A stretch of 64,000 bases of DNA, taken from Candidatus Krumholzibacteriia bacterium. Its GTDB lineage: Bacteria; Krumholzibacteriota; Krumholzibacteriia; WVZY01. Under the pieces are notes generated by a model that saw nothing but the letters and a program-made list of their open reading frames with translations, did no database searches and had not been told where the DNA came from. Shown piece after piece: positions 1-64,000 of this stretch; position 1 is the first letter of the stretch, and every line of letters begins with the position of its first letter. The translations under genes and the position numbers were made by a program. The stretch covers positions 1,319 to 65,318 of the forward strand of contig JBHHVD010000004.1 of assembly GCA_046754105.1 (NCBI GenBank), written 5' to 3'.

Positions 1-1649
1 GAGTTGGCCAGGTGGACGTCGAAACCGACGGCCTGCCGGTTTTCCACCAGCCAGTATTCCGCGGGCGGGTTGCGTGCCGGGTCCTGAAACCAGCCGTCCA
101 CCGACGACTCGAAGTCTGTTGCGTAGCTTTCGCCGCCGCCGGTCACCGAGACGTCATCGACCACAATCGCGCCGCACGCACTCAGGTAACGGCCGTCCTC
201 GTCCGAGCCGAACGTGTCCGTCACCACGCGAAAGCGAAGCGTGTAGGCCGCCGGCGTCGTCAGGAACGGGCCGAGGTCGATCGTCTCGGTGCCGCCCGCA
301 ACTCCGTTGTACGCGACAAGAACCGTCTCCTGGCCGCCGACGTCAATGGACACGAACACCGAGTCGTAGTTGGCCTCGAGGTCGTACTGGTAGGCGTAGG
401 AAAAAACCACGCCGCCGTTGCCGTCGAAGCGGAACTCGCGCTCGACCGCCTCCGTCCACGCGTTCCCGTAGCCGTTTCCCCCCGACCATCCACGGGTGGC
501 TCCCTCCGCCGTATCGAGACCGCAGCGCAGCGAGTACTGACCGGCGATCGCGCAATCCTTCATGCGACGGAAACGGTCGTCGCTGAACGCCAGTTTGAAC
601 GCGACCGGGTTGGATTCGGCCTGCGGAATCGCCTGGATCGATCCTCCTGGGCCCACATCGACGGGCACCACCCAGCCGAGCTGCGCGCGCGTCCAGGCGC
701 TCGGGTGCGCGGGCGAGTCGGGCGTGTTCCAGTTGCCGCGGCCCATCAAACCCCAATCGCCGATGCCGTTGGTGCCGCCGTCCGGGTCGAACAGGTCGGG
801 CAGCCCGAACGCGTGCCCGATCGCGTGGCAAAACCCGCCGATCTCGATCACGCCGCCCCCGCACGACCGCGCCGGCTGGATCGAGTAATCCTTGATGCGG
901 ATGAACCCGCCGTTCGCGCCGGGGTCGTCGGTCGCATACGGCTGCCCACCGGAAATCGGCCACAACCGGTAATCTCCCGTGTGGGACCATATTTCCGCGC
1001 CGCCGCACTCGCCGCCCGAGTCGCTGTGCACGATGACCACCATGTCGACGAATCCGTCGTCGTCACCCGAGTCGGGCAGCCCGTCCGGACCGTCATTGTC
1101 GAACGCTCGAAAGTCGACGAAGGCGTCATTGGCATCGAGCAGTTCCTTGATCAACTCTCCCGTTCGCGCGTCCCCCGGTGAGAGGCCGTTGGACGTGCCT
1201 TCGTAGTAGGCCTCGCTGCGCGAGACCGTGAGCCAGTCGTGGACGGTACCCCCGACGTTGAGTACGCCGTACGAGACCTCGTCGAAGTAGGCGGTGATCG
1301 TACCGGCGGCCCCGTCGAAGAGCCGGGTCTGGAGGTCGGTGAAAGGATACGGAGTGGTCTGGTTTGCGAATCGGGCGAGCAGAACGGGTACGTCGAAGTT
1401 CCCCGCCACCTGGTAGGTCGAAGGCAGCGCCGTCGGCTCGCCGTGGCTGCGCACGTACGCTTCCCGGCTCGAGCGGATAGCACGGACCTTATCGATCCAC
1501 GCGCCGGAGAGCCCGCGCACCGGCCGCGCTCGGTCGCCAACGCCGAGGTAGGCGGCCGGTAGCGACCCCCCGTTTCTCGGGGAAACGATCGCCAGCGCGG
1601 GTGAACCGATGGCAACCGCGATAAAAGCAAGCCACAGAAGAAGCCTCAC
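1..1649 (-). CDS. Secreted M6 (InhA)-like metallopeptidase family protein, partial; the 3' end lies beyond the window start. The zinc motif reads HAIGH rather than HEXXH.
   Basis: Hand translation of the minus strand from GTG 1649 (GGAGA about 12 nt upstream) is open to position 1. The six-frame track omits it because no stop falls inside the window. The N-terminus is signal-peptide-like (RLLLWLAFIAVAIGSPALA). The motifs AYFDEVSYG, MVVIVHSDSGGE and CHAIGHAFGLPDLFD resemble the M6 signature HEXXHxxGLPDxYD. The plus-strand ORF 12..1181 is the antisense artefact. Confidence 0.6.
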   Translation of the reverse strand, partial: MRLLLWLAFIAVAIGSPALAIVSPRNGGSLPAAYLGVGDRARPVRGLSGAWIDKVRAIRSSREAYVRSHGEPTALPSTYQVAGNFDVPVLLARFANQTTPYPFTDLQTRLFDGAAGTITAYFDEVSYGVLNVGGTVHDWLTVSRSEAYYEGTSNGLSPGDARTGELIKELLDANDAFVDFRAFDNDGPDGLPDSGDDDGFVDMVVIVHSDSGGECGGAEIWSHTGDYRLWPISGGQPYATDDPGANGGFIRIKDYSIQPARSCGGGVIEIGGFCHAIGHAFGLPDLFDPDGGTNGIGDWGLMGRGNWNTPDSPAHPSAWTRAQLGWVVPVDVGPGGSIQAIPQAESNPVAFKLAFSDDRFRRMKDCAIAGQYSLRCGLDTAEGATRGWSGGNGYGNAWTEAVEREFRFDGNGGVVFSYAYQYDLEANYDSVFVSIDVGGQETVLVAYNGVAGGTETIDLGPFLTTPAAYTLRFRVVTDTFGSDEDGRYLSACGAIVVDDVSVTGGGESYATDFESSVDGWFQDPARNPPAEYWLVENRQAVGFDVHLAN

Positions 1650-1724
1650 GATGCAGTGTCTCCGTTGCTAAGCACAGTCGCAGGGGCATTGCTTGCGGGA
1701 TGAAGCCGGCGTGCGCCGATTGGG

Positions 1725-2318
1725 CTATTTCTTTTTCAACACCGCCGTTCCGCCCTTGGCCCGTATCATCGTACGGGTTGCATCGCACGTGACGAAGCCG
1801 ATAAAATCGAGTCCCGTGCCACGCGTTACCTCGATCGTACCCCCATTGAATTCTTCATGCGCCTTGCACGTATACTTGACGACCCACCACTTGGGTTCAC
1901 TCATACAGGGAAACGCGATCCCGAAATCCTGGTCGTATTTTCCTACCGCCGCGATCGTCGTATCGTTGTTCGCGCTGCCCATGACGCTCACCTCGGCGGG
2001 CAAGACGAGTCTGTACTCCGCCGCCGACATGGGGTAGTACTCGCTGTACTCGGCGAACACGTACAGGTCGAAATACTCCCCAGGAGCGATCGTTGTTTCG
2101 GTGCGAGTGCCTTGCTCGTCAAAGTACGGCCGTAGCGACCCCTTGACAATCTGCTCCAATTCGGAAAAATCGTCCTCGGTAATGGCCGGTCGCCCCGGAC
2201 CCCGCTGTTGTGTGGCCGTCGCCGACTCGTTCGACGCGGTTTGCTCTCCCCCGCCTTCTTTCTTCCCGCACGCCGGGAGCAGCGCGAGGGCGATCATCAA
2301 CACGACCAGCCTGGACAT
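1725..2318 (-). CDS. Hypothetical lipoprotein
   Basis: 197-aa ORF. The N-terminus MSRLVVLMIALALLPACG has a lipobox-like LLPAC. No recognisable catalytic motif. Confidence 0.55.
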   Translation of the reverse strand: MSRLVVLMIALALLPACGKKEGGGEQTASNESATATQQRGPGRPAITEDDFSELEQIVKGSLRPYFDEQGTRTETTIAPGEYFDLYVFAEYSEYYPMSAAEYRLVLPAEVSVMGSANNDTTIAAVGKYDQDFGIAFPCMSEPKWWVVKYTCKAHEEFNGGTIEVTRGTGLDFIGFVTCDATRTMIRAKGGTAVLKKK

Positions 2319-2597
2319 TCGGTCCCCTTTGAACGCACCGGAGTGGAACTACAGTAACTAGTATTATGTCAATATGATAACCGCTCTCGCTCTCCGTGTC
2401 TACGGTGAACCCGGGTCACTGCCGCCGACGACACCCCGAAAGCTGTTACGGCACAATCACATTCGCCGTTGGCCTTTTGTGCGCCGCCGCTAATAGCGGT
2501 TGACGCCGACGGTGGGCTTGTTTACACTACTATTCTACCAGAAAACGATAACTTTTTGCAATCACTTACTTTATCAGAATAATCACCGGCGAATGGG
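2319..2597. promoter_or_regulatory. Divergent intergenic region with AT-rich promoter-like elements for the carboxylase operon (+) and the lipoprotein gene (-)
   Basis: 279 bp with two AT-rich stretches (2355-2385 and 2521-2590) in a GC-rich background. Candidate elements are TTGCAA-N17-ATAATC near 2556-2584 and TTGACG-N17-TACACT near 2508-2536, both upstream of pccB. Confidence 0.3.
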
Positions 2598-4157
<1,560 letters not shown>

Positions 4158-4185
4158 ATTCCCGGTGGCGCTCCTGCAAACCGCC

Positions 4186-5694
4186 ATGTTCAAAAAGATT
4201 CTGATAGCAAACCGCGGGGAAATCGGTATGCGCGTGATGCGCAGCTGCAAAGAAATGGGCATCGCGACGGTTGCCGTATACTCCGACTGCGACCGGCTCG
4301 CCCTCCACGTCACGTATGCGGACGAGTCCTACCATATCGGTCCGTCGCCGAGCCAGGACAGCTATCTGGCTATCGACAAGATCATCGCAACCGCGAAGAG
4401 GAGCGGGGCCGACGCGATTCACCCGGGCTACGGGTTCTTGGCGGAAAACGCCGGCCTGGCCGAGGCCTGCGACGAAGCGGGTATTGTCTTCATCGGTCCG
4501 CCGGCGGACGCCATCCGACGCATGGGTGACAAGCTCGAGGCGCGCGAGACCATGGCGAACTCGGGCGTCCCCGTCATCCCCGGAAGTCCGAAACCAATTA
4601 CGAGCGTCGCCCGGGCGGCCGCGGCGGCCGGCGAGCTCGGATTTCCCGTCATGATCAAGGCGGCGGCCGGCGGCGGAGGCAAGGGGCTGCGCCGGGTCGA
4701 GAATCCGGATGACATCCGCAAGGCGGTCGAAATGACCATGGGTGAGGCGGAGAGTGCCTTCGGGGACAAGAGCGTTTTTGTCGAACGGTACGTGGAACGT
4801 CCCAAGCACATCGAGGTGCAAGTGCTCGCCGATGGCACCGGCAAAACGGTAACTCTCGGGGAGCGCGAGTGCTCGATGCAGCGCCGCTTTCAGAAGGTGA
4901 TCGAAGAGGCCCCATCGCCGAGTGTTACGCCACAGCTGCGGCAGAGACTGAGCGAAGCGGCCCTCAAGGCCGCGCGGGCGGTGGGATACGTCGGAGCCGG
5001 CACCGTCGAATTCGTCATGGGCGGCGACGGAACGTTTTATTTTCTCGAAATGAACACGCGGCTGCAGGTCGAGCACCCCGTGACGGAACTGGTCTACGGC
5101 CTCGATCTCGTCAAAGAGCAGATCCGCGTCGCCGCCGGAGAGAGCCTCGAACTCGAACAAGACGCCATTCGCATGCGGGGGCACGCGCTCGAAACCCGCA
5201 TCTACGCAGAGGATCCGCAGGCGAATTTCCTGCCGTCGACCGGAAAGATCCGGCAGCTGGTGCTTCCGCAGGGACCCGGGGTCCGAAACGAGAACGGTAT
5301 CTACCCCGGCTACGAGATCCCCATCTATTACGATCCCCTGCTGGGCAAACTCATCGTGTGGGCGGAGGACCGTCCCACGGCCATCCGGCGGGCACGGAGG
5401 GCGCTCGGCGAGTACCAGATCGACGGTGTAAAGACCAACGTCGAGTTTCTCCTGTGGGCGCTCGCGGAGCCCGCCTTCGTCGACGGCTCGTACGACACCC
5501 GTCATATCGAACAACACTTCGCTCCCGACCTCCTCCACGCCGACCCGGCGGAAATCGAACTCGCTGCCGTCGCCGCCAGCATCACGGCGTACCGCTGCCA
5601 CAAACAAACCACCTTCGGCCCCGCCAGAGAGGTTCGGGACAACACCTGGCGCCGTATCGCGCGGATGGAGGGCTTGCGGAAACCCCGGATGTGA
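4186..5694 (+). CDS. accC: Biotin carboxylase subunit with a ~55-aa C-terminal extension
   Basis: MFKKILIANRGEIGMRVMRSC is a classic biotin carboxylase N-terminus, and the protein carries the ATP-grasp motifs. The track ORF starts at 4165, but ATG 4186 matches the family N-terminus. The stop overlaps the next gene start region. Confidence 0.9.
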   Translation: MFKKILIANRGEIGMRVMRSCKEMGIATVAVYSDCDRLALHVTYADESYHIGPSPSQDSYLAIDKIIATAKRSGADAIHPGYGFLAENAGLAEACDEAGIVFIGPPADAIRRMGDKLEARETMANSGVPVIPGSPKPITSVARAAAAAGELGFPVMIKAAAGGGGKGLRRVENPDDIRKAVEMTMGEAESAFGDKSVFVERYVERPKHIEVQVLADGTGKTVTLGERECSMQRRFQKVIEEAPSPSVTPQLRQRLSEAALKAARAVGYVGAGTVEFVMGGDGTFYFLEMNTRLQVEHPVTELVYGLDLVKEQIRVAAGESLELEQDAIRMRGHALETRIYAEDPQANFLPSTGKIRQLVLPQGPGVRNENGIYPGYEIPIYYDPLLGKLIVWAEDRPTAIRRARRALGEYQIDGVKTNVEFLLWALAEPAFVDGSYDTRHIEQHFAPDLLHADPAEIELAAVAASITAYRCHKQTTFGPAREVRDNTWRRIARMEGLRKPRM

Positions 5695-5698
5695 TCCA

Positions 5699-6226
5699 AT
5701 GAAGATGAGATTCACAGTGCGAGTGGAAGGACAGGAGAAGCGGCTCGAGGTCGAAGAGCGCGACGGCGTCTACCGGCTCGATATCGATGGGAAGTCGCAG
5801 CTGGTCGATTGCCACAGCGCGGGCCACCGGGATTTTCTCTCGCTCATTATCGACAACAAGTCGCACTTGATCGAGAGCGCGCCGCTCAAGATGGACGAAG
5901 GGCTCTATTACGCCAAGATCGGCGGGCGCCGTTACAACGTCGAGGTGCTGGACGAGCGCCTGCTGGCCACGCGGCAGGCGACGGCGATCGTCCTGCCGGC
6001 GGGACCGTACGTGATCACGTCGCCGATGCCGGGGCTCATCGTCGACGTGCGCGTCAAGGTCGGCGACACGGTCGAGGCCGGCACAGCGGTCGTCGTCATG
6101 GAAGCGATGAAGATGCAGAACGAACTGGTTTCGGAGGTCCAGGGCGTGGTCACGGCAGTCAACATTCAGACCAGCGACACCGTTGATTCGCAGGCGCCTC
6201 TGGTTGAAATAGAGAGAAGCGAATGA
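5699..6226 (+). CDS. accB: Biotin carboxyl carrier protein (biotinyl domain with an N-terminal BT-like extension)
   Basis: C-terminal biotinyl domain with EAMKM (the biotinylation lysine in AMKM). The ~100-aa N-terminal extension is consistent with a split PccA alpha subunit. Confidence 0.85.
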
Positions 6227-7896
6227 GCAGGAAACCGCGCCGCACTTCGGACGGGAAGAAACGATTCGACGAGGCCTACTCGGAAGAGGTATCCCGTCGG
6301 CCCGAGCGCAGGGATTCCTTCTCGACGTCCTCCCACATCGAGTTACACCCGGTTTATACCCCGCTCGACGCGGACCAGGACGCCTACCTGGAGACGCAGG
6401 GCTTCCCGGGTGAATTCCCCTTTACGCGCGGCGTTTATCCGACGATGTACCGCGGGCGCCCGTGGACGATCCGTCAGTACGCCGGGTTCGGAACCGCGGC
6501 CGATACCAACCGGCGCTTTCACTTCCTTCTGGACAAGGGGCAGAAAGGCCTCTCCGTCGCCTTCGACCTGCCGACCCAAATGGGATACGATTCCGACGCC
6601 GCCGCGGCCCAGGGAGAAGTCGGCAAGGTCGGAGTCGCCGTCGATTCGATCCACGACATGCGGGTGCTGTTCGATGGCATACCGCTGGACCGCATCAGCA
6701 CCTCGATGACCATCAACTCGACGGCCGCCATCCTGCTGGCGCTCTACGTAGCCGTGGGCGACGAACAGGGCGTCGACCGCCGCAAGCTCACGGGGACCGT
6801 CCAGAATGACATTCTCAAGGAGTACATGGCCCGCGGCACGTATATTTTTCCGCCGGCCCCGTCGGTGCGACTCATCACGGACGTGTTTTCGTGGTGCGCG
6901 GAAAATCTCCCCAACTGGAATCCGATCAGCGTCAGCGGCTACCATATCCGCGAGGCCGGAGCCACCGCCGTGCACGAAATCGCGTTCACACTGGCCGATG
7001 CCGTGACCTACGTCCAGGCCGCTCTGGACGCCGGGCTCGACGTCGATGACTTTGCACCGAGGTTCTCGTTCTTTTTCAACGTGCACAACAACTTTCTCGA
7101 AGAGATCGCGAAATTCCGAGCGGCGCGCCGGATGTGGGCCCGAATCATGAAGCAACGTTTCAAAGCGCGCCGGGACGAGAGTATGCGGCTTCGTTTTCAC
7201 GCGCAGACGGCCGGCAGCACGCTGACCGCGCAACAGCCCAACAACAACGTGGTCCGCGTCACCTTGCAGGCACTGGCCGCCGTATTGGGGGGCACCCAGT
7301 CGTTGCACACCAACAGTCTCGATGAGGCGCTCGGACTGCCCGGGGATACCGCGGCACGTTTGGCCCTCAGGACCCAGCAGATCATTCTCAACGAAACCGG
7401 GGTGACCGACACCATCGACCCGCTCGGGGGCAGCTACGCGGTCGAGGCACTGACGAACGAGTTGGAAGCGCAATCGACGCGGCTCATGGACCAAATCGAG
7501 GAGACCGGCGGCATGATACAGGCGATCGAGGCGGGGTTTCCCCAGCGTGAAATAGAGAAGGCCGCGTACGAACACCAGAAGGCCCAGGAGAGCGGGGACC
7601 TGAAGGTCGTCGGCGTGAACGTCCACGCGGAGGACACCGAGACGGTACCGAACGCATTTCACGTCGACGCCGCGCTGGAGGCGGAACAGGTGTCCGCGCT
7701 CCGGGCGAGACGGGCGTCACGCGACAACTCGAAGGTGCAATCCTTGCTCGACGCGCTCGCCAACGCCGCGCGGGGGTGTGACAACCTTTTCCCCTTCATT
7801 CTGGATGCGGTCAAGTCTGAGGTGACGGTCGGTGAAATCTGCGACACGCTCGCCGGTCAGTTCGGGCGTCATCGTGACCGCAGGAGGTCGGGCTAG
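6223..7896 (+). CDS. Methylmalonyl-CoA mutase catalytic (large, N-terminal) subunit, split type without a B12 domain
   Basis: 557 aa with [26 protein letters not shown]...[17 protein letters not shown] and [18 protein letters not shown]. It retains the Tyr and Arg characteristic of methylmalonyl-CoA specificity. The ATGA overlap with accB indicates translational coupling. Confidence 0.9.
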
Positions 7897-7897
7897 C

Positions 7898-8302
7898 GTG
7901 CCGCGTGAAATCGATCATATCGCGATTGCGGTATCGGACCTCGACGCGTCCATCGCGTTGTACCGTTCGCTGTTCCAACTCGAGGTGACACATCGGGAAG
8001 AGGTGGAGAGTTTCGGTGTGGAGGTCGCGACTCTCGCCGTGGGTAAGACCGAGATCGAACTGCTCGCGGCAACGTCGGAGGCATCCCCGATCCACAAGTT
8101 CGTGCAGCGCAGGGGCCCGGGCCTGCATCATATAGCCTTCGCCGTGGAGGATATCCGCCGCGAGCTGGCGCGACTCAAGAAGGAGGGCGTCCGACTCATC
8201 GACGATTCACCCAGGCGCGGCAAGGGAAGGTCTCTGGTCGCGTTCATTCACCCGGGGTCTGCACACGACGTCCTCTACGAGCTCGTGCAGCGCCCTGCCT
8301 AG
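7898..8302 (+). CDS. mce: Methylmalonyl-CoA epimerase (VOC/glyoxalase family)
   Basis: [12 protein letters not shown]...GLHHIAFAV is the VOC fold typical of the epimerase. A GTG start at 7898 immediately follows the mutase stop. It is the last gene of the carboxylase-mutase operon. Confidence 0.8.
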
Positions 8303-9153
8303 CGGCCGTAGTCGTAGAAACCTCGTCCGCTCTTGCGGCCCAGGCGGCCCGCCGCCACCATTTTCTTCAGTAACGGGCACGGCCGGTATTTTGAGTCTCC
8401 GAGATCGCGGTGCAGCACACGCATGATATCGAGACAAACATCGAGACCTATGAGGTCGGCAAGCTTCAGAGGTCCCATCGGGTGGGCCATCCCCAGCGTC
8501 ATTACCTCGTCGATCGCTTCCTCGCCGGCGACGCCCTCCATCAAACAGTAGACCGCCTCATTGATCATCGGCATGAGAATGCGGTTGGAGACAAATCCAG
8601 GATAGTCGTTGACCTCCACCGGCGTCTTGCCCAACCCCTCGCACAGGGAAATAGTGGAGCGCACCGTGGCGTCTCCGGTCTCCATCCCCCGGATGACCTC
8701 TACCAGCTTCATCACCGGTACCGGGTTCATGAAATGCATGCCGATGAAACGGCCGGGGTTCGAAACGTTCGCGGCCAGGGAGGTTACGGAAATCGATGAC
8801 GTGTTGGTTGCGAGAATCGCGCCGTCATCGACCCGATCACTTATCTGTCTCCAGGCGTCCGCCTTGACGCGCTCCTCTTCGAAAACCGCCTCGACCACCA
8901 CCCCGCTGCCGGCGACGTCGTCGAGCCGGGTCGTCGTCGTGATACCCCGCAGGATCCGTTCCCTGTCTGGGGGTGCGATCTTCTCTTTCTCGACCATGCG
9001 GTCCAGACTCTTACCGATGGCGGAAACGCCCCTGCGCAGAGAGGTTTCTTCCACGTCGACCAGGGTGACCGGATGCCCCGCCTGCGCAAATACCTGGGCG
9101 ATACCCTGACCCATCGTTCCAGCCCCGATCACCGAGATCTTACGGGCACTCAT
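8299..9153 (-). CDS. hbd: 3-hydroxybutyryl-CoA dehydrogenase (3-hydroxyacyl-CoA dehydrogenase family)
   Basis: [23 protein letters not shown] is a Rossmann NAD-binding N-terminus, and the C-terminal domain is of the 3HCDH type. The start was chosen at the internal Met that matches the family N-terminus. Confidence 0.85.
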
Positions 9154-10337
9154 CGTCCGTCTCCGGCCGTGACGCTCATCGCCACCGCGTTGCCCCCTCC
9201 CAGACACAGCGTGGCCAGTCCCTTGGCGGCCCCGCGTTTCCTCAGCGCGTGTATGAGCGTTACGAGCAGCCGTGCCCCGGACGCGCCGATGGGATGTCCG
9301 AGCGCGACCGCGCCGCCGTTGACGTTCACCTTCTCGAGGGGCATTTCGAGTTCACCCGTCACCGCCACCGCCTGCACCGCAAACGCCTCGTTGAGCTCGA
9401 TCAGGTCGAAATCGCCTATGGTCTCGCCGGTCGAGGCGAGAAGATTGCGCACCGCCTTTAGCGGCGCCATCATTACCCACTGCGGTTCCATGCCACCCAC
9501 GGAATAGGCATCGATGGTCGCGAGGATCGGCAGACCGAGGTCCCTGGCCCGGGACTCCGACGCGACGACAACCGCTGCGGCCCCGTCGTTTATGGTCGAT
9601 GCGTTGCCCGCGGTCACGGTGCCGTCCTTCTGAAATGCCGGCTTCAGGCGGGAGAGCCTGTCCATGCTGCTGTCCCTGCGCGGCCCCTCGTCGAGTTCGA
9701 CAACGGTATCGCCACGCCGACCCTTTACCGTTACCGCGACGATCTCGTCGCTGAACGCGCCCGATTCCTGAGCAGCCACCGCTCTTTTCTGGCTCGCGAG
9801 CGCGTACTCGTCCTGTGCCTCACGGCTCACCTTGTATTTTTCCGCAACGAGCTCGGCCGTGTTTCCCATGTGGAAATCGTTATGACAATCCCACAGACCA
9901 TCGTTGATCATCGAATCGACGACGTTACCGTGTCCGAGTCTGTGACCGGTCCGCACCTCGGGAAGCAGGTACGGTGCCTGGCTCATGCACTCGAACCCGC
10001 CGGCGACGATCAATCCGGCGTCCCCCAACCGAATCGCCTGCGCGGCGAGCATGACCGACTTCAGCCCCGAACCGCACACCTTGTTAATCGTCACCGCCCC
10101 CACCTCGGGCGGCACGCCCCCGGCCAGCGCGGCCTGCCGCGCGGGGTTCTGACCGAGCCCCCCCTGCAGCACGTTGCCCATGATGACCTCGTCGATACCG
10201 GCCGGGTCGATGCCCGTTTTGCCGATGAGGGCCCTGATAACGGTCGCGCCGATCTGCGGCGCGGACATACTGGAGAGCCCGCCGAGAAAGCGCCCGATGG
10301 GCGTTCTCAGGGCCGCACATATGACTGCCCGTTCCAT
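9150..10337 (-). CDS. Acetyl-CoA C-acetyltransferase (thiolase II)
   Basis: Contains [11 protein letters not shown] (active-site Cys), [11 protein letters not shown] and [12 protein letters not shown] near the C-terminus. ATGA overlap with hbd. Confidence 0.9.
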
Positions 10338-10478
10338 TACACGTTCCTCTCGTCTGTTCTCTCGCCGCGTCTCGGCGGGCCCATACCGGGTCCGGCGGCG
10401 GGGATTGAGCTGCGGCGCATTAGCGCCGCCTGTTCCAATCGCCGCCCGGGGTACGCTGCCGTCAGGTCAGCGTACCGC

Positions 10479-11627
10479 CTAATCCAGCACCTCGCGGGCA
10501 ATAACCATGCGCTGGATCTCGCTCGTGCCTTCGCCGATCTCACAGATCTTGGCATCCCGGTAGAACCGCTCGACCGGATAGTCTTTCGTGTACCCGTAGC
10601 CGCCGTGGATCTGCAGCGCCTTGTCGGTCGTCCTCATGGCCGCTTCGGAGGCGAAGAGTTTTGCCATAGAGGCCTCGCGCCGGAACGGCTGCCCCGAGTC
10701 CTTGATGCGGCTTGCGTGGTAGACCAGGAGTCTCGCCGCGTGCATCTCGGTCGCCATCGTCGCCAGCATGTGCTGAATGGCCTGAAACTCTGCGATCGCC
10801 TTTCCGAATTGACGGCGCTCCTTGGCGTAGGCCACTGCTTCGTCCAGGGCCCCCTGCCCGATCCCGAGCGCCAGCGCCCCTATTGAAATACGCCCCCCCT
10901 CGAGCGTCTTCATGAACGTCTTGAACCCACCACCCTTGCCTCCCAAGAGGTTCTCCTTCGGCACTTCGCAGTTGTCAAGCACGATCTCGGCCGTGCACGA
11001 CGCGCGGCACCCCAACTTGTCCTCTATGGTACCGACCGCAAAGCCGGGGAAATCGTTCTCGACGACGAACGCGCTAATGCCATCCGGGCCCGCTTCTGGA
11101 TCGGTGATCGCGGTGACCACCAGATAACGGGCGAACGCTCCATTCGTAACGAACGCCTTGGTACCGGACAGGAGATACTGGTCGCCCTTGAGTACCGCCC
11201 GCGTCTTGATCGACGCGGCGTCACTGCCCGCACCCGGCTCCGTCAGACAAAAGGCCCCGACAACCTCGCCGGACGCCAGCGGCGGCAGGTACTTCTGCTT
11301 TTGCTCCTCGGTGCCGGCCAGCAGGATCGGCGTCATGCTCAGGGAGTTATGCGCGGCGAGCGACAGCCCCGTCGAGGCACACGCCTTCGATAACTCCTCG
11401 ATAACGATGGAATAGCAGACGGTGTCGGTGCCGGCGCCGCCGTACTCCGAGGGCACAGCAAGGCCCATGAATCCAACCTCACCCATTTGCTTGAACAGCT
11501 CGACCGGATACTCACCCTTCTCGTCGATCTCCGCGGCGATGGGCTTCAGCTCGCTCTCCGCGAACTTGCGCGCCATTTCCCGAATCATCTGCTGCTCGTC
11601 CGTGATCTCCATAAGCTCCATGTGCAC
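10479..11627 (-). CDS. Acyl-CoA dehydrogenase (short/butyryl-chain type)
   Basis: 382-aa ACAD fold ending in [34 protein letters not shown] with a catalytic Glu. Confidence 0.9.
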
Positions 11628-11635
11628 CCTCCGTC

Positions 11636-12076
11636 CTAACCGGTCTTCTTCGATTTCTTCCCTTCGAACAAACCGCGAATGTACTCTACGATTTCCCTCG
11701 TATCGGTGCCCGGGCCGAAGACTTCGCTGACGCCCGCTTCCTTGAGTTTGACGGTGTCCTCATCCGGTATGATCCCGCCGCCGATGAGAGGAGTTTCCCC
11801 CAGACCCCCGTCATCCATCATCTTGCGGACGCGGCGAAACAGGCTCATGTGCGCCCCGGACAGAACGCTCAGCGAAACGACGTCGACGTCCTCCTGCACG
11901 GCGGCCTCCAGGATCATCTCGGGTGTCTGGTGCAGCCCGGTGTAGATGACCTCCATACCGGCGTCCCTCAGCGCGTTTGCTACGACCTTCGCGCCGCGGT
12001 CGTGTCCGTCCAGACCGGGCTTGGCCACCAGAATCTTGATCGGTTTCTTCCTCCTTCCACGTCGCGCGGCACGCAT
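11636..12076 (-). CDS. Cobalamin-binding small subunit of an acyl-CoA mutase (B12-binding domain)
   Basis: [20 protein letters not shown] carries the DxHxxG B12-binding motif, and the protein has a Rossmann-like B12 domain. The track ORF starts at 12094; an internal Met at 12076 is more likely. Confidence 0.85.
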
Positions 12077-12098
12077 CCCCGCCACCGCCGCCACACCG

Positions 12099-13763
12099 TC
12101 AAAAGTACGCCGGCTCCTTGTACTCGCCGAAGACCTTCTTGAACACGTCCGTCATCTCGCCCTCAGTCGCATACGCCGTCGCGCAGTCGATGAGGTGCGG
12201 CAGTACGTTGCGCCCGGACGCCGCCGCCGACTCCAATGCCTCGAGCTTGGCGCGCACGTCGCCGTTGTCGCGCCCCTCGCGCAGGCGTTTTAGCGACGCC
12301 ACCTGATCCACTTCCACCTGGTCATCGACACAGAGTATCGGGATCTCGTCGTCGTCATTTCCTTCCAGGAAATCATTGACACCCACAACGATCTTGCGCC
12401 GCCCCTCGACCGCCTTTTGATAATCGTATGCCGCCCGGCCGATTTCGCGGGCGAAGAACCCGTCCTCGACCGCCTTTACGACCCCGCCGATCTCGTCTAT
12501 CCGCCGGAAGTACTCTTCGGCCTGGTCCTCCATCTTCCGCGTTCGCGCTTCGATAAAATAGCTGCCACCGAGCGGGTCGATGGTGTTGGCCACGCCGGTC
12601 TCGCTGGCGATGAGCTGCTGGGTCCGCAGCGCGATGCGGGCCGCCTTCTCCGTAGGCAGCCCCAGCGTTTCGTCCATCGAGTTGGTGTGCAGGGACTGCG
12701 TGCCGCCGAGCACGCCGGCGAGGGCCTGGAACGCCGTACGGACGATGTTGTTCTCCGGCTGCTGCGCGGTGAGCGACACCCCGGCGGTCTGCGTGTGAAA
12801 CCGCATGAGCCACGAGCGCGGGTTCCTGGCGCCGTATCTCTCTTTCATGCGTCGCGCCCATATGCGGCGCGCGGCCCTGAACTTGCAGATTTCCTCGAAA
12901 AAATCGAGATGGGAATTAAAGAAAAAGGACAGCCTCGGAGCGAAGTCGTCCACGTCCAGACCGGCCTCGATCCCGGCCTCCACGTAGGCGAAACCGTCGG
13001 CGAGCGTAAAGGCGAGTTCCTGGACGGCGGTCGACCCTGCCTCTCGTATGTGATACCCACTGATACTGATCGAGTTCCAGCGCGGCATATTCCGCGTGCA
13101 AAACTCGATCGAGTCGGTTACGAGCCGCATAGACGGTTCCGGCGGAAAAATAAAACTCTTCTGGGCGATGTACTCCTTGAGAATATCATTCTGTGTAGTG
13201 CCGGCAAGATTTTCGAGCGCGACTCCGCGTTTTTGCGCATTGGCGGCGTACAGGGCAAGCACGATGATCGCTGGCCCGTTGATCGTCATCGACGTCGTTA
13301 TCTTGTTGAGATCGATTCCGTCGAAAAGAATCTCCATGTCCCGCATCGAGTCGATGGCAACGCCGCATTTGCCGACTTCTCCGAGCGCGCGTCCGTGATC
13401 CGAGTCATACCCGTATAACGTCGGCAAATCGAACGCCACGGACAATCCGGTCTGCCCGCCCTTGAGGAGGTAGTGGAACCGTTCGTTGGTATCCTTCGCA
13501 GAACCAAAACCGGCGAAGAGGCGCATCGTCCAGTACTTGCCACGGTACATGTTGGAGTGGATACCGCGCGTGTACGGATACTCGCCGGGAAAGCCGATAT
13601 CCTCCATGAAGTCGATTTCCTCTACATCCTCGGGCCCGTAAAGGATTTCGACCGGCTCACCGGAAACGGTAGTGAAGTCCAGGTCCTGCACGGGGCTCTG
13701 CTCGAGCTTTCTCAGGTACTCCCTCTTTTTTTCCGCCAATGACTCGCGCAGCTTGGGATTCAT
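12099..13763 (-). CDS. Acyl-CoA mutase catalytic subunit paralog (MCM/ICM family) with a non-canonical substrate pocket (His/Gln)
   Basis: 554 aa with [26 protein letters not shown]...[17 protein letters not shown] and [18 protein letters not shown]. It has His where MCM has Tyr (ICM has Phe), and Gln where MCM has Arg (as in ICM). It is flanked by meaB and the B12 small subunit. Confidence 0.9.
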
Positions 13764-14728
13764 CGAGTGCCCCCTTTCTTCTTCTCTATCGTGAGCGGTG
13801 CAATGATTTCGCCGGCGATCTCGTAAGGCGACTTCGTGCCCGCAACTACCGATTTCATCGCCTCGTCCAGCATTCTTCTAATATAGGTGTTTTCCCAGAA
13901 AAACTCTTTGAGTTTTTGCTCGACGATCATCGTCGTACGGTTCCTGAGAGCGGCGGCACGCTCCTGCTCCATGCGGCCGTCTTGCGACAAGTAGGAACGA
14001 TGGCTTTCAATCGACTCCACCAACTCATCGACTCCCTCGTCACGCGTGGCGACCGTTCCCACAACCGGCGGCAGCCACGCGCCCCCGGTCGACCTCAGCT
14101 CCAGCATCGAACGAAGGTCGTCCGCGTAACGACGCGCGGGGTCGCGGTCGGCTTTGTTGACGACGAACACGTCGCCTATTTCCATCAGACCCGCTTTGAG
14201 ACTCTGGACGTCGTCCCCGGCGTCCGGAGTCAGCACGACGAGCGTCGTGTGGGCGCTGAACCGGATGCGATATTCCAGCTGCCCGATACCGATCGTCTCG
14301 AGAAAAATGACGTCACGCCCGAACGCGTCCAGCACGTCGGCCAGCTCGGTCGCGCAGGCGCTGAGACCGGTTTCGCTCCCCCGGCTCGCGATGCTGCGGA
14401 TGAACACGCCGTCGTCGCCGGTCGCGTCCTGCATCCTCACCCGGTCGCCGAGAATGGCGCCGCCCGAAAACGGGCTCGTCGGGTCCTCGGCCACCACGCC
14501 GACGGTCCGCGTCTGCCGGCGGTAGCGCCCGGAGAGTGCGTTGATCAACGTACTCTTCCCGGCGCCGGTCAGGCCGGTGACACCCACCCGGTACGCGCGC
14601 CCCGTCCGGGGAAAGAGCTCGGTCAGCACGGCCTCCGCCTCGTCCCCGCCGCGTTCCACCACGGACATCAGCCGGGAAGCGGCCAGCGCCTCCCCGGCGT
14701 AAAAACGCTCGAGATACTCGTTGCGCAT
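13760..14728 (-). CDS. meaB: MeaB/ArgK-type mutase-associated G-protein chaperone
   Basis: Contains the P-loop [18 protein letters not shown] and the ArgK/MeaB family signature. Its stop overlaps the mutase start. Confidence 0.9.
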
Positions 14729-14863
14729 GGCGGCGTCGGGGCTCCACGGGGTCGGGGTCAGCGATGAGTCGGGGTTAATCGTAAAGAATTACAATATTTG
14801 CGGGCGCTCCTCCGGCGAGGCACGAGGCCGACCCGACCCGGACGCGAACACCCGCTGCGCCCT

Positions 14864-14893
14864 ACGATAGCGGAATCGAGGCCGTGCTGTCAA
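14864..14893 (-). promoter_or_regulatory. Candidate sigma70-like promoter for the meaB-mutase-ACAD-thiolase-hbd operon
   Basis: On the minus strand: TTGACA (14893-14888), an 18-nt spacer, then TATCGT (14869-14864). Weak -10. It lies 135-165 bp upstream of the meaB ATG. Confidence 0.25.
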
Positions 14894-14981
14894 CGTCATT
14901 TTTGGCAGAAAAACTTGTTAACCGATTCTGTTACAACTAGTTACATTCCACCGACGGCAACGGGTGTGGGACTGCGTTTGG

Positions 14982-15620
14982 TTAGTTACGGTATAGTTCC
15001 TTGACGGCTCCCCAGGTCGACGGCTCGACCGGGACCCGCGGCAGGCAGTTCAACCCGCCGGGGGTCGGAGTACAGCCGGTGCCCAGCGGCGGGGTACTGC
15101 CCGGGTAGGGGTTGAGCCCGTCGAACACCGCCCACTGGGCTCCCCCGTCCGGGCTGCGCCCGGTGGAGCGGTCGTCGAGGACCTCGAACCCCTGGTAGGT
15201 GTACTGATCGGCGATCAGCGTGTCGGTGCCACACACGTCGTAGAGGAACACGGTGTCGCCCCCGTTGTTGAGACTGAGCCCGAACGCCGGAAACCCGTTG
15301 GCGCGTTGCCAGGCGACCGCTTCGGATCCGTAGACGACCCGCACCTCGCCGGAACCCAACGACCCGGCGAAGCCGAAGCGCCAATCGAACCCGCCCGACG
15401 CATCGGCCAGACGAAAGCACGACAAGTCCACGGCGGTGGACCCGGTATTGACGACCTCGAGCCACTCGTCGTCTCTGGATCCAACGGTGCCGCCGCCGTC
15501 CCAATCGATCCCCGGGTCGGCCAGAATCTCGTTGAGAAGCACCTGCGCAGAACCGCCGTGCGGCCACGCACAAAGCACGAATATGAACGCAAAAATGGCA
15601 ACGATTCTCATCATCTTCAT
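14982..15620 (-). CDS. Secreted lamin-tail-domain (LTD) protein
   Basis: The signal peptide MKMMRIVAIFAFIFVLCAWPHGGSAQ is followed by LLNEILADP...DEWLEVVNTGSTAVDLSCFRLADASG, which is typical of an LTD. A GGAGGAGG RBS abuts the ATG. Confidence 0.7.
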   Translation of the reverse strand: MKMMRIVAIFAFIFVLCAWPHGGSAQVLLNEILADPGIDWDGGGTVGSRDDEWLEVVNTGSTAVDLSCFRLADASGGFDWRFGFAGSLGSGEVRVVYGSEAVAWQRANGFPAFGLSLNNGGDTVFLYDVCGTDTLIADQYTYQGFEVLDDRSTGRSPDGGAQWAVFDGLNPYPGSTPPLGTGCTPTPGGLNCLPRVPVEPSTWGAVKELYRN

Positions 15621-15800
15621 CCTCCTCCCGTCCCATCCCGTTGCCGTTTGGGTGGGTGTACAACTGGACCGCCAGGTTACCACACGGCGGTTCGCTCATC
15701 AACCGTTATTTCCACAAAGAGGGGCGCGGCCCCGCTCGGGACGCCCCGGTTGGCCGGGACGTTCGCACGCCTTCTATCCCGGAAGGTCCCGGCACGGCGT

Positions 15801-17234
15801 CTAGCGGCGCCGCCCCAGGGCCATCTTGAGCCGCTCGGCCGCTTTCTGGGGGTTCGCCTGGCCCCGCGTCTGCTTCATCACCTGGCCCACGAGAAATTTT
15901 AGCAGTTTCTCGTTGCCGGCGAGGTACTTGGCCACCTCTTGTGGATTGCCGTCGAGGACTCCACCGATGACCTCGTCGAGCGCCCCCTCGTCGCTGATTT
16001 GCTCGAGACCCCGCGAGCGGATAATATCCTCGGCGGCGGCGCCCGACTCCGACATTTCGCGAAAAATGTCCTTGGCGGTGGGCATGTTGATCTTGCCTGA
16101 TTTCACCTGGGCGATGAGCCCGGCCAGCTGCCCCGGTCGCACTCGGAACTCGGTAACGTCTATTCTCCGTTCCTTCAGCTCGCGCAGCACCTCCCCCATC
16201 ACCCAGTTGCTCGCCGCCTTGGCGTCTTCCACCTCGGACACCATCTCCTCGAAGTAGTCGGCGATCTCGCGGGCGTCGGTCAATACCTGGGCGTCGTACG
16301 GGGGCAGTTCCAGCTCCGTGACGAACCTCGCTGCGCGCGCATCCGGCAGCTCCGGCAACGCGCCACGCAAGCGCCCGATCATCGGCTCGGTTACCTCGAG
16401 GACCAGCAGATCGGGCTCCGGGAAGTAGCGGTAGTCGTGTGCCTCTTCCTTGCTGCGCATGACCTGCGATTCGCCCTTGACGCCGTCCCACAGGAGCGTT
16501 CCCTGGTCCACTTTCCTTCCGTCGTCGAGCACCCGCTGCTGCCTTTCTATCTCGAAGTGCAACGCCTGTTCGACCGCCTTGAAGGAGTTGAGGTTCTTGA
16601 CTTCGGTTCGTGTGCCGAACGACTCCGCACCTTTCTTGCGGAGTGACACGTTAACATCGCATCGCAGGCTTCCTTCCTCCATGTTGCCGTCGCAAATCTC
16701 GAGATAGCGAACGAGTGCCCGCAGTTTTTGCATGTACTCGGACGCCTCCCGGGGACTTCGGATGTCCGGTTCACTGACGATCTCGATCAGCGGCACGCCG
16801 ACGCGGTTCATGTCCACATAACTGTAGTCCTCTCCCTCCCCGTGAACCAGCTTGCCCGCGTCCTCCTCGAGGTGGATGCGGGTGATGCCGATCTTCTTTT
16901 TCCCACCGCCGATGGTGAGTTGCCCGCCCGTACACAGGGGCCTCTCGTACTGGGAAATCTGATAGTTCTTCGGGCAGTCGGGGTAGAAGTAGTTTTTCCT
17001 GGCAAAGACGCTTCGCGGCGAAATCCGGCAGCCGGTGGCCAGCCCCATCTTGACCGCGGCTTCCACCGCCTTCTCGTTGGCCACGGGCAGCGCTCCGGGG
17101 AGGCCCAGGCACACCGGGCACACCTGGGTGTTGGGCTCGCCGCCGTACGCCGCCGAGCAGGAACAGAACATCTTGCTCCGTGTCAGCAGTTGGGCGTGCA
17201 CCTCGAGACCAATGACTGACTCGTATTCAGACAA
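15801..17234 (-). CDS. gatB: Asp-tRNA(Asn)/Glu-tRNA(Gln) amidotransferase subunit B
   Basis: [15 protein letters not shown]...[13 protein letters not shown] and the GatB/YqeY C-terminus. The probable TTG start at 17234 overlaps the gatA stop by a few nt. Confidence 0.9.
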
Positions 17235-18678
17235 CGATCTTCCTCTTGAAATCGACGATTCGCTCCACACCGCGGGCCCCACGTAACACCGTGTTCTCGT
17301 GAAGCGGTTTTCCTATCAACTGCACCCCGAGCGGCAGCCCGTCCGGGGACACGCCGCTCGGCAGCGATACTGCGGGCAGGCCGGCCAGATTGACGGGGAT
17401 TGTAAAAATGTCGGAAAGGTACATCAGCAGCGGATCGGCTGCCTTCTCGCCCACCCGAAACGCGGGTGACGGCACCGTTGGCAGCATGATCAAGTCGACT
17501 TTTTCGAGCGCCTTCTCGAAGTCCTGGATGATCAGCGATCGCACCTTCTGCGCCTGCAGGTAGTACGCGTCGTAATAGCCCGCGCTGAGCACGTAGGTGC
17601 CCAGCAGGATGCGCCGTTTCACTTCTTCGCCGAAACCTTCGTCTCGCGTGCGGGTGTACATGGTGTAGACGTCGTCGTCCCGCTTTGTGCGGTGGCCGTA
17701 CCTGACACCGTCGAACCGCGCGAGGTTGGAACTCGCCTCGGCATTGGCGATAACGTAGTAGCACGCACACGCGAAGCGCGCGTTGGCGAGCGACACGTCG
17801 ACGATTTCGACCTTGTCACGTGCGAGGCGGGCGGCCAGCGCTTTGAAATTTTCCTCCACTTCCGGCTTCATGCCCATCTCGAGGAAATCCCACGGCACGC
17901 CCAGGGTTAAACCCTCGAGTCCGCGTTCGAGGCCCTCCGAAAAATCCGGCACGGGCTGCTCGAGGCTGCTGGCGTCCCGCGGGTCGCCGCCCGCGATGGC
18001 ACCGAGCAAGAGCGCGCAATCCTCGACGCTTCTCGCGAACGGCCCGATCTGGTCGAGCGAGCTGGCGAACGCGATCAGACCGTAGCGCGACACCCGACCG
18101 TATGTCGGTTTCATACCGACAATCCCGCAGAAGCTCGCCGGCTGGCGGATCGAACCGCCGGTGTCGCTGCCCAATGCAGCCACCGCCATTTCCGCGGCGA
18201 CCGCTGCGGCGGACCCTCCGCTGGAGCCGCCGGGAGTGTAGTCGAGGTTCCACGGGTTGCGGCTCGGTCCAAACGCCGAGTTCTCTGTCGAAGACCCCAT
18301 GGCGAACTCGTCGAGATTGGTCTTGCCGCAGATGAGGGCCCCGTTCTTTACCAGGTTCTCGGCGGCCGTCGCGTCGTACGGGCTCTTGTAACGCCCGAGA
18401 ATTCGGGAGCCTGCGGTGGCCACGCGGCCCTCGAGACAGATGTTGTCTTTGACGGCGACGGGCAAACCGGCGAGCCGTGACGACCGATACCGTCCGCTTT
18501 CCGTCAGCGTCCTGGCCTTGGCGAGCATGTCGTCCGCGTAGAACTCCAGGTAGGCGTGGACATCCCCGTCGCGGCGCTCGACGGCACTGGCTACGTCTAT
18601 GGCCACGTCGAGCGGAGAGATATCGCCCTTCTTGAGGAGCGCGGCCAGTTCGACGAGGCCTCGGGAGTTGAGTCCCAT
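17227..18678 (-). CDS. gatA: Glutamyl-tRNA(Gln) amidotransferase subunit A
   Basis: Amidase signature [33 protein letters not shown]; 483 aa. Confidence 0.9.
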
Positions 18679-18680
18679 GC

Positions 18681-18974
18681 CTACCTTTCGATGACCTTGG
18701 GAACGCGGAAAAATCCGTTCGTGGCGTCGGGCGCCTGGCCGAGGATCGCGTCGCGGTCAAGGCTCTCGCCGGGCTCATCCTTGCGCAGCGCGCCCCGTTC
18801 GCTGTGGACGACCGCGCTGGTGGGAGCGACGTCCTTGGTGTCGATCGCCTGCAGCTGCTCGACGTACCCGACGATGCGGTCGAGTTGCGCCGCCAGGCGT
18901 TCGCGCTCATCGTCGGTGAGATCGATGCGCGAAAGCACCTCGAGATGCCGTAGTATTTTCTCGTCGATTTTCAT
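18681..18974 (-). CDS. gatC: Glutamyl-tRNA(Gln) amidotransferase subunit C
   Basis: MKIDEKILRHLEVLSRIDLTDDERERLAAQLDRIVGYVEQL is typical of GatC. It sits directly upstream of gatA. An internal Met start was chosen. Confidence 0.8.
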   Translation of the reverse strand: MKIDEKILRHLEVLSRIDLTDDERERLAAQLDRIVGYVEQLQAIDTKDVAPTSAVVHSERGALRKDEPGESLDRDAILGQAPDATNGFFRVPKVIER

Positions 18975-19031
18975 TTCATCCTTATCACGGGGCGCCAAAT
19001 CGCCACAGCATACCACCGCGCCGAAGCGAAG

Positions 19032-21227
19032 TCATCCCAAAGGTCTCATCGGTGCGTATTGGGCGAGAAATTTCCGCTCCCCCCCGCCGTCGAAGATGAC
19101 GGTCACTCGCAGCCTCTCACCGGATCCCTCCACCCGTCTTACGACTCCCTTGCCGAAATCATCGTGGTGGACACGCATCCCCACGAAATATACGAGTTCC
19201 TCCTGCGAAAAATGCGCGAACTCCTCCGTTATGGACGCGTACCGGCGGCCACCGCCCTCGGCCAGTTGATCGAAGTCGCCCAGGTCATCCGCAGACCTCG
19301 CTACCGGTGCCAGGCCCTCGATGTCACCCACCAGAAGCGATTCCGGTATTTCGAATAGAAAACGCGATGGCATCCCCCCCTCGACCACGCCCATGCGTCT
19401 CCGCATCCTGGCATGGGAACAGAAGAGCCGTTTGCGCGCACGCGTCATTCCGACGTAGAACAGCCGGCGCTCCTCCTCCAGGGACTCGGGGTCGTCGATG
19501 GAGTTTATGTGCGGAAACAAACCCTCTTCGAGACCGGCAACGAACACGCAGTCGAATTCGAGGCCCTTGGCGTTGTGCAACGTCATCAAGGTCAGCAGCC
19601 CACGGCTGTCGTCGAGGGCATCCACGTCCGCAACCAGAGCAATCTCTTCGAGAAATGCGCGCAGCGAGCGATCCTCCGTGCTGGCCGCAAAAGTCTCCGC
19701 CGCGGCCACCAACTCCTCGACGTTCTCGACTCGCGACTCGCCGTCGGGGTAGTTGTCGTGGAGGTGCTCCCGGTAACGAACCCGTTCCACGATGGCTTCG
19801 ATGACTCCGGGGGCATCCTCTTTTTCGGCGGCGTCGGCGAGGTCATTCATGAGGCGGACAAAATCTACGCAGCGCCGCGTCTGGGCACCGGGCAGATCGA
19901 AATGACCGGAGCGCAGCACGCGCAGGACGGACGTCCCGCGCGACGCCGCCTGCGCGGACAGGCGCTCGTACGTCGTCTTGCCCAGAGCCCGCCGGGGCAC
20001 GTTCATGACGCGTTTCAGGCTCATGTCGTCGTCCGGGTTCGCAACGAGTTTGCAATAGGCAAGCACGTCCCGGATCTCGGCCCGCTCGTAGAAACCAACC
20101 GAGCCAATGATCTGGTACGGCAGCGACCCGAGTTTGAGCACTTCTTCCAGCGCCCGGGACTGCGCGTTGGTGCGGTAGAGAACGGCGATATCGCGCAGAT
20201 CGAAACCGGTCTGCAAGAGAGACTTCACCCCGTGCAGAACCTGCAACGCCTCCGACTGCTCGTCGGCCGCCTGCAGCACCGTCACTTTTTCACCGCTTTC
20301 TCCCGACGTCCACAGGTTCTTCCCCTTGCGGCCACGATTGTGAGCGATGACCGCGTTGGCGGCGTCCAGGATCGTCTGGGTCGAGCGGTAGTTCTGTTCG
20401 AGGCGTATCACCTGCGTGCTCGGGTAGAGGTCTTCGAAGTTCAAGATGTGATCGACCTTCGCGCCCCGCCAGCTGTAGATCGACTGGTCGTCATCGCCGA
20501 CGGCAAAGAGGTTGCCGTGTACGGACGCCAGGCCGTCTATCAGCGCCATCTGGATCGGATTCGTGTCCTGGAATTCGTCTACCAGGACGTACTGGAAGCG
20601 CCGTGCATAATGTTCCTTCACATCGCCGTCGCGTTCGAACAGCTCGACCACGCGCGCGATGAGATCATCGAAGTCCAGGGCGTTGGCGCGCCGCAGGCCT
20701 TTTTCATATTCGCGGTATATCTCGACCATGCGCTTGTCAACATTGTTGGCGGCGTTATCGAGCGCGATCTGCGGCGTGATGAGATCGTTCTTCCAGCGGC
20801 TGATGCGATCGCGCACCGACCGCGGCGAGCGGAGTATTCCACCCTCGAGAGTCCTGTTTGAAATAACGGCCTTGACCATGTTCAGGCTGTCGTCGGCGTC
20901 GTAAATGGAAAAGTTGCGGTCGACGCCGATGGCCTCGCCGTGGGCCCGGAGTATCCTCACGCCCGTCGCGTGAAACGTGCCTACCCAGAGCCGCGCGGCG
21001 ATGCCGGGCCGGGCCGCTTCGAGCCGTTCCGTCATCTCCCGGGCTGCGCGGTTGGTAAACGTAAACGCGAGGATGTTCCACGGCGGGACGTTCCGGTCGC
21101 GCACCAGGTGTGCGATGCGCTGCGTAAGCACGCGTGTCTTCCCGCTGCCGGCGCCCGCGATGACCAGAATCGGTCCTTCGGTCGCTTGCACCGCCTCCTG
21201 CTGTCGATCGTTCAGCACGTTGCCCAC
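19032..21227 (-). CDS. uvrD: ATP-dependent DNA helicase UvrD/PcrA (superfamily 1)
   Basis: AGAGSGKTRVLTQRIAHLV (Walker A), DEFQDTN, and the UvrD helicase motifs throughout; 731 aa. Confidence 0.9.
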   Translation of the reverse strand: MGNVLNDRQQEAVQATEGPILVIAGAGSGKTRVLTQRIAHLVRDRNVPPWNILAFTFTNRAAREMTERLEAARPGIAARLWVGTFHATGVRILRAHGEAIGVDRNFSIYDADDSLNMVKAVISNRTLEGGILRSPRSVRDRISRWKNDLITPQIALDNAANNVDKRMVEIYREYEKGLRRANALDFDDLIARVVELFERDGDVKEHYARRFQYVLVDEFQDTNPIQMALIDGLASVHGNLFAVGDDDQSIYSWRGAKVDHILNFEDLYPSTQVIRLEQNYRSTQTILDAANAVIAHNRGRKGKNLWTSGESGEKVTVLQAADEQSEALQVLHGVKSLLQTGFDLRDIAVLYRTNAQSRALEEVLKLGSLPYQIIGSVGFYERAEIRDVLAYCKLVANPDDDMSLKRVMNVPRRALGKTTYERLSAQAASRGTSVLRVLRSGHFDLPGAQTRRCVDFVRLMNDLADAAEKEDAPGVIEAIVERVRYREHLHDNYPDGESRVENVEELVAAAETFAASTEDRSLRAFLEEIALVADVDALDDSRGLLTLMTLHNAKGLEFDCVFVAGLEEGLFPHINSIDDPESLEEERRLFYVGMTRARKRLFCSHARMRRRMGVVEGGMPSRFLFEIPESLLVGDIEGLAPVARSADDLGDFDQLAEGGGRRYASITEEFAHFSQEELVYFVGMRVHHDDFGKGVVRRVEGSGERLRVTVIFDGGGERKFLAQYAPMRPLG

Positions 21228-21312
21228 GTTCCCCTCGATCTCAAGGAATCACGTCCGCCACGGAGCGGTAGCGCCCCCCCGCGGCGCTCGCAAAGACCCG
21301 GGCGGTGGGACG

Positions 21313-21327
21313 TGGTTACACTGTAAC
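21313..21327. promoter_or_regulatory. Perfect 7-bp inverted repeat GGTTACA-C-TGTAACC, ~90-100 bp upstream of uvrD; candidate operator
   Basis: Read directly from the sequence: ggttacactgtaacc. Its position upstream of a classic DNA-damage-inducible gene is suggestive. It does not match a LexA box I can name. Confidence 0.3.
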
Positions 21328-21422
21328 CGACCCGTACGGGTGGAATCAACAACTGCCTCCCACACCGTGCCGCGGCGGCGATACCTCTCCTCACCGCCGC
21401 GGAGGTATGGGCTCATCACCTG

Positions 21423-24400
21423 TTAGAAGCTCGGGCCGAGGAAGAAATGAAACTGACTGGCCCCGACCGACCGAAGGTCGGTTTGCCAGGCCAGTTGAAA
21501 GTTGAGCAGGAAGAACCCGAAATAGAAATGGGTTCCGAACCCGAAGTCCCCCCTGAGGTCTTCGAATTGCAGGCCGTTGACGTCCTTCTTGAACACCCTG
21601 ATGTCACTCCCGTCCCACGCCGCACCCACGTCGAAAAACGCGGATCCGCCGATGTTGCCGAACCCCCACCGCCCGGGAAAACCGATTATCAACTCATCGA
21701 TCAGCGGAAAACGATACTCGATGCTCGCAAGTCCCAGCCGCGACCCCTCGAATTCGAGGTAATCGAAACCGCGCAACGTCGACGGACCGCCCAGGAAGAA
21801 CGACCGCGGGTCATCCCCCTCGCTGCCCGCGAACGTGGCTCGGAACGCCAGCGAGTTGCGGTACCACAGTTTGAAATACTTGCGGTAATCGATAAAGACG
21901 GTACCCCTCGACACCGCGTTGTTCCCGATTCCGAACCCTTTGGACGCGCTGATGTAGTAGCGTGATCCGTCGATTGGGCCGTACGGCCCGTAGAAGGACG
22001 CGTCATGGACAAAGGACAGCGAAGGCTCGATGAGATTTCGGGTGGACTTACCCGTTTCCTCGAAAGTCAACAGGTCCTCTTCCGTCCGGACTTCGTCGAA
22101 GAACTCCCGGTCGGACACGAACGCCTGCAGCTCGAAGTCCAGACGGTCGAACGTGTTGAACGGGTAGCTGGCCAGCCCGAAGACGCCGTAGTTCCGCTCC
22201 GAGAACAGCTGGTAGTCCTGGAACGACTCGCCGATCGATGTCACCCGGCTGTTGAGAAAATTCTTGAACTGAAAGATACCGGCGCCATAGTTGATGCGAT
22301 GTTTGAGGTAGAAATACTGCGCGAGCAGGTCCGAGTCCTCGATCGTCCTGAACAAATTGAACGAAAAGACCATGCGGTGGTTGCCGAGCATGTCGCTGAG
22401 CGCAATCGTGTTGGCGAGCCCGAAACCGAAGCCGGTCGAGTAATAGAGGCCGCCGCCCTGGCCGATAAAATCCGGCGCGAGCTTGAGCTTGTAGCCCGAA
22501 ACCGACCCGCCCCTCGTCGCCGGCTCGTCGCCCGCGATCGGCCGCTGGACGCCCTCGAGCTGCGCGCCGGCAGGACTACCTTCCTTCGCGTCGCTCAGCA
22601 GCTTTGCCTTGGACTCGTCTATGATTGTTGCGTCCGGGATACGGAGCGTGATTCCGAGCTTTTCCAACGAATCCTCGTCCGCCACCGAGAAAACGTCATC
22701 CTCGCTTTCATCCACCGATCGGACCCGTACCGCCGGCCGCTCGTGCTCCTCTGCCTCGGCGCGGCGCAGGAGCGTTCCCGCCGGGATGTCCGGTCCCCGC
22801 GGACCCTCGCGCAGCAGTGCGGTCTGTTCCGACCTGCGGGTGGCGAGCGCGGGGCTAATGTCCGACCCGTAGTTCTTGTTCAGCAGCGCTTCCAGTTCGT
22901 CCGACACGTAGATATCCCAGCCGTTCTTCGAGAACGCCGAGAACGCAATACGGTTTTTCGAATCGACCACGTCGGGAGTGAAAACGCCCCCGAGCACGTC
23001 GGTGAATCGATGGTACTCGCCTGTTTCCAGGTCGGCGACGTAGAGGTTTCGGATTCCGGAAGCGTCCGACGTAAACACCATCCGGCGACCCTCGTCGAAG
23101 ACCATGGGGCTGCTATCATCGCCGCTGGTCTCGATGAGAGGCCTGCTCGATGCGGTCCCCAGGTCCATTTCGTAAATATCCAGTGTGCCCCCGTGTTTGA
23201 CGTTGTCGGTGGCGAGGAAATCCATCTCGCTCAGCGTGCGCCTGCCTTCAGCTGAAAGATCGGCCGGGACCGGCGCTGTAACTTGTGGATAGTACTCGAA
23301 CGCGATGCGCTTGCCGTCTGGGAAGAAACGGGGGTTGAGCTGGTCGGCAAAATCGTTCGTCAAGCGCCGGTACTCTCCACTCTCGCAGTCGACCAGCATG
23401 AGGTCCGTCTGGCCGCCGAATACCGCGCTAACCACGATGACGTCCCCCTTCGGAGACCAGGTGGGCGAGGCAAGACCGTCCGCACCGAGGTCGAGCTTCT
23501 TGCGCACCTTGCCCTTTTTCGTATCAACGATGAACAACTGCGAGCGCCCGTCGGACTTGGCGACGAACGTGAGCTCCTTGCCATCGGGCTTGAAGGACAT
23601 ACTGCTGGTGAAAAAATGCAGCGACTCGAACTGGTTCGACTTGTGACCGGTCACGAGCTTTTTGATGATCTTGCCGTCGACCGCTGACATGAGGTAGATC
23701 GATATCAATTCTCGGCTCGAGAAGAAGGCGATCGTCTCGCCGTCCGGCGACAGCACCGGCTTGGTGTTGTAGGCCGCGCGCTCCTTCACATGGTTGGTCA
23801 GACGGCGCCCGATTTCCGGCGCCTCGTGCTTGTCGGCGTACAACGGCCAGTAGTGTTTGCGCTGGGCCTTCTGCCATTTCCTGGTCAACTCGGTTGTCGA
23901 CAACCCGATCGTCTTCTCGAGCGCCGCGTCCGCGTTGCGCGTGATGGCCAGCGCGTCGAGGATCTCCAGCACTTTTTCCTTGCCGTAGGTCTGATCGATG
24001 TAGTTCCACGCCGATTGCCCCTGCTTGTACACGGCGAAGCCCCCGGCCCGGCTCAGGTCGCCAAGGTAATTGTGAATTACCCCGTCGCGCACGTACATGT
24101 CGGTTTCCGGGTCCCACCCGACGGCCAGGTACTCGGCGACGCCTTCCATCACCCACAGCGGCAGACCAAAGAGCGACGTGCGAGAGAAAACGTTGTCTAG
24201 CAACCGGCTATAGATGATCTGGAACGTAAACACGTGGGCGAGCTCGTGGATCGCCGTGTGAGCGAACTGCGGGTACGAGCCGGTGAAGGGCAGCACGATC
24301 CGCTTGCGCGAAGGCTCGGCAAACGCCTGCACACCTTCCGAGAGACTCTCCAGCGACACGTTGGTCTGCAGGAAATCGTTGTGGGACCCGTAGAGGATTA

Positions 24401-24659
24401 CGGGCACCTTCCACGGCAGCGTCTCGTGCAGCTTCCCGGAGAGCATGCGGTAGCCGTCCTCGAGTACCAGGCCCGCACGCACGGCAAACGCGTCGGACCC
24501 GTCGTAGAAGTGGATCTCGAAGTGCGGCGTGCTCAGCACGTGCCAGTTGTGGTTCTTGTACTGGATCTTGTTGCGGCCGAACTGGGCGGCGGCGGGCCCG
24601 GCCAGGGCGGATAAGAGAAAAAGAGAGGCGATAACCAATACTGTTGTTTTACGGGACAA
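21423..24659 (-). CDS. Outer-membrane fusion protein: signal peptide, peptidase-MA-like (HEXXH...E) domain, TolB-like beta-propeller repeats, C-terminal Omp85/BamA-type beta-barrel
   Basis: 1078 aa. Signal MSRKTTVLVIASLFLLSALAGPAAAQ. HELAHVFTFQ...WVMEGVAEY is a gluzincin-like HEXXH + E. Repeated PDG/PKG propeller motifs: SPDGETIAFFS, KPDGKELTFVAKSDGRSQLFIV, SPKGDVIVVSA, FPDGKRIAFEY. The C-terminus TLRGFDYLEFEGSRLGLASIEYRFPL...FFDVGAAW...FHFFLGPSF matches the Omp85 barrel terminus. Confidence 0.8.
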   Translation of the reverse strand: MSRKTTVLVIASLFLLSALAGPAAAQFGRNKIQYKNHNWHVLSTPHFEIHFYDGSDAFAVRAGLVLEDGYRMLSGKLHETLPWKVPVILYGSHNDFLQTNVSLESLSEGVQAFAEPSRKRIVLPFTGSYPQFAHTAIHELAHVFTFQIIYSRLLDNVFSRTSLFGLPLWVMEGVAEYLAVGWDPETDMYVRDGVIHNYLGDLSRAGGFAVYKQGQSAWNYIDQTYGKEKVLEILDALAITRNADAALEKTIGLSTTELTRKWQKAQRKHYWPLYADKHEAPEIGRRLTNHVKERAAYNTKPVLSPDGETIAFFSSRELISIYLMSAVDGKIIKKLVTGHKSNQFESLHFFTSSMSFKPDGKELTFVAKSDGRSQLFIVDTKKGKVRKKLDLGADGLASPTWSPKGDVIVVSAVFGGQTDLMLVDCESGEYRRLTNDFADQLNPRFFPDGKRIAFEYYPQVTAPVPADLSAEGRRTLSEMDFLATDNVKHGGTLDIYEMDLGTASSRPLIETSGDDSSPMVFDEGRRMVFTSDASGIRNLYVADLETGEYHRFTDVLGGVFTPDVVDSKNRIAFSAFSKNGWDIYVSDELEALLNKNYGSDISPALATRRSEQTALLREGPRGPDIPAGTLLRRAEAEEHERPAVRVRSVDESEDDVFSVADEDSLEKLGITLRIPDATIIDESKAKLLSDAKEGSPAGAQLEGVQRPIAGDEPATRGGSVSGYKLKLAPDFIGQGGGLYYSTGFGFGLANTIALSDMLGNHRMVFSFNLFRTIEDSDLLAQYFYLKHRINYGAGIFQFKNFLNSRVTSIGESFQDYQLFSERNYGVFGLASYPFNTFDRLDFELQAFVSDREFFDEVRTEEDLLTFEETGKSTRNLIEPSLSFVHDASFYGPYGPIDGSRYYISASKGFGIGNNAVSRGTVFIDYRKYFKLWYRNSLAFRATFAGSEGDDPRSFFLGGPSTLRGFDYLEFEGSRLGLASIEYRFPLIDELIIGFPGRWGFGNIGGSAFFDVGAAWDGSDIRVFKKDVNGLQFEDLRGDFGFGTHFYFGFFLLNFQLAWQTDLRSVGASQFHFFLGPSF

Positions 24660-24768
24660 TTCGTCTCCCTCGGGTGGCGGTTAAGAGCTAGCGTCACAAA
24701 ACGGTACGCGCTCCCCCATCCCTACTAAAATAGGGTCCCCGCCGCCTCCGCTCAAGCAGAATAAGCGG

Positions 24769-27700
24769 TTAGTACTCCAGCCGGAACTTGATGTCGAAAT
24801 TGATTTCGTCTGCGGTCTGGCGGCTCTTGCCGGTTATACCGCGGCTGGAGTGCCGGATGATCTCCGAGCGCAGGAGGAACATATTGCTGATTCGGTACTC
24901 GATATCCACCTCCCGTTCCGTGGTATACGTAATCCCTTGTCGATACTTTAGATACACATCCTCGGAAAGGTAGCGCCCAAAGGCGATGCTCATCTCGCGC
25001 TCCCCGTTGCCGCCGAGGGTCCCTCTGTGCCGCGTTCGGGTTTCCACGTCGACGGTCATGTCCTGCATCTGGGCGTTGAGGATGCGCTCGAGGTAGTTCG
25101 ACGCGAGATTCTGGGCCGCTCCCCCGGCGTCAAACGCGGAGCCCGGCATCAGACCCGCATCACCGGCGACGACCTGGCCGCCGAGCATTTTCCACAGGTC
25201 GGACTGGCTGTAACCGGGAGCGTCGTAGCTGAGGGCGATCACCGGCTCGCGCTTGTCCCACTCCCAGACCAGGTTGAGAAAGATCCGGCGCTCCTCCTGG
25301 CCCGCTCGCCGGTGTGGCGTATACGCGTTGAGCCGAATATCCGGGCGCAGAGTCGTCGCCTTGGAAAAATCGATTCGACCATCCGTTATCTGAAAGGTGT
25401 TGTTGTAGAGAGTGTAGGCGCCCCGGAGCACGCTGAGGTCACCCCGAAAATAAAATCCCCGCTCGTCCCGCCGCATGATCAGCTCGCCGCCGAGTTCCAT
25501 ATCCAGGTCGGCGTTCCTCAACCGCACGTTCTTCGGCGCGTCGATACTCATGTTGCAAAGCCACGACGGTGAATCCGTCGCCATGGTCGCCTGATTCGGC
25601 GGTCCTTCCTGAACGCCCAGTTCCATCGTAACCAGCGCTTGTTTGACCGCTATCGAACCCGTTATCGACGGTACGACACGCCCCGCCGTGTTTCGCTGTG
25701 AGTCGATCATCAGCTTGCCGTCCTGCGTTGAGACGACGTCCGGTATCGACGATATCGTAACGTCCCTGAGGAACACGTCGAGATGGTAGCTCTCGAGGCC
25801 GAAGCCGCGGAGTTGTGAGGTCCCCGAGCCGCTGAAGCGGCCCTTCTTGCCGGTGGCGCCGGTAATCTTCACCAGCCTGAGATTCGTGTCGCGGAGCTCA
25901 AACGCGGCCTCCACGTCGCGGTATACCTCGTCCATGCCCGCCAGCCGAAGTCCGCCCTCGTTGAGTTCGAGATTCCCCGTGTAGGTCGGACTCGCGAGGA
26001 TTCCTCGGATGGCGAGTTCGCCCTGCATTCTTCCGCGCGATGCCGCTATGGCCTCGAAATAGCCCGGCACGCGGGACAGGTCCTCAGACGCAACCCGGAT
26101 CGCCACGTCTACGGGACCGTCGTCCCGCCACTCAAAACCGCTCCCGATACCGATTGCGACCGGCACCGTCCCCTGCGCCCGCGCTCGCGTGGCGCCGTCA
26201 TCGACATCCACAGAGCGAATCGTCAACACCTTGTTCTCGTATTGCAGATCGGTACGGATCGGGGGCAATTGTCGCCGGTCGCCGGGTTGTGACACCAGGG
26301 TGCCGCGGGAGATGATCACCGGCGCGCCCAATGTGTTCGTCACGGTCATCGTGCCGTCGAAAGCTCCCTCCCAGTATCGCGGCAGATGCAGGGCCTTGAA
26401 CAACGCCGGCAGCGGGTACCGGCTGCTCGCAGCCTCGGCCTTTACCTGCGCCCCGGCCGCCGCCGACATGGGGAATCCCCGGCGCACCATCTTGACCGGC
26501 GACTCGGGCAGCGCCCACGTGCCCGAAATCAGGAGTGAATCGGGACCGTCCCGTAGCCGCAAACCGTTGACCCTGTATCCCCGCGACGGTTCGTAATCGG
26601 CCCGCACATCGAGGTACGCGAAGACCAGGCTGTCGATCGATCCGTCTCTGATCTCGAGCGACAGGTCCGACGTCGGGTCGTTGAGATCTCCCGTCGCGGT
26701 GGCCTCGAATCTCGCCGTGCCTCTTAATTCGATCGGCAGGTCGAACGCCCGCCGCAACAGAGCAAGATCGAGATTCTCGCCCCAGCCGCGCAGATCGCAC
26801 GTCTCGCTGTCCACCGAGTAGCTGCCGACGATACCCAACGAGTGCCCGTTCGACTGTAAGACCAGCGAGTCGATCGCGGTCGAATTGTCCGTTACCGTCA
26901 TGATCGTGGGCAATTCGTTCTTCCAGTTCGAATGAGGCATATTCACGACGAGGTGCTGGATGAGGATTTTTTGTTCTTCCTCGCCGGGTACAACGTCGAA
27001 ACTCGTCGTAACAAAGGTGTCCCCAGTGGCAAAACTGAAGTCACGAACTCTGACCTTGCCGACGGTCCCTTCGAGCAGCACGTGCGGGTCCTCGAACTCC
27101 TTCCCCTTCAGCATCAGCCCCGAGCCTTTCACGTCCACCGTCGCCAGGATGTCCTCGCCGCCGACGTTCCTGGCGTCCGCGTGAACGCTGCTGCTATCGA
27201 TCGTACCCCACAGGTAGGACAAATCCCGCCAGCCGCCGTTGAGATTGAGTTGAAAACGGTCCAACGGGCCCTGCAGCCGCCCGGACAGTTCCGCCGAGCC
27301 CCCAATCGGCGGCAGCTCGATGTAGTCCAGGAGGTAGCCGAAGTCGTCACCCTTGAGGTCGAGGATGAGATCCGCGGTGCCGGCGGGGTCGATGGTGCCG
27401 GACCCCGACAGCTCGAACCCCGGGCGGCTTAGTTGAAATGACCGGATCCGCAGGCCGATCGCGTCGCGCCAGTTCAGGCGACACTGAATCGCGTCTCCTT
27501 CGAAACCCAACACCGACGAGCGTCTCAAATCGGCCTGCACCTCGTACGCCTTTTGCGGGGCGAGATAATCTAGCTTGACGAACCCGTTCAAGTCCGTTTC
27601 GGGCACGCCCTCATCCTTGATGAATCCTTCGGTGATGTCGAGACTCTCGCACACGCCGCTGAACGAGTAGCCGCCATCCGCTCGCCGGTAGCGAAAATCA

Positions 27701-28695
27701 CCGTTGAGCCGGCTGCCGAAGATCGTCCCCTGTAGCTCGGAGAAATAGACCTCCTCGGGCGAGAGCAGCCCCTCAAACGTCAAGCCGCTGAACACCAGGC
27801 CCAGCCCCTTGCCCGCCAGGCTGCCGCGAAGGGAGAGTGAATCAGGCGGTCCTTCTACGATGACGTTGCCCCCGACTTCGCCCTTCTCGCCCTGAATCAC
27901 ACCCAGCGCCGACAACTCGGCGAGGTCGAGCGGGTTGAACACACCCTGGACGTGGTGAAGCCTGCCCTCGTCGTATCGGCCGCTCAACACGGCGACGGTT
28001 CGGTCCAGCCGTACCTCCAGACCGCTGAACGCGACGCCATCCCCGCCGTACGTAGCCTTCATCTTCAAGGAGCTCACCGGGACTTGTGTTCCGCCGACGA
28101 CCGCCGAGCCGTTATCGATCGACAACTGCCCCTCGCCCTCCACGAGCCGGAACTGCCCCTCGAGGTTCACACGCTCGAGGGTATGAGCGACGTCCGTGCG
28201 CTCCACGCGCAGCTGAAGATCCGTAACGGAGAACCGATCGATCTCTACATGGGGCGTGGCGCTTTCGGAAGACGGGTTGGCGCCGTTCGGAGGGCTCGGC
28301 AGCAGGGGCCGCCCGTCGCTGCCCTCGAGTATCGTGAGACGAGGTTGCTCGATCTCCAGGTTGCTGACCAGCATCTTGAGCTTCAACACCTGGACGAGGT
28401 TATAGTCCAGACTGATGCGCCTGGCCCGGAACACCTCGAAGGGCCGGCCCTTGCCCTGGTAGCGAAGCACCGGCCTGGCAAGAGAAACGTGCCCCACCAG
28501 ATCGCCCGATATGCGACCACAGGAGAACCGGAATGGCGTCCCGCGCAAGTAATGGTCGTTTACATACTTGCTCAGGCGGTACGAGAGAAGCTCGCTCTTC
28601 TGAAAGACCCCGACGGCGATGACAACCGTCACGACGACGGCGACCACGAGCGAGAACACTCTGTGTATCTTTATGACGCGCTTCTTGCCAACCAT
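24769..28695 (-). CDS. tamB: Translocation and assembly module subunit TamB (AsmA-like, DUF490 C-terminus)
   Basis: 1308 aa with a single N-terminal TM anchor (LVVAVVVTVVIAVGVF), a long beta-rich body, and a C-terminus ...DIEYRISNMFLLRSEIIRHS...INFDIKFRLEY typical of TamB. Immediately downstream of tamA. Confidence 0.85.
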   Translation of the reverse strand: MVGKKRVIKIHRVFSLVVAVVVTVVIAVGVFQKSELLSYRLSKYVNDHYLRGTPFRFSCGRISGDLVGHVSLARPVLRYQGKGRPFEVFRARRISLDYNLVQVLKLKMLVSNLEIEQPRLTILEGSDGRPLLPSPPNGANPSSESATPHVEIDRFSVTDLQLRVERTDVAHTLERVNLEGQFRLVEGEGQLSIDNGSAVVGGTQVPVSSLKMKATYGGDGVAFSGLEVRLDRTVAVLSGRYDEGRLHHVQGVFNPLDLAELSALGVIQGEKGEVGGNVIVEGPPDSLSLRGSLAGKGLGLVFSGLTFEGLLSPEEVYFSELQGTIFGSRLNGDFRYRRADGGYSFSGVCESLDITEGFIKDEGVPETDLNGFVKLDYLAPQKAYEVQADLRRSSVLGFEGDAIQCRLNWRDAIGLRIRSFQLSRPGFELSGSGTIDPAGTADLILDLKGDDFGYLLDYIELPPIGGSAELSGRLQGPLDRFQLNLNGGWRDLSYLWGTIDSSSVHADARNVGGEDILATVDVKGSGLMLKGKEFEDPHVLLEGTVGKVRVRDFSFATGDTFVTTSFDVVPGEEEQKILIQHLVVNMPHSNWKNELPTIMTVTDNSTAIDSLVLQSNGHSLGIVGSYSVDSETCDLRGWGENLDLALLRRAFDLPIELRGTARFEATATGDLNDPTSDLSLEIRDGSIDSLVFAYLDVRADYEPSRGYRVNGLRLRDGPDSLLISGTWALPESPVKMVRRGFPMSAAAGAQVKAEAASSRYPLPALFKALHLPRYWEGAFDGTMTVTNTLGAPVIISRGTLVSQPGDRRQLPPIRTDLQYENKVLTIRSVDVDDGATRARAQGTVPVAIGIGSGFEWRDDGPVDVAIRVASEDLSRVPGYFEAIAASRGRMQGELAIRGILASPTYTGNLELNEGGLRLAGMDEVYRDVEAAFELRDTNLRLVKITGATGKKGRFSGSGTSQLRGFGLESYHLDVFLRDVTISSIPDVVSTQDGKLMIDSQRNTAGRVVPSITGSIAVKQALVTMELGVQEGPPNQATMATDSPSWLCNMSIDAPKNVRLRNADLDMELGGELIMRRDERGFYFRGDLSVLRGAYTLYNNTFQITDGRIDFSKATTLRPDIRLNAYTPHRRAGQEERRIFLNLVWEWDKREPVIALSYDAPGYSQSDLWKMLGGQVVAGDAGLMPGSAFDAGGAAQNLASNYLERILNAQMQDMTVDVETRTRHRGTLGGNGEREMSIAFGRYLSEDVYLKYRQGITYTTEREVDIEYRISNMFLLRSEIIRHSSRGITGKSRQTADEINFDIKFRLEY

Positions 28696-28703
28696 ATTGT
28701 GCC

Positions 28704-30686
28704 TTAGAAGATTTGCCCCAGACTCACGTGAAAACGAGCATTATCCAGGCCAGCCTCGCGCTTGAGCGGCACCCCGTAGTCCAGCCGGATGGGGCCGACC
28801 GGCGTGTTGTATCGTATGCCCACGCCAACGCTGTACCGGTAATCCTCTTGCACCACGTCTGCCCGGTCCGCGAAGGGCCTGAAGTGTTTGAGATCGATGC
28901 TCCCCAGGCTCTCCCACACGTTGCCGGCATCCACGAACGCCGCCCCGGAAAAGCGGAATCGTGCAAGCAGCGGCAGCGGAAACCGCAATTCTGCGTTCGT
29001 GAGCAGCAGCACCCGGCCACCCAGCACAGTCTTCTGGACCACGCCCGGGCTCGTGGTGAGGGTGTCGGTGGGCCCGAGACTGTTCTCGTCGTATCCTCGT
29101 ACCGAGTTGCTGCCGCCGCTAAAGAAACGCGCCTCGACCGGAACTGCGGCCGACGAGCCGAAGCGGTCCGCGAATCCGGCCCGCGCTCTGAACGCTACGA
29201 TAACGCGGCCACCCAGACGATAGTATTTCTGCACCGAGCCGCTGACACTGAAGTAGTCGTTATCGGCCCCGAGGATCCCGCCTGCGACCTCGAAGTTGAG
29301 GTCCCTGAACACTCCGCTCTTGGGGTCCAGGATAAAATCACGCGTGTCGTACCGTATCGTCGACGAAATCAAGTTCGACCTCGAGACCACCAGGCTGTCC
29401 ACACCCGTCTGACTCTTGATTCGCTGCAGGGAAAACTGGAGCGACGCCAGAGTCCGCGGGTTCAGCCGCCGGCTGCCGCCGACTGTTGCGCCGCGTGTTC
29501 GAACCACGATGTCATCCACCGTCGCGTCCTTTTCGAGAAACGTGTTGACCCCCAGGAGTACCTTGGATCCAAGAAGACGACGCTGATTGAATTGCGCGTC
29601 GTACCGGTAGAACTTCACCCGAAAATCAAGGTTGTTGAAATCGAGCGTCGCATCCTCGAAGATCCCGAATGAATACTCCGTCTTGAGGCGAAGCTCGCGC
29701 CCGGTACCAAACAGGTTGCGCTCTCCCCATTCCCCCAGGACACGGCTGCCGAGGATGTTGCCCACACCGAAACCGGCCTCCACGTAGGCCGACTTCCGCT
29801 CGCTGACCCTCACTACGATGTCCACGGTTCGCTCTTCCGGGTTCAAGTTTTCCGGAATGACCTCCACCTCTGTAAACAGCCCTGTCTCGAAAAGGTTGCG
29901 TTGGGTCTCGATCACTTTGCCGAGGCGAAAACGGTCTCCGCTCCGGAACGCCAGCTCCTTTTCCACCACGGAGCGATTCGTATTACTGTTGCCTTTGATG
30001 GCGATGTCACGGATGTCAAAGACCGGGCCTGCTACCACCTCGTACCGAATGCGCACTTTGCGGTTGTCAACCACGACGGAGTCCCGAACTACAACCCCCA
30101 GGTAACCCTCCTCAAAATAATTTCGCTTGATCGAGTACACGTCCACGCTCAACAGCGAAGGGTTGTATGGATCCCCCGGCGCGAGTACCAGGTCCTTTTT
30201 CAATCGGCCTTCCTCAATCGAGCCTGCGGTTTCGACCTCTATCGCGTCGACCCGCGTGGCCTCTCGTTCCACGACTTCGATGATGATGTCGACAAAAGCA
30301 TCGTTCTCGAGCTTCTTGATTTCCTTGAGCGTCACCGTCGCCTCGAGAAAGCCGTTGGCATGATAGAACGCTTCCATTACGGATATGTCACGCCGCAGAA
30401 CGTCCGTGCGCTGTCTTGGTTTTTTGAACACGGAAAAAAACGACGATTCGTCCGTATTCATTTGCTTTTTCAATTCATGGTCGGAAAAAGACTGATTGCC
30501 CGTTATGATGATCTTGTTGATAAACGGCTGACGCGTGCTGTCCTCCGGCTCGAGAGGCTGCGCCCCGACCCGCGTCCCGAGCGGCGCGGCCAAAACCAGC
30601 ATTGCCAGCAGGCGAACGCATCGGGTAGGATCGAAGCATCGGTGCGCGCCGTGGTTCCTTCTCGTAAAATGCCGATTTACAGCCAT
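28704..30686 (-). CDS. tamA: Omp85-family protein with 3 POTRA domains + beta-barrel (TamA-like; occupies the bamA syntenic position after rseP)
   Basis: 660 aa with three POTRA-like repeats and then a barrel ending ...RLDYGVPLKREAGLDNARFHVSLGQIF. The start is uncertain: 30686 ATG or the internal ATG at 30602. Confidence 0.8.
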   Translation of the reverse strand: MAVNRHFTRRNHGAHRCFDPTRCVRLLAMLVLAAPLGTRVGAQPLEPEDSTRQPFINKIIITGNQSFSDHELKKQMNTDESSFFSVFKKPRQRTDVLRRDISVMEAFYHANGFLEATVTLKEIKKLENDAFVDIIIEVVEREATRVDAIEVETAGSIEEGRLKKDLVLAPGDPYNPSLLSVDVYSIKRNYFEEGYLGVVVRDSVVVDNRKVRIRYEVVAGPVFDIRDIAIKGNSNTNRSVVEKELAFRSGDRFRLGKVIETQRNLFETGLFTEVEVIPENLNPEERTVDIVVRVSERKSAYVEAGFGVGNILGSRVLGEWGERNLFGTGRELRLKTEYSFGIFEDATLDFNNLDFRVKFYRYDAQFNQRRLLGSKVLLGVNTFLEKDATVDDIVVRTRGATVGGSRRLNPRTLASLQFSLQRIKSQTGVDSLVVSRSNLISSTIRYDTRDFILDPKSGVFRDLNFEVAGGILGADNDYFSVSGSVQKYYRLGGRVIVAFRARAGFADRFGSSAAVPVEARFFSGGSNSVRGYDENSLGPTDTLTTSPGVVQKTVLGGRVLLLTNAELRFPLPLLARFRFSGAAFVDAGNVWESLGSIDLKHFRPFADRADVVQEDYRYSVGVGIRYNTPVGPIRLDYGVPLKREAGLDNARFHVSLGQIF

Positions 30687-31050
30687 GAAGTCGAATAAAA
30701 CCGTCTTATTAATGCAGTGGTGGCGTCGCCCTGGTCTGCCGTTCGCGATCGGCCTGGTCGTCCTCTGCTCATCCTACTGTACGACCCCGGACACTCAAAC
30801 CACGATTGCACAGCTTTCCGCCGACGAGGCGTACCTCGTCGATACCTACGTTCACGTCGCCGAGGCCCGGGACGCGCACTTCATAAGTCCTTTAAAATCA
30901 GATAGTTTGTTCGCAGCGCTCGATTCTACGATAGATACGCTCCGCATTGCAAACACGATCCGCGGCCTGAACCAGGACCCGGACAGGTGGGTTCTGGTGT
31001 TTCGGAGTATCGAGAGTCGCTTGAAGACCCCGTCCCAGGGGGCCGATTAG
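30685..31050 (+). CDS. Questionable small ORF (121 aa, lipoprotein-like N-terminus) filling the rseP-tamA spacer
   Basis: ATG 30685; MKSNKTVLLMQWWRRPGLPFAIGLVVLCSSYC. It overlaps the tamA start codon and contains an AT-rich core (30880-30960) that looks non-coding, so it may be spurious. Confidence 0.2.
   Translation: MKSNKTVLLMQWWRRPGLPFAIGLVVLCSSYCTTPDTQTTIAQLSADEAYLVDTYVHVAEARDAHFISPLKSDSLFAALDSTIDTLRIANTIRGLNQDPDRWVLVFRSIESRLKTPSQGAD
30923..30952 (-). promoter_or_regulatory. Candidate sigma70-like promoter for tamA-tamB(-omp85 fusion)
   Basis: Minus strand: TTGCAA (30952-30947), 18 nt, TAGAAT (30928-30923), inside the only AT-rich patch of the 360-bp rseP-tamA spacer. Confidence 0.3.
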
Positions 31051-32420
31051 AAAAACCCAGGGGAGGACCCGCTGCAGCGGACGAGGTCCAGGGAGACGAC
31101 GACCGCCATAAGCAGGATGAGCAGGACAAACCCGCCCTGGGCGAGCCTTTCCCGAAAACGCGGCTGGATTCGTTTCCGCGTCACGCTTTCTATGAGGAAC
31201 AGGGTCAGGTGCCCGCCGTCGAACGGCAACACGGGCAGCAGGTTGAAGATGCCCAGGTTGATGCTCAAGAACGCCAGGAAATAAATCAGGCGGTCGAACC
31301 CCCACCGCGCCATATCGCCGGCCATTTGGCCGATGAGTATCGGTCCCCCCACCGCGTCGATCCCCGCCTTGCCGGTAAAAAGCAGCTTCATAAACGCCAG
31401 GATTTCCAGCGCCATTCGATTCGACGACCTCAGGCCGAGAGCGATCGCGCGCGGAAGGGGTACGCGCTCCTTCTCGTACGCGGGGCCCACGCCGATTTGA
31501 CCGACGATCTTGAACTCCGTTTTTGATCCTTCCACGGGAACCTTCTTGGCCTCCGCCCGGATCGTCGCCGCATGGTCCTTGCCGTCCTGCGACCAGCGAA
31601 CCAGCAGCTGCTTGTCGGCGTTCGCGTGGATGATCCGTTCGATGTCGTGAAAACTGGTCACCAGCGTGTCATTGATCGACTCGATGACGGCACCGGGCCT
31701 GATACCCGCACGATACGCGGGCCCGTCGCGCTTGACCAGGCCGAGCTCGTTGGACACGAAGTAATCGAAACCGAGGACGATTCGCTCGCCTTCGAGCCCG
31801 CAGCGGTAGTCGATGTCCAGAACTTCAGGCCCGCGCTCGATGCGCAACGTCTTGATCTGGTCCTTGTCCTCGATCAGCTCGTCGACCAGCTCCGACCAGT
31901 TGCTTACCGCCACGTCGTTCACCGCCAGGACGACGTCCCCCGCAGCCAGCCCCACGGAGTCGGCGGGCGACCCCGCGCTCACGCCGCCGATGCGCGCGGT
32001 CGGAATGATGTTTATCCCATCGACTGCGAACATACCGATGTAGAGGACCACCGCCAGCACGTAGTTCGCAAACGGCCCGGCAAAAACGACGGCCGAGCGG
32101 GTCAGCCGGCTCTTGTTGAAAAAGTAACGGGAGGGATCGATCCGGCTGTCCGGTATTTCGTCACCCGTATCACCTTGCGGCGCCTCCTCCTGTTCGGTGC
32201 CCTCGAGCTCACCGGCGAACTTGACGTAGCCGCCGAACGGAATTGCGGCGATCGTGTAGACCGTCTCGCCGAAGCGTCTCTTGATCAGCTTGCGACCGAA
32301 CCCGATAGAAAACGTCTTTACGAAGACACCGGTCTTCTTGGCCACGATGAAGTGGCCGAACTCGTGCACGACAATGGCCACACCCAGGACAAAGGCTACC
32401 GCTAGAAGTGTGATCAGCAT
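31047..32420 (-). CDS. rseP: RIP zinc metalloprotease RseP (site-2 protease) with PDZ domain
   Basis: MLITLLAVAFVLGVAIVVHEFGHFIVAK (HEXXH in TM1), a PDZ region, and the C-terminal LDGG motif. Confidence 0.9.
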   Translation of the reverse strand: MLITLLAVAFVLGVAIVVHEFGHFIVAKKTGVFVKTFSIGFGRKLIKRRFGETVYTIAAIPFGGYVKFAGELEGTEQEEAPQGDTGDEIPDSRIDPSRYFFNKSRLTRSAVVFAGPFANYVLAVVLYIGMFAVDGINIIPTARIGGVSAGSPADSVGLAAGDVVLAVNDVAVSNWSELVDELIEDKDQIKTLRIERGPEVLDIDYRCGLEGERIVLGFDYFVSNELGLVKRDGPAYRAGIRPGAVIESINDTLVTSFHDIERIIHANADKQLLVRWSQDGKDHAATIRAEAKKVPVEGSKTEFKIVGQIGVGPAYEKERVPLPRAIALGLRSSNRMALEILAFMKLLFTGKAGIDAVGGPILIGQMAGDMARWGFDRLIYFLAFLSINLGIFNLLPVLPFDGGHLTLFLIESVTRKRIQPRFRERLAQGGFVLLILLMAVVVSLDLVRCSGSSPGFF

Positions 32421-32437
32421 TACAGAACCGGGGCCGG

Positions 32438-33592
32438 TTAGAGGCCGAACTTTTCTCTAATGTACGCCCGCGTCCTCCCGTCCGTTTCGAAAACGTCGTC
32501 AAAACAGCGAATCCGCCCTTGTGGAACATGGTCCATGGCGGCCTCGATAATAGTATAAATCTCTGAAAAACGCACATTCTTTGCAAGAAAAGCGCCAACG
32601 GCCACCTCGTTCGCTGAATTCAAGACCGCCGGCATGTTGCCGCCCTTGCGCGCGGCGCGCAGCACCAGGTCCAGGCACGGGTAACGCTCCACGTCCACTT
32701 CGCCAAAGCTCAGATCCGGGAAATCCGCGATCCGGCTCTTGGGTAGCGGGGTGTCGACCTTTTCCGGGTAGGTCAGCGCGTACAGGATCGGCATGCGCAT
32801 GTCCGGAATCCCCATCTGGGCCAGAATCGAGTTGTCCTTGAACTCCACCAGGGAATGGACGATTGACTGTGGATGAATCACGACTCGTATCTTGTCGAGC
32901 GGCAGATCGAAGAGCCAGTGTGCCTCGATGACCTCGAGCCCCTTGTTCACGAGCGTGGCGCTGTCGACCGTGATCTTGTTTCCCATGTCCCAGGTGGGGT
33001 GTGCGAGCACGTCTTCTGGTGCCGCGTCCGCCATCGTCTCGAGCGGCCGATCCCGGAGGGCACCGCCGGAAGCCGTGATGTAAACCGTGGAGACGTCGTC
33101 TATGGTAGAGCCGCACAAGCACTGGCTGATGGCGACGTGTTCGCTGTCTATGGGAATAACCTCGGCACCGGATTGCCGTGACGCCTCGCGGATCAGCTCC
33201 CCACCGGTAACGATTGCTTCCTTGTTGGCGATGGCCACCGGTGTCCCCCGCTGCAAGGACGCCAGAGTCGGTTCGAGCCCGGCGAAACCTACCAGGCAGT
33301 TGACCACCAGGTCCGGTTCGGTCTCCTCGATGAGGTTTATCAAGCCGGATCTGCCCTCGCCCGTGCTGCGCGCATTCATTTCGGGAATCGATGACACGCG
33401 CGCGGAGGCTTCCGGCATGCAAACGGCGACTCTCGCATCCGCGTAGCGCGAGCACTGTTGCTCCAGGACTTCGATATTGCGGTTCGTAGACAGCCCGACG
33501 ACGGCGAAACGCCCCGCGTGATGAGCGACTACCTCGAGTACGTTGCGGCCGACCGACCCGGTCGATCCCAGCACCAGGATTCGCTTTTTCAT
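32438..33592 (-). CDS. dxr: 1-deoxy-D-xylulose 5-phosphate reductoisomerase
   Basis: MKKRILVLGSTGSVGRNVLEV...PIDSEHVAISQCL. The true ATG is at 33592; the longer track ORF is upstream read-through in a high-GC frame. Confidence 0.9.
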   Translation of the reverse strand: MKKRILVLGSTGSVGRNVLEVVAHHAGRFAVVGLSTNRNIEVLEQQCSRYADARVAVCMPEASARVSSIPEMNARSTGEGRSGLINLIEETEPDLVVNCLVGFAGLEPTLASLQRGTPVAIANKEAIVTGGELIREASRQSGAEVIPIDSEHVAISQCLCGSTIDDVSTVYITASGGALRDRPLETMADAAPEDVLAHPTWDMGNKITVDSATLVNKGLEVIEAHWLFDLPLDKIRVVIHPQSIVHSLVEFKDNSILAQMGIPDMRMPILYALTYPEKVDTPLPKSRIADFPDLSFGEVDVERYPCLDLVLRAARKGGNMPAVLNSANEVAVGAFLAKNVRFSEIYTIIEAAMDHVPQGRIRCFDDVFETDGRTRAYIREKFGL

Positions 33593-33612
33593 GGTATCTT
33601 CCAGACCGTGTC

Positions 33613-34482
33613 CTAGTTGAATACGACGAACTTGATAAAGTAGTAAATCATCGGCGCGGTAAACAGCAGGCTGTCGAATCGATCCAGCACGCCGCCGTGC
33701 CCGGGGATGGTATCCGAAGCGTCCTTTATCTCGACGTCTCTCTTCATGAGGGACTCGACGAGGTCGCCCAGCAGCCCGATCACGCCTGCCAAAAGCCCCA
33801 GTAGGAGCGCGTGCCACAGCTGCAGGTACCCGGCGAGCGTCGCTCGAGCCACTAGCGCGGCCGCCACCGAAAACACCAAACCGCCGATGGCGCCTTCGCG
33901 TGTCTTCTTCGCCGAAATTCGCGGCATCAGCGGATGCTTGCCCACGGCAGACCCGACCAGGTACGCCCCCGTGTCGCCGGCCCACGTCACGATGAAGGCC
34001 AGAAAGACGAAGGAGCCGCCGTAGCTGTAGTCGAGGTTCACGCTCAGCGGCAGTTCTCGCAGCAGCACTACGTGGGACAACAAAAACGCGACGTAGATTA
34101 CCCCCAGGATAGTCGTGGCAATATGGTAGACGGCCATCCGCGTTTCCCTGCGCGTCAGCTCCAGGCACATCAGGGTCACCAGGGCCACCGTCAAGAAGAG
34201 ATTGGAGTACATGCCGTTTCGGAAGAACACGTACCAGGAAAGAGCGAGGCCACAGATGATTCCGATGAGCTTGTACGGCCGGATCCCTTTTGACTCCATC
34301 ATCCGGTAGAATTCCCACATCCCGACGAAGATGATGGCGTTCATGAGGGTGAGAAAATGGTAGCCACCCGCATTGGTGATGATGATAAAGCACGGGATGA
34401 AAACCAGCGACGCGGCCACCCTCCAGAGTATCGACGAGTGAACCACGAATCTGCGGGGTGCCGTATGACCGTTTTGTTCCAT
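33613..34482 (-). CDS. cdsA: Phosphatidate cytidylyltransferase
   Basis: Polytopic membrane protein with the C-terminal CTP_transf_1 signature ...SDTIPGHGGVLDRFDSLLF. The start is MEQNGH at 34482. Confidence 0.85.
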   Translation of the reverse strand: MEQNGHTAPRRFVVHSSILWRVAASLVFIPCFIIITNAGGYHFLTLMNAIIFVGMWEFYRMMESKGIRPYKLIGIICGLALSWYVFFRNGMYSNLFLTVALVTLMCLELTRRETRMAVYHIATTILGVIYVAFLLSHVVLLRELPLSVNLDYSYGGSFVFLAFIVTWAGDTGAYLVGSAVGKHPLMPRISAKKTREGAIGGLVFSVAAALVARATLAGYLQLWHALLLGLLAGVIGLLGDLVESLMKRDVEIKDASDTIPGHGGVLDRFDSLLFTAPMIYYFIKFVVFN

Positions 34483-34492
34483 CACTGGCTCT

Positions 34493-35233
34493 CTACAGAC
34501 CGAACCTGCGTTCGCGCTTCTGGTATGCCGCGATGCTCGCGAACAGCTCCTCTTCCCTGAAGTCGGGCCATAGCACGTCGGTGACAAACAGCTCGGTGTA
34601 GGCCACCTGCCACAGAAGAAAATTGGAAATCCGCTGTTCGCCGCTGGTGCGTACCAGAAGATCCGGGTCCGGAAGCTGCGGATCGTACAGATGCTGTCTG
34701 AGCAGCTCATCGTCTATGTCCGCGACCTCGATCCCGCCGCTCTTGACCCTTTCTGCGATCCGCCGGGTCGCATCGACGATCTCCGCCCGTCCACTGTAAC
34801 TAACGGCCAACGTCAAGACCAGCCGCGAATTGTCTTTGAGCTTGTCGATGGTCTCGTCGAGGGCCGCCCGGGTCGTCGCGGGCAGCATGTCCGTGCGGCC
34901 GATCATTTGCAGGCGCACACCGTTTTCGTCGAGTTCGAGGTATTCCTTCTTCAGCACCTCCTCGAGAAAGAGCATTAACCCTCGCACCTCATCGGAGGGG
35001 CGCTGCCAGTTCTCGAGAGAAAACGTATAGAGGGTGAGGTAGGAGATGCCGATGCGGGCACAGGTTCTGACGACGGTTCGCACCGATTCGCGCCCGACGC
35101 GGTGTCCTTCCAGGCGGGGTAGTCTACGCTTGCTCGCCCACCGCCCGTTGCCATCCATGATGATCGCGATGTGGGACGGGAGATTCTCTGAGTTCTTGAG
35201 CTTTTCTATTTGCTGTTCGATTTCATTCAACAT
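34493..35233 (-). CDS. uppS: Isoprenyl transferase (undecaprenyl diphosphate synthase)
   Basis: HIAIIMDGNGRWA...LTLYTFSLENWQRP is the UPP synthase signature. Confidence 0.9.
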   Translation of the reverse strand: MLNEIEQQIEKLKNSENLPSHIAIIMDGNGRWASKRRLPRLEGHRVGRESVRTVVRTCARIGISYLTLYTFSLENWQRPSDEVRGLMLFLEEVLKKEYLELDENGVRLQMIGRTDMLPATTRAALDETIDKLKDNSRLVLTLAVSYSGRAEIVDATRRIAERVKSGGIEVADIDDELLRQHLYDPQLPDPDLLVRTSGEQRISNFLLWQVAYTELFVTDVLWPDFREEELFASIAAYQKRERRFGL

Positions 35234-35287
35234 CAGGTTACCAAAGAGAGGCGCGTGGTGCCGGCATCCGGGCAGACACAGCCGCGA

Positions 35288-35854
35288 CTAGATTTCCATA
35301 ATTTCCTTCTCTTTGGCCGCGACTATCTCATCGATATCCGCCACGAACTTGTCCGTCGTCTTCTGGACTTCATCCTGCCTCGTGTGCATCTCGTCCTCGG
35401 AGATTACGTGTTCCTTTTCCTTTTTCTTGAATCGCTCGTTGGCGTCCCGCCTGATGTTGCGGACGGCCACCCGGGACTCCTCGGCGTATCTCTTGACGAT
35501 CTTCACCAACTCTTTTCGTCTTTCTTCCGTCAGCGGCGGGATCGGCAATCGAATCAATGCGCCGTCGCTCTGCGGGTTGAGACCGAGTTCAGAGGCCATG
35601 ATCGCCTTCTCGATTTCCGGCACCAGCGTCTTTTCCCATGGCTGCACCGTGATGAGGCGTGCTTCGGGCACGGCGATCGTCGCCACCTGTTTGAGGGGCA
35701 CCGTCTGCCCGTAGTACATCACCTGCACGGTGTCGAGCAGGGCGGCGTTCGCCTTGCCGGTTCGAATTCCCGCCAGCTCGCGGTGAAGATTGTCGATCAT
35801 CTTGCCCATGGTTTCCTTGGCGTGTTTCAGTATCTCGTCCGGCACGTGAATCAC
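35288..35854 (-). CDS. frr: Ribosome recycling factor
   Basis: 188 aa, RRF family (LAGIRTGKANAALLD..., C-terminal coiled coil). Confidence 0.9.
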   Translation of the reverse strand: MIHVPDEILKHAKETMGKMIDNLHRELAGIRTGKANAALLDTVQVMYYGQTVPLKQVATIAVPEARLITVQPWEKTLVPEIEKAIMASELGLNPQSDGALIRLPIPPLTEERRKELVKIVKRYAEESRVAVRNIRRDANERFKKKEKEHVISEDEMHTRQDEVQKTTDKFVADIDEIVAAKEKEIMEI

Positions 35855-35859
35855 CTTCC

Positions 35860-36582
35860 TCAGGACACGATCGTTCCTACTCTTTCGCCTCGCAGGACTT
35901 TTTTCAAGGTCTGATTTCCGTTGAGATTGAACACAACGATCGGCAGCGAATTCTCCATGCAGAGTGATATCGCAGTTGCGTCCATGACACGCAGGCCGCG
36001 GTTGAGGACGTCGATGTAGCTGAGGCTGTCAAAGAGCTTCGCCGAAGGGTTGTCGACGGGGTCCGCATCGTACACGCCGTCGACCTTGGTCCCCTTCAGG
36101 ACGGCCTCCGCCCCGATCTCGATCGCTCGCAGTGCGGCGGCGGTATCCGTGCTGAAATAGGGGTTTCCCGTTCCGCCGGCCAGGATGACGACCCGGTTCT
36201 TTTCGATATGGCGGATGGCGCGCCGGCGGATGTAGGGTTCGGCAAGCTGCTCCATTGCTATCGCGGTCATCACCCGGGTCTCGACACCTTCCTGCTCGAG
36301 GGCGTTTTGCAGGGCGAGTGCGTTGATCACGGTCGCCAGCATGCCCATGTAGTCCGCGCTGACCCGATCGATCCCCTCCTGGCTCGCGCTGGAACCCCGG
36401 AGGATGTTACCCCCGCCGATGACCACTCCGACTTGTACCCCGAGCCCCACCACACCGGCGATATCGCGCGACAGTTCCTTCAACTTGTCGATGGAGACGC
36501 CACTACGGTCATGCTGGCCGACGAGCTCGCCGCTTACTTTTAGTAGCACTCTCTTGTAGCGAAGGACGCTCACTGCCGGCAC
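35860..36582 (-). CDS. pyrH: UMP kinase
   Basis: RVLLKVSGE...VVIGGGNI...VVFNL is the UMP kinase (amino-acid kinase) fold. Confidence 0.9.
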
Positions 36583-36589
36583 CTCGCGG

Positions 36590-37183
36590 CTAGTTGCCTA
36601 TCTGAAACCGGGCGAATCGGGCGACCCGGATGTTCTCACCCAGCTTCGCCACCAGTTCGTTGAGAAGGTCGCGCACGGTCTTGCTGTCGTCCTTGATGAA
36701 CGGCTGGTCCATCAATGTGACCTCCGAATAGTACTTCTCCAGCCGGCCGTCGATGATCTTCTCGACGACGGCTTCGGGTTTCTTCTGTTCCATGGCCTGG
36801 GTGCGGTACACTTCCCGCTCCTTGGAAACGGCTTCCTCCGGGACCCCGTCCCGGTCGAGCGACATGGGTGAGGTCGCCGCGATCTGCATCGCGACATCCC
36901 GGCTGAAGGCCTGGAACTCATCGGTGCGGGCGACAAAGTCCGTCTCGCAATTCACTTGCACCAGCACGCCGATGCGGCTGCCGGGGTGAATGTACGAGAG
37001 CACCGTTCCTTCGGACGTCTCGCGTTCCGACTTCTTCTGGGCTTTGGCCAGTCCCTTTATACGAAGGTACTCCATCGCCTTGTCGATATCGCCGGAACTC
37101 TCCTTGAGCGCGGCCTTGCAGTCCATCAGACCGGCCCCGGTGTGTTGCCTCAACTCCTTGACCATTGCTGCGGTTATTTCCAT
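36590..37183 (-). CDS. tsf: Elongation factor Ts (short form)
   Basis: [27 protein letters not shown]...[14 protein letters not shown] is an EF-Ts N-terminus; 197 aa. Confidence 0.9.
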
Positions 37184-37195
37184 CGAAACCTCCGA

Positions 37196-37960
37196 TTATG
37201 CGACCGATTCTCTTTTTTTCGGATTGGAGTCTTCATCCTTCGAATCCTTCAGGCCCTTCGCTTGCTGCTCTTCGAGGTACTTCGCCCGCCCCTCGAGCAC
37301 CGCGTCCGCCACCACTTTGCAGAACAACCGAATGGCACGCATGGCGTCGTCGTTCGCCGGAATGGGAAAGTGCACTTCGTCCGGATCCGCGTTCGTATCG
37401 ACCATCGCGACGATGGGGATATTCAACTTGCGCGCTTCACGGACCGCGTTGTGTTCCTTCGTTGTATCAACGACAAAAACCACGGCGGGGAGCTTGTCCA
37501 TGGTACGGATCCCCCCTAGCGCCTTGAGCAGCTTTTCCCTGTCCTTCCCCAGCTTGAGCGCCTCCTTCTTCTTGAACTGCCCCATCTTCCCTTCCGCCTC
37601 CAGCGACTCGAGGTGCTCCAGTTTGCTGAGGCTCTTCCTGACCGTTCCAAAATTGGTCAGTGTCCCGCCGAGCCAGCGCTCCGTCACGTAGGGCATCCCA
37701 CAGCGCTCCGCCTCTTCCTTGATCGACGTCTTTGCCTGTGTCTTCGTACCGAGGAACAGCACCGACTTGCCCTCGCCGGCCAGCTTGCGGACCGTGTCGC
37801 ACGCCTGCTGAACCGCTTCCAGCGTTTTTCGCAAATCGATGACGTGGATCCCGTTCTTCTCCATAAAAATATAGGGCTTCATCTTTGGATTCCAGCGCTT
37901 GGTCTGGTGCCCAAAGTGAACCCCTGCTTCCAAAAGATCCTTAAGGGTGGTATCACCCAT
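37196..37960 (-). CDS. rpsB: 30S ribosomal protein S2
   Basis: LLEAGVHFGHQTKRWNPKM is the S2 signature. AGGAGG RBS 7 nt upstream. Confidence 0.9.
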   Translation of the reverse strand: MGDTTLKDLLEAGVHFGHQTKRWNPKMKPYIFMEKNGIHVIDLRKTLEAVQQACDTVRKLAGEGKSVLFLGTKTQAKTSIKEEAERCGMPYVTERWLGGTLTNFGTVRKSLSKLEHLESLEAEGKMGQFKKKEALKLGKDREKLLKALGGIRTMDKLPAVVFVVDTTKEHNAVREARKLNIPIVAMVDTNADPDEVHFPIPANDDAMRAIRLFCKVVADAVLEGRAKYLEEQQAKGLKDSKDEDSNPKKRESVA

Positions 37961-38139
37961 TCAGATACCTCCTGATGGTTCGGCCTCCACCGCCAGGCGT
38001 ATCCACCTGAATTTCTCTCCAGGCACCGGGACACGCACTGATTAGACGGTGTGTGTTTTGTTCGTCGAGCGGGGCCTGGCCCCGCGTTTCGACGCGATTG
38101 ATAGGTTCTCGCCTCGAAAAATCCCCACGAGGAAGGCGA

Positions 38140-38535
38140 CTAACGCTTGGAGAACTGAAAGGCCTTCCTTCGACCGGCGAGCCCGTACTTCTTGCGCTCC
38201 TTCATGCGCGGGTCCCGGGTCAGAAGTCCCTTCGAGCGGAGCGCCCCGTGAAACCGGTCATCCATCTCGACCAGGGCGCGGGCGATGCCGAGCTTCAGAG
38301 CGCCCGCCTGCCCGGAAATACCCCCGCCGCAGACGGTCGCCTGGATGTCATATTGTCCAAGGCACTCAGTAACTTCCAACGGCTCACGAACTTGCATTAC
38401 CAGGACTTCACGCCCCAGGTACTCCACGAGGTCCTTACCGTTGACCACGGTTTTCCCCGAGCCCGGCTTCAAATACACGCGAGCCACGGATTCCTTTCGT
38501 CTCCCGACCGCCGCAACTTGTTCTGCTTTTGCCAT
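38140..38535 (-). CDS. rpsI: 30S ribosomal protein S9
   Basis: 131 aa ending ...[16 protein letters not shown], the S9 C-terminus. Confidence 0.9.
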
Positions 38536-38619
38536 GACGTCCTCTGGTTACATGACCGTAGAATATGCGCCGGCCACCGGCCGGTCGCTGCGCACGCGAG
38601 CCCCTCCTCCCGATGTACT

Positions 38620-39051
38620 CTAGGAAAGAGGCAGGCTCTGGGGCTTCTGGGCCTCGTGCGGGTGCTGTGCGCCCGCGTACACCTTCAGTTTCTTCAACAG
38701 CCGCCTGCCCAGTCGATTCGAGGGAAGCATGCCCTTTACGGCATGCTTGACGACCCGCGCGGGGTCCCTCTCCAGAAGGTCCTGGACGCGCCGCACCTTG
38801 AGCCCGCCGGTGTAACCCGAGTAGCTGTAGTACACCTTTTGCTGGCGCTTCTTGCCGCTGAGATGGATCTTGTCGGCGTTGACAACGACCACGTGGTCGC
38901 CCAGGTCCAGATGGGGTGAGTACTCCGGCCGGTGCTTGCCACGCAGCACTTTCGCCACCTCGACCGCCAGACGCCCGAGCGGCTTGTTGTCCGCGTCGAC
39001 CAGATGCCACCGTTGCTGGATGTCTCCGGCTTTTACCGTATGTGTATTCAT
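38620..39051 (-). CDS. rplM: 50S ribosomal protein L13
   Basis: 143 aa, WHLVDADNKPLGRLA...VVVVNADKI is the L13 signature. Confidence 0.9.
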   Translation of the reverse strand: MNTHTVKAGDIQQRWHLVDADNKPLGRLAVEVAKVLRGKHRPEYSPHLDLGDHVVVVNADKIHLSGKKRQQKVYYSYSGYTGGLKVRRVQDLLERDPARVVKHAVKGMLPSNRLGRRLLKKLKVYAGAQHPHEAQKPQSLPLS

Positions 39052-39083
39052 CGTTCTAAGGCCTCAGTCTTTGGAAAAGTCTT

Positions 39084-39115
39084 TATTATATAGCAGTTAT
39101 GATTATGTGAAGTCA
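39084..39115 (-). promoter_or_regulatory. Strong sigma70-type promoter for rplM-rpsI
   Basis: Minus strand: TTGACT (39115-39110), 18 nt, TATATA/TATAAT (39091-39084), in a strikingly AT-rich 60-bp island. Confidence 0.5.
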
Positions 39116-39118
39116 AGG

Positions 39119-39141
39119 CAAAAAAAGCCCTCGCCGGGCGG
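39119..39141 (-). terminator. Putative intrinsic terminator after actF
   Basis: Minus-strand RNA: a short GC stem (GCCC...GGGC within cccgcccggcgagggc) followed by a run of 7 U, about 30 nt after the actF stop. Confidence 0.35.
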
Positions 39142-39169
39142 GACCGTGACTTCCGCCGCCCCGCAGCGA

Positions 39170-40267
39170 CTAGCGATCGTGAGCCGACGCGAGATCGCCC
39201 GCCGCTTCGCCGGCGCCGCCGACTGCCTCGCCTGTAACCTGTTGCGGTATAAAAGAATCCCTGCGCCAGATCAGAAAGGCCAGGAGCGCCGCCATCAACG
39301 CCGACGCCACGGCCACCCGCGGCAGTTCGATCGGCACTACCGGCCGGATGAGGACGAGCAGGTGCAGCGCCATCCCGGCGAGTACGATGCTGGAAACGGT
39401 TACCATGCCCAGGCGGTGGGTCTTGAGCGCCCGGGAGAGCAGCGCGCCGAAGGGGATGACAAACATCATCAGCAGCACCGCGCGCGAAAGCCCCCAGTAC
39501 GGCGCCGAGTCTACTCGTTTGAGGACATAGGCGACTTCCTCCGGAATGTTGCCGTACCAGATCACGAGGTACTGGGCGAAAAAGAATCCCCCCCACATAA
39601 AGCAGAAGGAGAGAATCATTTTTCCGCAGTCCCGCAGAGTCTCCTTGAGGTGGTTCGCACCGCGACGCGTCCTGAAAAAGATGATGTACACCGAGACGAT
39701 CAGCCCCATGAGCAGCGACTGCACGAAGAAATACCCCCCGAAGAGGGTACTGATCCACGGGTATTCGAGCGACATGATCCAATCGAATGCGATCAGGGAT
39801 TGCGACGTCACCCACAGCGCCAGGTACACCACCGCGTAGGTGTTCTTGGCGGGGCTGCCCTTCATCGCGGCCTGGGCGAGAAGCCGAGCCACCCAGAACA
39901 GCAGCAGCATCAAGGCCACGTTTCGGATGATGAAGAACTGGACGTTCAGCCATGCGGTCGGGTGCCCGGTCCACGCGTAGATTTCCATCCGCGTTCCCAT
40001 CACGAGATACAGCAGCGCCAGCAGGAGCAGCAACGGATAGGTCGCGTATAGATCTCTCTTGATCGGGATCAACCACAGCCCCTTGGCCACTTCCCCGATC
40101 GCGGCCAGCGCCACGCAGCCCTGTACCAGCATCGTCCAGAAAGTCAGCGTCATGAGCAGCGACCCGTCGCCCGGCCGTCCGCCCATACCCTCCAGAAGGG
40201 CGATCGCGGCGCCTACGACGAGGATCGGAGCGGCCACAGCCAGCCTGGTCACCGTTCCCCCGCTCAT
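39170..40267 (-). CDS. actF: Alternative complex III subunit ActF (NrfD-like membrane subunit)
   Basis: 365-aa polytopic NrfD/PsrC-like protein. Its start overlaps the actD stop. Called ActF from its position in the actABCDF cluster. Confidence 0.75.
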   Translation of the reverse strand: MSGGTVTRLAVAAPILVVGAAIALLEGMGGRPGDGSLLMTLTFWTMLVQGCVALAAIGEVAKGLWLIPIKRDLYATYPLLLLLALLYLVMGTRMEIYAWTGHPTAWLNVQFFIIRNVALMLLLFWVARLLAQAAMKGSPAKNTYAVVYLALWVTSQSLIAFDWIMSLEYPWISTLFGGYFFVQSLLMGLIVSVYIIFFRTRRGANHLKETLRDCGKMILSFCFMWGGFFFAQYLVIWYGNIPEEVAYVLKRVDSAPYWGLSRAVLLMMFVIPFGALLSRALKTHRLGMVTVSSIVLAGMALHLLVLIRPVVPIELPRVAVASALMAALLAFLIWRRDSFIPQQVTGEAVGGAGEAAGDLASAHDR

Positions 40268-40695
40268 TGGTCCACCTCGATCTCGAACTGACGGCTGAAT
40301 TCCGCTTTCGACTCAAACAGGTTCTGGATGACCGGTACGCGCGCCAGATACAAGAACCCCACGAACGCCGTCAGGCACCCGAAGAGGATTGTCAATTCGT
40401 AGGCGATGATCAAGAAAGCCGGAATGGAGACGTACGGCTTGCCGCCGGTAATCATCGGTGTCGGCCAGTCGAACACGGTGAAGATCGTGAATGCGAATCC
40501 CGCAACCAGGCCGCTCAAACCACCGAACGCGGTAAAAAACCGCACGGGGCTCTGCGACTCGTCGAGCAGATGCTCCGTCTCGTGGACCGGGTACGGAGTG
40601 AACGTCGTGATCTTCCGCTTGGGGATACCGCTCTTGACGAGCTCCTCGAGCTTTTTCAAGAACGGTTCTTTCTTGTCGAAAACGTAGCGCGCCAT
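40264..40695 (-). CDS. actD: Alternative complex III subunit ActD (DUF3341-like)
   Basis: 143 aa, two predicted TM helices (FTAFGGLSGLVAGFAFTIF..., LIIAYELTILFGCLTAFVGFLYL). Lies between actC and actF. Confidence 0.7.
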   Translation of the reverse strand: MARYVFDKKEPFLKKLEELVKSGIPKRKITTFTPYPVHETEHLLDESQSPVRFFTAFGGLSGLVAGFAFTIFTVFDWPTPMITGGKPYVSIPAFLIIAYELTILFGCLTAFVGFLYLARVPVIQNLFESKAEFSRQFEIEVDQ

Positions 40696-42008
40696 TACTC
40701 GTCCGCCACCTCCTTGAGCTCGCTTATCGCCACGATCGGCAGAAACCTCGTGAAGAGCAGGAACAGCGTCAGGAAGAATCCGAAGCTCCCGACTGTGATT
40801 CCCACCTCGACCAGCGACGGCTTGTACAGACCCCAGGCGTAGGGGTCGAACTCATGGGAAAGCGAGGAGACAATAATGACGAATCGTTCGAGCCACATCC
40901 CGATATTGACGAATATGGAGACGACGTACAGGAATGGAATACTGCGACGCCATTTGCGCACGAACAGCGTCAGCGGAATAACCATGTTACACAGCACCAT
41001 CATATAGTAGAGAAACTTATAGTCGCCGAACGCCCTGTAGAGAAACGCCCCCTCCTCGTAGACATTGCCGCTGTAGATTGCCAGGCCGAACTCGACGATG
41101 TACGAGTACCCGACGAGCAACGACGTGAATAACATGATCTTGGCCAGGCTCTCCAGGTTATCGATGCTGATGTGGCGATCCAACCGGAATATCTTGCGCA
41201 TGGGCACCACGAGCGTGATGACCATCGCCGTTCCGGAGAAAATAGCTCCGGCCACGAAATACGGCGCGAAGATGGTCGTGTGCCATCCGGGAACGACGCT
41301 CATCGCGAAATCCCACGATACGACCGAGTGAACCGAGACCACGAGTGGCGTGGCGAAGGCGGCGAGAAACATGTAGAGCTTGCTGTAGTGTTTCCACTGC
41401 CGGAAGGTCCCCTGCCAGCCCAACGAAAGAACGCTGTAGACCGCCTTCTTCAAACCACCGTGAAAACGCTTGGCGATCCCGAAATCGGGGATCATCCCGA
41501 CGTAGAAGAACACCGCGCTGACCGTGAAGTACGTACTGACCGCAAATACGTCCCACATCAGCGGCGACCTGAAATTGACCCACAGCAGACGCTCGTTGGG
41601 ATACGGCAGCAGCCAGAAGAAGAACCACGCGCGACCGAGGTGAATCAGCGGGAACAGTCCCGCCGTCATGACGGCGAAGACGGTCATGGCTTCCGCGGCC
41701 CGGTTGAAGCTGCTCCGGAAGCGCGCGCGGAAGAGGTAGAGAACGGCCGATATCAGCGTACCGGAGTGTGCTATCCCGACCCAGAAGACAAAGTTCGTTA
41801 TGTAAACGCCCCAACCGACCGGGTTATTGAGACCGGACACCCCCATACCCTTCAACATCTGGTAGAGCCATAAACCCATCCCCAGCCCGAAGCACGCGGC
41901 GGTGAAGAGGAGCGCACCCCAGTAACGAAGCCCCGGTTTCTTCATCGCTTCGATGACGTCGCGTTCGACGGCCTCGTGATAGCTCATTTTTTCGGCTTCC
42001 CTATGCAT
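40695..42008 (-). CDS. actC: Alternative complex III subunit ActC (NrfD/PsrC-type quinol-interacting membrane subunit)
   Basis: Polytopic NrfD family (WLYQMLKGMGVSGLNNPVGWGVYITNFVFWVGIAHSGTLISAVL). The start is uncertain between 41987 and 42074. Confidence 0.8.
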   Translation of the reverse strand: MHREAEKMSYHEAVERDVIEAMKKPGLRYWGALLFTAACFGLGMGLWLYQMLKGMGVSGLNNPVGWGVYITNFVFWVGIAHSGTLISAVLYLFRARFRSSFNRAAEAMTVFAVMTAGLFPLIHLGRAWFFFWLLPYPNERLLWVNFRSPLMWDVFAVSTYFTVSAVFFYVGMIPDFGIAKRFHGGLKKAVYSVLSLGWQGTFRQWKHYSKLYMFLAAFATPLVVSVHSVVSWDFAMSVVPGWHTTIFAPYFVAGAIFSGTAMVITLVVPMRKIFRLDRHISIDNLESLAKIMLFTSLLVGYSYIVEFGLAIYSGNVYEEGAFLYRAFGDYKFLYYMMVLCNMVIPLTLFVRKWRRSIPFLYVVSIFVNIGMWLERFVIIVSSLSHEFDPYAWGLYKPSLVEVGITVGSFGFFLTLFLLFTRFLPIVAISELKEVADE

Positions 42009-44856
42009 GGTCGCCGTCCCAGTTGCGCCGCAGGTAGTACACCCCGGGGCCGGTTCCCAAGGACTCGAAAACACGATAGGCGCGTTTCGACTGCGCCCAC
42101 TGATGGACCCGCGACCCCTCGTCCTTCAAGCTGCCAAAAACGACTGCCTGGGTCGGGCAGGTCTGTGCGCACGCCGTCGTGACCTCGCCGTCGCTGATCG
42201 TGGATTTTCTGTCCTTGGCCGCGTCGCGGGCGGACCGCACTCGCTGCACACAGAACGTGCACTTTTCCATGACTCCCCGCCCACGCACCGATACCTCGGG
42301 GTTTCGCGTCAGGTTGAGGGGCGCGGGCCGATCGTACCAGTTGAAACGCCTTACCTTGTAAGGACAGTTGTTGGCACAGTACCGGGTACCGACGCAACGG
42401 TTGTACACCTGGGCGTTGATTCCTTCGGGATTGTGATACGTCGCGTACACCGGGCATACGGACTCACACGGGGCGTTCGTACATTGCTGGCACATCATCG
42501 GCTGGAACTCCACGTGCTCGTGGCCGTCGTTGTAGGGCTCAATGCGCAGCCACGACATTTCCCTGCCGAGCAGATGCTGTTCCCGGCCCACAACCGGTAC
42601 GTTGTTCTCGACGTAACACGCGGACGCGCACGCGCCGCACCCCACGCAGAGATCGAGATCGATCGCCATTCCCCAGCGGTACTCGGGATACTCGTTCTCC
42701 GGGTACAGCGTGGCCGACGTATCGTGGTGGTGCTCCTCCCCTTCGCGGGAACGCACGGGGATGACCCCCCTTCCCTCCTGCGACTGGGAGCCCGACAACA
42801 CGGCCACGGCCAGCGAGCGGCCGGTCTTTCGTATCGTCGCCCCTTCGAAGGCCGTGACGATACCGCCCGTTCTCGGGTCCACGGTCACCGGCACCGGTCT
42901 AACGCTGCCGAACTGTATTGTCATAACACCCCGTGGAAGGCCCTGCTGGATCTTAACGGGCAGGTCCGCCTCCCATTCCGGCAGCGCGACCTTTACCTCG
43001 TCTTTTTCCCGCAAACCCATCGACGAGGCGTCGGCCTCGGAAACGGAGATCCACGCGCCCCACGAAATCGTTGTCAACGGGTCCGGGATCTCGCTGAGCA
43101 GGGGCAGATCGCTGCTGCGGCCGTCGAAGGCTCGTATCGACGGCGTCACCACCAGCAGCGGCCATGCCACCGTATCCGTTATCTCGAGCGTGCGTAGCCG
43201 GCGGCCTGCGGCGGCGCGGTCGAGTGTGACCGTACGGGCGGGCGCCGGTCTGCTCAGGAATCCGTCCGTAATGAGTTTTTCGGTATCACGCTCTCCGTAT
43301 CTCGTGCGCCATTTTTTGAACAGGAACTGCTGGTAACTTGCCGCGGTCGTCGCCCCACGGCGTGCAAGCAGTTGCAGTAGAATGTCTCCGATGGTTCTCG
43401 TGTCGTGCACGGGTTCCACCGCGGGCTGGATAACGCTTACCAGGTCGCGTTTCGGCGTTGCGTCCCCCCACGATTCGAGCGTGTCCGAGAGCGGCAGGAC
43501 CACGTCACACTGCGCCGCGGTCGCGTTCATGAATTCGGCGAACGCGACGGTCAGGCCCGCCTTGTCAACGTGCTCGAGCCCCAGCGTTGCATGCCCTCCG
43601 GCCGACGCGTCGACGGCGGCCAGGAATAATACACCGATGCCACCTCTTTCCAGTCTCCCGGAAAGGCTCTGAAGATCCGCGGCGGTCCCGACGGTGCCGT
43701 AGTCCTCGGCGCGGTCGAAATCGACCGTCGTCCCGATCATCCCCGTCGCCCACTGCAACAACCCGGCCAGAAGCGCGGTCTCGAAACCCATGCCCTGCGT
43801 AGTCGAGACGCCGCCTGCGATCAACAACGGCTTGCGGGCGCCCAACAGCCGGGCGGCGATGCCGTCGAGTTGGTCCACCGTTAATCCGGTCTTCTCGGCA
43901 AACCCGCGATCCGTCAACTTGGGAAGCGACTCCACCACGTCTGCGATGTGCCGGTCACCCGCGACGTTCATCCTGGAGACTTTTCTCAACAAAAACGTCA
44001 GTAGATACGGCTCGCTGCCCGGTGTAATGCCGTATCGGTGTTCCGCCTGGAAACCGGTCAAGGAGGCATGCGCTTCGACGTGTGTCCACTTGAAATGCCC
44101 GTTTCTCTTCGCGCGGGCAAACTGAGCGGCGTTGGAAACGGGGCTGACGAAGGTCTCGAACAGGTCCGCGCCCAACGTCAGCAAAAAGTCGGCATCCTCG
44201 ATTCTGTAGAACGGCACCTCGTCCAGGCCGAAAAACGCCTCGTTCGCCTTGCGAATTGCTGCGTACGAGCACATCTCGAATTCGGGCAGGCGTTCCACGC
44301 CCGTACCGTCGCAAAAGTCCCCTATCAACCCGGACAGCGTCCCGCTCGTTCGTCCGGACAGAAACACGTGTTTGGTCGCCGGGCTCTTCCTCCCCTTGAA
44401 GCCAAACCCCGGTGAAGGCTTCAGCGCCGACAGGATAGTCTCGTATGCTTCGTCCCATGAAACCTCGATAAAGTTTCCGTCGGCGTCTTTGCGCATCGGG
44501 ACCTTCAGTCGGTCCGGATGATAGAGCCGCGAAATCGACGCCTGGCCCCTCATGCACAGCGCGCCGTCATTGACGGGGTGTGACGCAACCCCCTCGAGCT
44601 TGCCGGCGCGATAGTCCACAGTCTTCACCGACGCGCCGCACCCCGCCGGACATTCGGTACAGGTCGTGTTGGTATAGGTCGCCACCCCCGGGATCACGCC
44701 GTCATCCGGCGGCACCAGATACGGGATGATCTTCTCCGTCTGCCGCTCCAGGCCGCACGACGTCAGTGCGGAGGCACCTCCGGCCAGCCCCATCAACCTC
44801 ACGAAATCCCTTCTGTTCATGTCCTCTCCATTGGCTACATGTGGCAGATCAGGCAA
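42001..44856 (-). CDS. actB: Alternative complex III subunit ActB (fused molybdopterin-oxidoreductase-like and 4Fe-4S ferredoxin domains, Tat signal)
   Basis: 951 aa. Tat motif MNRRDFVRLMGLAGG. The N-terminal half has an MopB-like fold. The C-terminal half carries multiple CxxCxxCxxxC clusters (CVGCGACASACYVENN, CQQCTNAPCESVCP, CVGTRYCANNCPYKV). Confidence 0.85.
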   Translation of the reverse strand: MPDLPHVANGEDMNRRDFVRLMGLAGGASALTSCGLERQTEKIIPYLVPPDDGVIPGVATYTNTTCTECPAGCGASVKTVDYRAGKLEGVASHPVNDGALCMRGQASISRLYHPDRLKVPMRKDADGNFIEVSWDEAYETILSALKPSPGFGFKGRKSPATKHVFLSGRTSGTLSGLIGDFCDGTGVERLPEFEMCSYAAIRKANEAFFGLDEVPFYRIEDADFLLTLGADLFETFVSPVSNAAQFARAKRNGHFKWTHVEAHASLTGFQAEHRYGITPGSEPYLLTFLLRKVSRMNVAGDRHIADVVESLPKLTDRGFAEKTGLTVDQLDGIAARLLGARKPLLIAGGVSTTQGMGFETALLAGLLQWATGMIGTTVDFDRAEDYGTVGTAADLQSLSGRLERGGIGVLFLAAVDASAGGHATLGLEHVDKAGLTVAFAEFMNATAAQCDVVLPLSDTLESWGDATPKRDLVSVIQPAVEPVHDTRTIGDILLQLLARRGATTAASYQQFLFKKWRTRYGERDTEKLITDGFLSRPAPARTVTLDRAAAGRRLRTLEITDTVAWPLLVVTPSIRAFDGRSSDLPLLSEIPDPLTTISWGAWISVSEADASSMGLREKDEVKVALPEWEADLPVKIQQGLPRGVMTIQFGSVRPVPVTVDPRTGGIVTAFEGATIRKTGRSLAVAVLSGSQSQEGRGVIPVRSREGEEHHHDTSATLYPENEYPEYRWGMAIDLDLCVGCGACASACYVENNVPVVGREQHLLGREMSWLRIEPYNDGHEHVEFQPMMCQQCTNAPCESVCPVYATYHNPEGINAQVYNRCVGTRYCANNCPYKVRRFNWYDRPAPLNLTRNPEVSVRGRGVMEKCTFCVQRVRSARDAAKDRKSTISDGEVTTACAQTCPTQAVVFGSLKDEGSRVHQWAQSKRAYRVFESLGTGPGVYYLRRNWDGDHA

Positions 44857-45380
44857 TCGGTTGACGCGCCCTTGGCGTCATGGCACGAAACACACCAGCC
44901 CATCTCAAGTGAGCTCACCCGCCGGAGCTTATCCGCGTACTTCACCTCGCCGTGACAGTCGGCGCAATCGAGGTTCGCTTCCGCTTTCATGTGCCGCTTG
45001 TGGCTGAAATAAACGTGCTTCCGAATGCGTATGCGGTGCACGCGGTTCCACGGGATAGGCTCCCTGCGTTCCCAGTATCCCGCGAGCTTCTGTATCTCGG
45101 GACGGTCCGTTGCCACCTGCGCGTGGCACGACATGCATTTCTGCACGCTGGGGATGCCGGCGAACGTCGATTTCTCCACGTACTGGTGGCAGGACTCGCA
45201 CTTGAGCCCGACCTTGCCGACGTGGATCTTGTGGCTGAACGCAATCGGCTGTTCCGGCGCGCGCTTATTCCGGTACCAATCCGCGCCGAGCGCGAGATAA
45301 ACCACGGCGAAGAACGCAAAGAACCCGCCCGCTGATGATATTGCCAAGAACTTTTTCACGTTTCGTTTCCCGTTGGTCAT
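44835..45380 (-). CDS. actA: Alternative complex III pentaheme cytochrome c subunit ActA
   Basis: 181 aa with an N-terminal TM anchor and five CxxCH motifs (CESCH, CMSCH, CADCH, CVSCH, CLICH). Confidence 0.85.
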   Translation of the reverse strand: MTNGKRNVKKFLAISSAGGFFAFFAVVYLALGADWYRNKRAPEQPIAFSHKIHVGKVGLKCESCHQYVEKSTFAGIPSVQKCMSCHAQVATDRPEIQKLAGYWERREPIPWNRVHRIRIRKHVYFSHKRHMKAEANLDCADCHGEVKYADKLRRVSSLEMGWCVSCHDAKGASTDCLICHM

Positions 45381-45389
45381 CCAGCCCCG

Positions 45390-46709
45390 TCAATGCCCAC
45401 TTTCCGGGGACGCCCCGCTATCCGGCGCCTCTCCCAGCAGATACGCGGCGACGGACTTCACATCGACGAGCGGCAGCGCCGGCGCCGGCATGGGCGGGTA
45501 ATCCGGGTCTTTCTTGTCCGGTTTGCGAATGAACGCGATCAATTCGTCGACGCGTCCGGCGTATTTCGGCAGCACTGTCTCCAACGCCGGACCCACGAGG
45601 CGTTGATCCATCCTGTGACACGTGGTGCAGACGGTGTTGAAAACCTCCTCGCCCCTGGCGAGATCTACCTTTGCCGCCCCTGCGCGTTCGGCCTCACGCT
45701 CGAGCGCGATTCGCGCCGCGACTTCCTCCGCTTCCGCAACTCGCGCCGCGGCGTGCTCCGCCGTCGCGTTGACGAGGCTGAGCTGATCGCCCACCGCGAC
45801 CAGAACCAATACGCCCATAAAAAGGACAAACGCGTGAGCACCGAAGCGGGGACGTTCCGCCTGCAGGGTCCGGTAGAGATAGATGAATATAATGAACAGC
45901 AGGGCCATGGAAGCCGTGGCGAGCGCGTATATCGCCCCCGACAAGGCCACGATGGGTGTGGTAACGAGATAGAACAAGCCCACGACGGGAAGAAGAGCGA
46001 GGCACGGGATTGCCAGGCCGGCCGTGAAGTTCTTGACGAAACGCGTGTAGCGCGCATCCATCGCGGGCCTGCACCCCGGCCAGTGGAAAAAGAAAAACAG
46101 CGTGCCGCAGCAGGTCGCGCCCACCGAACCGACGACAAAATAGGCGTACTTCCAGATAACGTTGAACGACACCATCAACCGCCCGGGATCATGGGCGAGG
46201 TGCCACCGCTCCGGGTCGTTGAACCGCACAACGCTCGTCACCAGGATATAGATGCCCAACAGGAGCGCGAGGAGTCCCACCGAACCGATGCCGAAGTTGA
46301 GCGCCGAATTGCCGCCCTCTCGCCGTATTGTGCGTTTGTAGAAGAGGATTGCTACGAGCGCCGCGGCGATCAGCGCAGCTCCCACTGGCAGAAGGTCCAT
46401 CGAGTTGGCGATCGACTTGTAGAGCCACTGGCCGTAGATCAGCCACATGGGCACGAGGGGCAAAACGCCAAACACGAAAACCACGACGCGGCTCGGCATC
46501 ACCATGTCCATCAGGTCCCCCGCCAACCGCGCAAAATGCGGGTTGGGAACGTCCCGGTCGCGAGAGTTGAGAATGAGGGACAGGAGCGTGCTCCCGGTGA
46601 CCAGGCTCATGTAGGGAACGTGGATCACAAAGGTTAACACGAGCAGGTAGCGCAGCAGCTCGAAATAACTTTCTGAGGGCAGTATGCCGTACTGTTCAAA
46701 AAACGCCAT
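45390..46709 (-). CDS. Polytopic membrane protein with a C-terminal monoheme class I cytochrome c domain (unassigned family; candidate electron carrier or assembly factor linking ACIII and caa3 oxidase)
   Basis: 439 aa: about 8 predicted TM helices over ~300 aa, an Ala/Glu-rich linker, then ...EEVFNTVCTTCHRMDQRLVGPALETV... (a single CxxCH). It sits between ctaB and actA. Confidence 0.7.
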   Translation of the reverse strand: MAFFEQYGILPSESYFELLRYLLVLTFVIHVPYMSLVTGSTLLSLILNSRDRDVPNPHFARLAGDLMDMVMPSRVVVFVFGVLPLVPMWLIYGQWLYKSIANSMDLLPVGAALIAAALVAILFYKRTIRREGGNSALNFGIGSVGLLALLLGIYILVTSVVRFNDPERWHLAHDPGRLMVSFNVIWKYAYFVVGSVGATCCGTLFFFFHWPGCRPAMDARYTRFVKNFTAGLAIPCLALLPVVGLFYLVTTPIVALSGAIYALATASMALLFIIFIYLYRTLQAERPRFGAHAFVLFMGVLVLVAVGDQLSLVNATAEHAAARVAEAEEVAARIALEREAERAGAAKVDLARGEEVFNTVCTTCHRMDQRLVGPALETVLPKYAGRVDELIAFIRKPDKKDPDYPPMPAPALPLVDVKSVAAYLLGEAPDSGASPESGH

Positions 46710-46733
46710 CGTATCTTTTCTGTATCCGCGTTG

Positions 46734-47612
46734 TTAGCCGACTATGCCGTTCGCGGCCAGCAGCGAGATTACCCAACACACGTATAGATTGATTTGCCTG
46801 AAGGCGAGACGAAAACTGATCGCGCTCGCCGGTCGACGGAGGATCTTCGCCGTCCGCACGACCAGCCATAAACCAGCTCCCAGCAGCCCGATGTTTACCC
46901 ATGCGTGCAAAATGATACCGAACAACGGAATGACGAGACACGTCACCGCCGTCGCGAAGATCCACATAAACGTAATCCTGGCCAGTTGGTCGAGGCCGAA
47001 TATCCGGGTCAGCGAGGGCATTCCCGCCCGCTCGTAGTCCTTGCCCGCCGTAAAGAGCAGCAGCAGCCAGAAGTGCGGCACCTGCCAAACGAAAAAAAAG
47101 AACGCGACCGCGAGAATCCGTGGGTCGAGTACCGCGCCGCCGCCCGCTGTCCAGCCGATCACCGGCGGTATGGCGCCGACGATGCCCCCGGGCACGGCGG
47201 CAAAAGCCGTTACGCGCTTGAGCGGCGTGTACACGGCGTTGTACCAGAAAATCGCCGCCAGCCCCAGCAGCGCGGCCGTCGCGTTGCCCGCAGCCAGGAT
47301 CAATGCGCACCCCACGCAAACCGAGACCACCGCCACGACCCAGGCATAACGCCGCGTCACCCTGCCCGCAGGCAGGGGCCGTCCCCGCGTGCGCTGCATC
47401 CTGGAGTCGACCGACTGGTCCTGGAGATGGTTTACGGTCGCCGAGCCGCAGGCGAGCAGGAAGACACCCGCCACCAGAAAAATCAGGCTGACCGACACGT
47501 TGCCGTACGCGAGGATGTAGCCGGTGATCATCGAGATGGTCGCGAGCATGGAGATACGGACCTTCCCCAGCTCCAGAAACAGATCCATGTGCTTCTTCAT
47601 CTGTCGCTTCAT
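46734..47612 (-). CDS. ctaB: Protoheme IX farnesyltransferase (heme O synthase)
   Basis: UbiA-family polytopic protein (YILAYGNVS..., FFFFVWQVPHFWLL). Adjacent to the oxidase genes. Confidence 0.85.
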   Translation of the reverse strand: MKRQMKKHMDLFLELGKVRISMLATISMITGYILAYGNVSVSLIFLVAGVFLLACGSATVNHLQDQSVDSRMQRTRGRPLPAGRVTRRYAWVVAVVSVCVGCALILAAGNATAALLGLAAIFWYNAVYTPLKRVTAFAAVPGGIVGAIPPVIGWTAGGGAVLDPRILAVAFFFFVWQVPHFWLLLLFTAGKDYERAGMPSLTRIFGLDQLARITFMWIFATAVTCLVIPLFGIILHAWVNIGLLGAGLWLVVRTAKILRRPASAISFRLAFRQINLYVCWVISLLAANGIVG

Positions 47613-48562
47613 TTCAGTGTCTTCAAGTATTCGACGAGCGCCGTGACCTCGTCGTCCGAGAGTAGCCCCCGCATCGGCGGCATCAGCGGCTGAAACCCGT
47701 CCACGATGTCCGCCGTCGGATCGAGAATCGACCTTCGCAAGTACTCCTCGTCCACGACCACCTTCCTCGCGTCGCCGTCGGTGATAACGGTCTCCGTCTT
47801 TCCGAAGAGTCCCTTGTAGGTCGGTCCGACCAGCGGGCTGCCGTCGGTGCTATGGCACGCGATACATCCCTTGGTGCCGCTCAAGCGCTCGCCGATCTGA
47901 CGCAGCCGGGCGACACGTTCCTCACCGCTTACGTCTTCATCGACCGCCACCGGCGGCGCGACATCCTTCTCCACCCAAACCCCGAACTCGCTCTCCGGCA
48001 CCACGACGACCTTCGAGAGCATATACGAATGTCTTTCCCCGCAGTACTCCGCACAGAAAATATCGTAGGTTCCCGTATCCGGCGCACTGAACCAGACGAA
48101 GTTTTCCATGCCGGGAACCACGTCCTGCTTGATCATGAAAGCGGGCACGTAAAAGCTGTGCAGGACGTCCCTCGATTCGAGATTTACCTTAACGGGTTTC
48201 TCCACGGGAACGTACAGTTCCGGACTGCGCTTGCCGTTCCCGTACTCGAACTGCCAGGACCACATTTGGGCTACGGCCGTTACTTCCATGGCCCCCTCGG
48301 GCGGCGTCCTCATGAGCCTGTAACCGATCCAGCCGTAATAGAACATGGCCAGCACGAGGATGGTCGGGATAACCGTCCAGGTAATTTCCAGCAGCGCGTG
48401 GCTCTCGACCTGCGCGGGAACGGGGTGCCGCTTCCTGTGGTACTTGATCACGAATACCACCATCAGGGCGGTAATCAGAACCAGCAGGGCCACGGAAATT
48501 ACCAGAATGAAGAGGAAGGTAAAATTAACTCCCTCAGTGATCTCCGAAAAAGCGGTCAGCAT
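47609..48562 (-). CDS. coxB: caa3-type cytochrome c oxidase subunit II with a fused C-terminal cytochrome c domain
   Basis: CuA motif H...CAEYCGERHSYM and C-terminal GCIACHS (CxxCH). Confidence 0.9.
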   Translation of the reverse strand: MLTAFSEITEGVNFTFLFILVISVALLVLITALMVVFVIKYHRKRHPVPAQVESHALLEITWTVIPTILVLAMFYYGWIGYRLMRTPPEGAMEVTAVAQMWSWQFEYGNGKRSPELYVPVEKPVKVNLESRDVLHSFYVPAFMIKQDVVPGMENFVWFSAPDTGTYDIFCAEYCGERHSYMLSKVVVVPESEFGVWVEKDVAPPVAVDEDVSGEERVARLRQIGERLSGTKGCIACHSTDGSPLVGPTYKGLFGKTETVITDGDARKVVVDEEYLRRSILDPTADIVDGFQPLMPPMRGLLSDDEVTALVEYLKTLK

Positions 48563-48568
48563 TGTTCC

Positions 48569-48895
48569 TTATCTGAACAGGATGTCGAAAAAGGTCAGTC
48601 CGATGAAGATCGCCAGCGTCATCAGAACTACGTAAAACATTATCGTGAACAACGGCTTCTCGTACTTCAGATGCATGAAGAAAGCCAGTACCGCCGAGCC
48701 TTTTATCGTGGCGACCAGTAGCGCAGTCACTACACTGAGCTTGCCGAGGTGCATCCCCGCCACCGTGACCGTGATCGCTGTCAGGATCAGCAGGGCAAGC
48801 CAGGTTACTAGATAAACGCCGTAACCGGAGTCTTCGTGGTCCGCGTGTTTGTTGGCCATATCATCGTCCCTGGCGACGGCCCGGGGGGCCATCAC
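48569..48895 (-). CDS. ctaF: Cytochrome c oxidase subunit IV (prokaryotic caa3 CtaF-like)
   Basis: Small protein with three TM helices ([17 protein letters not shown]..., [38 protein letters not shown]). Lies between subunits III and II. The start may be the internal MANKH. Confidence 0.65.
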
Positions 48896-49674
48896 GTGAT
48901 CAAATAGAACAGCGGGAAGAGAAAAATCCAGATTAGATCTACGAGATGCCAGTAAAGTCCCGAATTCTCCAGAGCGGCGAAGTCCTGCTTATGAATCCGC
49001 TTCAGGACCGGCCGATACTTGAAACGAATCTTGATCCCGCTCGCGGAATCGTCTATAGCCTCACCCGACCATAACCGCCCACCCTTCTCGTCCACGACCG
49101 CCAGCCTGGCGCCCTGGAGCTGCTGCAGGCTTCGCTCGTCGAATTCCACCGTCTCGTACGGCTTCTTGACGAGCTTGATGCCGACCACGAGCAGCACGAT
49201 GGCACCCACGAGGACGTGAAGCCCGTGCAGCCCGGTCATTGAGAAATACAGCCCGAAAAAGAGGATTTCGCCGTGGCTGTGCTGCAGGAGGACCTCGGAG
49301 TTGGGATAGATCCCGTGATCGAACTTCGCTCCCCACTCGAAGTACTTGTTGACCAGAAACCACAGGGCAAAGCCGATGGTCAATCCCAGGCAAACGAGCG
49401 ACAAGCCCTTGTTTCCCTTGTGAATTGCGGCGATCGATACGGCCATCGTGAGGCTGCTGGTCAACAGAATCAGTGTATTAATAGTTCCAACCAGCTTGTC
49501 GAGCTCGCCGGCCGCATGGTGGAAATCCGCCGGATGAACGGCACGGTACACCGAGTAGAGCAGGAACAGGCCTCCAAACAGCAGCAACTCCGTAAACAGG
49601 AAGAGCCACATCCCTATCTTCGCACCTGTGTAGTCGCGATGGTGGTGAACCGCTATGCCCGCAGTCGCGCTCAC
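48892..49674 (-). CDS. coxC: Cytochrome c oxidase subunit III with a ~55-aa insertion before the last helix
   Basis: 260 aa. The conserved terminus [18 protein letters not shown] is present. The segment [61 protein letters not shown] sits where short CoxIII proteins have a loop of about 20 aa. Confidence 0.8.
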
Positions 49675-51299
49675 TTGCCTACTACCTTTGCAAAATCGTA
49701 CGGCCCACTCTCAACGATGGGCGGCTCTTCGAAGTTCAACAGCGGAGGCGGCGACGGCACAGTCCATTCGAGTGTCGTCCCTCCCCAGGGGTCGCGGCCC
49801 GCCTTCTCGCCGCTGCGCAGCGACCGGATCAGGTTCGCGAACATGATGACGGCGCCCGCGACGAGGATCCAGGAACCGACGGTGCACAGGATGTGGAGGG
49901 GCTGGTACTCGGGCAGGTAATCATAGTACCGCCTCGGCATCCCCTGCCAGCCGAGGATCAGCATCGGAAAGTAAAGAGCATTGAATCCAACGAAAACCAT
50001 ACCCCAGGCGAGGTTGGCGGTTTTCTTGTGGTACATGCGCCCGAACATTTTGGGGAACCAGTGGTGCAGCGCGCCGAAAAACGCCATACCCATGCCGCCG
50101 AACATCGTGTAGTGAAAATGGCCGACGACAAAATATGTATCGTGGACGTGCACGTCCACGTTGAGGGCGCCGTTCATCAACCCCGTGAATCCGCCGATGG
50201 AAAAGAGGAAAACAAAGGACATGGCCCACAGAAGAGGCGTTTCGAGCACGATGGAACCCTTGTACAAGGTCGCCACCCAGTTGAATATCTTTATCGCGCT
50301 GGGAATTGCGACCAGAAACGTCAGCAACGAAAACACGACCCCCGCCGTGTAACTCTGCCCGCTGACGAACATGTGGTGACCCCACACCAGCGACCCGACC
50401 GACGCGATCGCGATGCTCGAATAGGCGATGAACTTGTAGCCGAAAATCGTCCGGCGCGCGTAGACCGGAATGATCTCTGAGATAACTCCCATTGCCGGGA
50501 GTACCATGACGTATACCGCGGGGTGCGAGTAGATCCAGAAGAGATGCTGAAAAAGGATCGGGTCGCCGCCTTTAGTGGGGTCGAACACCCCTACGCCGAA
50601 CGCTCTTTCCACGATTATCATCACCAGCGTGATACCTACGACGGGCGTCGCCAGGACCTGTATCCATCCGGTCGCATACAGCGACCAGGGGAACAGCGGC
50701 ATGCGAAACCACCCCATGCCGGTGGCGCGCATGCGATGAATCGTGGTTACGAAATTCAACCCGGTGAGCACCGACGAAAAGCCCAGGATGAACGCGGCGA
50801 ACGTCGCCAGGGATATACTCGTCCCCGAGCGGATACTGTAGGGGGCGTAGAAGGTCCAGCCCGTGTCCGGCGGGCCTCCCCTCGTGAACAATGATGACAG
50901 CGCCAGGAGCCCGCCGGTCATGAACAGCCACCACGACAGGAGGTTCAGCTTCGGAAATGCGACGTCCTCCGCTCCGATGTGGATCGGCAGGAAGAAGTTT
51001 CCCAGCGAGGCCGACAGCCCCGGGATGACGAAGAGGAAGATCATGATAACGCCGTGCAGGGTAAAGAAAGCGTTGTAGGTCTGGGGGTCGAGGAACTGCT
51101 TGCCCGGCGCGAGGAGCTCGAGGCGCATCAGGATGCCGAACGTCGCCCCAACGAGGAAGAAGAGGCTCATCGACATCGTGTAAAGAAGACCGATCCGCTT
51201 GTGATCGGTCGAGAATATCCAGTTGAAAATGCCGGCGTGCCGCCGAACCTGGTAGAAGTTGAGCGGCTCAGCCTCCTGCGCGATCGCGTGGTTTCCCAT
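49671..51299 (-). CDS. coxA: Cytochrome c oxidase subunit I
   Basis: Heme-copper oxidase subunit I with the conserved His ligands (...WFFGHPEVY-like region, HHMF...). The start was chosen at MGNHAIAQ (51299), just after the sco stop. Confidence 0.9.
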
Positions 51300-51301
51300 C
51301 T

Positions 51302-52108
51302 CTATACCTTCGTCTTTCCTTTGCGGATCTTGCCGACGGTACTTATGTAGAACACCCACCCGAACGCGAGCAGCAGAATACCTGTTCCCGCCACGCGCGT
51401 GGCGTTGAACACGTACTTTCGACCCTCGGGATCATAACTGAAACAGAAGCGTAATACTCGGGCGATGGAGGGCGCGACGTTGCCTTTGTTCGCCTCGGTC
51501 ACGGCCATCCTCAGGTCGAAAGGCATGAAGCGCAAGCCATAAAGATACCGGACTATTTTGCCGCCCGGAGATAATACAATGAGGCTCGTACCATGTGCAA
51601 AATCTTTTTCGCGCCTGCTAAAGCGGAATCCGACCGCGCCGGTCAGTCTGGCGATCGTCGTGCTGTCGGCGGTCAGAAACCGCCAGCTCTCGGCGCCCGG
51701 TTTCCGGTCGAGCGAGGCGACAAAATCCTTCCGGATCGGGGTCGCCGTCCGCGGACTATCGAACTCGTCGAAGCTCACCGTCAGCAGGTGATAGTCCTCG
51801 CCGGGAACCAACGGCGCCTTCCCCACCACCTCCGACACCCCGCTGAGCAACGGCTTGCAAATCGTCGGGCAATGATAATAGACCAGGGTCAGTACGACCG
51901 GCTTATCGAAAAACTCTTCCAGATAGACCGAGTCGCCCCGTGCGTCCAGAAAACCGAGTCCGGCGGGTACGAAGTCACCGAGCCGCTCGTCGATACCGAT
52001 CTCTTCCTGGATCTTCGCCTCCCCGTCGTTCCCGGCCGTCGCGGGAAGGGCGCGGCCACAGAGGATTGCAAGGATCGAAATGGTGAAAACCATCTGGGTC
52101 CGGGTCAC
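51302..52108 (-). CDS. SCO1/SenC copper chaperone
   Basis: Thioredoxin-like fold with CPTIC (CxxxC) and a single N-terminal TM helix. First gene of the oxidase operon. Confidence 0.8.
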   Translation of the reverse strand: MTRTQMVFTISILAILCGRALPATAGNDGEAKIQEEIGIDERLGDFVPAGLGFLDARGDSVYLEEFFDKPVVLTLVYYHCPTICKPLLSGVSEVVGKAPLVPGEDYHLLTVSFDEFDSPRTATPIRKDFVASLDRKPGAESWRFLTADSTTIARLTGAVGFRFSRREKDFAHGTSLIVLSPGGKIVRYLYGLRFMPFDLRMAVTEANKGNVAPSIARVLRFCFSYDPEGRKYVFNATRVAGTGILLLAFGWVFYISTVGKIRKGKTKV

Positions 52109-52203
52109 ACGACCTCCAAAACCATATCCTTCAATGTCTTAACAAATAGAGATCCAAAAGGTTGGCGACTTTGTGTGAGTCTTCACAAAGTAAAACAGAG
52201 CAC

Positions 52204-52232
52204 AATGTACCCCGCGTAGTCGTTGTTGTCAA
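52204..52232 (-). promoter_or_regulatory. Near-consensus sigma70 promoter for the sco-cox operon
   Basis: Minus strand: TTGACA (52232-52227), 17 nt, TACATT (52209-52204). The start codon is about 95 nt downstream. Confidence 0.45.
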
Positions 52233-52281
52233 GCGAATTCCCGGCTTGCGCCACTAGGGGCGGGTCTCCCCGCCGCAGTCG

Positions 52282-54498
<2,217 letters not shown>

Positions 54499-54609
54499 GA
54501 GGTTCCAGGCTCCGATACCGTGGGACGCCCACGCGTCGGCGGTTCAGGCCACGGTGGGTCGCAAGAGACGAGGTCGCAGGTTTGCACGGTCGGTGCGGAT
54601 TGCACGTGG

Positions 54610-54638
54610 ATTATACGCCATCGCGCCCGGTGTTCCAA
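54610..54638 (-). promoter_or_regulatory. sigma70-type promoter for the yyaL-like gene
   Basis: Minus strand: TTGGAA (54638-54633), 17 nt, TATAAT (54615-54610). Confidence 0.45.
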
Positions 54639-54658
54639 CCGGTTTCGCGGCCAGGGAG

Positions 54659-55177
54659 TTAATCGAGCGCCCGGATCACACCACACGCGATCCGCGGGCC
54701 GGCGGCGCCCGCCGGGTCCGAAACGTAGTCGTCCGGGCCGTCGTGAATCATGATCGCCGTCCCGGGCCCCTGGAACAACGAATTCTTGCCCTCGCCGAGG
54801 GTGACAAGAGGCGCGGTGACTAGGGCGGCGCCGGTGCCGTCCTTCCCAATGACGATGTTGAGCAGGTCTCCCGCGTGGGCGCCCCGGGGCGATTTCAATC
54901 CATGCCGGCGGTCGAAGGGGTTGAAATGGCCCTTCGCCGTCTTGAAACCCGGCTTCTCGCAGGCGCCCGCGGCGTGTATGTGCAGTGCGTGGGTGCCTTC
55001 GGGCATGTCGTGGAGGTTTACGGCAATGCGAACCCCATCATGACTTTCCACGAAAGTCGCGATACCCACGTTGTTGCCTCTCGCATCATAAAGTTCGGCG
55101 ATGGCCATCCGATGCGAAGCCCGCGCGGCGAACGCAGCAAGTAGAATCATCGAGATAAAACAGAATAAGCGGCGCAT
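54659..55177 (-). CDS. sodC: Periplasmic Cu/Zn superoxide dismutase
   Basis: Signal peptide, then HALHIHAAGAC...GHFNP...GAHAGDL...IHDGPDDYVSDPAGAAGPRIACGVI, matching SodC metal-binding motifs. Confidence 0.9.
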   Translation of the reverse strand: MRRLFCFISMILLAAFAARASHRMAIAELYDARGNNVGIATFVESHDGVRIAVNLHDMPEGTHALHIHAAGACEKPGFKTAKGHFNPFDRRHGLKSPRGAHAGDLLNIVIGKDGTGAALVTAPLVTLGEGKNSLFQGPGTAIMIHDGPDDYVSDPAGAAGPRIACGVIRALD

Positions 55178-55257
55178 GGCACTCCCTTCTCGTCACAAGA
55201 CGTCATGCACGAAGCGTTTCGACAAAAGATAAGGAATGAAGCTGGGGAAGTAAACTA

Positions 55258-56649
55258 TCAATACACGCGGTAATTGAGAAACGTGGTTCGGCCGCGCATG
55301 ATCTTCACGTTTGGTATGGTAAAGGACTCTTCCTGGCCGCCGAAAGCATCGTACAACCTGACCGTCACATCATGCTCGCCCTCGGGCAGCGGTAACCGCA
55401 CCATGCGAACGAACTGGGGCAGTGTGCTCCAGCTCCGGGTATCCGCCGTCTCGGTCGCGACGTTCAAGGCGTTGATCAGCCAGCCGGCCACGACACCTTC
55501 CTTTTTTTCCACGCCCTTCTTGGCCAGGTACTTGGTCAACCCCCTGACGATCGTCTTGAAGATGATCCCGCCCCTCCTAGCATCGAAGGCGCCGGTCGCC
55601 TGCACCTTGAGATTCTCCACCACCTGGGACTGGGCCTGGATCGTTCTCCCGCCGAGCACGACATCCGCCTCGACGTCCGGATAGGGAAAGGGGTCGACGA
55701 TCATGCTGGGCAGCGACACGCGCATCAGGTATTGCAACTTGCGCTTTTTGTCGCGCGGCTGCCCGTAGCGGTGGCGCAGCGTCGAGGCGTACTCGTCCTT
55801 TTTGAGGTTATCGTCGAACTCGTCCTTGTAGAGCGGTATGACGGCGTTTTCCTCGGTCTTGTACGGCACGTAGCCGCACTCGAGAAAGAGATCGAGGGTC
55901 CCGCCCTCTTCGTCGTGCTCGTCGCACTGCGCGGAGTCACGATAACTATTCGCCGCTGCGTAATCACCCAGCGCCGCCGCGCCCAGGGCGAGGTCGCAAT
56001 AAAGATGCTCCGGTAGCTGGACGCCGAACCGCGTGCCGAGCGCCGCGTACGTCTCCCGCGCGACCCTCAAAGAAACATCCGCGTCCGACGCTTCTCCGTT
56101 CGCCATGTAAACGAGCCCGGTCAGGTAATGGAGGAACGGGTCGTTCGCTTCGCTCGTATCCTCGTTGTCCGCGAAAGTCTGCAGGAGCAGGTTGAGTTTG
56201 CGGCACTCGACGATGGCGCCTTGCGGATCGTTCAGGTAGAGGTAGTTGAAGATCTTGTAGTAGTACAACATGGCGATCTCATAATTCTCGCCAGTGTACT
56301 TGATGATGTTATCGCTGGTGAGGAGAGCGCCTACCTCGCGGCTGATGCTCTTCGTATACAACTCGTCGTAAACGAGTTCGGCCTCGTCGAATGCGGCGTT
56401 ACTCTCTTCGTAACGCTCCTGATAATGCAGAATCAGCGCCTTCTCGTAGAGATAGAGCAAACGCGACGAGCCCTTCCCGATCTTTTCCACGCGCTCGAGC
56501 GCCGCGTCGTAGTCCTGTTCGACCAGAGCCGCCTTGATAAACGGCGAGTGCGCGATGTGGGACGTGCACGCGCCGGCGCCCAGCAGGACGAAGACGACGA
56601 GAACCCCGCGGGCGCGGAGTTCCCCCCTTGTTTTCTTGCCAATCGGCAT
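55258..56649 (-). CDS. Hypothetical lipoprotein with TPR-like helical repeats (partner of the LpoB-like gene)
   Basis: 463 aa. Signal with lipobox VLLGAGAC. Tyr-rich helical repeats (LLYLYEKALILHYQERYEESNAAFDEAELVYDELY...). Lies 13 bp downstream of the LpoB-like gene. Confidence 0.55.
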   Translation of the reverse strand: MPIGKKTRGELRARGVLVVFVLLGAGACTSHIAHSPFIKAALVEQDYDAALERVEKIGKGSSRLLYLYEKALILHYQERYEESNAAFDEAELVYDELYTKSISREVGALLTSDNIIKYTGENYEIAMLYYYKIFNYLYLNDPQGAIVECRKLNLLLQTFADNEDTSEANDPFLHYLTGLVYMANGEASDADVSLRVARETYAALGTRFGVQLPEHLYCDLALGAAALGDYAAANSYRDSAQCDEHDEEGGTLDLFLECGYVPYKTEENAVIPLYKDEFDDNLKKDEYASTLRHRYGQPRDKKRKLQYLMRVSLPSMIVDPFPYPDVEADVVLGGRTIQAQSQVVENLKVQATGAFDARRGGIIFKTIVRGLTKYLAKKGVEKKEGVVAGWLINALNVATETADTRSWSTLPQFVRMVRLPLPEGEHDVTVRLYDAFGGQEESFTIPNVKIMRGRTTFLNYRVY

Positions 56650-56661
56650 GACCGGGCCCCG

Positions 56662-57268
56662 CTAGAGGGAGAGCTTCCCCTTGCCGATGTATTTCTTGAT
56701 CTTTTTCTGACCCAGCCACACCTTGCTGTTATCTTCCAGGTTGATCAACGTGAGATCCACCTGGTAGAAGACCACCTTCTTTCCGCCTTCCTGATCGGTT
56801 ATCGAACTGATCGTGCCGCCCAGCATGTAGTCTGCGCCCTTTTCGCGGCCCCATTCCTTCACCGTTTCCTCGGATGCGTAGGTCTGCTGGTCTGCACGTT
56901 CCTCCCGGAGCTGCTCCCGCTCTACCGCGCTGGCGACCACCGTGACCTCGGCAGAGTTGATGAACGACCGTTCGATGTCGCCGATAAAAGTGTCCATGGC
57001 GATGTGCTCGGTCGTCTTGTTCCTGAGCAGCCCCACGATCAGCGTTGGTCTCTTGCTCTTTCGATCCAGGTGCTGCGCCTTCCACGGCGCGCTAAGGCAG
57101 GTATTGATCATCTCCTGCGAGACAAGGCGCGAGTCGGTGTCATTCCAACGGCCGGAAAGATCGGTCGTCGAATCGGTCGCGATCCGCGTCACGTGTCTCT
57201 TGGAACATCCGACGACGGCGAAAAGTGACGCGGCAATAACGAGACAGGGGAGAATCTTGAGAAACTTC
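56662..57268 (-). CDS. LpoB-like (COG3417) outer-membrane lipoprotein
   Basis: ATG at 57268 with a GGAGG RBS 7 nt upstream. MKFLKILPCLVIAASLFAVVGC is a lipobox. The C-terminal domain aligns by eye with E. coli LpoB (MINTCLS...IVGLLRNKT...VTVVASAVE...KGADYMLGGTISSI). Confidence 0.6.
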
Positions 57269-57472
57269 ATTGCGAACCTCCATTCCCGGATCGAGCGTGC
57301 GGTACGGCGGTCGACCGGCGCCAGGACCACCGGTGCGCCCAACAACAGGCCACCAGAAACTGTAAACCGATATTGCCGGGTTTCGCAACCGCCATCCTCG
57401 ACCTCCGCCGGCAGCACATCGCCCGGCTCCCCGGCTCGAGCGGACGGCCGCCCGGCCCCCGGGGAATTGATT

Positions 57473-58789
57473 CTAGGCCCCGCCACCCAGCCAATCCACG
57501 ATATTCTGAGTGGCCGCGATGACGTCTGCACAATTTTCCGCAATAAATCCGCTGGGGAGGCTCTCATCGAGTGGAATGGTCTCGCTGGCTGCGAGGGCCT
57601 TGGCGCCGTCGAAATCGACGTAGGCCATGCGGGCCGTCAGCTCCGCGGCCGGCCGCTCGAACGCGGTGCCTGGCAGGAGGGCCACTCCGGTATCGTTGAG
57701 CAGGCGCGCGCACAACGTCGCGCTGTCCCCAACGCCCCGAGCCGCGAGCCGCTCCGAAAAAGCCGAAAAATCGAGGAAGAGATAAAAGGCCCCCTGTGGG
57801 GGATGGACCCTGACGCCCGCCTCGTGCAAGTAGTTGCGGCACGAGCGACCCAGAGTCGAGAGGATACGGCGAGCGTGGCACAGATACCGCTCGATGGCCA
57901 GGCCTCCACGAAACGCGCGTACCGCGGCGTACTGGATGGGGGCGCTCACCGACGTGTAGGTCTCGCTGGCCACCGCGGCCATGGCCTTCATGAGCCAGTC
58001 GAGTTGCGGCGGAAACGTGAAGGTTCCCAACCGCCAGCCCCCCGCACCGCACCACTTCGAAAGGCCCGAACTGACGATGGTGCGCTCCGGGTAGTAGCGG
58101 GCCATGGACACGTGTGCCCCGTTGAAGTTGAGCTGCCCGTAGATTTCGTCGGAGAGGACGATCAGTTCGAAGCGCCGTGCCACCTCGGCGATTTCCTCCA
58201 ACTCGGCGGATGAGTAGCTGCCACCCTCGGGGTTTCCCGGGTAGTTGAGCAGCAGGAGCCGTGGCCGGTAGGCGTCGTTTTCTCGTTCGCAGTGCTCGGC
58301 CAGTGACGCCGGCGTGATCCGCCACTTTTCTTCGAAGCTCGTGTGGATAATATGGGTCTTGCGGCCGAGGATCCGGGCCTGGGGTACGTAAGAGACCCAG
58401 CACGGCGACGGCAGCATCACGTCACCGTAGAAAACCAGCTGTAAGAGAAACATGAGTTCTTTCGAACCCGGTCCGACGAGGACATTCTCGGGGCTGGCCT
58501 CGACCCCGTCCCGATCCCTGTGAAAATCGGCAACGGCGCCCCTCAACTCGCGCAGCCCGCGGACCGGAAGATAGTCCTTTTCGCGCGCGTAGAGTTTGAG
58601 CGCATTGACAACCGGCAGGGGCACGGGGAACGGCGACTGCCCGAGGCCCATGTAGTAGATCTTGCGGCCGGAGCGCTGCAGCTCTTTGCAATACTCGTTG
58701 ATGGCGAGCGTCGCAGACTGGCGGAGCCCGCGCACGTTGAGGTTCAAACTGACGTGGCGCGTCAGAGGAGTATTTTTGAGCAGCGTCAT
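57473..58789 (-). CDS. PLP-dependent aminotransferase (class I/II fold)
   Basis: 438 aa with aminotransferase I/II features (NYPGNPEGG..., SGLSKWCGAGGWRLG with the PLP lysine). Confidence 0.85.
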   Translation of the reverse strand: MTLLKNTPLTRHVSLNLNVRGLRQSATLAINEYCKELQRSGRKIYYMGLGQSPFPVPLPVVNALKLYAREKDYLPVRGLRELRGAVADFHRDRDGVEASPENVLVGPGSKELMFLLQLVFYGDVMLPSPCWVSYVPQARILGRKTHIIHTSFEEKWRITPASLAEHCERENDAYRPRLLLLNYPGNPEGGSYSSAELEEIAEVARRFELIVLSDEIYGQLNFNGAHVSMARYYPERTIVSSGLSKWCGAGGWRLGTFTFPPQLDWLMKAMAAVASETYTSVSAPIQYAAVRAFRGGLAIERYLCHARRILSTLGRSCRNYLHEAGVRVHPPQGAFYLFLDFSAFSERLAARGVGDSATLCARLLNDTGVALLPGTAFERPAAELTARMAYVDFDGAKALAASETIPLDESLPSGFIAENCADVIAATQNIVDWLGGGA

Positions 58790-59042
58790 TGTATCCCTGT
58801 TCCGGCCGGGCGGGCCGCACCCACCGCGTCGTAACCGTTGCCCGGTGGCTCCGAAACCGTAGCAAGTCCCCTGCCAGAGGCGGCCACTATCTCTGCGTAG
58901 CCGCGATTGCCGAGAGGGGAGGCGAGCCTCGCGATCCGCACATAGATATGGTGTAACAACAATAGATTACACGATGTACTTCGAGTTGTTTTTAGGGGGA
59001 ACCCAGCCGTCGCTTTGGGCGGCCCGGGAGGACCCGAGCAGC

Positions 59043-59873
59043 CTACCAGTACGCGGTGCGTAGGCGACCGATCGTTTGCGGATCCGGCGTGAACGGTAGC
59101 CGTGGCGGCGCCGGCAGGTCGTACCTCCGGCTCGCCGCGAAAGGGGTGGCGGCGAGCTTGCGGTTGTACGCGTGAATCATCAAGACTTCCAGATTGACGA
59201 CGTCCTCGACGTTGTAGGCGAGAAGCGTCTCGAGGGCGCGCTCGTTGCGGTTGCGCCGAAAATCGTCCCACAGTATCACCGCAAAATGGCCGTCGACCGC
59301 GGCGAGCTCTCCCCGGTCGATTCCCAGCTGCTTCTCACAATTCTTGAGACCACCCACGTACCCGAGGGCGCGCAGGACGTAACGCAGATCGATGTGCGCC
59401 GCCCGCAGGTGGATACCGAACGCGCGCTCGAGAAAGGGGACGTCGAAGCACTTGCCGTTATAGGTGACCAACAGTTTGTAGTTAAGGATATCGCTCCTGA
59501 ACTCCTCGAGGTTGCGCCCACGGACGTAGCAGCGGATGTTCGTCCCGTCGTAAAGGGCGATGGTCGTAATCTCGTCCATTCCTGACAGACCGGTGGTCTC
59601 GATATCGACGTACGCAGTCGAGTGGCGGAACTCCGCGAAAATGCGCCACTGTTCTTCGGTGGGAAGGCGATCGTAGAAAAAACGCGAGTTACCGTCGCGG
59701 AGCTCGGCGACGGACCGGCCGACGCCGCTCCGGATGCGGCGGTGCGTGGCGGGCGGGATCAGGAAACTCTCGCCCTCCAGTATAGATTGCCACGACAGGC
59801 AGCCCTGCATCCAGAGCCGCCGTTCCGTCTTGCAACCAACGCCTGGAATGTGACAGAACGTATTGCTCAGCAT
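59043..59873 (-). CDS. RNase H-like 3'-5' exonuclease (YprB-like) with an N-terminal HhH motif
   Basis: The start was chosen at MLSNTF (59873), just after the rpiB stop. CHIPGVGCKTERRLW is HhH-like. AYVDIETTGL...DVPFLER...YNVEDV are DEDD-type exonuclease motifs. Confidence 0.7.
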   Translation of the reverse strand: MLSNTFCHIPGVGCKTERRLWMQGCLSWQSILEGESFLIPPATHRRIRSGVGRSVAELRDGNSRFFYDRLPTEEQWRIFAEFRHSTAYVDIETTGLSGMDEITTIALYDGTNIRCYVRGRNLEEFRSDILNYKLLVTYNGKCFDVPFLERAFGIHLRAAHIDLRYVLRALGYVGGLKNCEKQLGIDRGELAAVDGHFAVILWDDFRRNRNERALETLLAYNVEDVVNLEVLMIHAYNRKLAATPFAASRRYDLPAPPRLPFTPDPQTIGRLRTAYW

Positions 59874-59877
59874 ACCG

Positions 59878-60306
59878 TCACACGTCGATTTGTGCGATCC
59901 GCCGTTCGTGGCGTCCACCTGCGAAGTCTGTTTCCAGCCAGATCCGGACGATCTCCAAGGCTGTATCAAGCGACATCATCCGCTGACCCAGGGAAATCAC
60001 GTTGGCGTCGTTGTGCTCACGGGCCAACCGCGCGGAATCCGCGTTCCAGCACAAGGCACACCGCACGCCGCGAATCCGGTTCGCTACCATCGCCTCCCCG
60101 TTTCCCGATCCACCGAGTACTATGCCGCGCTCGCATTTCCCGGCCGCCACCGCCTCCGCAGCAGGCCTTATGAACACCGGGTAATCGACCGGTGCGTCGG
60201 AATCGGTTCCGAAATCGACCACCTCGTGCCCCATCTCCGCGAGATATACCTTAATGGCCTCCTTGTAATCGAAGCCCGCGTGGTCCGATCCAATCGCGAT
60301 CTTCAT
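59878..60306 (-). CDS. rpiB: Ribose-5-phosphate isomerase B
   Basis: MKIAIGSDHAGFDYKEAIKVYL...GIVLGGSGNGEAMVANR is the RpiB/LacAB signature. ATG at 60306. Confidence 0.9.
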   Translation of the reverse strand: MKIAIGSDHAGFDYKEAIKVYLAEMGHEVVDFGTDSDAPVDYPVFIRPAAEAVAAGKCERGIVLGGSGNGEAMVANRIRGVRCALCWNADSARLAREHNDANVISLGQRMMSLDTALEIVRIWLETDFAGGRHERRIAQIDV

Positions 60307-60332
60307 GCGCGCATTCTCCATTCTCCGTGCGA

Positions 60333-61106
60333 CTACTCGTCGCGGTGAAGGACGTAGGGACTCCGCTGCGCCGTCGGCATGACAATCATGTTCAGGACGT
60401 TGACGTGCTCGGGCGCACCCGCCACGTAGCAAACCGCATCCGCGATATCCTCGGGCTGCAGCGGTTTGAATCCGTCGTAGACCGCCCTGGCCTTCTCACG
60501 GTCGCCGCGAAACCGGACCTCGGAGAATTCCGTCTCCGTCGCTCCGGGATCGATGCTCGACACCCGGATCCCGGTGCCCACCAGATCTATGCTCATGGCT
60601 TGATTCAGTGCGCGCACGGCGAACTTGGTGGCGTTGTAGACGTTGCCCAGGGGATAAACGACGTGCCCCGCGATGCTGCCCACGTTGATGACGTGGCCAC
60701 TGTCGCGCTCGACCATCATCGGCAGGATGCTACGGGAGACGTTCAGCAGGCCTTTTACGTTGGTGTCGATCATGCGGTCCCAATCCTCCGGGTCACCCTC
60801 AAAAACACGGCTCAAACCAGCGGCCAGCCCGGCATTGTTGACTAGTATGTCCGGCACCAGGCCGTCCGCCCGCAACCGGTCACCAAGCCCATCGACGGCG
60901 TTGCGATCGCGCACGTCGAGGGCTTCGATCCTCACCCGCACGCCTTCTCTCTTCCCCAACGCGTCTCCGAGGCTGGACAATCGCTCCAGCCGCCGGGCCG
61001 TGAGAATGAGATTGCAGCCGCGCGCTGCGAACGCGCGCGCGCACGCCTCGCCGATACCGGCGCTCGCGCCCGTGACAAGGACGGTCTTTCCCTTCAAACG
61101 GTTCAT
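60333..61106 (-). CDS. SDR-family NAD(P)-dependent oxidoreductase
   Basis: KTVLVTGASAGIGEA (TGxxxGxG), NNAG, and the catalytic Y..K region. Confidence 0.85.
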   Translation of the reverse strand: MNRLKGKTVLVTGASAGIGEACARAFAARGCNLILTARRLERLSSLGDALGKREGVRVRIEALDVRDRNAVDGLGDRLRADGLVPDILVNNAGLAAGLSRVFEGDPEDWDRMIDTNVKGLLNVSRSILPMMVERDSGHVINVGSIAGHVVYPLGNVYNATKFAVRALNQAMSIDLVGTGIRVSSIDPGATETEFSEVRFRGDREKARAVYDGFKPLQPEDIADAVCYVAGAPEHVNVLNMIVMPTAQRSPYVLHRDE

Positions 61107-61188
61107 GCGTGCCTCTTGTGGTGGCGAATCCAGCGCGCAGTATACGTGATCTCCCGCCTTCTGTCCGGTGATTTTGTGCCCGGCGGCC

Positions 61189-61872
61189 TCACTCGGCCGA
61201 AGCGAGTCTCTGTAAAACGTGCTTGTTCAGGTGATGGCCGCCCTCGAATCTCACCAGTTCGTACGGCAACCGGTTTTGCCGCAGGCGTTTTTCCCCCTCC
61301 GCCACGGCCGCGGGTGTGGCGTACTCGTCTTGCGCCCCCACTACCAGGAACAGCGCCGGCTTACGAACCGGTGCTTCGTTGGACCAGTCGACGTCCTGCG
61401 GCACCATGCCGCCCCACAGGATCAGGCGATCGCTTCGTACCCGGCCGCCATCGATCCAGCGGCAGACGGTCGCCGCTCCCTGCGAGAACCCGAGTATCGT
61501 CACTCGCACGGCGCTCCGGTCGATTCCCTCGAACGTCTTCGCGTAGACCGTATCGAGGTAAGATACGTAATCCGAGATTTCATGCCGGCGGTCTTCGCGG
61601 GTCATCCAGCTGGCCCCGACCACCGCGTCCGCGCCGCCCTTGTCCGCGCCCTCCACATAGAATCGTGACAGTGCCTCCGGGGCAACGATCACGCGGCTCC
61701 CATCGTCGATCGCCGCGAAGTAGCCCAGAAAACTGCGGGCGAGCTGCCGGTAGCCGTGGCATACGAACCATACCTCGCCCGGGTGCTCATTCGCCCCACC
61801 GAGTACCGCGTAGCGAGCCGTGCGGTGGACGGCCAGCGATCGTTCTGTCATGCCACGGTTCGCGCTATTCAT
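61189..61872 (-). CDS. Alpha/beta hydrolase (phospholipase/carboxylesterase-like)
   Basis: ILGFSQGAA carries the GxSxG nucleophile elbow; 227 aa. Confidence 0.75.
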   Translation of the reverse strand: MNSANRGMTERSLAVHRTARYAVLGGANEHPGEVWFVCHGYRQLARSFLGYFAAIDDGSRVIVAPEALSRFYVEGADKGGADAVVGASWMTREDRRHEISDYVSYLDTVYAKTFEGIDRSAVRVTILGFSQGAATVCRWIDGGRVRSDRLILWGGMVPQDVDWSNEAPVRKPALFLVVGAQDEYATPAAVAEGEKRLRQNRLPYELVRFEGGHHLNKHVLQRLASAE

Positions 61873-63224
61873 ACTCGTCGCTTGGGGACGTCCCGTGCGC
61901 GGACGGGCTCGCCGGCCGCCCAGCCGCTCTCCACGAGCTCGTCCATGATCGCCTGGGCACGATTACCCCAGATGGGGTGCGGTTCTCGGGAGAGCTCTTC
62001 GGCGAGCACTTCCGCTTCGTGCGCCGGCGTGCGGCCCGAAGCTTCGGCACCTCCGAAGACCTGCAGGCATCGCTGGTAGACACCCGTCGGCGTTTCGCGG
62101 TCGAGGTGAGCGGTGACCGCGGGATCGCGCTCGAAGACGCCATATTGTTCATTTGCGCAGTTGACGATGCCCATTCGGTTCGCGAGAAAATCGGGGACGT
62201 AGAGTATACCCGCTTCCTTCAACGCGTCCGCATCACGGCGCGGGTCCTGCAGCTGGTTGTTGGCGGCGCCGCAAACGACCGGTGAACGAATCGAGGGGAT
62301 CGTCCGGGGATTGAGACATGCACCGACCGCGTTGGGCGCGAGCACGTCACTCGACTCGGCCATAATCGATACGTCCCCCGGGGCGGCCACGCGCAAATCC
62401 AGCGTCGCGTGCGGGAAGCGTTTCCTGCACCGGCCAACGGCCGTCTCGTCGATGTCGGCCCCGACGATACGCCCTGTCTTTCGCTCCAGCAGATCCCCGA
62501 TCATGTATGTTGAAACGTTACCGAGCCCCTGCAGGGCCACCGTCTTGCCCTCGAGCCCATCCCGTCCAAGGTATGCCAGAGCCGCTTCCATGGCCATCAC
62601 GACGCCGGTTGCCGTCAACCGGGAGGGGTTACCACTGCCGCCGAGTGTTTCGGGAATGCAGGTCGTGTGCCGCGTCGTGCGAAACACCCAAGCCATATCC
62701 TCCGGCGTCGTCCCCACGTCCTCGGCCGTCACGTAACAGCCACGCAGCCCCGAAAGAAACCGCCCGTAGTCGCGGTACAGCGCTCCGCGCACGGCGGGGT
62801 CGCGGTGATCCACACCCGTTTTCCGCGCCACGACGCCCTTGCCACCCCCCCACCACAAACCCGCCAGCGCGTTCTTCTGACCCATGCCCAGGCTCAACCG
62901 CAGCCCGTCGCGGATGAAATCTTCCACGCTGTCGTACCGCCAGAAACGTACGCCCCCGGCTGCCTGCCCGCGCACCGTCTTGTGGACGCAGGCGGAAAGC
63001 AGGTGCCCGCTCTCGCGCCCGATCTCGAGGAACCACCCCTGATGTCCCCGGTAATCGCGCCGGTCCGCCGCCACCCGCTCCGCCACCGGATCCAGGAGTT
63101 CGTGGCTCGCCACCACCGCCCCCGTGTCGGGGCGGGTGACGATGAACGCGCGCCACAACCCCGCGTTCTTCAAGGCGTCCAGGAAGGCGTCGGTCGATTC
63201 GTTCCACAGGTTCATTCGTGGCAC
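61869..63224 (-). CDS. Glu/Leu/Phe/Val-family amino-acid dehydrogenase (Leu/Val dehydrogenase-like)
   Basis: GLWWGGGKGVV (catalytic Lys region) and a Rossmann motif LQGLGNVSTYM; 451 aa. Confidence 0.8.
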   Translation of the reverse strand: MPRMNLWNESTDAFLDALKNAGLWRAFIVTRPDTGAVVASHELLDPVAERVAADRRDYRGHQGWFLEIGRESGHLLSACVHKTVRGQAAGGVRFWRYDSVEDFIRDGLRLSLGMGQKNALAGLWWGGGKGVVARKTGVDHRDPAVRGALYRDYGRFLSGLRGCYVTAEDVGTTPEDMAWVFRTTRHTTCIPETLGGSGNPSRLTATGVVMAMEAALAYLGRDGLEGKTVALQGLGNVSTYMIGDLLERKTGRIVGADIDETAVGRCRKRFPHATLDLRVAAPGDVSIMAESSDVLAPNAVGACLNPRTIPSIRSPVVCGAANNQLQDPRRDADALKEAGILYVPDFLANRMGIVNCANEQYGVFERDPAVTAHLDRETPTGVYQRCLQVFGGAEASGRTPAHEAEVLAEELSREPHPIWGNRAQAIMDELVESGWAAGEPVRARDVPKRRV

Positions 63225-63225
63225 C

Positions 63226-63966
63226 TCAAAACTTCTCGCCGGCCCAGTCGGCCACCGCGTCCGCCACCTCGGCCATCACTTCTTCCTGGGCGCGTCCGGA
63301 TCGTTTCAACACCTTGAACGAGTGGTCGCCGCCGTCGACCACGTGCAGGGTCGCCCGTGCCCCGAGCCGACGGCAAACACCGCGCACGAGCTTCTCATCC
63401 GCCAGAGTGTCGCGCGTGCCCTGGACGAACAACATGGGCGCCTCGACGGCGTCCAGGTGTTCGGCGCGTACCGTGCCCGGCTTGCCCGGAGGGTGGAGGG
63501 GAAAGCCCAGGAACACCAACCCGTCCAGCCCCGCGACCACACCCTCGGCCACCGCCAGCGAGGTCATTCGGCCGCCCATCGACTTGCCGCCCGCCAGGAC
63601 GGGCCGCCCCCCGGCCCTTCCGCGCGCCTCCTCTACTGCCTCCGCGACCACCGACTTGAGCGACGCGGGAGGATCGGGCCGGCGCCGGCCGGCACTCATG
63701 TACGGGAACTCGTAACGGAAGGTCCCCACGGAGCGGCGGGCCAGCCGTGCCGCCATGTCTTCGAGGAACGGGTGCCGCATGCCTGCTCCCGCCCCGTGCG
63801 CGAGCACGTAGAGGCATCGCGCATCGGCTGGTATTCGCTCCAAAGTTTCCATCGTGGCCGCGCGGGCAACGGCAGGCCGGACGGTGCTACGGTGCCTTCG
63901 CCCCACCGCGCCGTGCCTCGCCACCTCTCCCCGTGTAGATCTCGCCCCCCAGTTCCCGGAACTCAC
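63226..63966 (-). CDS. Alpha/beta hydrolase (dienelactone-hydrolase-like)
   Basis: [11 protein letters not shown] is the nucleophile elbow, and the protein has a C-terminal HS motif. The likely start is the internal METLERIP (63852). Confidence 0.65.
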
Positions 63967-64000
63967 CCGCTTTTTCTTGCATGCCGGTGCTCACCGCCTG

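Follow-up and report, generated by a model that had tools for sequence, protein, structure and literature searches.

We identify the 1078-residue product of a gene in a 64,000-nucleotide stretch of Candidatus Krumholzibacteriia DNA (the window, meaning the whole stretch analysed) as a further member of the WD40-like Omp85 subfamily. We consider it probable, at roughly 60%, that the protein acts as an outer-membrane-tethered periplasmic peptidase, with envelope-protein processing or quality control as its likeliest substrate class. The open reading frame is a genuine, vertically conserved gene; it is preceded by a Shine-Dalgarno-like sequence (GAGGGAG), and its product is identical to the NCBI entry [quoted passage not shown]. 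A sequence-only reading had divided the protein into a signal peptide, a gluzincin domain, a TolB-like propeller and an Omp85 barrel without POTRA domains. Profiles and predicted structure agree with this anatomy, and every motif then quoted is present in the translation (HELAH, MEGVAEY, RGFDYLEFEGSRLGLASIEYRFPL, FDVGAAW and the C-terminus FHFFLGPSF).

The same reading had taken the architecture for an unusual variant. This view has to be given up, because the build was catalogued in 2014, when the WD40-like Omp85 subfamily was defined (Heinz and Lithgow 2014, Front Microbiol 5:370; PMC4104836), and the protein is therefore of a known kind. Table S3 of that work gives Phyre2 matches to BamA barrel, TolB and aminopeptidase/collagenase for about 95 members, while its main text treats only the WD40 part; a later paper restates the subfamily as having "WD40 and peptidase domains" (PMC11358297). 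The family is common, with 3,865 clusters at 50% identity (E ≤ 1e-30), and we found homologues in Ignavibacteriales, Calditrichia and Zixibacteria, overlapping the published taxa. Several paralogues per genome appear in the published list, four in Rhodothermus for example (PMC4104836), a multiplicity that speaks for a general enzyme more than for a core subunit of a machine. Functionally, papers from 2024 still call the subfamily uncharacterised, and we found no experiments on any of its members in the literature.

Table 1. Features of the locus, with positions in the window
Feature	Residues	Position	Strand	Basis or detail
Omp85 gene, three POTRA domains and barrel		28704..30686	(-)	660 aa; Pfam, profiles, gene position
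tamB-like gene		24769..28695	(-)	1308 aa; PF04357
Promoter-like element TTGAGC-N17-TATTTT		24727..24755	(-)	layout conservation; starts 13 nt past tamB stop codon
Peptidase-propeller-Omp85 gene	1-1078	21423..24659	(-)	1078 aa, TTG start
Putative signal peptide (LSRKTTVLVIASLFLLSALAGPAAA, then QFGRN)	1-25	24585..24659	(-)	sequence reading; model helix 2-18
FGRNK motif, mature N-terminus	27-31	24567..24581	(-)	alignment conservation
Gluzincin-type zinc metallopeptidase domain	33-295	23775..24563	(-)	
HELAH, HExxH zinc-binding/catalytic motif	138-142	24234..24248	(-)	invariance in alignments
MEGVAEY	171-177	24129..24149	(-)	alignments, regular-expression survey
Six-bladed TolB/PD40-like beta-propeller	296-595	22875..23774	(-)	profiles, Foldseek, model
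Linker	596-718	22506..22874	(-)	model pLDDT, alignments, no POTRA match
Omp85-type beta-barrel	719-1078	21426..22505	(-)	profile against PDB, Foldseek, model
LRGF, counterpart of loop-6 (V/I)RG(F/Y)	962-965	21765..21776	(-)	alignments
FFDVG, FxDxG motif pairing with loop 6	1008-1012	21624..21638	(-)	alignments

Peptidase, propeller and barrel

Peptidase and barrel are assigned from family profiles and the predicted structure (AlphaFold2 model of the whole protein: pLDDT 79, pTM 0.72), single-sequence Pfam searches being marginal: with Peptidase_MA_2 the protein reaches 32.2 bits, just under the cut-off of 32.4. Conservation was read from two alignments, one of 47 close sequences (A1) and one of 36 distant sequences at 27-42% identity (A3). 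In both, H138, E139 and H142 of the HELAH motif are invariant, as are W169, E172, G173 and E176, of which E172 is predicted to be the third zinc ligand, in a W-x-x-E-G setting that recalls the family M1 motif WLNEGFA. By regular expression, HExxH followed by E[GA]xxE[YFW] was matched in 252 of 260 full-length members, and the domain is, judging from its motifs, probably catalytically active. Ahead of it, the N-terminus has the look of a Sec type I signal peptide, without a lipobox and with a putative cleavage site after residue 25. The FGRNK motif of the mature N-terminus is strongly conserved among members 27-42% identical (G28 and N30 invariant, F27 and K31 nearly so), in a region of low confidence in the predicted structure.

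The propeller is the part most readily recognised by profiles (PD40 E = 2e-19; TolB TIGR02800 E = 3e-36, under the model cut-off, with 125 against 343 bits for the TolB equivalog), and it matches TolB structures by profile (E = 4e-21) and Foldseek (E = 3e-12). Counting blades from the strand list of the model, we find that blade 4 holds an insertion (helix 470-478). The linker that follows consists of one helix (603-617) and then about 100 acidic, disordered residues, and is poorly conserved in both alignments. Residues 612-712, where POTRA domains would sit, have a pLDDT below 50; Pfam gave no POTRA match on the protein, and the linker model contains no POTRA fold.

For the barrel, which the model predicts to be 16-stranded, the BamA model TIGR03303 matches only at E = 2e-4 (residues 785-1058; 19.7 bits against a cut-off of 297), and PF01103 gives no match at E ≤ 0.1 on the single sequence; the latter matches 21 of 36 diverse family members. 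The family profile, searched against the PDB, finds BamA of F. nucleatum (9ccg, E = 2.9e-10) and BamA 9pxj/9pxg (3e-4), while Foldseek aligns BamA structures 9ccg, 8bo2, 8bnz and 8pzu over about 400-438 columns. The C-terminal 150 residues also align with those of the neighbouring Omp85 protein. Within LRGF, which we take to be the loop-6 motif as established for BamA, TamA and FhaC, G964 is invariant and R963 nearly so in both alignments. The FxDxG motif occurs in 241 of 260 members; its F1008, D1010 and G1012 do not vary in A1 and hardly vary in A3, and the barrel ends with an aromatic C-terminus and an invariant glycine at position -4, as in BamA.

A conserved gene neighbourhood

The three co-oriented minus-strand reading frames lie where the sequence-only reading had placed them; its 109-nt gap before the 1078-residue gene is correct, whereas the Omp85-to-tamB gap measures 8 nt, not 9 bp. 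Its description of the first gene as tamA was right as to three POTRA domains and an Omp85 barrel and wrong as to identity. The 660-residue protein is BamA-like by profile: it clears the BamA equivalog cut-off (323.5 against 297 bits), is nearer to solved BamA than TamA structures (1.6e-30 against 1.5e-16), and its gene directly follows uppS-cdsA-dxr-rseP, the classical bamA position. Scores for TamA (123.5 against 625 bits) and TamL (134 against 400) fall far under their cut-offs. The true start of this gene may lie downstream of 30686. Next to it, the tamB-like gene encodes an N-terminal hydrophobic anchor (VFSLVVAVVVTVVIAVGVF) and a C-terminal TamB/DUF490 domain (PF04357, 104 bits over residues 944-1308).

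The position of the 1078-residue gene after an Omp85-TamB pair, to which the earlier reading had drawn attention, proved strongly conserved within its own clade. The order rseP, BamA-like gene, tamB, peptidase-propeller gene and pcrA is found at nearly all testable loci of Krumholzibacteriota, Latescibacterota and Fibrobacterota, with Omp85 in 41 of 43 testable loci (both exceptions being scaffold gaps) and TamB in at least 65 of 69 (three of the four misses being filter artefacts). Outside the clade, seven more distantly related members of the family lack this link: locus L085 has rseP, the peptidase-propeller gene and pcrA without the Omp85-tamB pair, and the six others have no adjacent TamB. 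The link is thus conserved only in the protein's own clade, and neither the paper that defined the subfamily (PMC4104836) nor the TAM evolution paper mentions it.

Spacing adds detail to this picture. The median gap is 13 nt between Omp85 and tamB, about 101 nt between tamB and the peptidase-propeller gene, and 48 nt between the latter and the downstream pcrA helicase gene, which overlaps it by 4 nt in seven loci and is often the nearer neighbour; in Fibrobacteraceae, the tamB-to-gene spacer is only 20-70 nt. No terminator-like hairpin was seen in the spacer between tamB and the gene. The same spacer carries a conserved promoter-like element, a candidate promoter by its sequence, whose layout recurs in 31 of 70 homologous spacers compared with 5.0 ± 2.1 (maximum 11) in shuffles. 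The unrelated pcrA is linked no less tightly, so the order of the genes tells us little about substrates; a three-gene functional unit with the BamA-like and tamB genes is not established.

Proposed function and its alternatives

In the reading we favour, Sec would export the protein and the C-terminal 16-stranded barrel would insert in the outer membrane, leaving the N-terminal module, in which an active zinc metallopeptidase would lie packed against the six-bladed propeller, to hang in the periplasm on its disordered tether of about 100 residues. Barrel anchor and periplasmic module together would make an outer-membrane-tethered periplasmic peptidase. The propeller may recruit or filter substrates, which the gluzincin site would then cleave. 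The periplasmic location is suggested by analogy with PlpD, and the tether could also allow surface exposure. As to substrates, the clade's fixed BamA-like/TamB neighbourhood would point to envelope-protein processing, and a quality-control role like that of BepA is plausible.

The neighbourhood also invites the proposal that the protein belongs to a BamA-like/TamB machine as a dedicated third subunit, its barrel docking with TamB or the BamA-like protein, its tethered protease processing or destroying the machine's substrates, and the three genes being co-transcribed. Gene order held across three phyla, to 34-41% identity in Fibrobacteraceae, the short spacers there, the missing hairpin and the barrel's retention of gate-related signatures known from Omp85 proteins of the assembly type are consistent with this, as is a 1483-residue TamB_N/DUF748 protein encoded two genes upstream in an Ignavibacteriales relative. 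We nevertheless consider it unlikely, given the promoter-like element that, in the clade of the window, follows the stop codon of tamB directly, the wider gap on that side, and the distant members without the pair (L085) or without an adjacent TamB (the six others); moreover, the closeness and overlaps of pcrA indicate that the whole housekeeping region is collinear.

Further still from our expectation is a self-exporting surface protease that would feed on external proteins, the barrel translocating its own peptidase-propeller passenger across the outer membrane by way of the long linker, a mechanism at one time suggested for PlpD. The disordered linker is predicted to be long enough to thread the barrel, many paralogues occur in protein-degrading Bacteroidetes, and the option has been raised for enzyme-bearing Omp85 proteins (PMC4104836), but the sole tested precedent, PlpD, proved periplasmic (PMC11116518), a 16-stranded barrel would hardly be expected to carry a folded, propeller-containing module of about 570 residues across, and the housekeeping envelope gene context does not suggest nutrition. 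Marginally less probable again would be a non-catalytic scaffold, in which a fused BamB/TolB-like propeller and a peptidase fold turned binding domain organise outer-membrane complexes or link the outer membrane to peptidoglycan and Pal-like partners. The propeller is indeed nearest TolB, whose propeller binds Pal, one distant member adjoins an OmpA-family gene, and a BamA-BamB fusion has been proposed (PMC4104836). Against this, the TolB equivalog models fail, and HExxH, the downstream glutamate ligand and neighbouring residues are invariant to 27% identity and recur in nearly all members, a pattern to be expected only where selection acts on catalysis.

Comparison with known systems

Judged by domain build and taxa, with published members compared by description, the protein resembles the WD40-like Omp85 subfamily in its BamA/TamA-type barrel, TolB-like PD40 propeller and aminopeptidase/collagenase-like gluzincin domain, in lacking POTRA domains, and in phyla that include Ignavibacteria and Caldithrix/Calditrichia; the published set, however, predates Krumholzibacteriota and Latescibacterota genomes. 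With BamA and TamA it shares the 16-stranded barrel predicted by the model, loop-6 RGF, FxDxG, the glycine at -4 and the aromatic C-terminus, but it carries an enzyme module instead of POTRA domains and falls far short of the BamA equivalog. [quoted passage not shown] PlpD, however, has a lipase domain, one POTRA domain and forms homodimers, whereas the present protein combines a metallopeptidase with a propeller and a long disordered linker.

BepA (YfgC), a zinc protease of family M48 that carries a TPR domain, works in the periplasm at the BAM complex. It likewise joins an HExxH metalloprotease to a protein-interaction domain and serves as functional analogue for the quality-control reading, with no homology claimed: BepA is soluble, whereas our protein is barrel-anchored, with an M1/M9-like gluzincin domain and a propeller in place of M48 and TPR. 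TolB of the Tol-Pal system, also with a six-bladed PD40 propeller, is what residues ~296-595 match best in both structure and profile; here, in contrast, the N-terminal domain of TolB is missing and the propeller forms part of a membrane protein. Finally, a PD40-type propeller joined to a peptidase is known from tricorn protease and the prolyl-oligopeptidase/DPP-IV enzymes, and homologues carry precomputed Tricorn_N and Tricorn_2nd matches, with DPPIV_N in 34 of 36 members. Those enzymes are soluble serine peptidases, whereas here a zinc gluzincin domain lies N-terminal to the propeller, which may recruit or filter substrates as theirs do.

Architecture and family membership

The 1078-aa protein, whose exact sequence is recorded as hypothetical in a Candidatus Krumholzibacteriia MAG, joins a secretion signal, a gluzincin domain, a TolB-like propeller and an Omp85 barrel. 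This four-part anatomy had been read from the sequence alone, and Pfam, NCBIfam, AlphaFold2 and Foldseek agree on it. All motifs quoted in that sequence-only reading were found in the translation, and the three co-oriented ORFs it described exist, all on the minus strand; of the gaps it gave between them, 109 nt is correct and 9 nt should be 8 nt. A pseudogene or fused-ORF artefact was rejected: hundreds of clusters contain a full-length homologue, 920-1190 aa long.

Features of the 1078-aa protein and its upstream neighbours
Feature	Position	Strand	Basis or remark
Omp85-type gene, 660 aa	28704-30686	-	ORF
tamB-like gene, 1308 aa	24769-28695	-	ORF
Promoter-like TTGAGC-N17-TATTTT	24727-24755	-	in the 109-nt spacer; begins 13 nt past the tamB stop
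Peptidase-propeller-barrel gene, 1078 aa	21423-24659	-	ORF; TTG start preceded by GAGGGAG
Signal helix	N-terminus of the 1078-aa protein		AlphaFold2 model
Alpha/beta-plus-helical domain	residues 33-295		AlphaFold2 model
Six-bladed propeller	residues 296-595		AlphaFold2 model
Helix, then ~100 acidic disordered residues	disorder 612-712		AlphaFold2 model
All-beta barrel, ~16 long strands	residues 719-1076		AlphaFold2 model

At the level of sequence models, Pfam detected PD40 repeats (E=2e-19), and Peptidase_MA_2 (PF13485) scored 32.2 bits against a gathering cut-off of 32.4. The propeller gave TolB-type NCBIfam matches well under their equivalog cut-offs; TIGR02800 reached 125 against 343 and aligned over the propeller part alone, the N-terminal domain of the Tol-Pal protein TolB being absent. 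PF01103 (Omp85) gave no Pfam match at E<=0.1 on the protein itself; a precomputed PF01103 match is listed for most close homologues, and the BamA model TIGR03303 matched residues 785-1058 weakly (E=2e-4). The AlphaFold2 model was built from 47 homologues (pLDDT 79, pTM 0.72). Foldseek matched its barrel to the BamA structures 9ccg, 8bo2, 8bnz and 8pzu (E ~1e-10, 401-438 columns), and the family profile matched 9ccg at 2.9e-10. The C-terminal region is thereby predicted to be a 16-stranded membrane beta-barrel of BamA/TamA type, a member of the Omp85 superfamily. No peptidase was found when the N-terminal domain was searched against the PDB by sequence profile; its peptidase resemblance was recovered by structure comparison only, in the form of the thermolysin-like catalytic fold of the gluzincins (clan MA). 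POTRA domains, reported as absent from the sequence alone, are indeed lacking: Pfam gave no match, and the disordered segment contains no predicted beta-alpha-alpha-beta-beta unit. The protein thus does not have the POTRA domains of classical BamA, TamA and TpsB.

When 1.84 billion representatives were searched with a profile, 3,865 clusters passed E<=1e-30; each of the top 150 reached 550 bits or more, and their lengths are mostly 920-1190 aa. In 36 diverse members PD40 was always found (36/36), Peptidase_MA_2 in 31/36 (E<=1e-3) and PF01103 in 21/36 (best 5e-19). Named relatives belong to Latescibacterota, Chitinivibrionia, Fibrobacteraceae, Ignavibacteriales, Calditrichia and Zixibacteria; the last three hold full-length homologues at 30-35% identity and overlap with the taxa in Table S3 of Heinz and Lithgow (2014, PMC4104836). 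The WD40-like Omp85 subfamily of that study has a TolB-like PD40 propeller ahead of the Omp85 barrel and, from the Phyre2 hits in Table S3, an N-terminal aminopeptidase- or collagenase-like (gluzincin) domain, both of which are present here. We place the 1078-aa protein in this subfamily by architecture and overlapping taxa, its sequence link to the listed members being indirect. POTRA domains are also missing from the WD40-like, metallo and noNterm Omp85 subfamilies (PMC4104836).

What had been taken for an unusual variant is therefore a catalogued, widespread architecture, which makes the finding ordinary in kind. The family is common and catalogued, but it is not functionally characterised. 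Specialists named the WD40-like/peptidase Omp85 subfamily as an uncharacterised target as late as 2024, and our literature searches found no functional study of Omp85/TolB-propeller/metallopeptidase proteins. Searches pairing Omp85 with PD40 or Peptidase_MA_2 gave no match, those combining Omp85, TamB and Fibrobacter gave none of relevance, and an envelope proteome paper on F. succinogenes has one OMP85/BamA entry and nothing on the WD40-like/peptidase family.

Conserved residues of the peptidase and the barrel

HELAH (138-142) and E172 are predicted to form the gluzincin motif, HExxH with a third zinc-ligand Glu. In 47 close homologues at 43-87% identity, H138, E139, H142, E172, G173, E176 and Y177 are invariant; in 36 distant members at 27-42% identity, the invariant residues are H138, E139, H142, W169, E172, G173 and E176. 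A motif survey found HExxH followed by E[GA]xxE[YFW] in 252 of 260 full-length members.

In Omp85 proteins, the loop-6 motif (V/I)RG(F/Y) has its partner in FxDxG on the barrel wall. The counterpart of the former is LRGF (962-965), with G964 invariant and R963 invariant or nearly so, and FxDxG is represented by FFDVG (1008-1012), in which F1008, D1010 and G1012 are invariant or nearly so in both alignments. The barrel also keeps an aromatic C-terminal residue. Its last four residues are GPSF (21426-21437, minus strand), of which Gly1075, four residues from the C-terminus, is invariant among the close homologues; the 660-aa Omp85 protein ends in GQIF. E. coli BamA has Gly807 (IGKTW) at this C-terminal offset too. 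In BamA, this residue allows a kink in strand beta-16, and the shared offset suggests that beta-16 of the 1078-aa protein may likewise be able to kink and its lateral gate to work.

At the mature N-terminus, a further motif, FGxNK (residues 27-31; 24567-24581, minus strand), is invariant or nearly so down to 27% identity. Along this stretch, where model confidence is low, the chain may serve as a docking peptide or insert into the active site.

Genomic neighbourhood and transcription

On the minus strand, the genes run rpsB, tsf, pyrH, uppS, cdsA, dxr, rseP, a three-POTRA Omp85, tamB, the 1078-aa gene, pcrA/uvrD, gatA and gatB, which is the classical bamA neighbourhood. Within it, the mechanical dxr ORF (32438-34393, minus strand, 651 aa) has Dxr domains starting at residue 272 and a 5' part that overlaps the cdsA ORF (33613-34710); it is over-extended, and its true start probably lies near 33580.

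The 660-aa Omp85 protein had been labelled TamA, a name against which several results speak. It passes the BamA equivalog TIGR03303 (323.5 bits, cut-off 297), fails the TamA equivalog NF047950 (123.5 against 625) and TamL NF052279 (134 against 400), lacks a lipobox and occupies the rseP-bamA slot; against solved structures, BamA (1.6e-30) is matched better than TamA (1.5e-16). It has three POTRA domains only, aligning with E. coli POTRA3-5, rather than the five of BamA, and for this reason may be a BamA paralogue in a TamA role. Its neighbour of 1308 aa is a TamB by C-terminal domain (PF04357, TamB/DUF490; 104 bits, cut-off 22.4), hydrophobic N-terminal anchor and length above 1000 aa; it does not reach the proteobacterial equivalog NF047952 (37 against 825). 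BamA-TamB operons outside Proteobacteria have been described as ancestral (PMC4494059).

Between rseP and the 660-aa gene lies a small opposite-strand gene of ~121 aa (30685-31050, plus strand), found at the same site in 33 loci (tblastn, E down to 3e-32). It has a lipoprotein-like signal (LVVLC) and no family match in Pfam or NCBIfam, and its product could serve the Omp85/TamB pair as an accessory lipoprotein. The gene interrupts co-transcription of rseP and Omp85. As it begins right next to the annotated Omp85 ATG, translation of the 660-aa protein probably starts further downstream.

Elsewhere in the window, two methylmalonyl-CoA mutase large-subunit paralogues (6223-7896, plus strand; 12099-13763, minus strand) enclose genes for a 3-hydroxyacyl-CoA dehydrogenase, a thiolase and an acyl-CoA dehydrogenase (8299-11627). 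A respiratory cluster (42001-51359, minus strand) encodes a 951-aa molybdopterin-oxidoreductase/4Fe-4S protein like ActB of alternative complex III, heme O synthase (UbiA), cytochrome c oxidase subunit II (with fused cytochrome c), subunit I and a 439-aa ORF without Pfam match.

Gene order was compared across GTDB species representatives (134 relatives, 78 loci fetched), counting loci with enough flank. tamB lies directly upstream of the family gene in at least 65 of 69 loci, and the Omp85 gene precedes tamB in 41/43; rseP is upstream in 36/38 and pcrA downstream in 60/62. The order is kept down to 34-41% identity, in Fibrobacteraceae, and also in a representative at 42%. Across three related phyla, the gene has a fixed place in the classical bamA neighbourhood, directly after the BamA-like/TamB pair. 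Two loci seemingly without Omp85, L005 (CP070677.1) and L066 (CP070631.1), were rejected as exceptions: runs of 100 N (7138-7237 and 7259-7358, respectively) immediately upstream of a truncated tamB mark scaffold gaps, and their 541-aa TamB is a product of assembly rather than a naturally short form. Three of four loci scored as without TamB were filter artefacts, the query barrel having cross-matched the upstream Omp85.

In one lineage the gene fills the bamA slot itself. There (L085; JGI 3300033143, Ga0366829_1000023, 1-18333), a 1194-aa member stands in the order rpsB-tsf-pyrH-frr-uppS-cdsA-dxr-rseP, family gene, pcrA-gatCAB, with no Omp85-tamB pair. Six other distant members have unrelated contexts, with one partial exception in Ignavibacteriales (L087; JAPLFH010000006.1, 2362-12204), where a 1483-aa TamB_N/DUF748 (AsmA-family) protein is encoded two genes upstream, separated from the distant family member by RNase R; this may be a linkage remnant or chance.

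Does this conserved order amount to a functional unit of Omp85, tamB and the 1078-aa gene, as had been proposed? The order stands, and no terminator-like hairpin was found in the tamB spacer, as such a unit would have it. Against it, the median gap is 13 nt between Omp85 and tamB but ~101 nt between tamB and the 1078-aa-type gene, and the spacer contains a promoter-like element. Its layout, TTGnnn-N17/18-TAnnnT, often with a perfect TATAAT, recurs in 31 of 70 homologous spacers, where shuffles gave 5.0 +/- 2.1; these spacers cluster in the window's clade, whose members share at least 50% identity with the 1078-aa protein. The element emerged from comparative alignment only; a generic promoter and terminator scan of 18.5-32.8 kb stayed at chance level, and Rfam gave no match within the window. 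To judge by this spacer alignment, the 1078-aa-type gene probably has its own promoter in these phyla. Further, pcrA is equally collinear, following at a median of 48 nt with a 4-nt overlap in seven loci; with an unrelated helicase gene so close, the whole region is simply collinear. Together with the lineage that has no Omp85-tamB pair and the distant members placed elsewhere, the Ignavibacteriales locus being a partial exception, this weakens the case for a functional unit.

A possible role at the outer membrane

The analysis establishes a secreted protein that combines a gluzincin site, intact and strongly conserved, with a TolB-like propeller; a long, flexible tether leads to the Omp85 barrel, which bears functional signatures. 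Its barrel would sit in the outer membrane. The orientation of Omp85 N-termini is known. From this, and from PlpD, which has its enzyme domain in the periplasm only (PMC11116518), the peptidase-propeller module is expected in the periplasm. The same precedent and the size of the folded module disfavour a self-exported surface protease. A fused-BamB scaffold, a published idea, is unlikely as well: the catalytic zinc-peptidase residues are invariant, under strict selection throughout the family. The propeller would choose substrates or control their access, by analogy with tricorn and prolyl-oligopeptidase-type enzymes; cleavage would act on unfolded polypeptides close to the outer membrane.

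A role like that of BepA, in envelope quality control or processing, would fit the genomic setting of the clade; we give it a probability of about 0.2-0.25. A more specific version is more doubtful still, namely that in Krumholzibacteriota, Latescibacterota and Fibrobacterota the protein is a built-in quality-control arm of the BamA-like/TamB machine. With the gate signatures that it keeps, the barrel could catch beta-barrel or TamB-dependent substrates at the membrane when they stall or misassemble; their destruction would then fall to the zinc peptidase, tethered and gated by the propeller.

The WD40-like/peptidase Omp85 proteins form a large subfamily, with thousands of sequence clusters in many diderm phyla, and the architecture found in this window is not new. 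What this analysis adds are three usable facts, namely selection on catalytic residues, lock-in to the bamA neighbourhood in three phyla and a probable own promoter. Together they offer, for a family without known function, a concrete lead open to testing, an envelope protease with an outer-membrane tether; cultured Fibrobacter and Chitinivibrio relatives were identified as settings for it. The sequence-only observation is confirmed and its interpretation partly supported; the clade-specific, well-conserved association is worth a specialist note. If true, a quality-control arm would be the first function assigned to the WD40-like Omp85 subfamily, and would amount to a BepA-like activity joined to an Omp85 scaffold.

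Follow-up and report, generated by a model that had tools for sequence, protein, structure and literature searches.

X, a 439-aa polytopic membrane protein with a C-terminal monoheme cytochrome c domain, is encoded between the genes of a heme-copper oxidase and those of an alternative complex III (ACIII) in the window, i.e. the whole 64-kb stretch of DNA that was analysed, which comes from an uncultured member of the Krumholzibacteria. Judged from its recurrent gene context, X is a standard component of the ACIII/oxidase module in FCB-group bacteria, conserved but uncharacterised. In the explanation that fits best, to which as a whole we assign a probability of roughly 0.55, the cluster would form one operon that encodes a chain from menaquinol to oxygen, comprising ACIII (ActABCDF, without ActE), an A-family oxidase, a copper chaperone and a heme O synthase, and X would be a membrane-integral electron relay or a supercomplex subunit of this ACIII/oxidase chain.

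The ACIII and oxidase gene cluster

Twelve genes are located on the minus strand between positions 39170 and 52108 in the order sco, coxI, coxIII, coxIV, coxII (with cytochrome c), ctaB, X, actA, actB, actC, actD and actF. An earlier note had read this order from the DNA, including a 439-aa protein between ctaB and actA, and each gene was identified in its place by Pfam, NCBIfam and PDB sequence searches. The coordinates are those of a mechanical ORF finder, and some of the listed starts are probably too long (coxI, actB, actC).

52204..52232, minus strand: TTGACA-17-TACATT, resembling a promoter, within the 173 nt that precede sco; agreement with the consensus at 10 of 12 positions, a consensus match only, such sites in the region being not above shuffle expectation
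51302..52108, minus strand: sco, copper chaperone of the SCO1/SenC type with 268 aa; CPTIC motif and a TM helix at the C-terminus
49671..51359, minus strand: coxI, heme-copper oxidase subunit I; PF00115/COX1, E 2.7e-149
48892..49674, minus strand: coxIII; PF00510, E 6.5e-13
48569..48895, minus strand: coxIV, prokaryotic subunit IV (COX4_pro); PF03626, E 4e-13
47609..48562, minus strand: coxII with C-terminal class I cytochrome c domain; TIGR02866, 179 bits; PF00034
46734..47612, minus strand: ctaB, heme O synthase, UbiA family; PF01040, E 4e-44
45390..46709, minus strand: X, polytopic monoheme cytochrome c, 439 aa, whole gene; PF00034 as the only Pfam match
44835..45380, minus strand: actA, pentaheme cytochrome c with N-terminal TM anchor; five CxxCH
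42001..44856, minus strand: actB, molybdopterin-like and 4Fe-4S domains; Tat motif RRDF
40695..42074, minus strand: actC, NrfD-like quinol-interacting membrane subunit; PF03916, E 4e-25
40264..40695, minus strand: actD, 143 aa, without heme motif and unfused to ActE; PF11821, E 1e-30; 6f0k_D, 6btm_D
39170..40267, minus strand: actF, second NrfD-like membrane subunit; 6f0k_F, E 5.6e-17; 6btm_F, 6lod_F, 8k9e_F

From the lengths of homologues, the true start of coxI is probably at 51299, giving 542 aa (homologues 539-547 aa), that of actB at 44820, giving 939 aa, and that of actC at 42008 (homologue 437 aa). The match of sco to PF02630 is weak (21.6 bits, just below the cutoff), and homologous sco genes in two related loci (L002 and L006) match this family. 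CoxII has the CuA motif CAEYC...H..M and the cytochrome c motif CIACH at residue 233. ActA gives cytochrome c7/c3 matches in Pfam and has a hydrophobic N-terminus, and ActC and ActF are similar to each other (hhalign probability 99.5%).

The cluster contains the components that define ACIII, namely the anchored pentaheme ActA, ActB, the two NrfD-like subunits ActC and ActF, and ActD. The oxidase is an A-family heme-copper oxidase of caa3 architecture with subunits I-IV and CuA, subunit II being extended by a cytochrome c domain; for the homologous oxidase of Melioribacter roseus, the published notation is cc(o/b)o3 (PMC5492636). As had been proposed, both complexes are encoded contiguously and packed like one operon, with X 24 nt past ctaB and 9 nt ahead of actA. 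While ctaB is present, ctaA was found neither in the cluster nor in the flanking genes scanned.

The absence of actE from its slot between actD and actF was confirmed: the actD stop and the actF start overlap as ATGA, leaving no ORF between them. In a six-frame scan of the 64 kb, CxxCH motifs were confined to ActA (five), X (one), CoxII (one) and a thioredoxin-type CHWCH, and therefore no ActE is encoded in the window, although a gene for it may lie elsewhere in the genome. Clusters of act genes without ActE have been published before (PMC8552683, citing Refojo et al. 2013).

Architecture of X

The description of X as a protein of about eight TM helices and an Ala/Glu-rich linker ending in a single CTTCH class I cytochrome c domain agrees with both the structural models and the PF00034 match. 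The protein consists of three parts.

45765..46709, minus strand: membrane domain, residues 1-315, 8 TM helices; AlphaFold models, pLDDT 88 and 86
45666..45764, minus strand: linker, residues 316-348, Ala/Glu/Arg-rich helix, predicted continuation of TM8 (helix 317-344)
45432..45665, minus strand: class I cytochrome c domain, residues 349-426; PF00034

The positions of Arg/Lys-rich loops suggest an N-out/C-out topology of the membrane domain. Its two halves of four helices each align internally (probability 81%, E 1.3e-5), which reveals a 4+4 duplication. No sequence family in Pfam, NCBIfam or the PDB was matched by this domain, and the searches support the view that it belongs to no described family. 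S44, G81, P84, Q94, Y124, G142, P166, W169, P241 and P252 are conserved. Across 190 members, by contrast, no His, Cys or Met of the membrane domain is conserved, and no His exceeds 58%; thus, the domain would bind no heme or copper via the usual ligands. TM8 begins 65-73 residues ahead of the CxxCH motif in 172 of these 190 members, indicating that the length of the linker is constrained.

In Foldseek searches of the PDB with two independent AlphaFold models, the best 13 and the best 17 matches, respectively, were all CydA/CydB, with TM-scores normalised to query length of 0.57-0.66 and a modest best E-value of 2.7e-4. Scores against NrfD-type proteins (0.36-0.53) were below those for the bd subunits, and a relationship to the NrfD/ActC/ActF type was rejected on the basis of an hhalign probability below 1% against ActC or ActF, the ActC-ActF pair serving as control. 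An identity as heme A synthase (CtaA/Cox15) was discarded for lack of a PF02628 or NCBIfam match and of four conserved histidines. With E-values up to 10 allowed, neither X nor any of 11 family members matched Caa3_CtaG (PF09678) or DUF420 (CtaM; PF04238). The profile check recommended for the 439-aa protein thus returned its cytochrome c domain, whereas the two assembly-factor families named with it remained unmatched.

The CTTCH motif of the heme domain comprises residues 361-365 (45615-45629), and the axial Met407 lies within a PPMP motif. C361, C364 and H365 are invariant in the X family, and M407 is present in 97%. The best PDB match is the cytochrome c of Rhodothermus marinus (3cp5_A, E 5.7e-8); c551/c552/c555 cytochromes are matched as well, and so, with E 1.2e-4, is the mobile heme domain in ActA of Flavobacterium johnsoniae (6btm_A, residues 30-86). 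Residues 269-387 of X, covering TM8, linker and heme site, are collinear with residues 17-139 of cytochrome cy (6xkw_Y). X has the His/Met monoheme class I domain on a linker that marks membrane-anchored class I cytochromes c, but not the single N-terminal TM helix of the cy/c552 type, having instead eight TM helices in about 315 residues. A lipobox is absent, and the N-terminus is a TM helix rather than a lipobox signal peptide. None of the ActE chains of 6f0k, 6btm and 6lod appeared among the PDB matches of X at E up to 10, and heme domains of X score a mean of 102 bits among themselves compared to 12-13 bits against those of ActDE. In these comparisons, the heme domain of X does not resemble ActE more closely than it does other class I cytochromes.

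Distribution of X and two types of loci

A profile of the membrane domain matched 748 cluster representatives and, in species genomes, 276 stretches from Krumholzibacteria, Latescibacterota, Calditrichia, Ignavibacteria and Bacteroidota. Of the novelty ascribed to this cytochrome, the membrane domain outside any described family therefore stands, whereas the protein is not peculiar to this genome and is found FCB-group-wide. Exactly one CxxCH is present in 202 of 220 retrieved members, those with none being fragments of less than 400 aa; where members carry an extra domain, it is always another cytochrome c domain. In all of the about 85 related loci, down to 25-30% identity, X adjoins ctaB/cox genes and/or act genes. 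The oxidase cassette with sco first, the order I-III-IV-II and ctaB last, which had been regarded as unusual, is standard in all of these loci and is thus a lineage trait rather than an oddity of the window.

Two types of loci can be distinguished. In type 1 (n=25), which is represented in the window, ActE is absent, the c-type hemes of the cluster are confined to ActA, X and CoxII, CoxII carries a cytochrome c domain (18/18), and X lies immediately upstream of actA. In type 2 (51 loci), ActD is fused to ActE, X is the last gene of the cox operon, and CoxII lacks the cytochrome c domain in 46 of 49 cases; these loci usually carry one further monoheme cytochrome besides the ActD-ActE fusion and X. 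In one locus (L044), X comes directly after actF and a cytochrome gene, and its surroundings contain no cox genes. This complementary pattern of both types, together with L044, links X to both ACIII and the oxidase.

A type-2 representative has been described for M. roseus. MROS_0033, which closes the cox cluster Mros0039-0033, occupies the type-2 slot (PMC3534657). Its product was published as a soluble c551/c552 ('cytochrome c class I') and proposed to exchange electrons with the oxidase; like CoxI, CoxII, ActC and ActDE, it was detected in aerobic cultures, and it was found in no others (PMC5492636). The detected peptide FLIDLTTFNK (residues 65-74) matches the X family member P0147 at the same position, and it is by this peptide and the gene position that MROS_0033 was assigned to the X family. 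The architecture of the family and a peptide that maps to the N-terminal domain indicate that MROS_0033 is a polytopic membrane protein.

Proposed role, alternatives and known systems

A tethered electron shuttle, one of the functions initially considered for the 439-aa protein, is the best-fitting reading of X. It draws on the synteny, the complementary pattern of the two types, the two-domain architecture, the ligand-free membrane domain, the aerobic-only detection of the M. roseus homologue, and the heme-domain matches, the best of which, R. marinus cytochrome c, accepts electrons from ACIII according to PMC5928083. In this role, X would hold a periplasmic class I heme domain (His365/Met407) on a helical stalk of fixed length above a cofactor-free membrane domain of eight helices. 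Quinol would be oxidized at ActC, and electrons would pass via the FeS cluster of ActB to the five-heme wire of ActA, from there to the heme of X, and further via the cytochrome c domain of CoxII and CuA to the hemes of CoxI. X would take the place of ActE in Rhodothermus, of the mobile N-terminal ActA domain in Flavobacterium, and of cytochrome cy/c552 in proteobacteria. X would also associate physically with ACIII and/or the oxidase, its membrane domain being a putative docking scaffold rather than a catalytic unit. Other tethered cytochromes manage with a lipid anchor or one helix, so that a conserved eight-helix domain suggests a further role of X. F. johnsoniae does not depend on ActE, and its ActA can hand on electrons unaided (PMC8552683); by analogy, ActA of the window could reduce the cytochrome c of CoxII directly. 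In type 2, X may be redundant or serve a branch point because ActDE and usually another monoheme cytochrome are present.

An unlikely alternative is that X is a biogenesis factor of the oxidase, functionally analogous to CtaA, CtaG or Surf1, that handles heme O/heme A or copper destined for CoxI/CoxII and whose cytochrome c domain would supply or remove electrons. The position of X, mostly right behind ctaB and in one operon with sco, is consistent with this function, and so is the lack of ctaA noted above. Heme A synthase also has eight TM helices with a 4+4 duplication, like X. CtaA, however, requires four histidines, for which the membrane domain of X has no conserved counterpart, and CtaA is absent among the 50 Foldseek matches listed, the best of which are bd oxidase subunits. 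X has no Pfam or NCBIfam match to COX15-CtaA, Caa3_CtaG, DUF420 or Surf1 at E up to 10, so that the earlier suggestion of a CtaG-like assembly factor is without sequence support. A class I cytochrome c with His/Met ligation on a stalk is characteristic of an electron carrier, and X comes after ACIII in L044, where oxidase genes are not close by.

Two further explanations appear even less probable, to about the same degree. If X were a dedicated replacement of ActE, the heme domain of ActE would have been transferred to a different anchor wherever actE was lost, as the window and the 25 type-1 loci with X immediately upstream of actA might suggest. X is equally conserved in the 51 type-2 loci, however, and since these keep the ActD-ActE fusion alongside it, X is not simply a substitute for ActE; as an evolutionary statement, the replacement is already contradicted. 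Its polytopic structure without lipobox, the low scores against ActDE heme domains and the lack of any ActE chain among its PDB matches argue in the same direction. X might also be a catalytically active relative of cytochrome bd, similar to the CydA-like OR-C family, and would then act either as a redox enzyme of its own, linked to cytochrome c or quinol, or as a module that handles quinones or protons. The Foldseek ranking of CydA/CydB for both models points this way, and OR-C1a has the same eight TM helices and C-terminal periplasmic heme c region as X (bioRxiv 10.1101/2021.01.16.426971). Against this relationship, Pfam finds no similarity to CydA/CydB at E up to 10, the hhalign probability of X against E. 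coli CydA/CydB is below 1%, the heme ligand residues (His, Glu, Met) are unconserved, a gene for a partner subunit is missing and the Foldseek E-values are modest.

Compared to known systems, X shares with CydA/CydB the two four-helix halves and a predicted fold, but neither detectable sequence homology nor conserved heme ligands, a Q-loop or an adjacent partner subunit. The likeness to OR-C1a is one of described architecture. ActE (6f0k_E, 6btm_E, 6lod_E) is, like X, an act-encoded His/Met monoheme cytochrome c expected to extend the heme wire of ActA; in contrast to X, it is a lipoprotein atop ActA (PMC5928083), and both coexist in type 2. For ACIII of R. marinus, a soluble cytochrome c has been named as electron acceptor (PMC5928083). 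No single-domain PDB entry matches the heme domain of X better than the R. marinus cytochrome c (3cp5; engineered 6cuk/6cun), but the solved chain is small (124 residues), whereas its counterpart forms the C-terminus of a polytopic membrane protein. In F. johnsoniae, the mobile domain of ActA is proposed to carry electrons from ACIII over to an aa3 oxidase without cytochrome c in its subunit II (PMC8552683), which parallels the type-2 clusters. This mobile heme domain is fused to ActA, whereas X is encoded by a separate gene and has a large membrane domain of its own.

Cytochrome cy of R. capsulatus (6xkw_Y) likewise has a C-terminal periplasmic His/Met monoheme domain, an Ala-rich linker and a membrane anchor. 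The anchor is one helix in cytochrome cy and a conserved eight-helix domain of about 315 residues in X; the linker is a variable, flexible tether in the former and a predicted helix of fixed length in the latter. Cytochrome c552 of P. denitrificans is another membrane-anchored class I cytochrome c, linking complex III to the oxidase. While cytochrome cy works with bc1 and X would work with ACIII, the predicted job of both is the same, namely to relay electrons on a tether inside a III-IV assembly.

The respiratory operon and its surroundings

The ORF list together with family searches places twelve closely packed genes on the minus strand at 39170-52108. They encode an oxidase of caa3 architecture, alternative complex III (ACIII) and, between ctaB and actA, a polytopic monoheme cytochrome c, here called X:

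sco, first gene, minus strand; CPTIC motif
coxI, second gene, minus strand; PF00115, E 3e-149
coxIII, third gene, minus strand; assigned by family searches
coxIV, fourth gene, minus strand; assigned by family searches
coxII, fifth gene, minus strand; CuA motif and a fused cytochrome c domain with CIACH
ctaB, sixth gene, minus strand; assigned by family searches
X, seventh gene, 45390-46709, minus strand; 439 aa
actA, eighth gene, minus strand; five CxxCH motifs
actB, ninth gene, minus strand; Tat motif RRDF
actC, tenth gene, minus strand; NrfD
actD, eleventh gene, minus strand; PF11821
actF, twelfth gene, minus strand; 6f0k_F, E 6e-17

X is separated from ctaB by 24 nt and from actA by 9 nt, and the stop codon of actD overlaps the start codon of actF in ATGA. 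Mechanically called ORF starts overlap the preceding genes at coxI (49671-51359, 58 nt), actB (42001-44856, 22 nt) and actC (40695-42074, 74 nt). Homologue lengths suggest internal starts at 51299, 44820 and 42008, respectively, with which gaps and overlaps shrink to a few nt. A gap of 173 nt 5' of sco contains a promoter-like sequence matching 10 of 12 consensus positions (TTGACA-17-TACATT). At the other end, rplM begins 118 nt downstream, and a separate promoter-like sequence (TTGACT-17-TATATA, at about 39088-39116) lies in this gap together with a T7 run. An intrinsic terminator after actF was rejected, as the hairpin preceding the T7 run is no better than those of shuffled sequences (z -1.3).

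When all six frames were scanned throughout the 64-kb window, heme c motifs were confined to ActA, X and CoxII. The claim of the earlier note that the cluster has no ActE is therefore borne out, and extends to the entire window.

On its upstream side, sco is directly preceded by a 738-aa DUF255/thioredoxin-domain protein (52282-54498, minus strand; PF03190) with a CHWCH motif, which recurs in ORFs of 730-789 aa upstream of the cluster in three related loci (L009, L015, L016). This protein may be a conserved neighbour of the cluster, perhaps connected with the handling of thiols or copper for the oxidase. A Cu/Zn superoxide dismutase gene (54659-55177, minus strand; PF00080) is found two genes upstream of the operon and adjoins a 463-aa ORF (55258-56649) with no match in Pfam or NCBIfam. 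Downstream of actF follows a housekeeping string (34493-39051, minus strand) of rplM, rpsI, rpsB, tsf, a pyrH-like kinase gene, frr and uppS.

Architecture and distribution of X

A protein from a Candidatus Krumholzibacteriia MAG matches X with 100% identity. The AlphaFold model of X, built with 40 homologues, is confident (pLDDT 87.9) and consists of eight transmembrane (TM) helices, a helix at 317-344 extending TM8, and, at 350-425, a cytochrome c domain of class I. The topology is predicted to be N-out/C-out because Arg/Lys-rich loops at 47-60, 125-135, 209-226 and 284-289 alternate with the periplasmic cytochrome. Of the heme ligands, C361, C364 and H365 show no variation, and M407 in a PPMP motif is 97% conserved. 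Among 190 full-length members, conserved residues of the membrane domain are S44, G81, P84, Q94, Y124, G142, P166, W169, P241 and P252. All His, Cys and Met positions of the domain stay below 60% conservation in these members, and it is therefore without obvious heme or copper ligands. Residues 35-127 and 196-282 align with each other (hhalign probability 81%, E 1.3e-5; P84 faces P241), which indicates a duplication of four plus four helices. The linker is rich in Ala, Glu, Arg and Lys, and in 172 of the 190 members TM8 starts 65-73 residues ahead of CxxCH, which argues for a defined stalk rather than a floppy tether.

A word-indexed search retrieved 69 relatives; those with a name are labelled Krumholzibacteria or Latescibacterota. 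When a profile of the membrane domain was run against 1.84 billion cluster representatives, 748 proteins were found at E<=1e-3, of which 439 also passed E<=1e-10; almost all are 410-470 aa long. Exactly one CxxCH is present in 202 of 220 retrieved members; the other 18 lack the motif and are fragments of <400 aa. In a subgroup of about 541-544 aa (proteins P0228-P0266; loci L029, L030, L036, L059), two tandem cytochrome c domains follow the same membrane domain with nothing else added. A scan of one genome per species yielded 276 confirmed stretches with this domain; the labels of the best 80 include Krumholzibacteriia, Latescibacterota, Calditrichia and Nitrospinae, with many Ignavibacteria, Bacteroidota and Chlorobiaceae-labelled MAGs. 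Searches of Pfam and NCBIfam returned only cytochrome c matches or noise, both for X and for 11 trimmed membrane domains of the family at E up to 10, and the membrane-domain profile had no match among PDB sequences. The membrane domain thus represents a sizeable protein family lacking any Pfam or NCBIfam model. So far, its members have been annotated as "c-type cytochrome", and no description of the polytopic domain was found in the literature.

Two cluster arrangements and the Melioribacter homolog

Mapping of the twelve window proteins onto the ORFs of all loci revealed two arrangements.

Arrangements of ACIII/oxidase clusters with X
Loci: type 1, 25 including the window; type 2, 51
Labels where named: type 1, Krumholzibacteria, Latescibacterota, Calditrichia; type 2, mainly Ignavibacteria and Bacteroidota
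Gene order: type 1, sco-coxI-III-IV-coxII-ctaB-X-actA-B-C-D-F; type 2, actA-B-C-actDE-actF-(extra monoheme cytochrome)-sco-coxI-III-IV-coxII-ctaB-X
ActE: type 1, none, with ActD, where seen, of about 145 aa without heme; type 2, fused to ActD in 30 loci
Cytochrome c domain in CoxII: type 1, present in 18/18; type 2, absent from 46/49
Other heme c ORFs: type 1, none; type 2, extra monoheme cytochrome in 36 loci

The oxidase gene order, which had been considered unusual, is the norm across this whole group of loci. Type-2 clusters such as L005 (2060-3193 and 4394-5074) and L031 from Ignavibacteria/Bacteroidota encode an ActD-ActE fusion of about 380-410 aa, an additional monoheme cytochrome c whose gene lies between actF and sco, and a CoxII of about 215 aa without a cytochrome c domain, and are a mirror image of the window arrangement. 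In the type-1 locus L006 (3060-4232, 16050-16586), actF is not downstream of actD and an actF-like gene lies upstream of sco, so that the position of actF is not fixed. In an Ignavibacterium MAG (L044:8989-11311), X comes immediately after actF and a cytochrome c of 309 aa and is followed by an FG-GAP/T9SS protein and then a TonB-dependent receptor; oxidase genes are absent within 10 kb. The idea of a constant number of monoheme relays was discarded, since type 2 usually has three (ActDE, extra cytochrome, X) versus two in type 1.

The heme domains of X form a group of their own, with a mean of 102 bits within the group versus 12-13 against ActDE, 17 against the CoxII domain and 23 against the extra cytochrome. 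Together with the cluster survey, this identifies X as a constant member of the ACIII/oxidase module rather than an ActE that has been displaced. Whole lineages (Krumholzibacteria, Latescibacterota and Calditrichia-type MAGs) thus have an ACIII with X and no ActE in the cluster.

The layout in Melioribacter roseus, where Mros0045-0040 encode ACIII with an ActDE fusion and Mros0039-0033 the oxidase (PMC3534657), is exactly type 2. The last gene, Mros0033, has been described as encoding a class I soluble c551/c552 (PMC3534657), and its product was found by proteomics in aerobic cells only, along with CoxI, CoxII, ActC and ActDE (PMC5492636). The only peptide detected, FLIDLTTFNK (residues 65-74), matches RLIDLVTFNK at residue 65 of the X-family protein P0147 and falls in the cytoplasmic loop after TM1, within the membrane domain. 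MROS_0033 therefore appears to be a polytopic member of the X family, and it is concluded that its N-terminal domain is made in vivo. The published "soluble" description is probably wrong.

Role of X and resemblance to known systems

Electron hand-over from ACIII to the oxidase is unsettled: act clusters that lack ActE have been reported before, and Flavobacterium johnsoniae can dispense with ActE, as an extra heme domain of ActA is able to replace it (PMC8552683). In Rhodothermus marinus, ActE passes electrons to the fused cytochrome c of caa3 inside the supercomplex (PMC5928083). The solved ACIII structures differ in their heme subunits. X is a widespread, conserved and overlooked candidate for this step. 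It is made aerobically in cultured relatives, namely Melioribacter and probably Ignavibacterium, so the question is directly testable.

By sequence, the heme domain is nearest to an R. marinus cytochrome c (3cp5, E 5.7e-8) and to c551/c552/c555 cytochromes. Membrane-anchored cytochrome cy (6xkw_Y) gives a collinear alignment with TM8, linker and heme site, and another match is the mobile heme domain at the N-terminus of F. johnsoniae ActA (6btm_A 30-86); no ActE chains were among the PDB sequence matches. This carrier-like heme domain, the stalk, synteny, the complementarity of heme domains between the two cluster types and aerobic co-expression favour X as a membrane-integral monoheme cytochrome c that connects the ActA heme wire with the oxidase as an electron relay (probability about 0.55). 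A tethered shuttle was among the options of the earlier note and is the likeliest of them. Electrons would go to the cytochrome c domain of CoxII in type 1 and straight to CuA in type 2, with the eight-helix domain as a docking scaffold. The relay reading is weakened by the conserved 315-residue domain, which far exceeds the needs of an anchor, and by the contact with partners being deduced from context.

The proximity of its gene to ctaB and sco would also suit a factor for oxidase biogenesis, which is unlikely as X has neither ligand residues nor family matches; the CtaG-like assembly factor proposed earlier finds no Caa3_CtaG or DUF420 match, and identity with CtaA, CtaG or DUF420 was ruled out on the same grounds. 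Even less probable is a dedicated replacement of ActE, likewise suggested before but contradicted by type-2 clusters, which keep the ActD-ActE fusion beside X. An NrfD-like origin of the membrane domain was rejected (hhalign <1% against ActC and ActF; ActC-ActF control 99.5%). Foldseek was run against the PDB with two models built independently of each other, and the cytochrome bd subunits CydA/CydB filled the first 13 places with one and the first 17 with the other (domain alone: TM-score normalised to query 0.57-0.66, best E 2.7e-4), with ActC/ActF ranking later at lower scores. An active bd-type or OR-C-like enzyme would share this fold and layout, yet X lacks ligands and any sequence signal, which makes such an activity as improbable as ActE replacement.

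Rather doubtful, though less so than a biogenesis role, is that the eight-helix domain is a strongly diverged, heme-free bd-fold offshoot and more than a heme anchor, recruited in FCB bacteria into an obligate ACIII-X-oxidase supercomplex as its third membrane module. It could glue ACIII and the oxidase together or add a quinone, proton or oxygen path. X would matter more if its membrane domain were such a structural or functional module, and two great oxidase superfamilies would then be linked structurally in one respiratory assembly. For the present, X is filed as a membrane-tethered cytochrome c with a putative, unprecedented bd-fold anchor.

Sequence comparison detected no homology to E. 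coli CydA/CydB. The OR-C1a branch of the bd superfamily is defined by CydA homology and an oxygen-reduction site, whereas X has neither, and the modelled relationship thus stays a fold-level resemblance rather than established membership. In layout, X is identical to OR-C1a, which consists of eight TM helices and a C-terminal heme c region (bioRxiv 10.1101/2021.01.16.426971).
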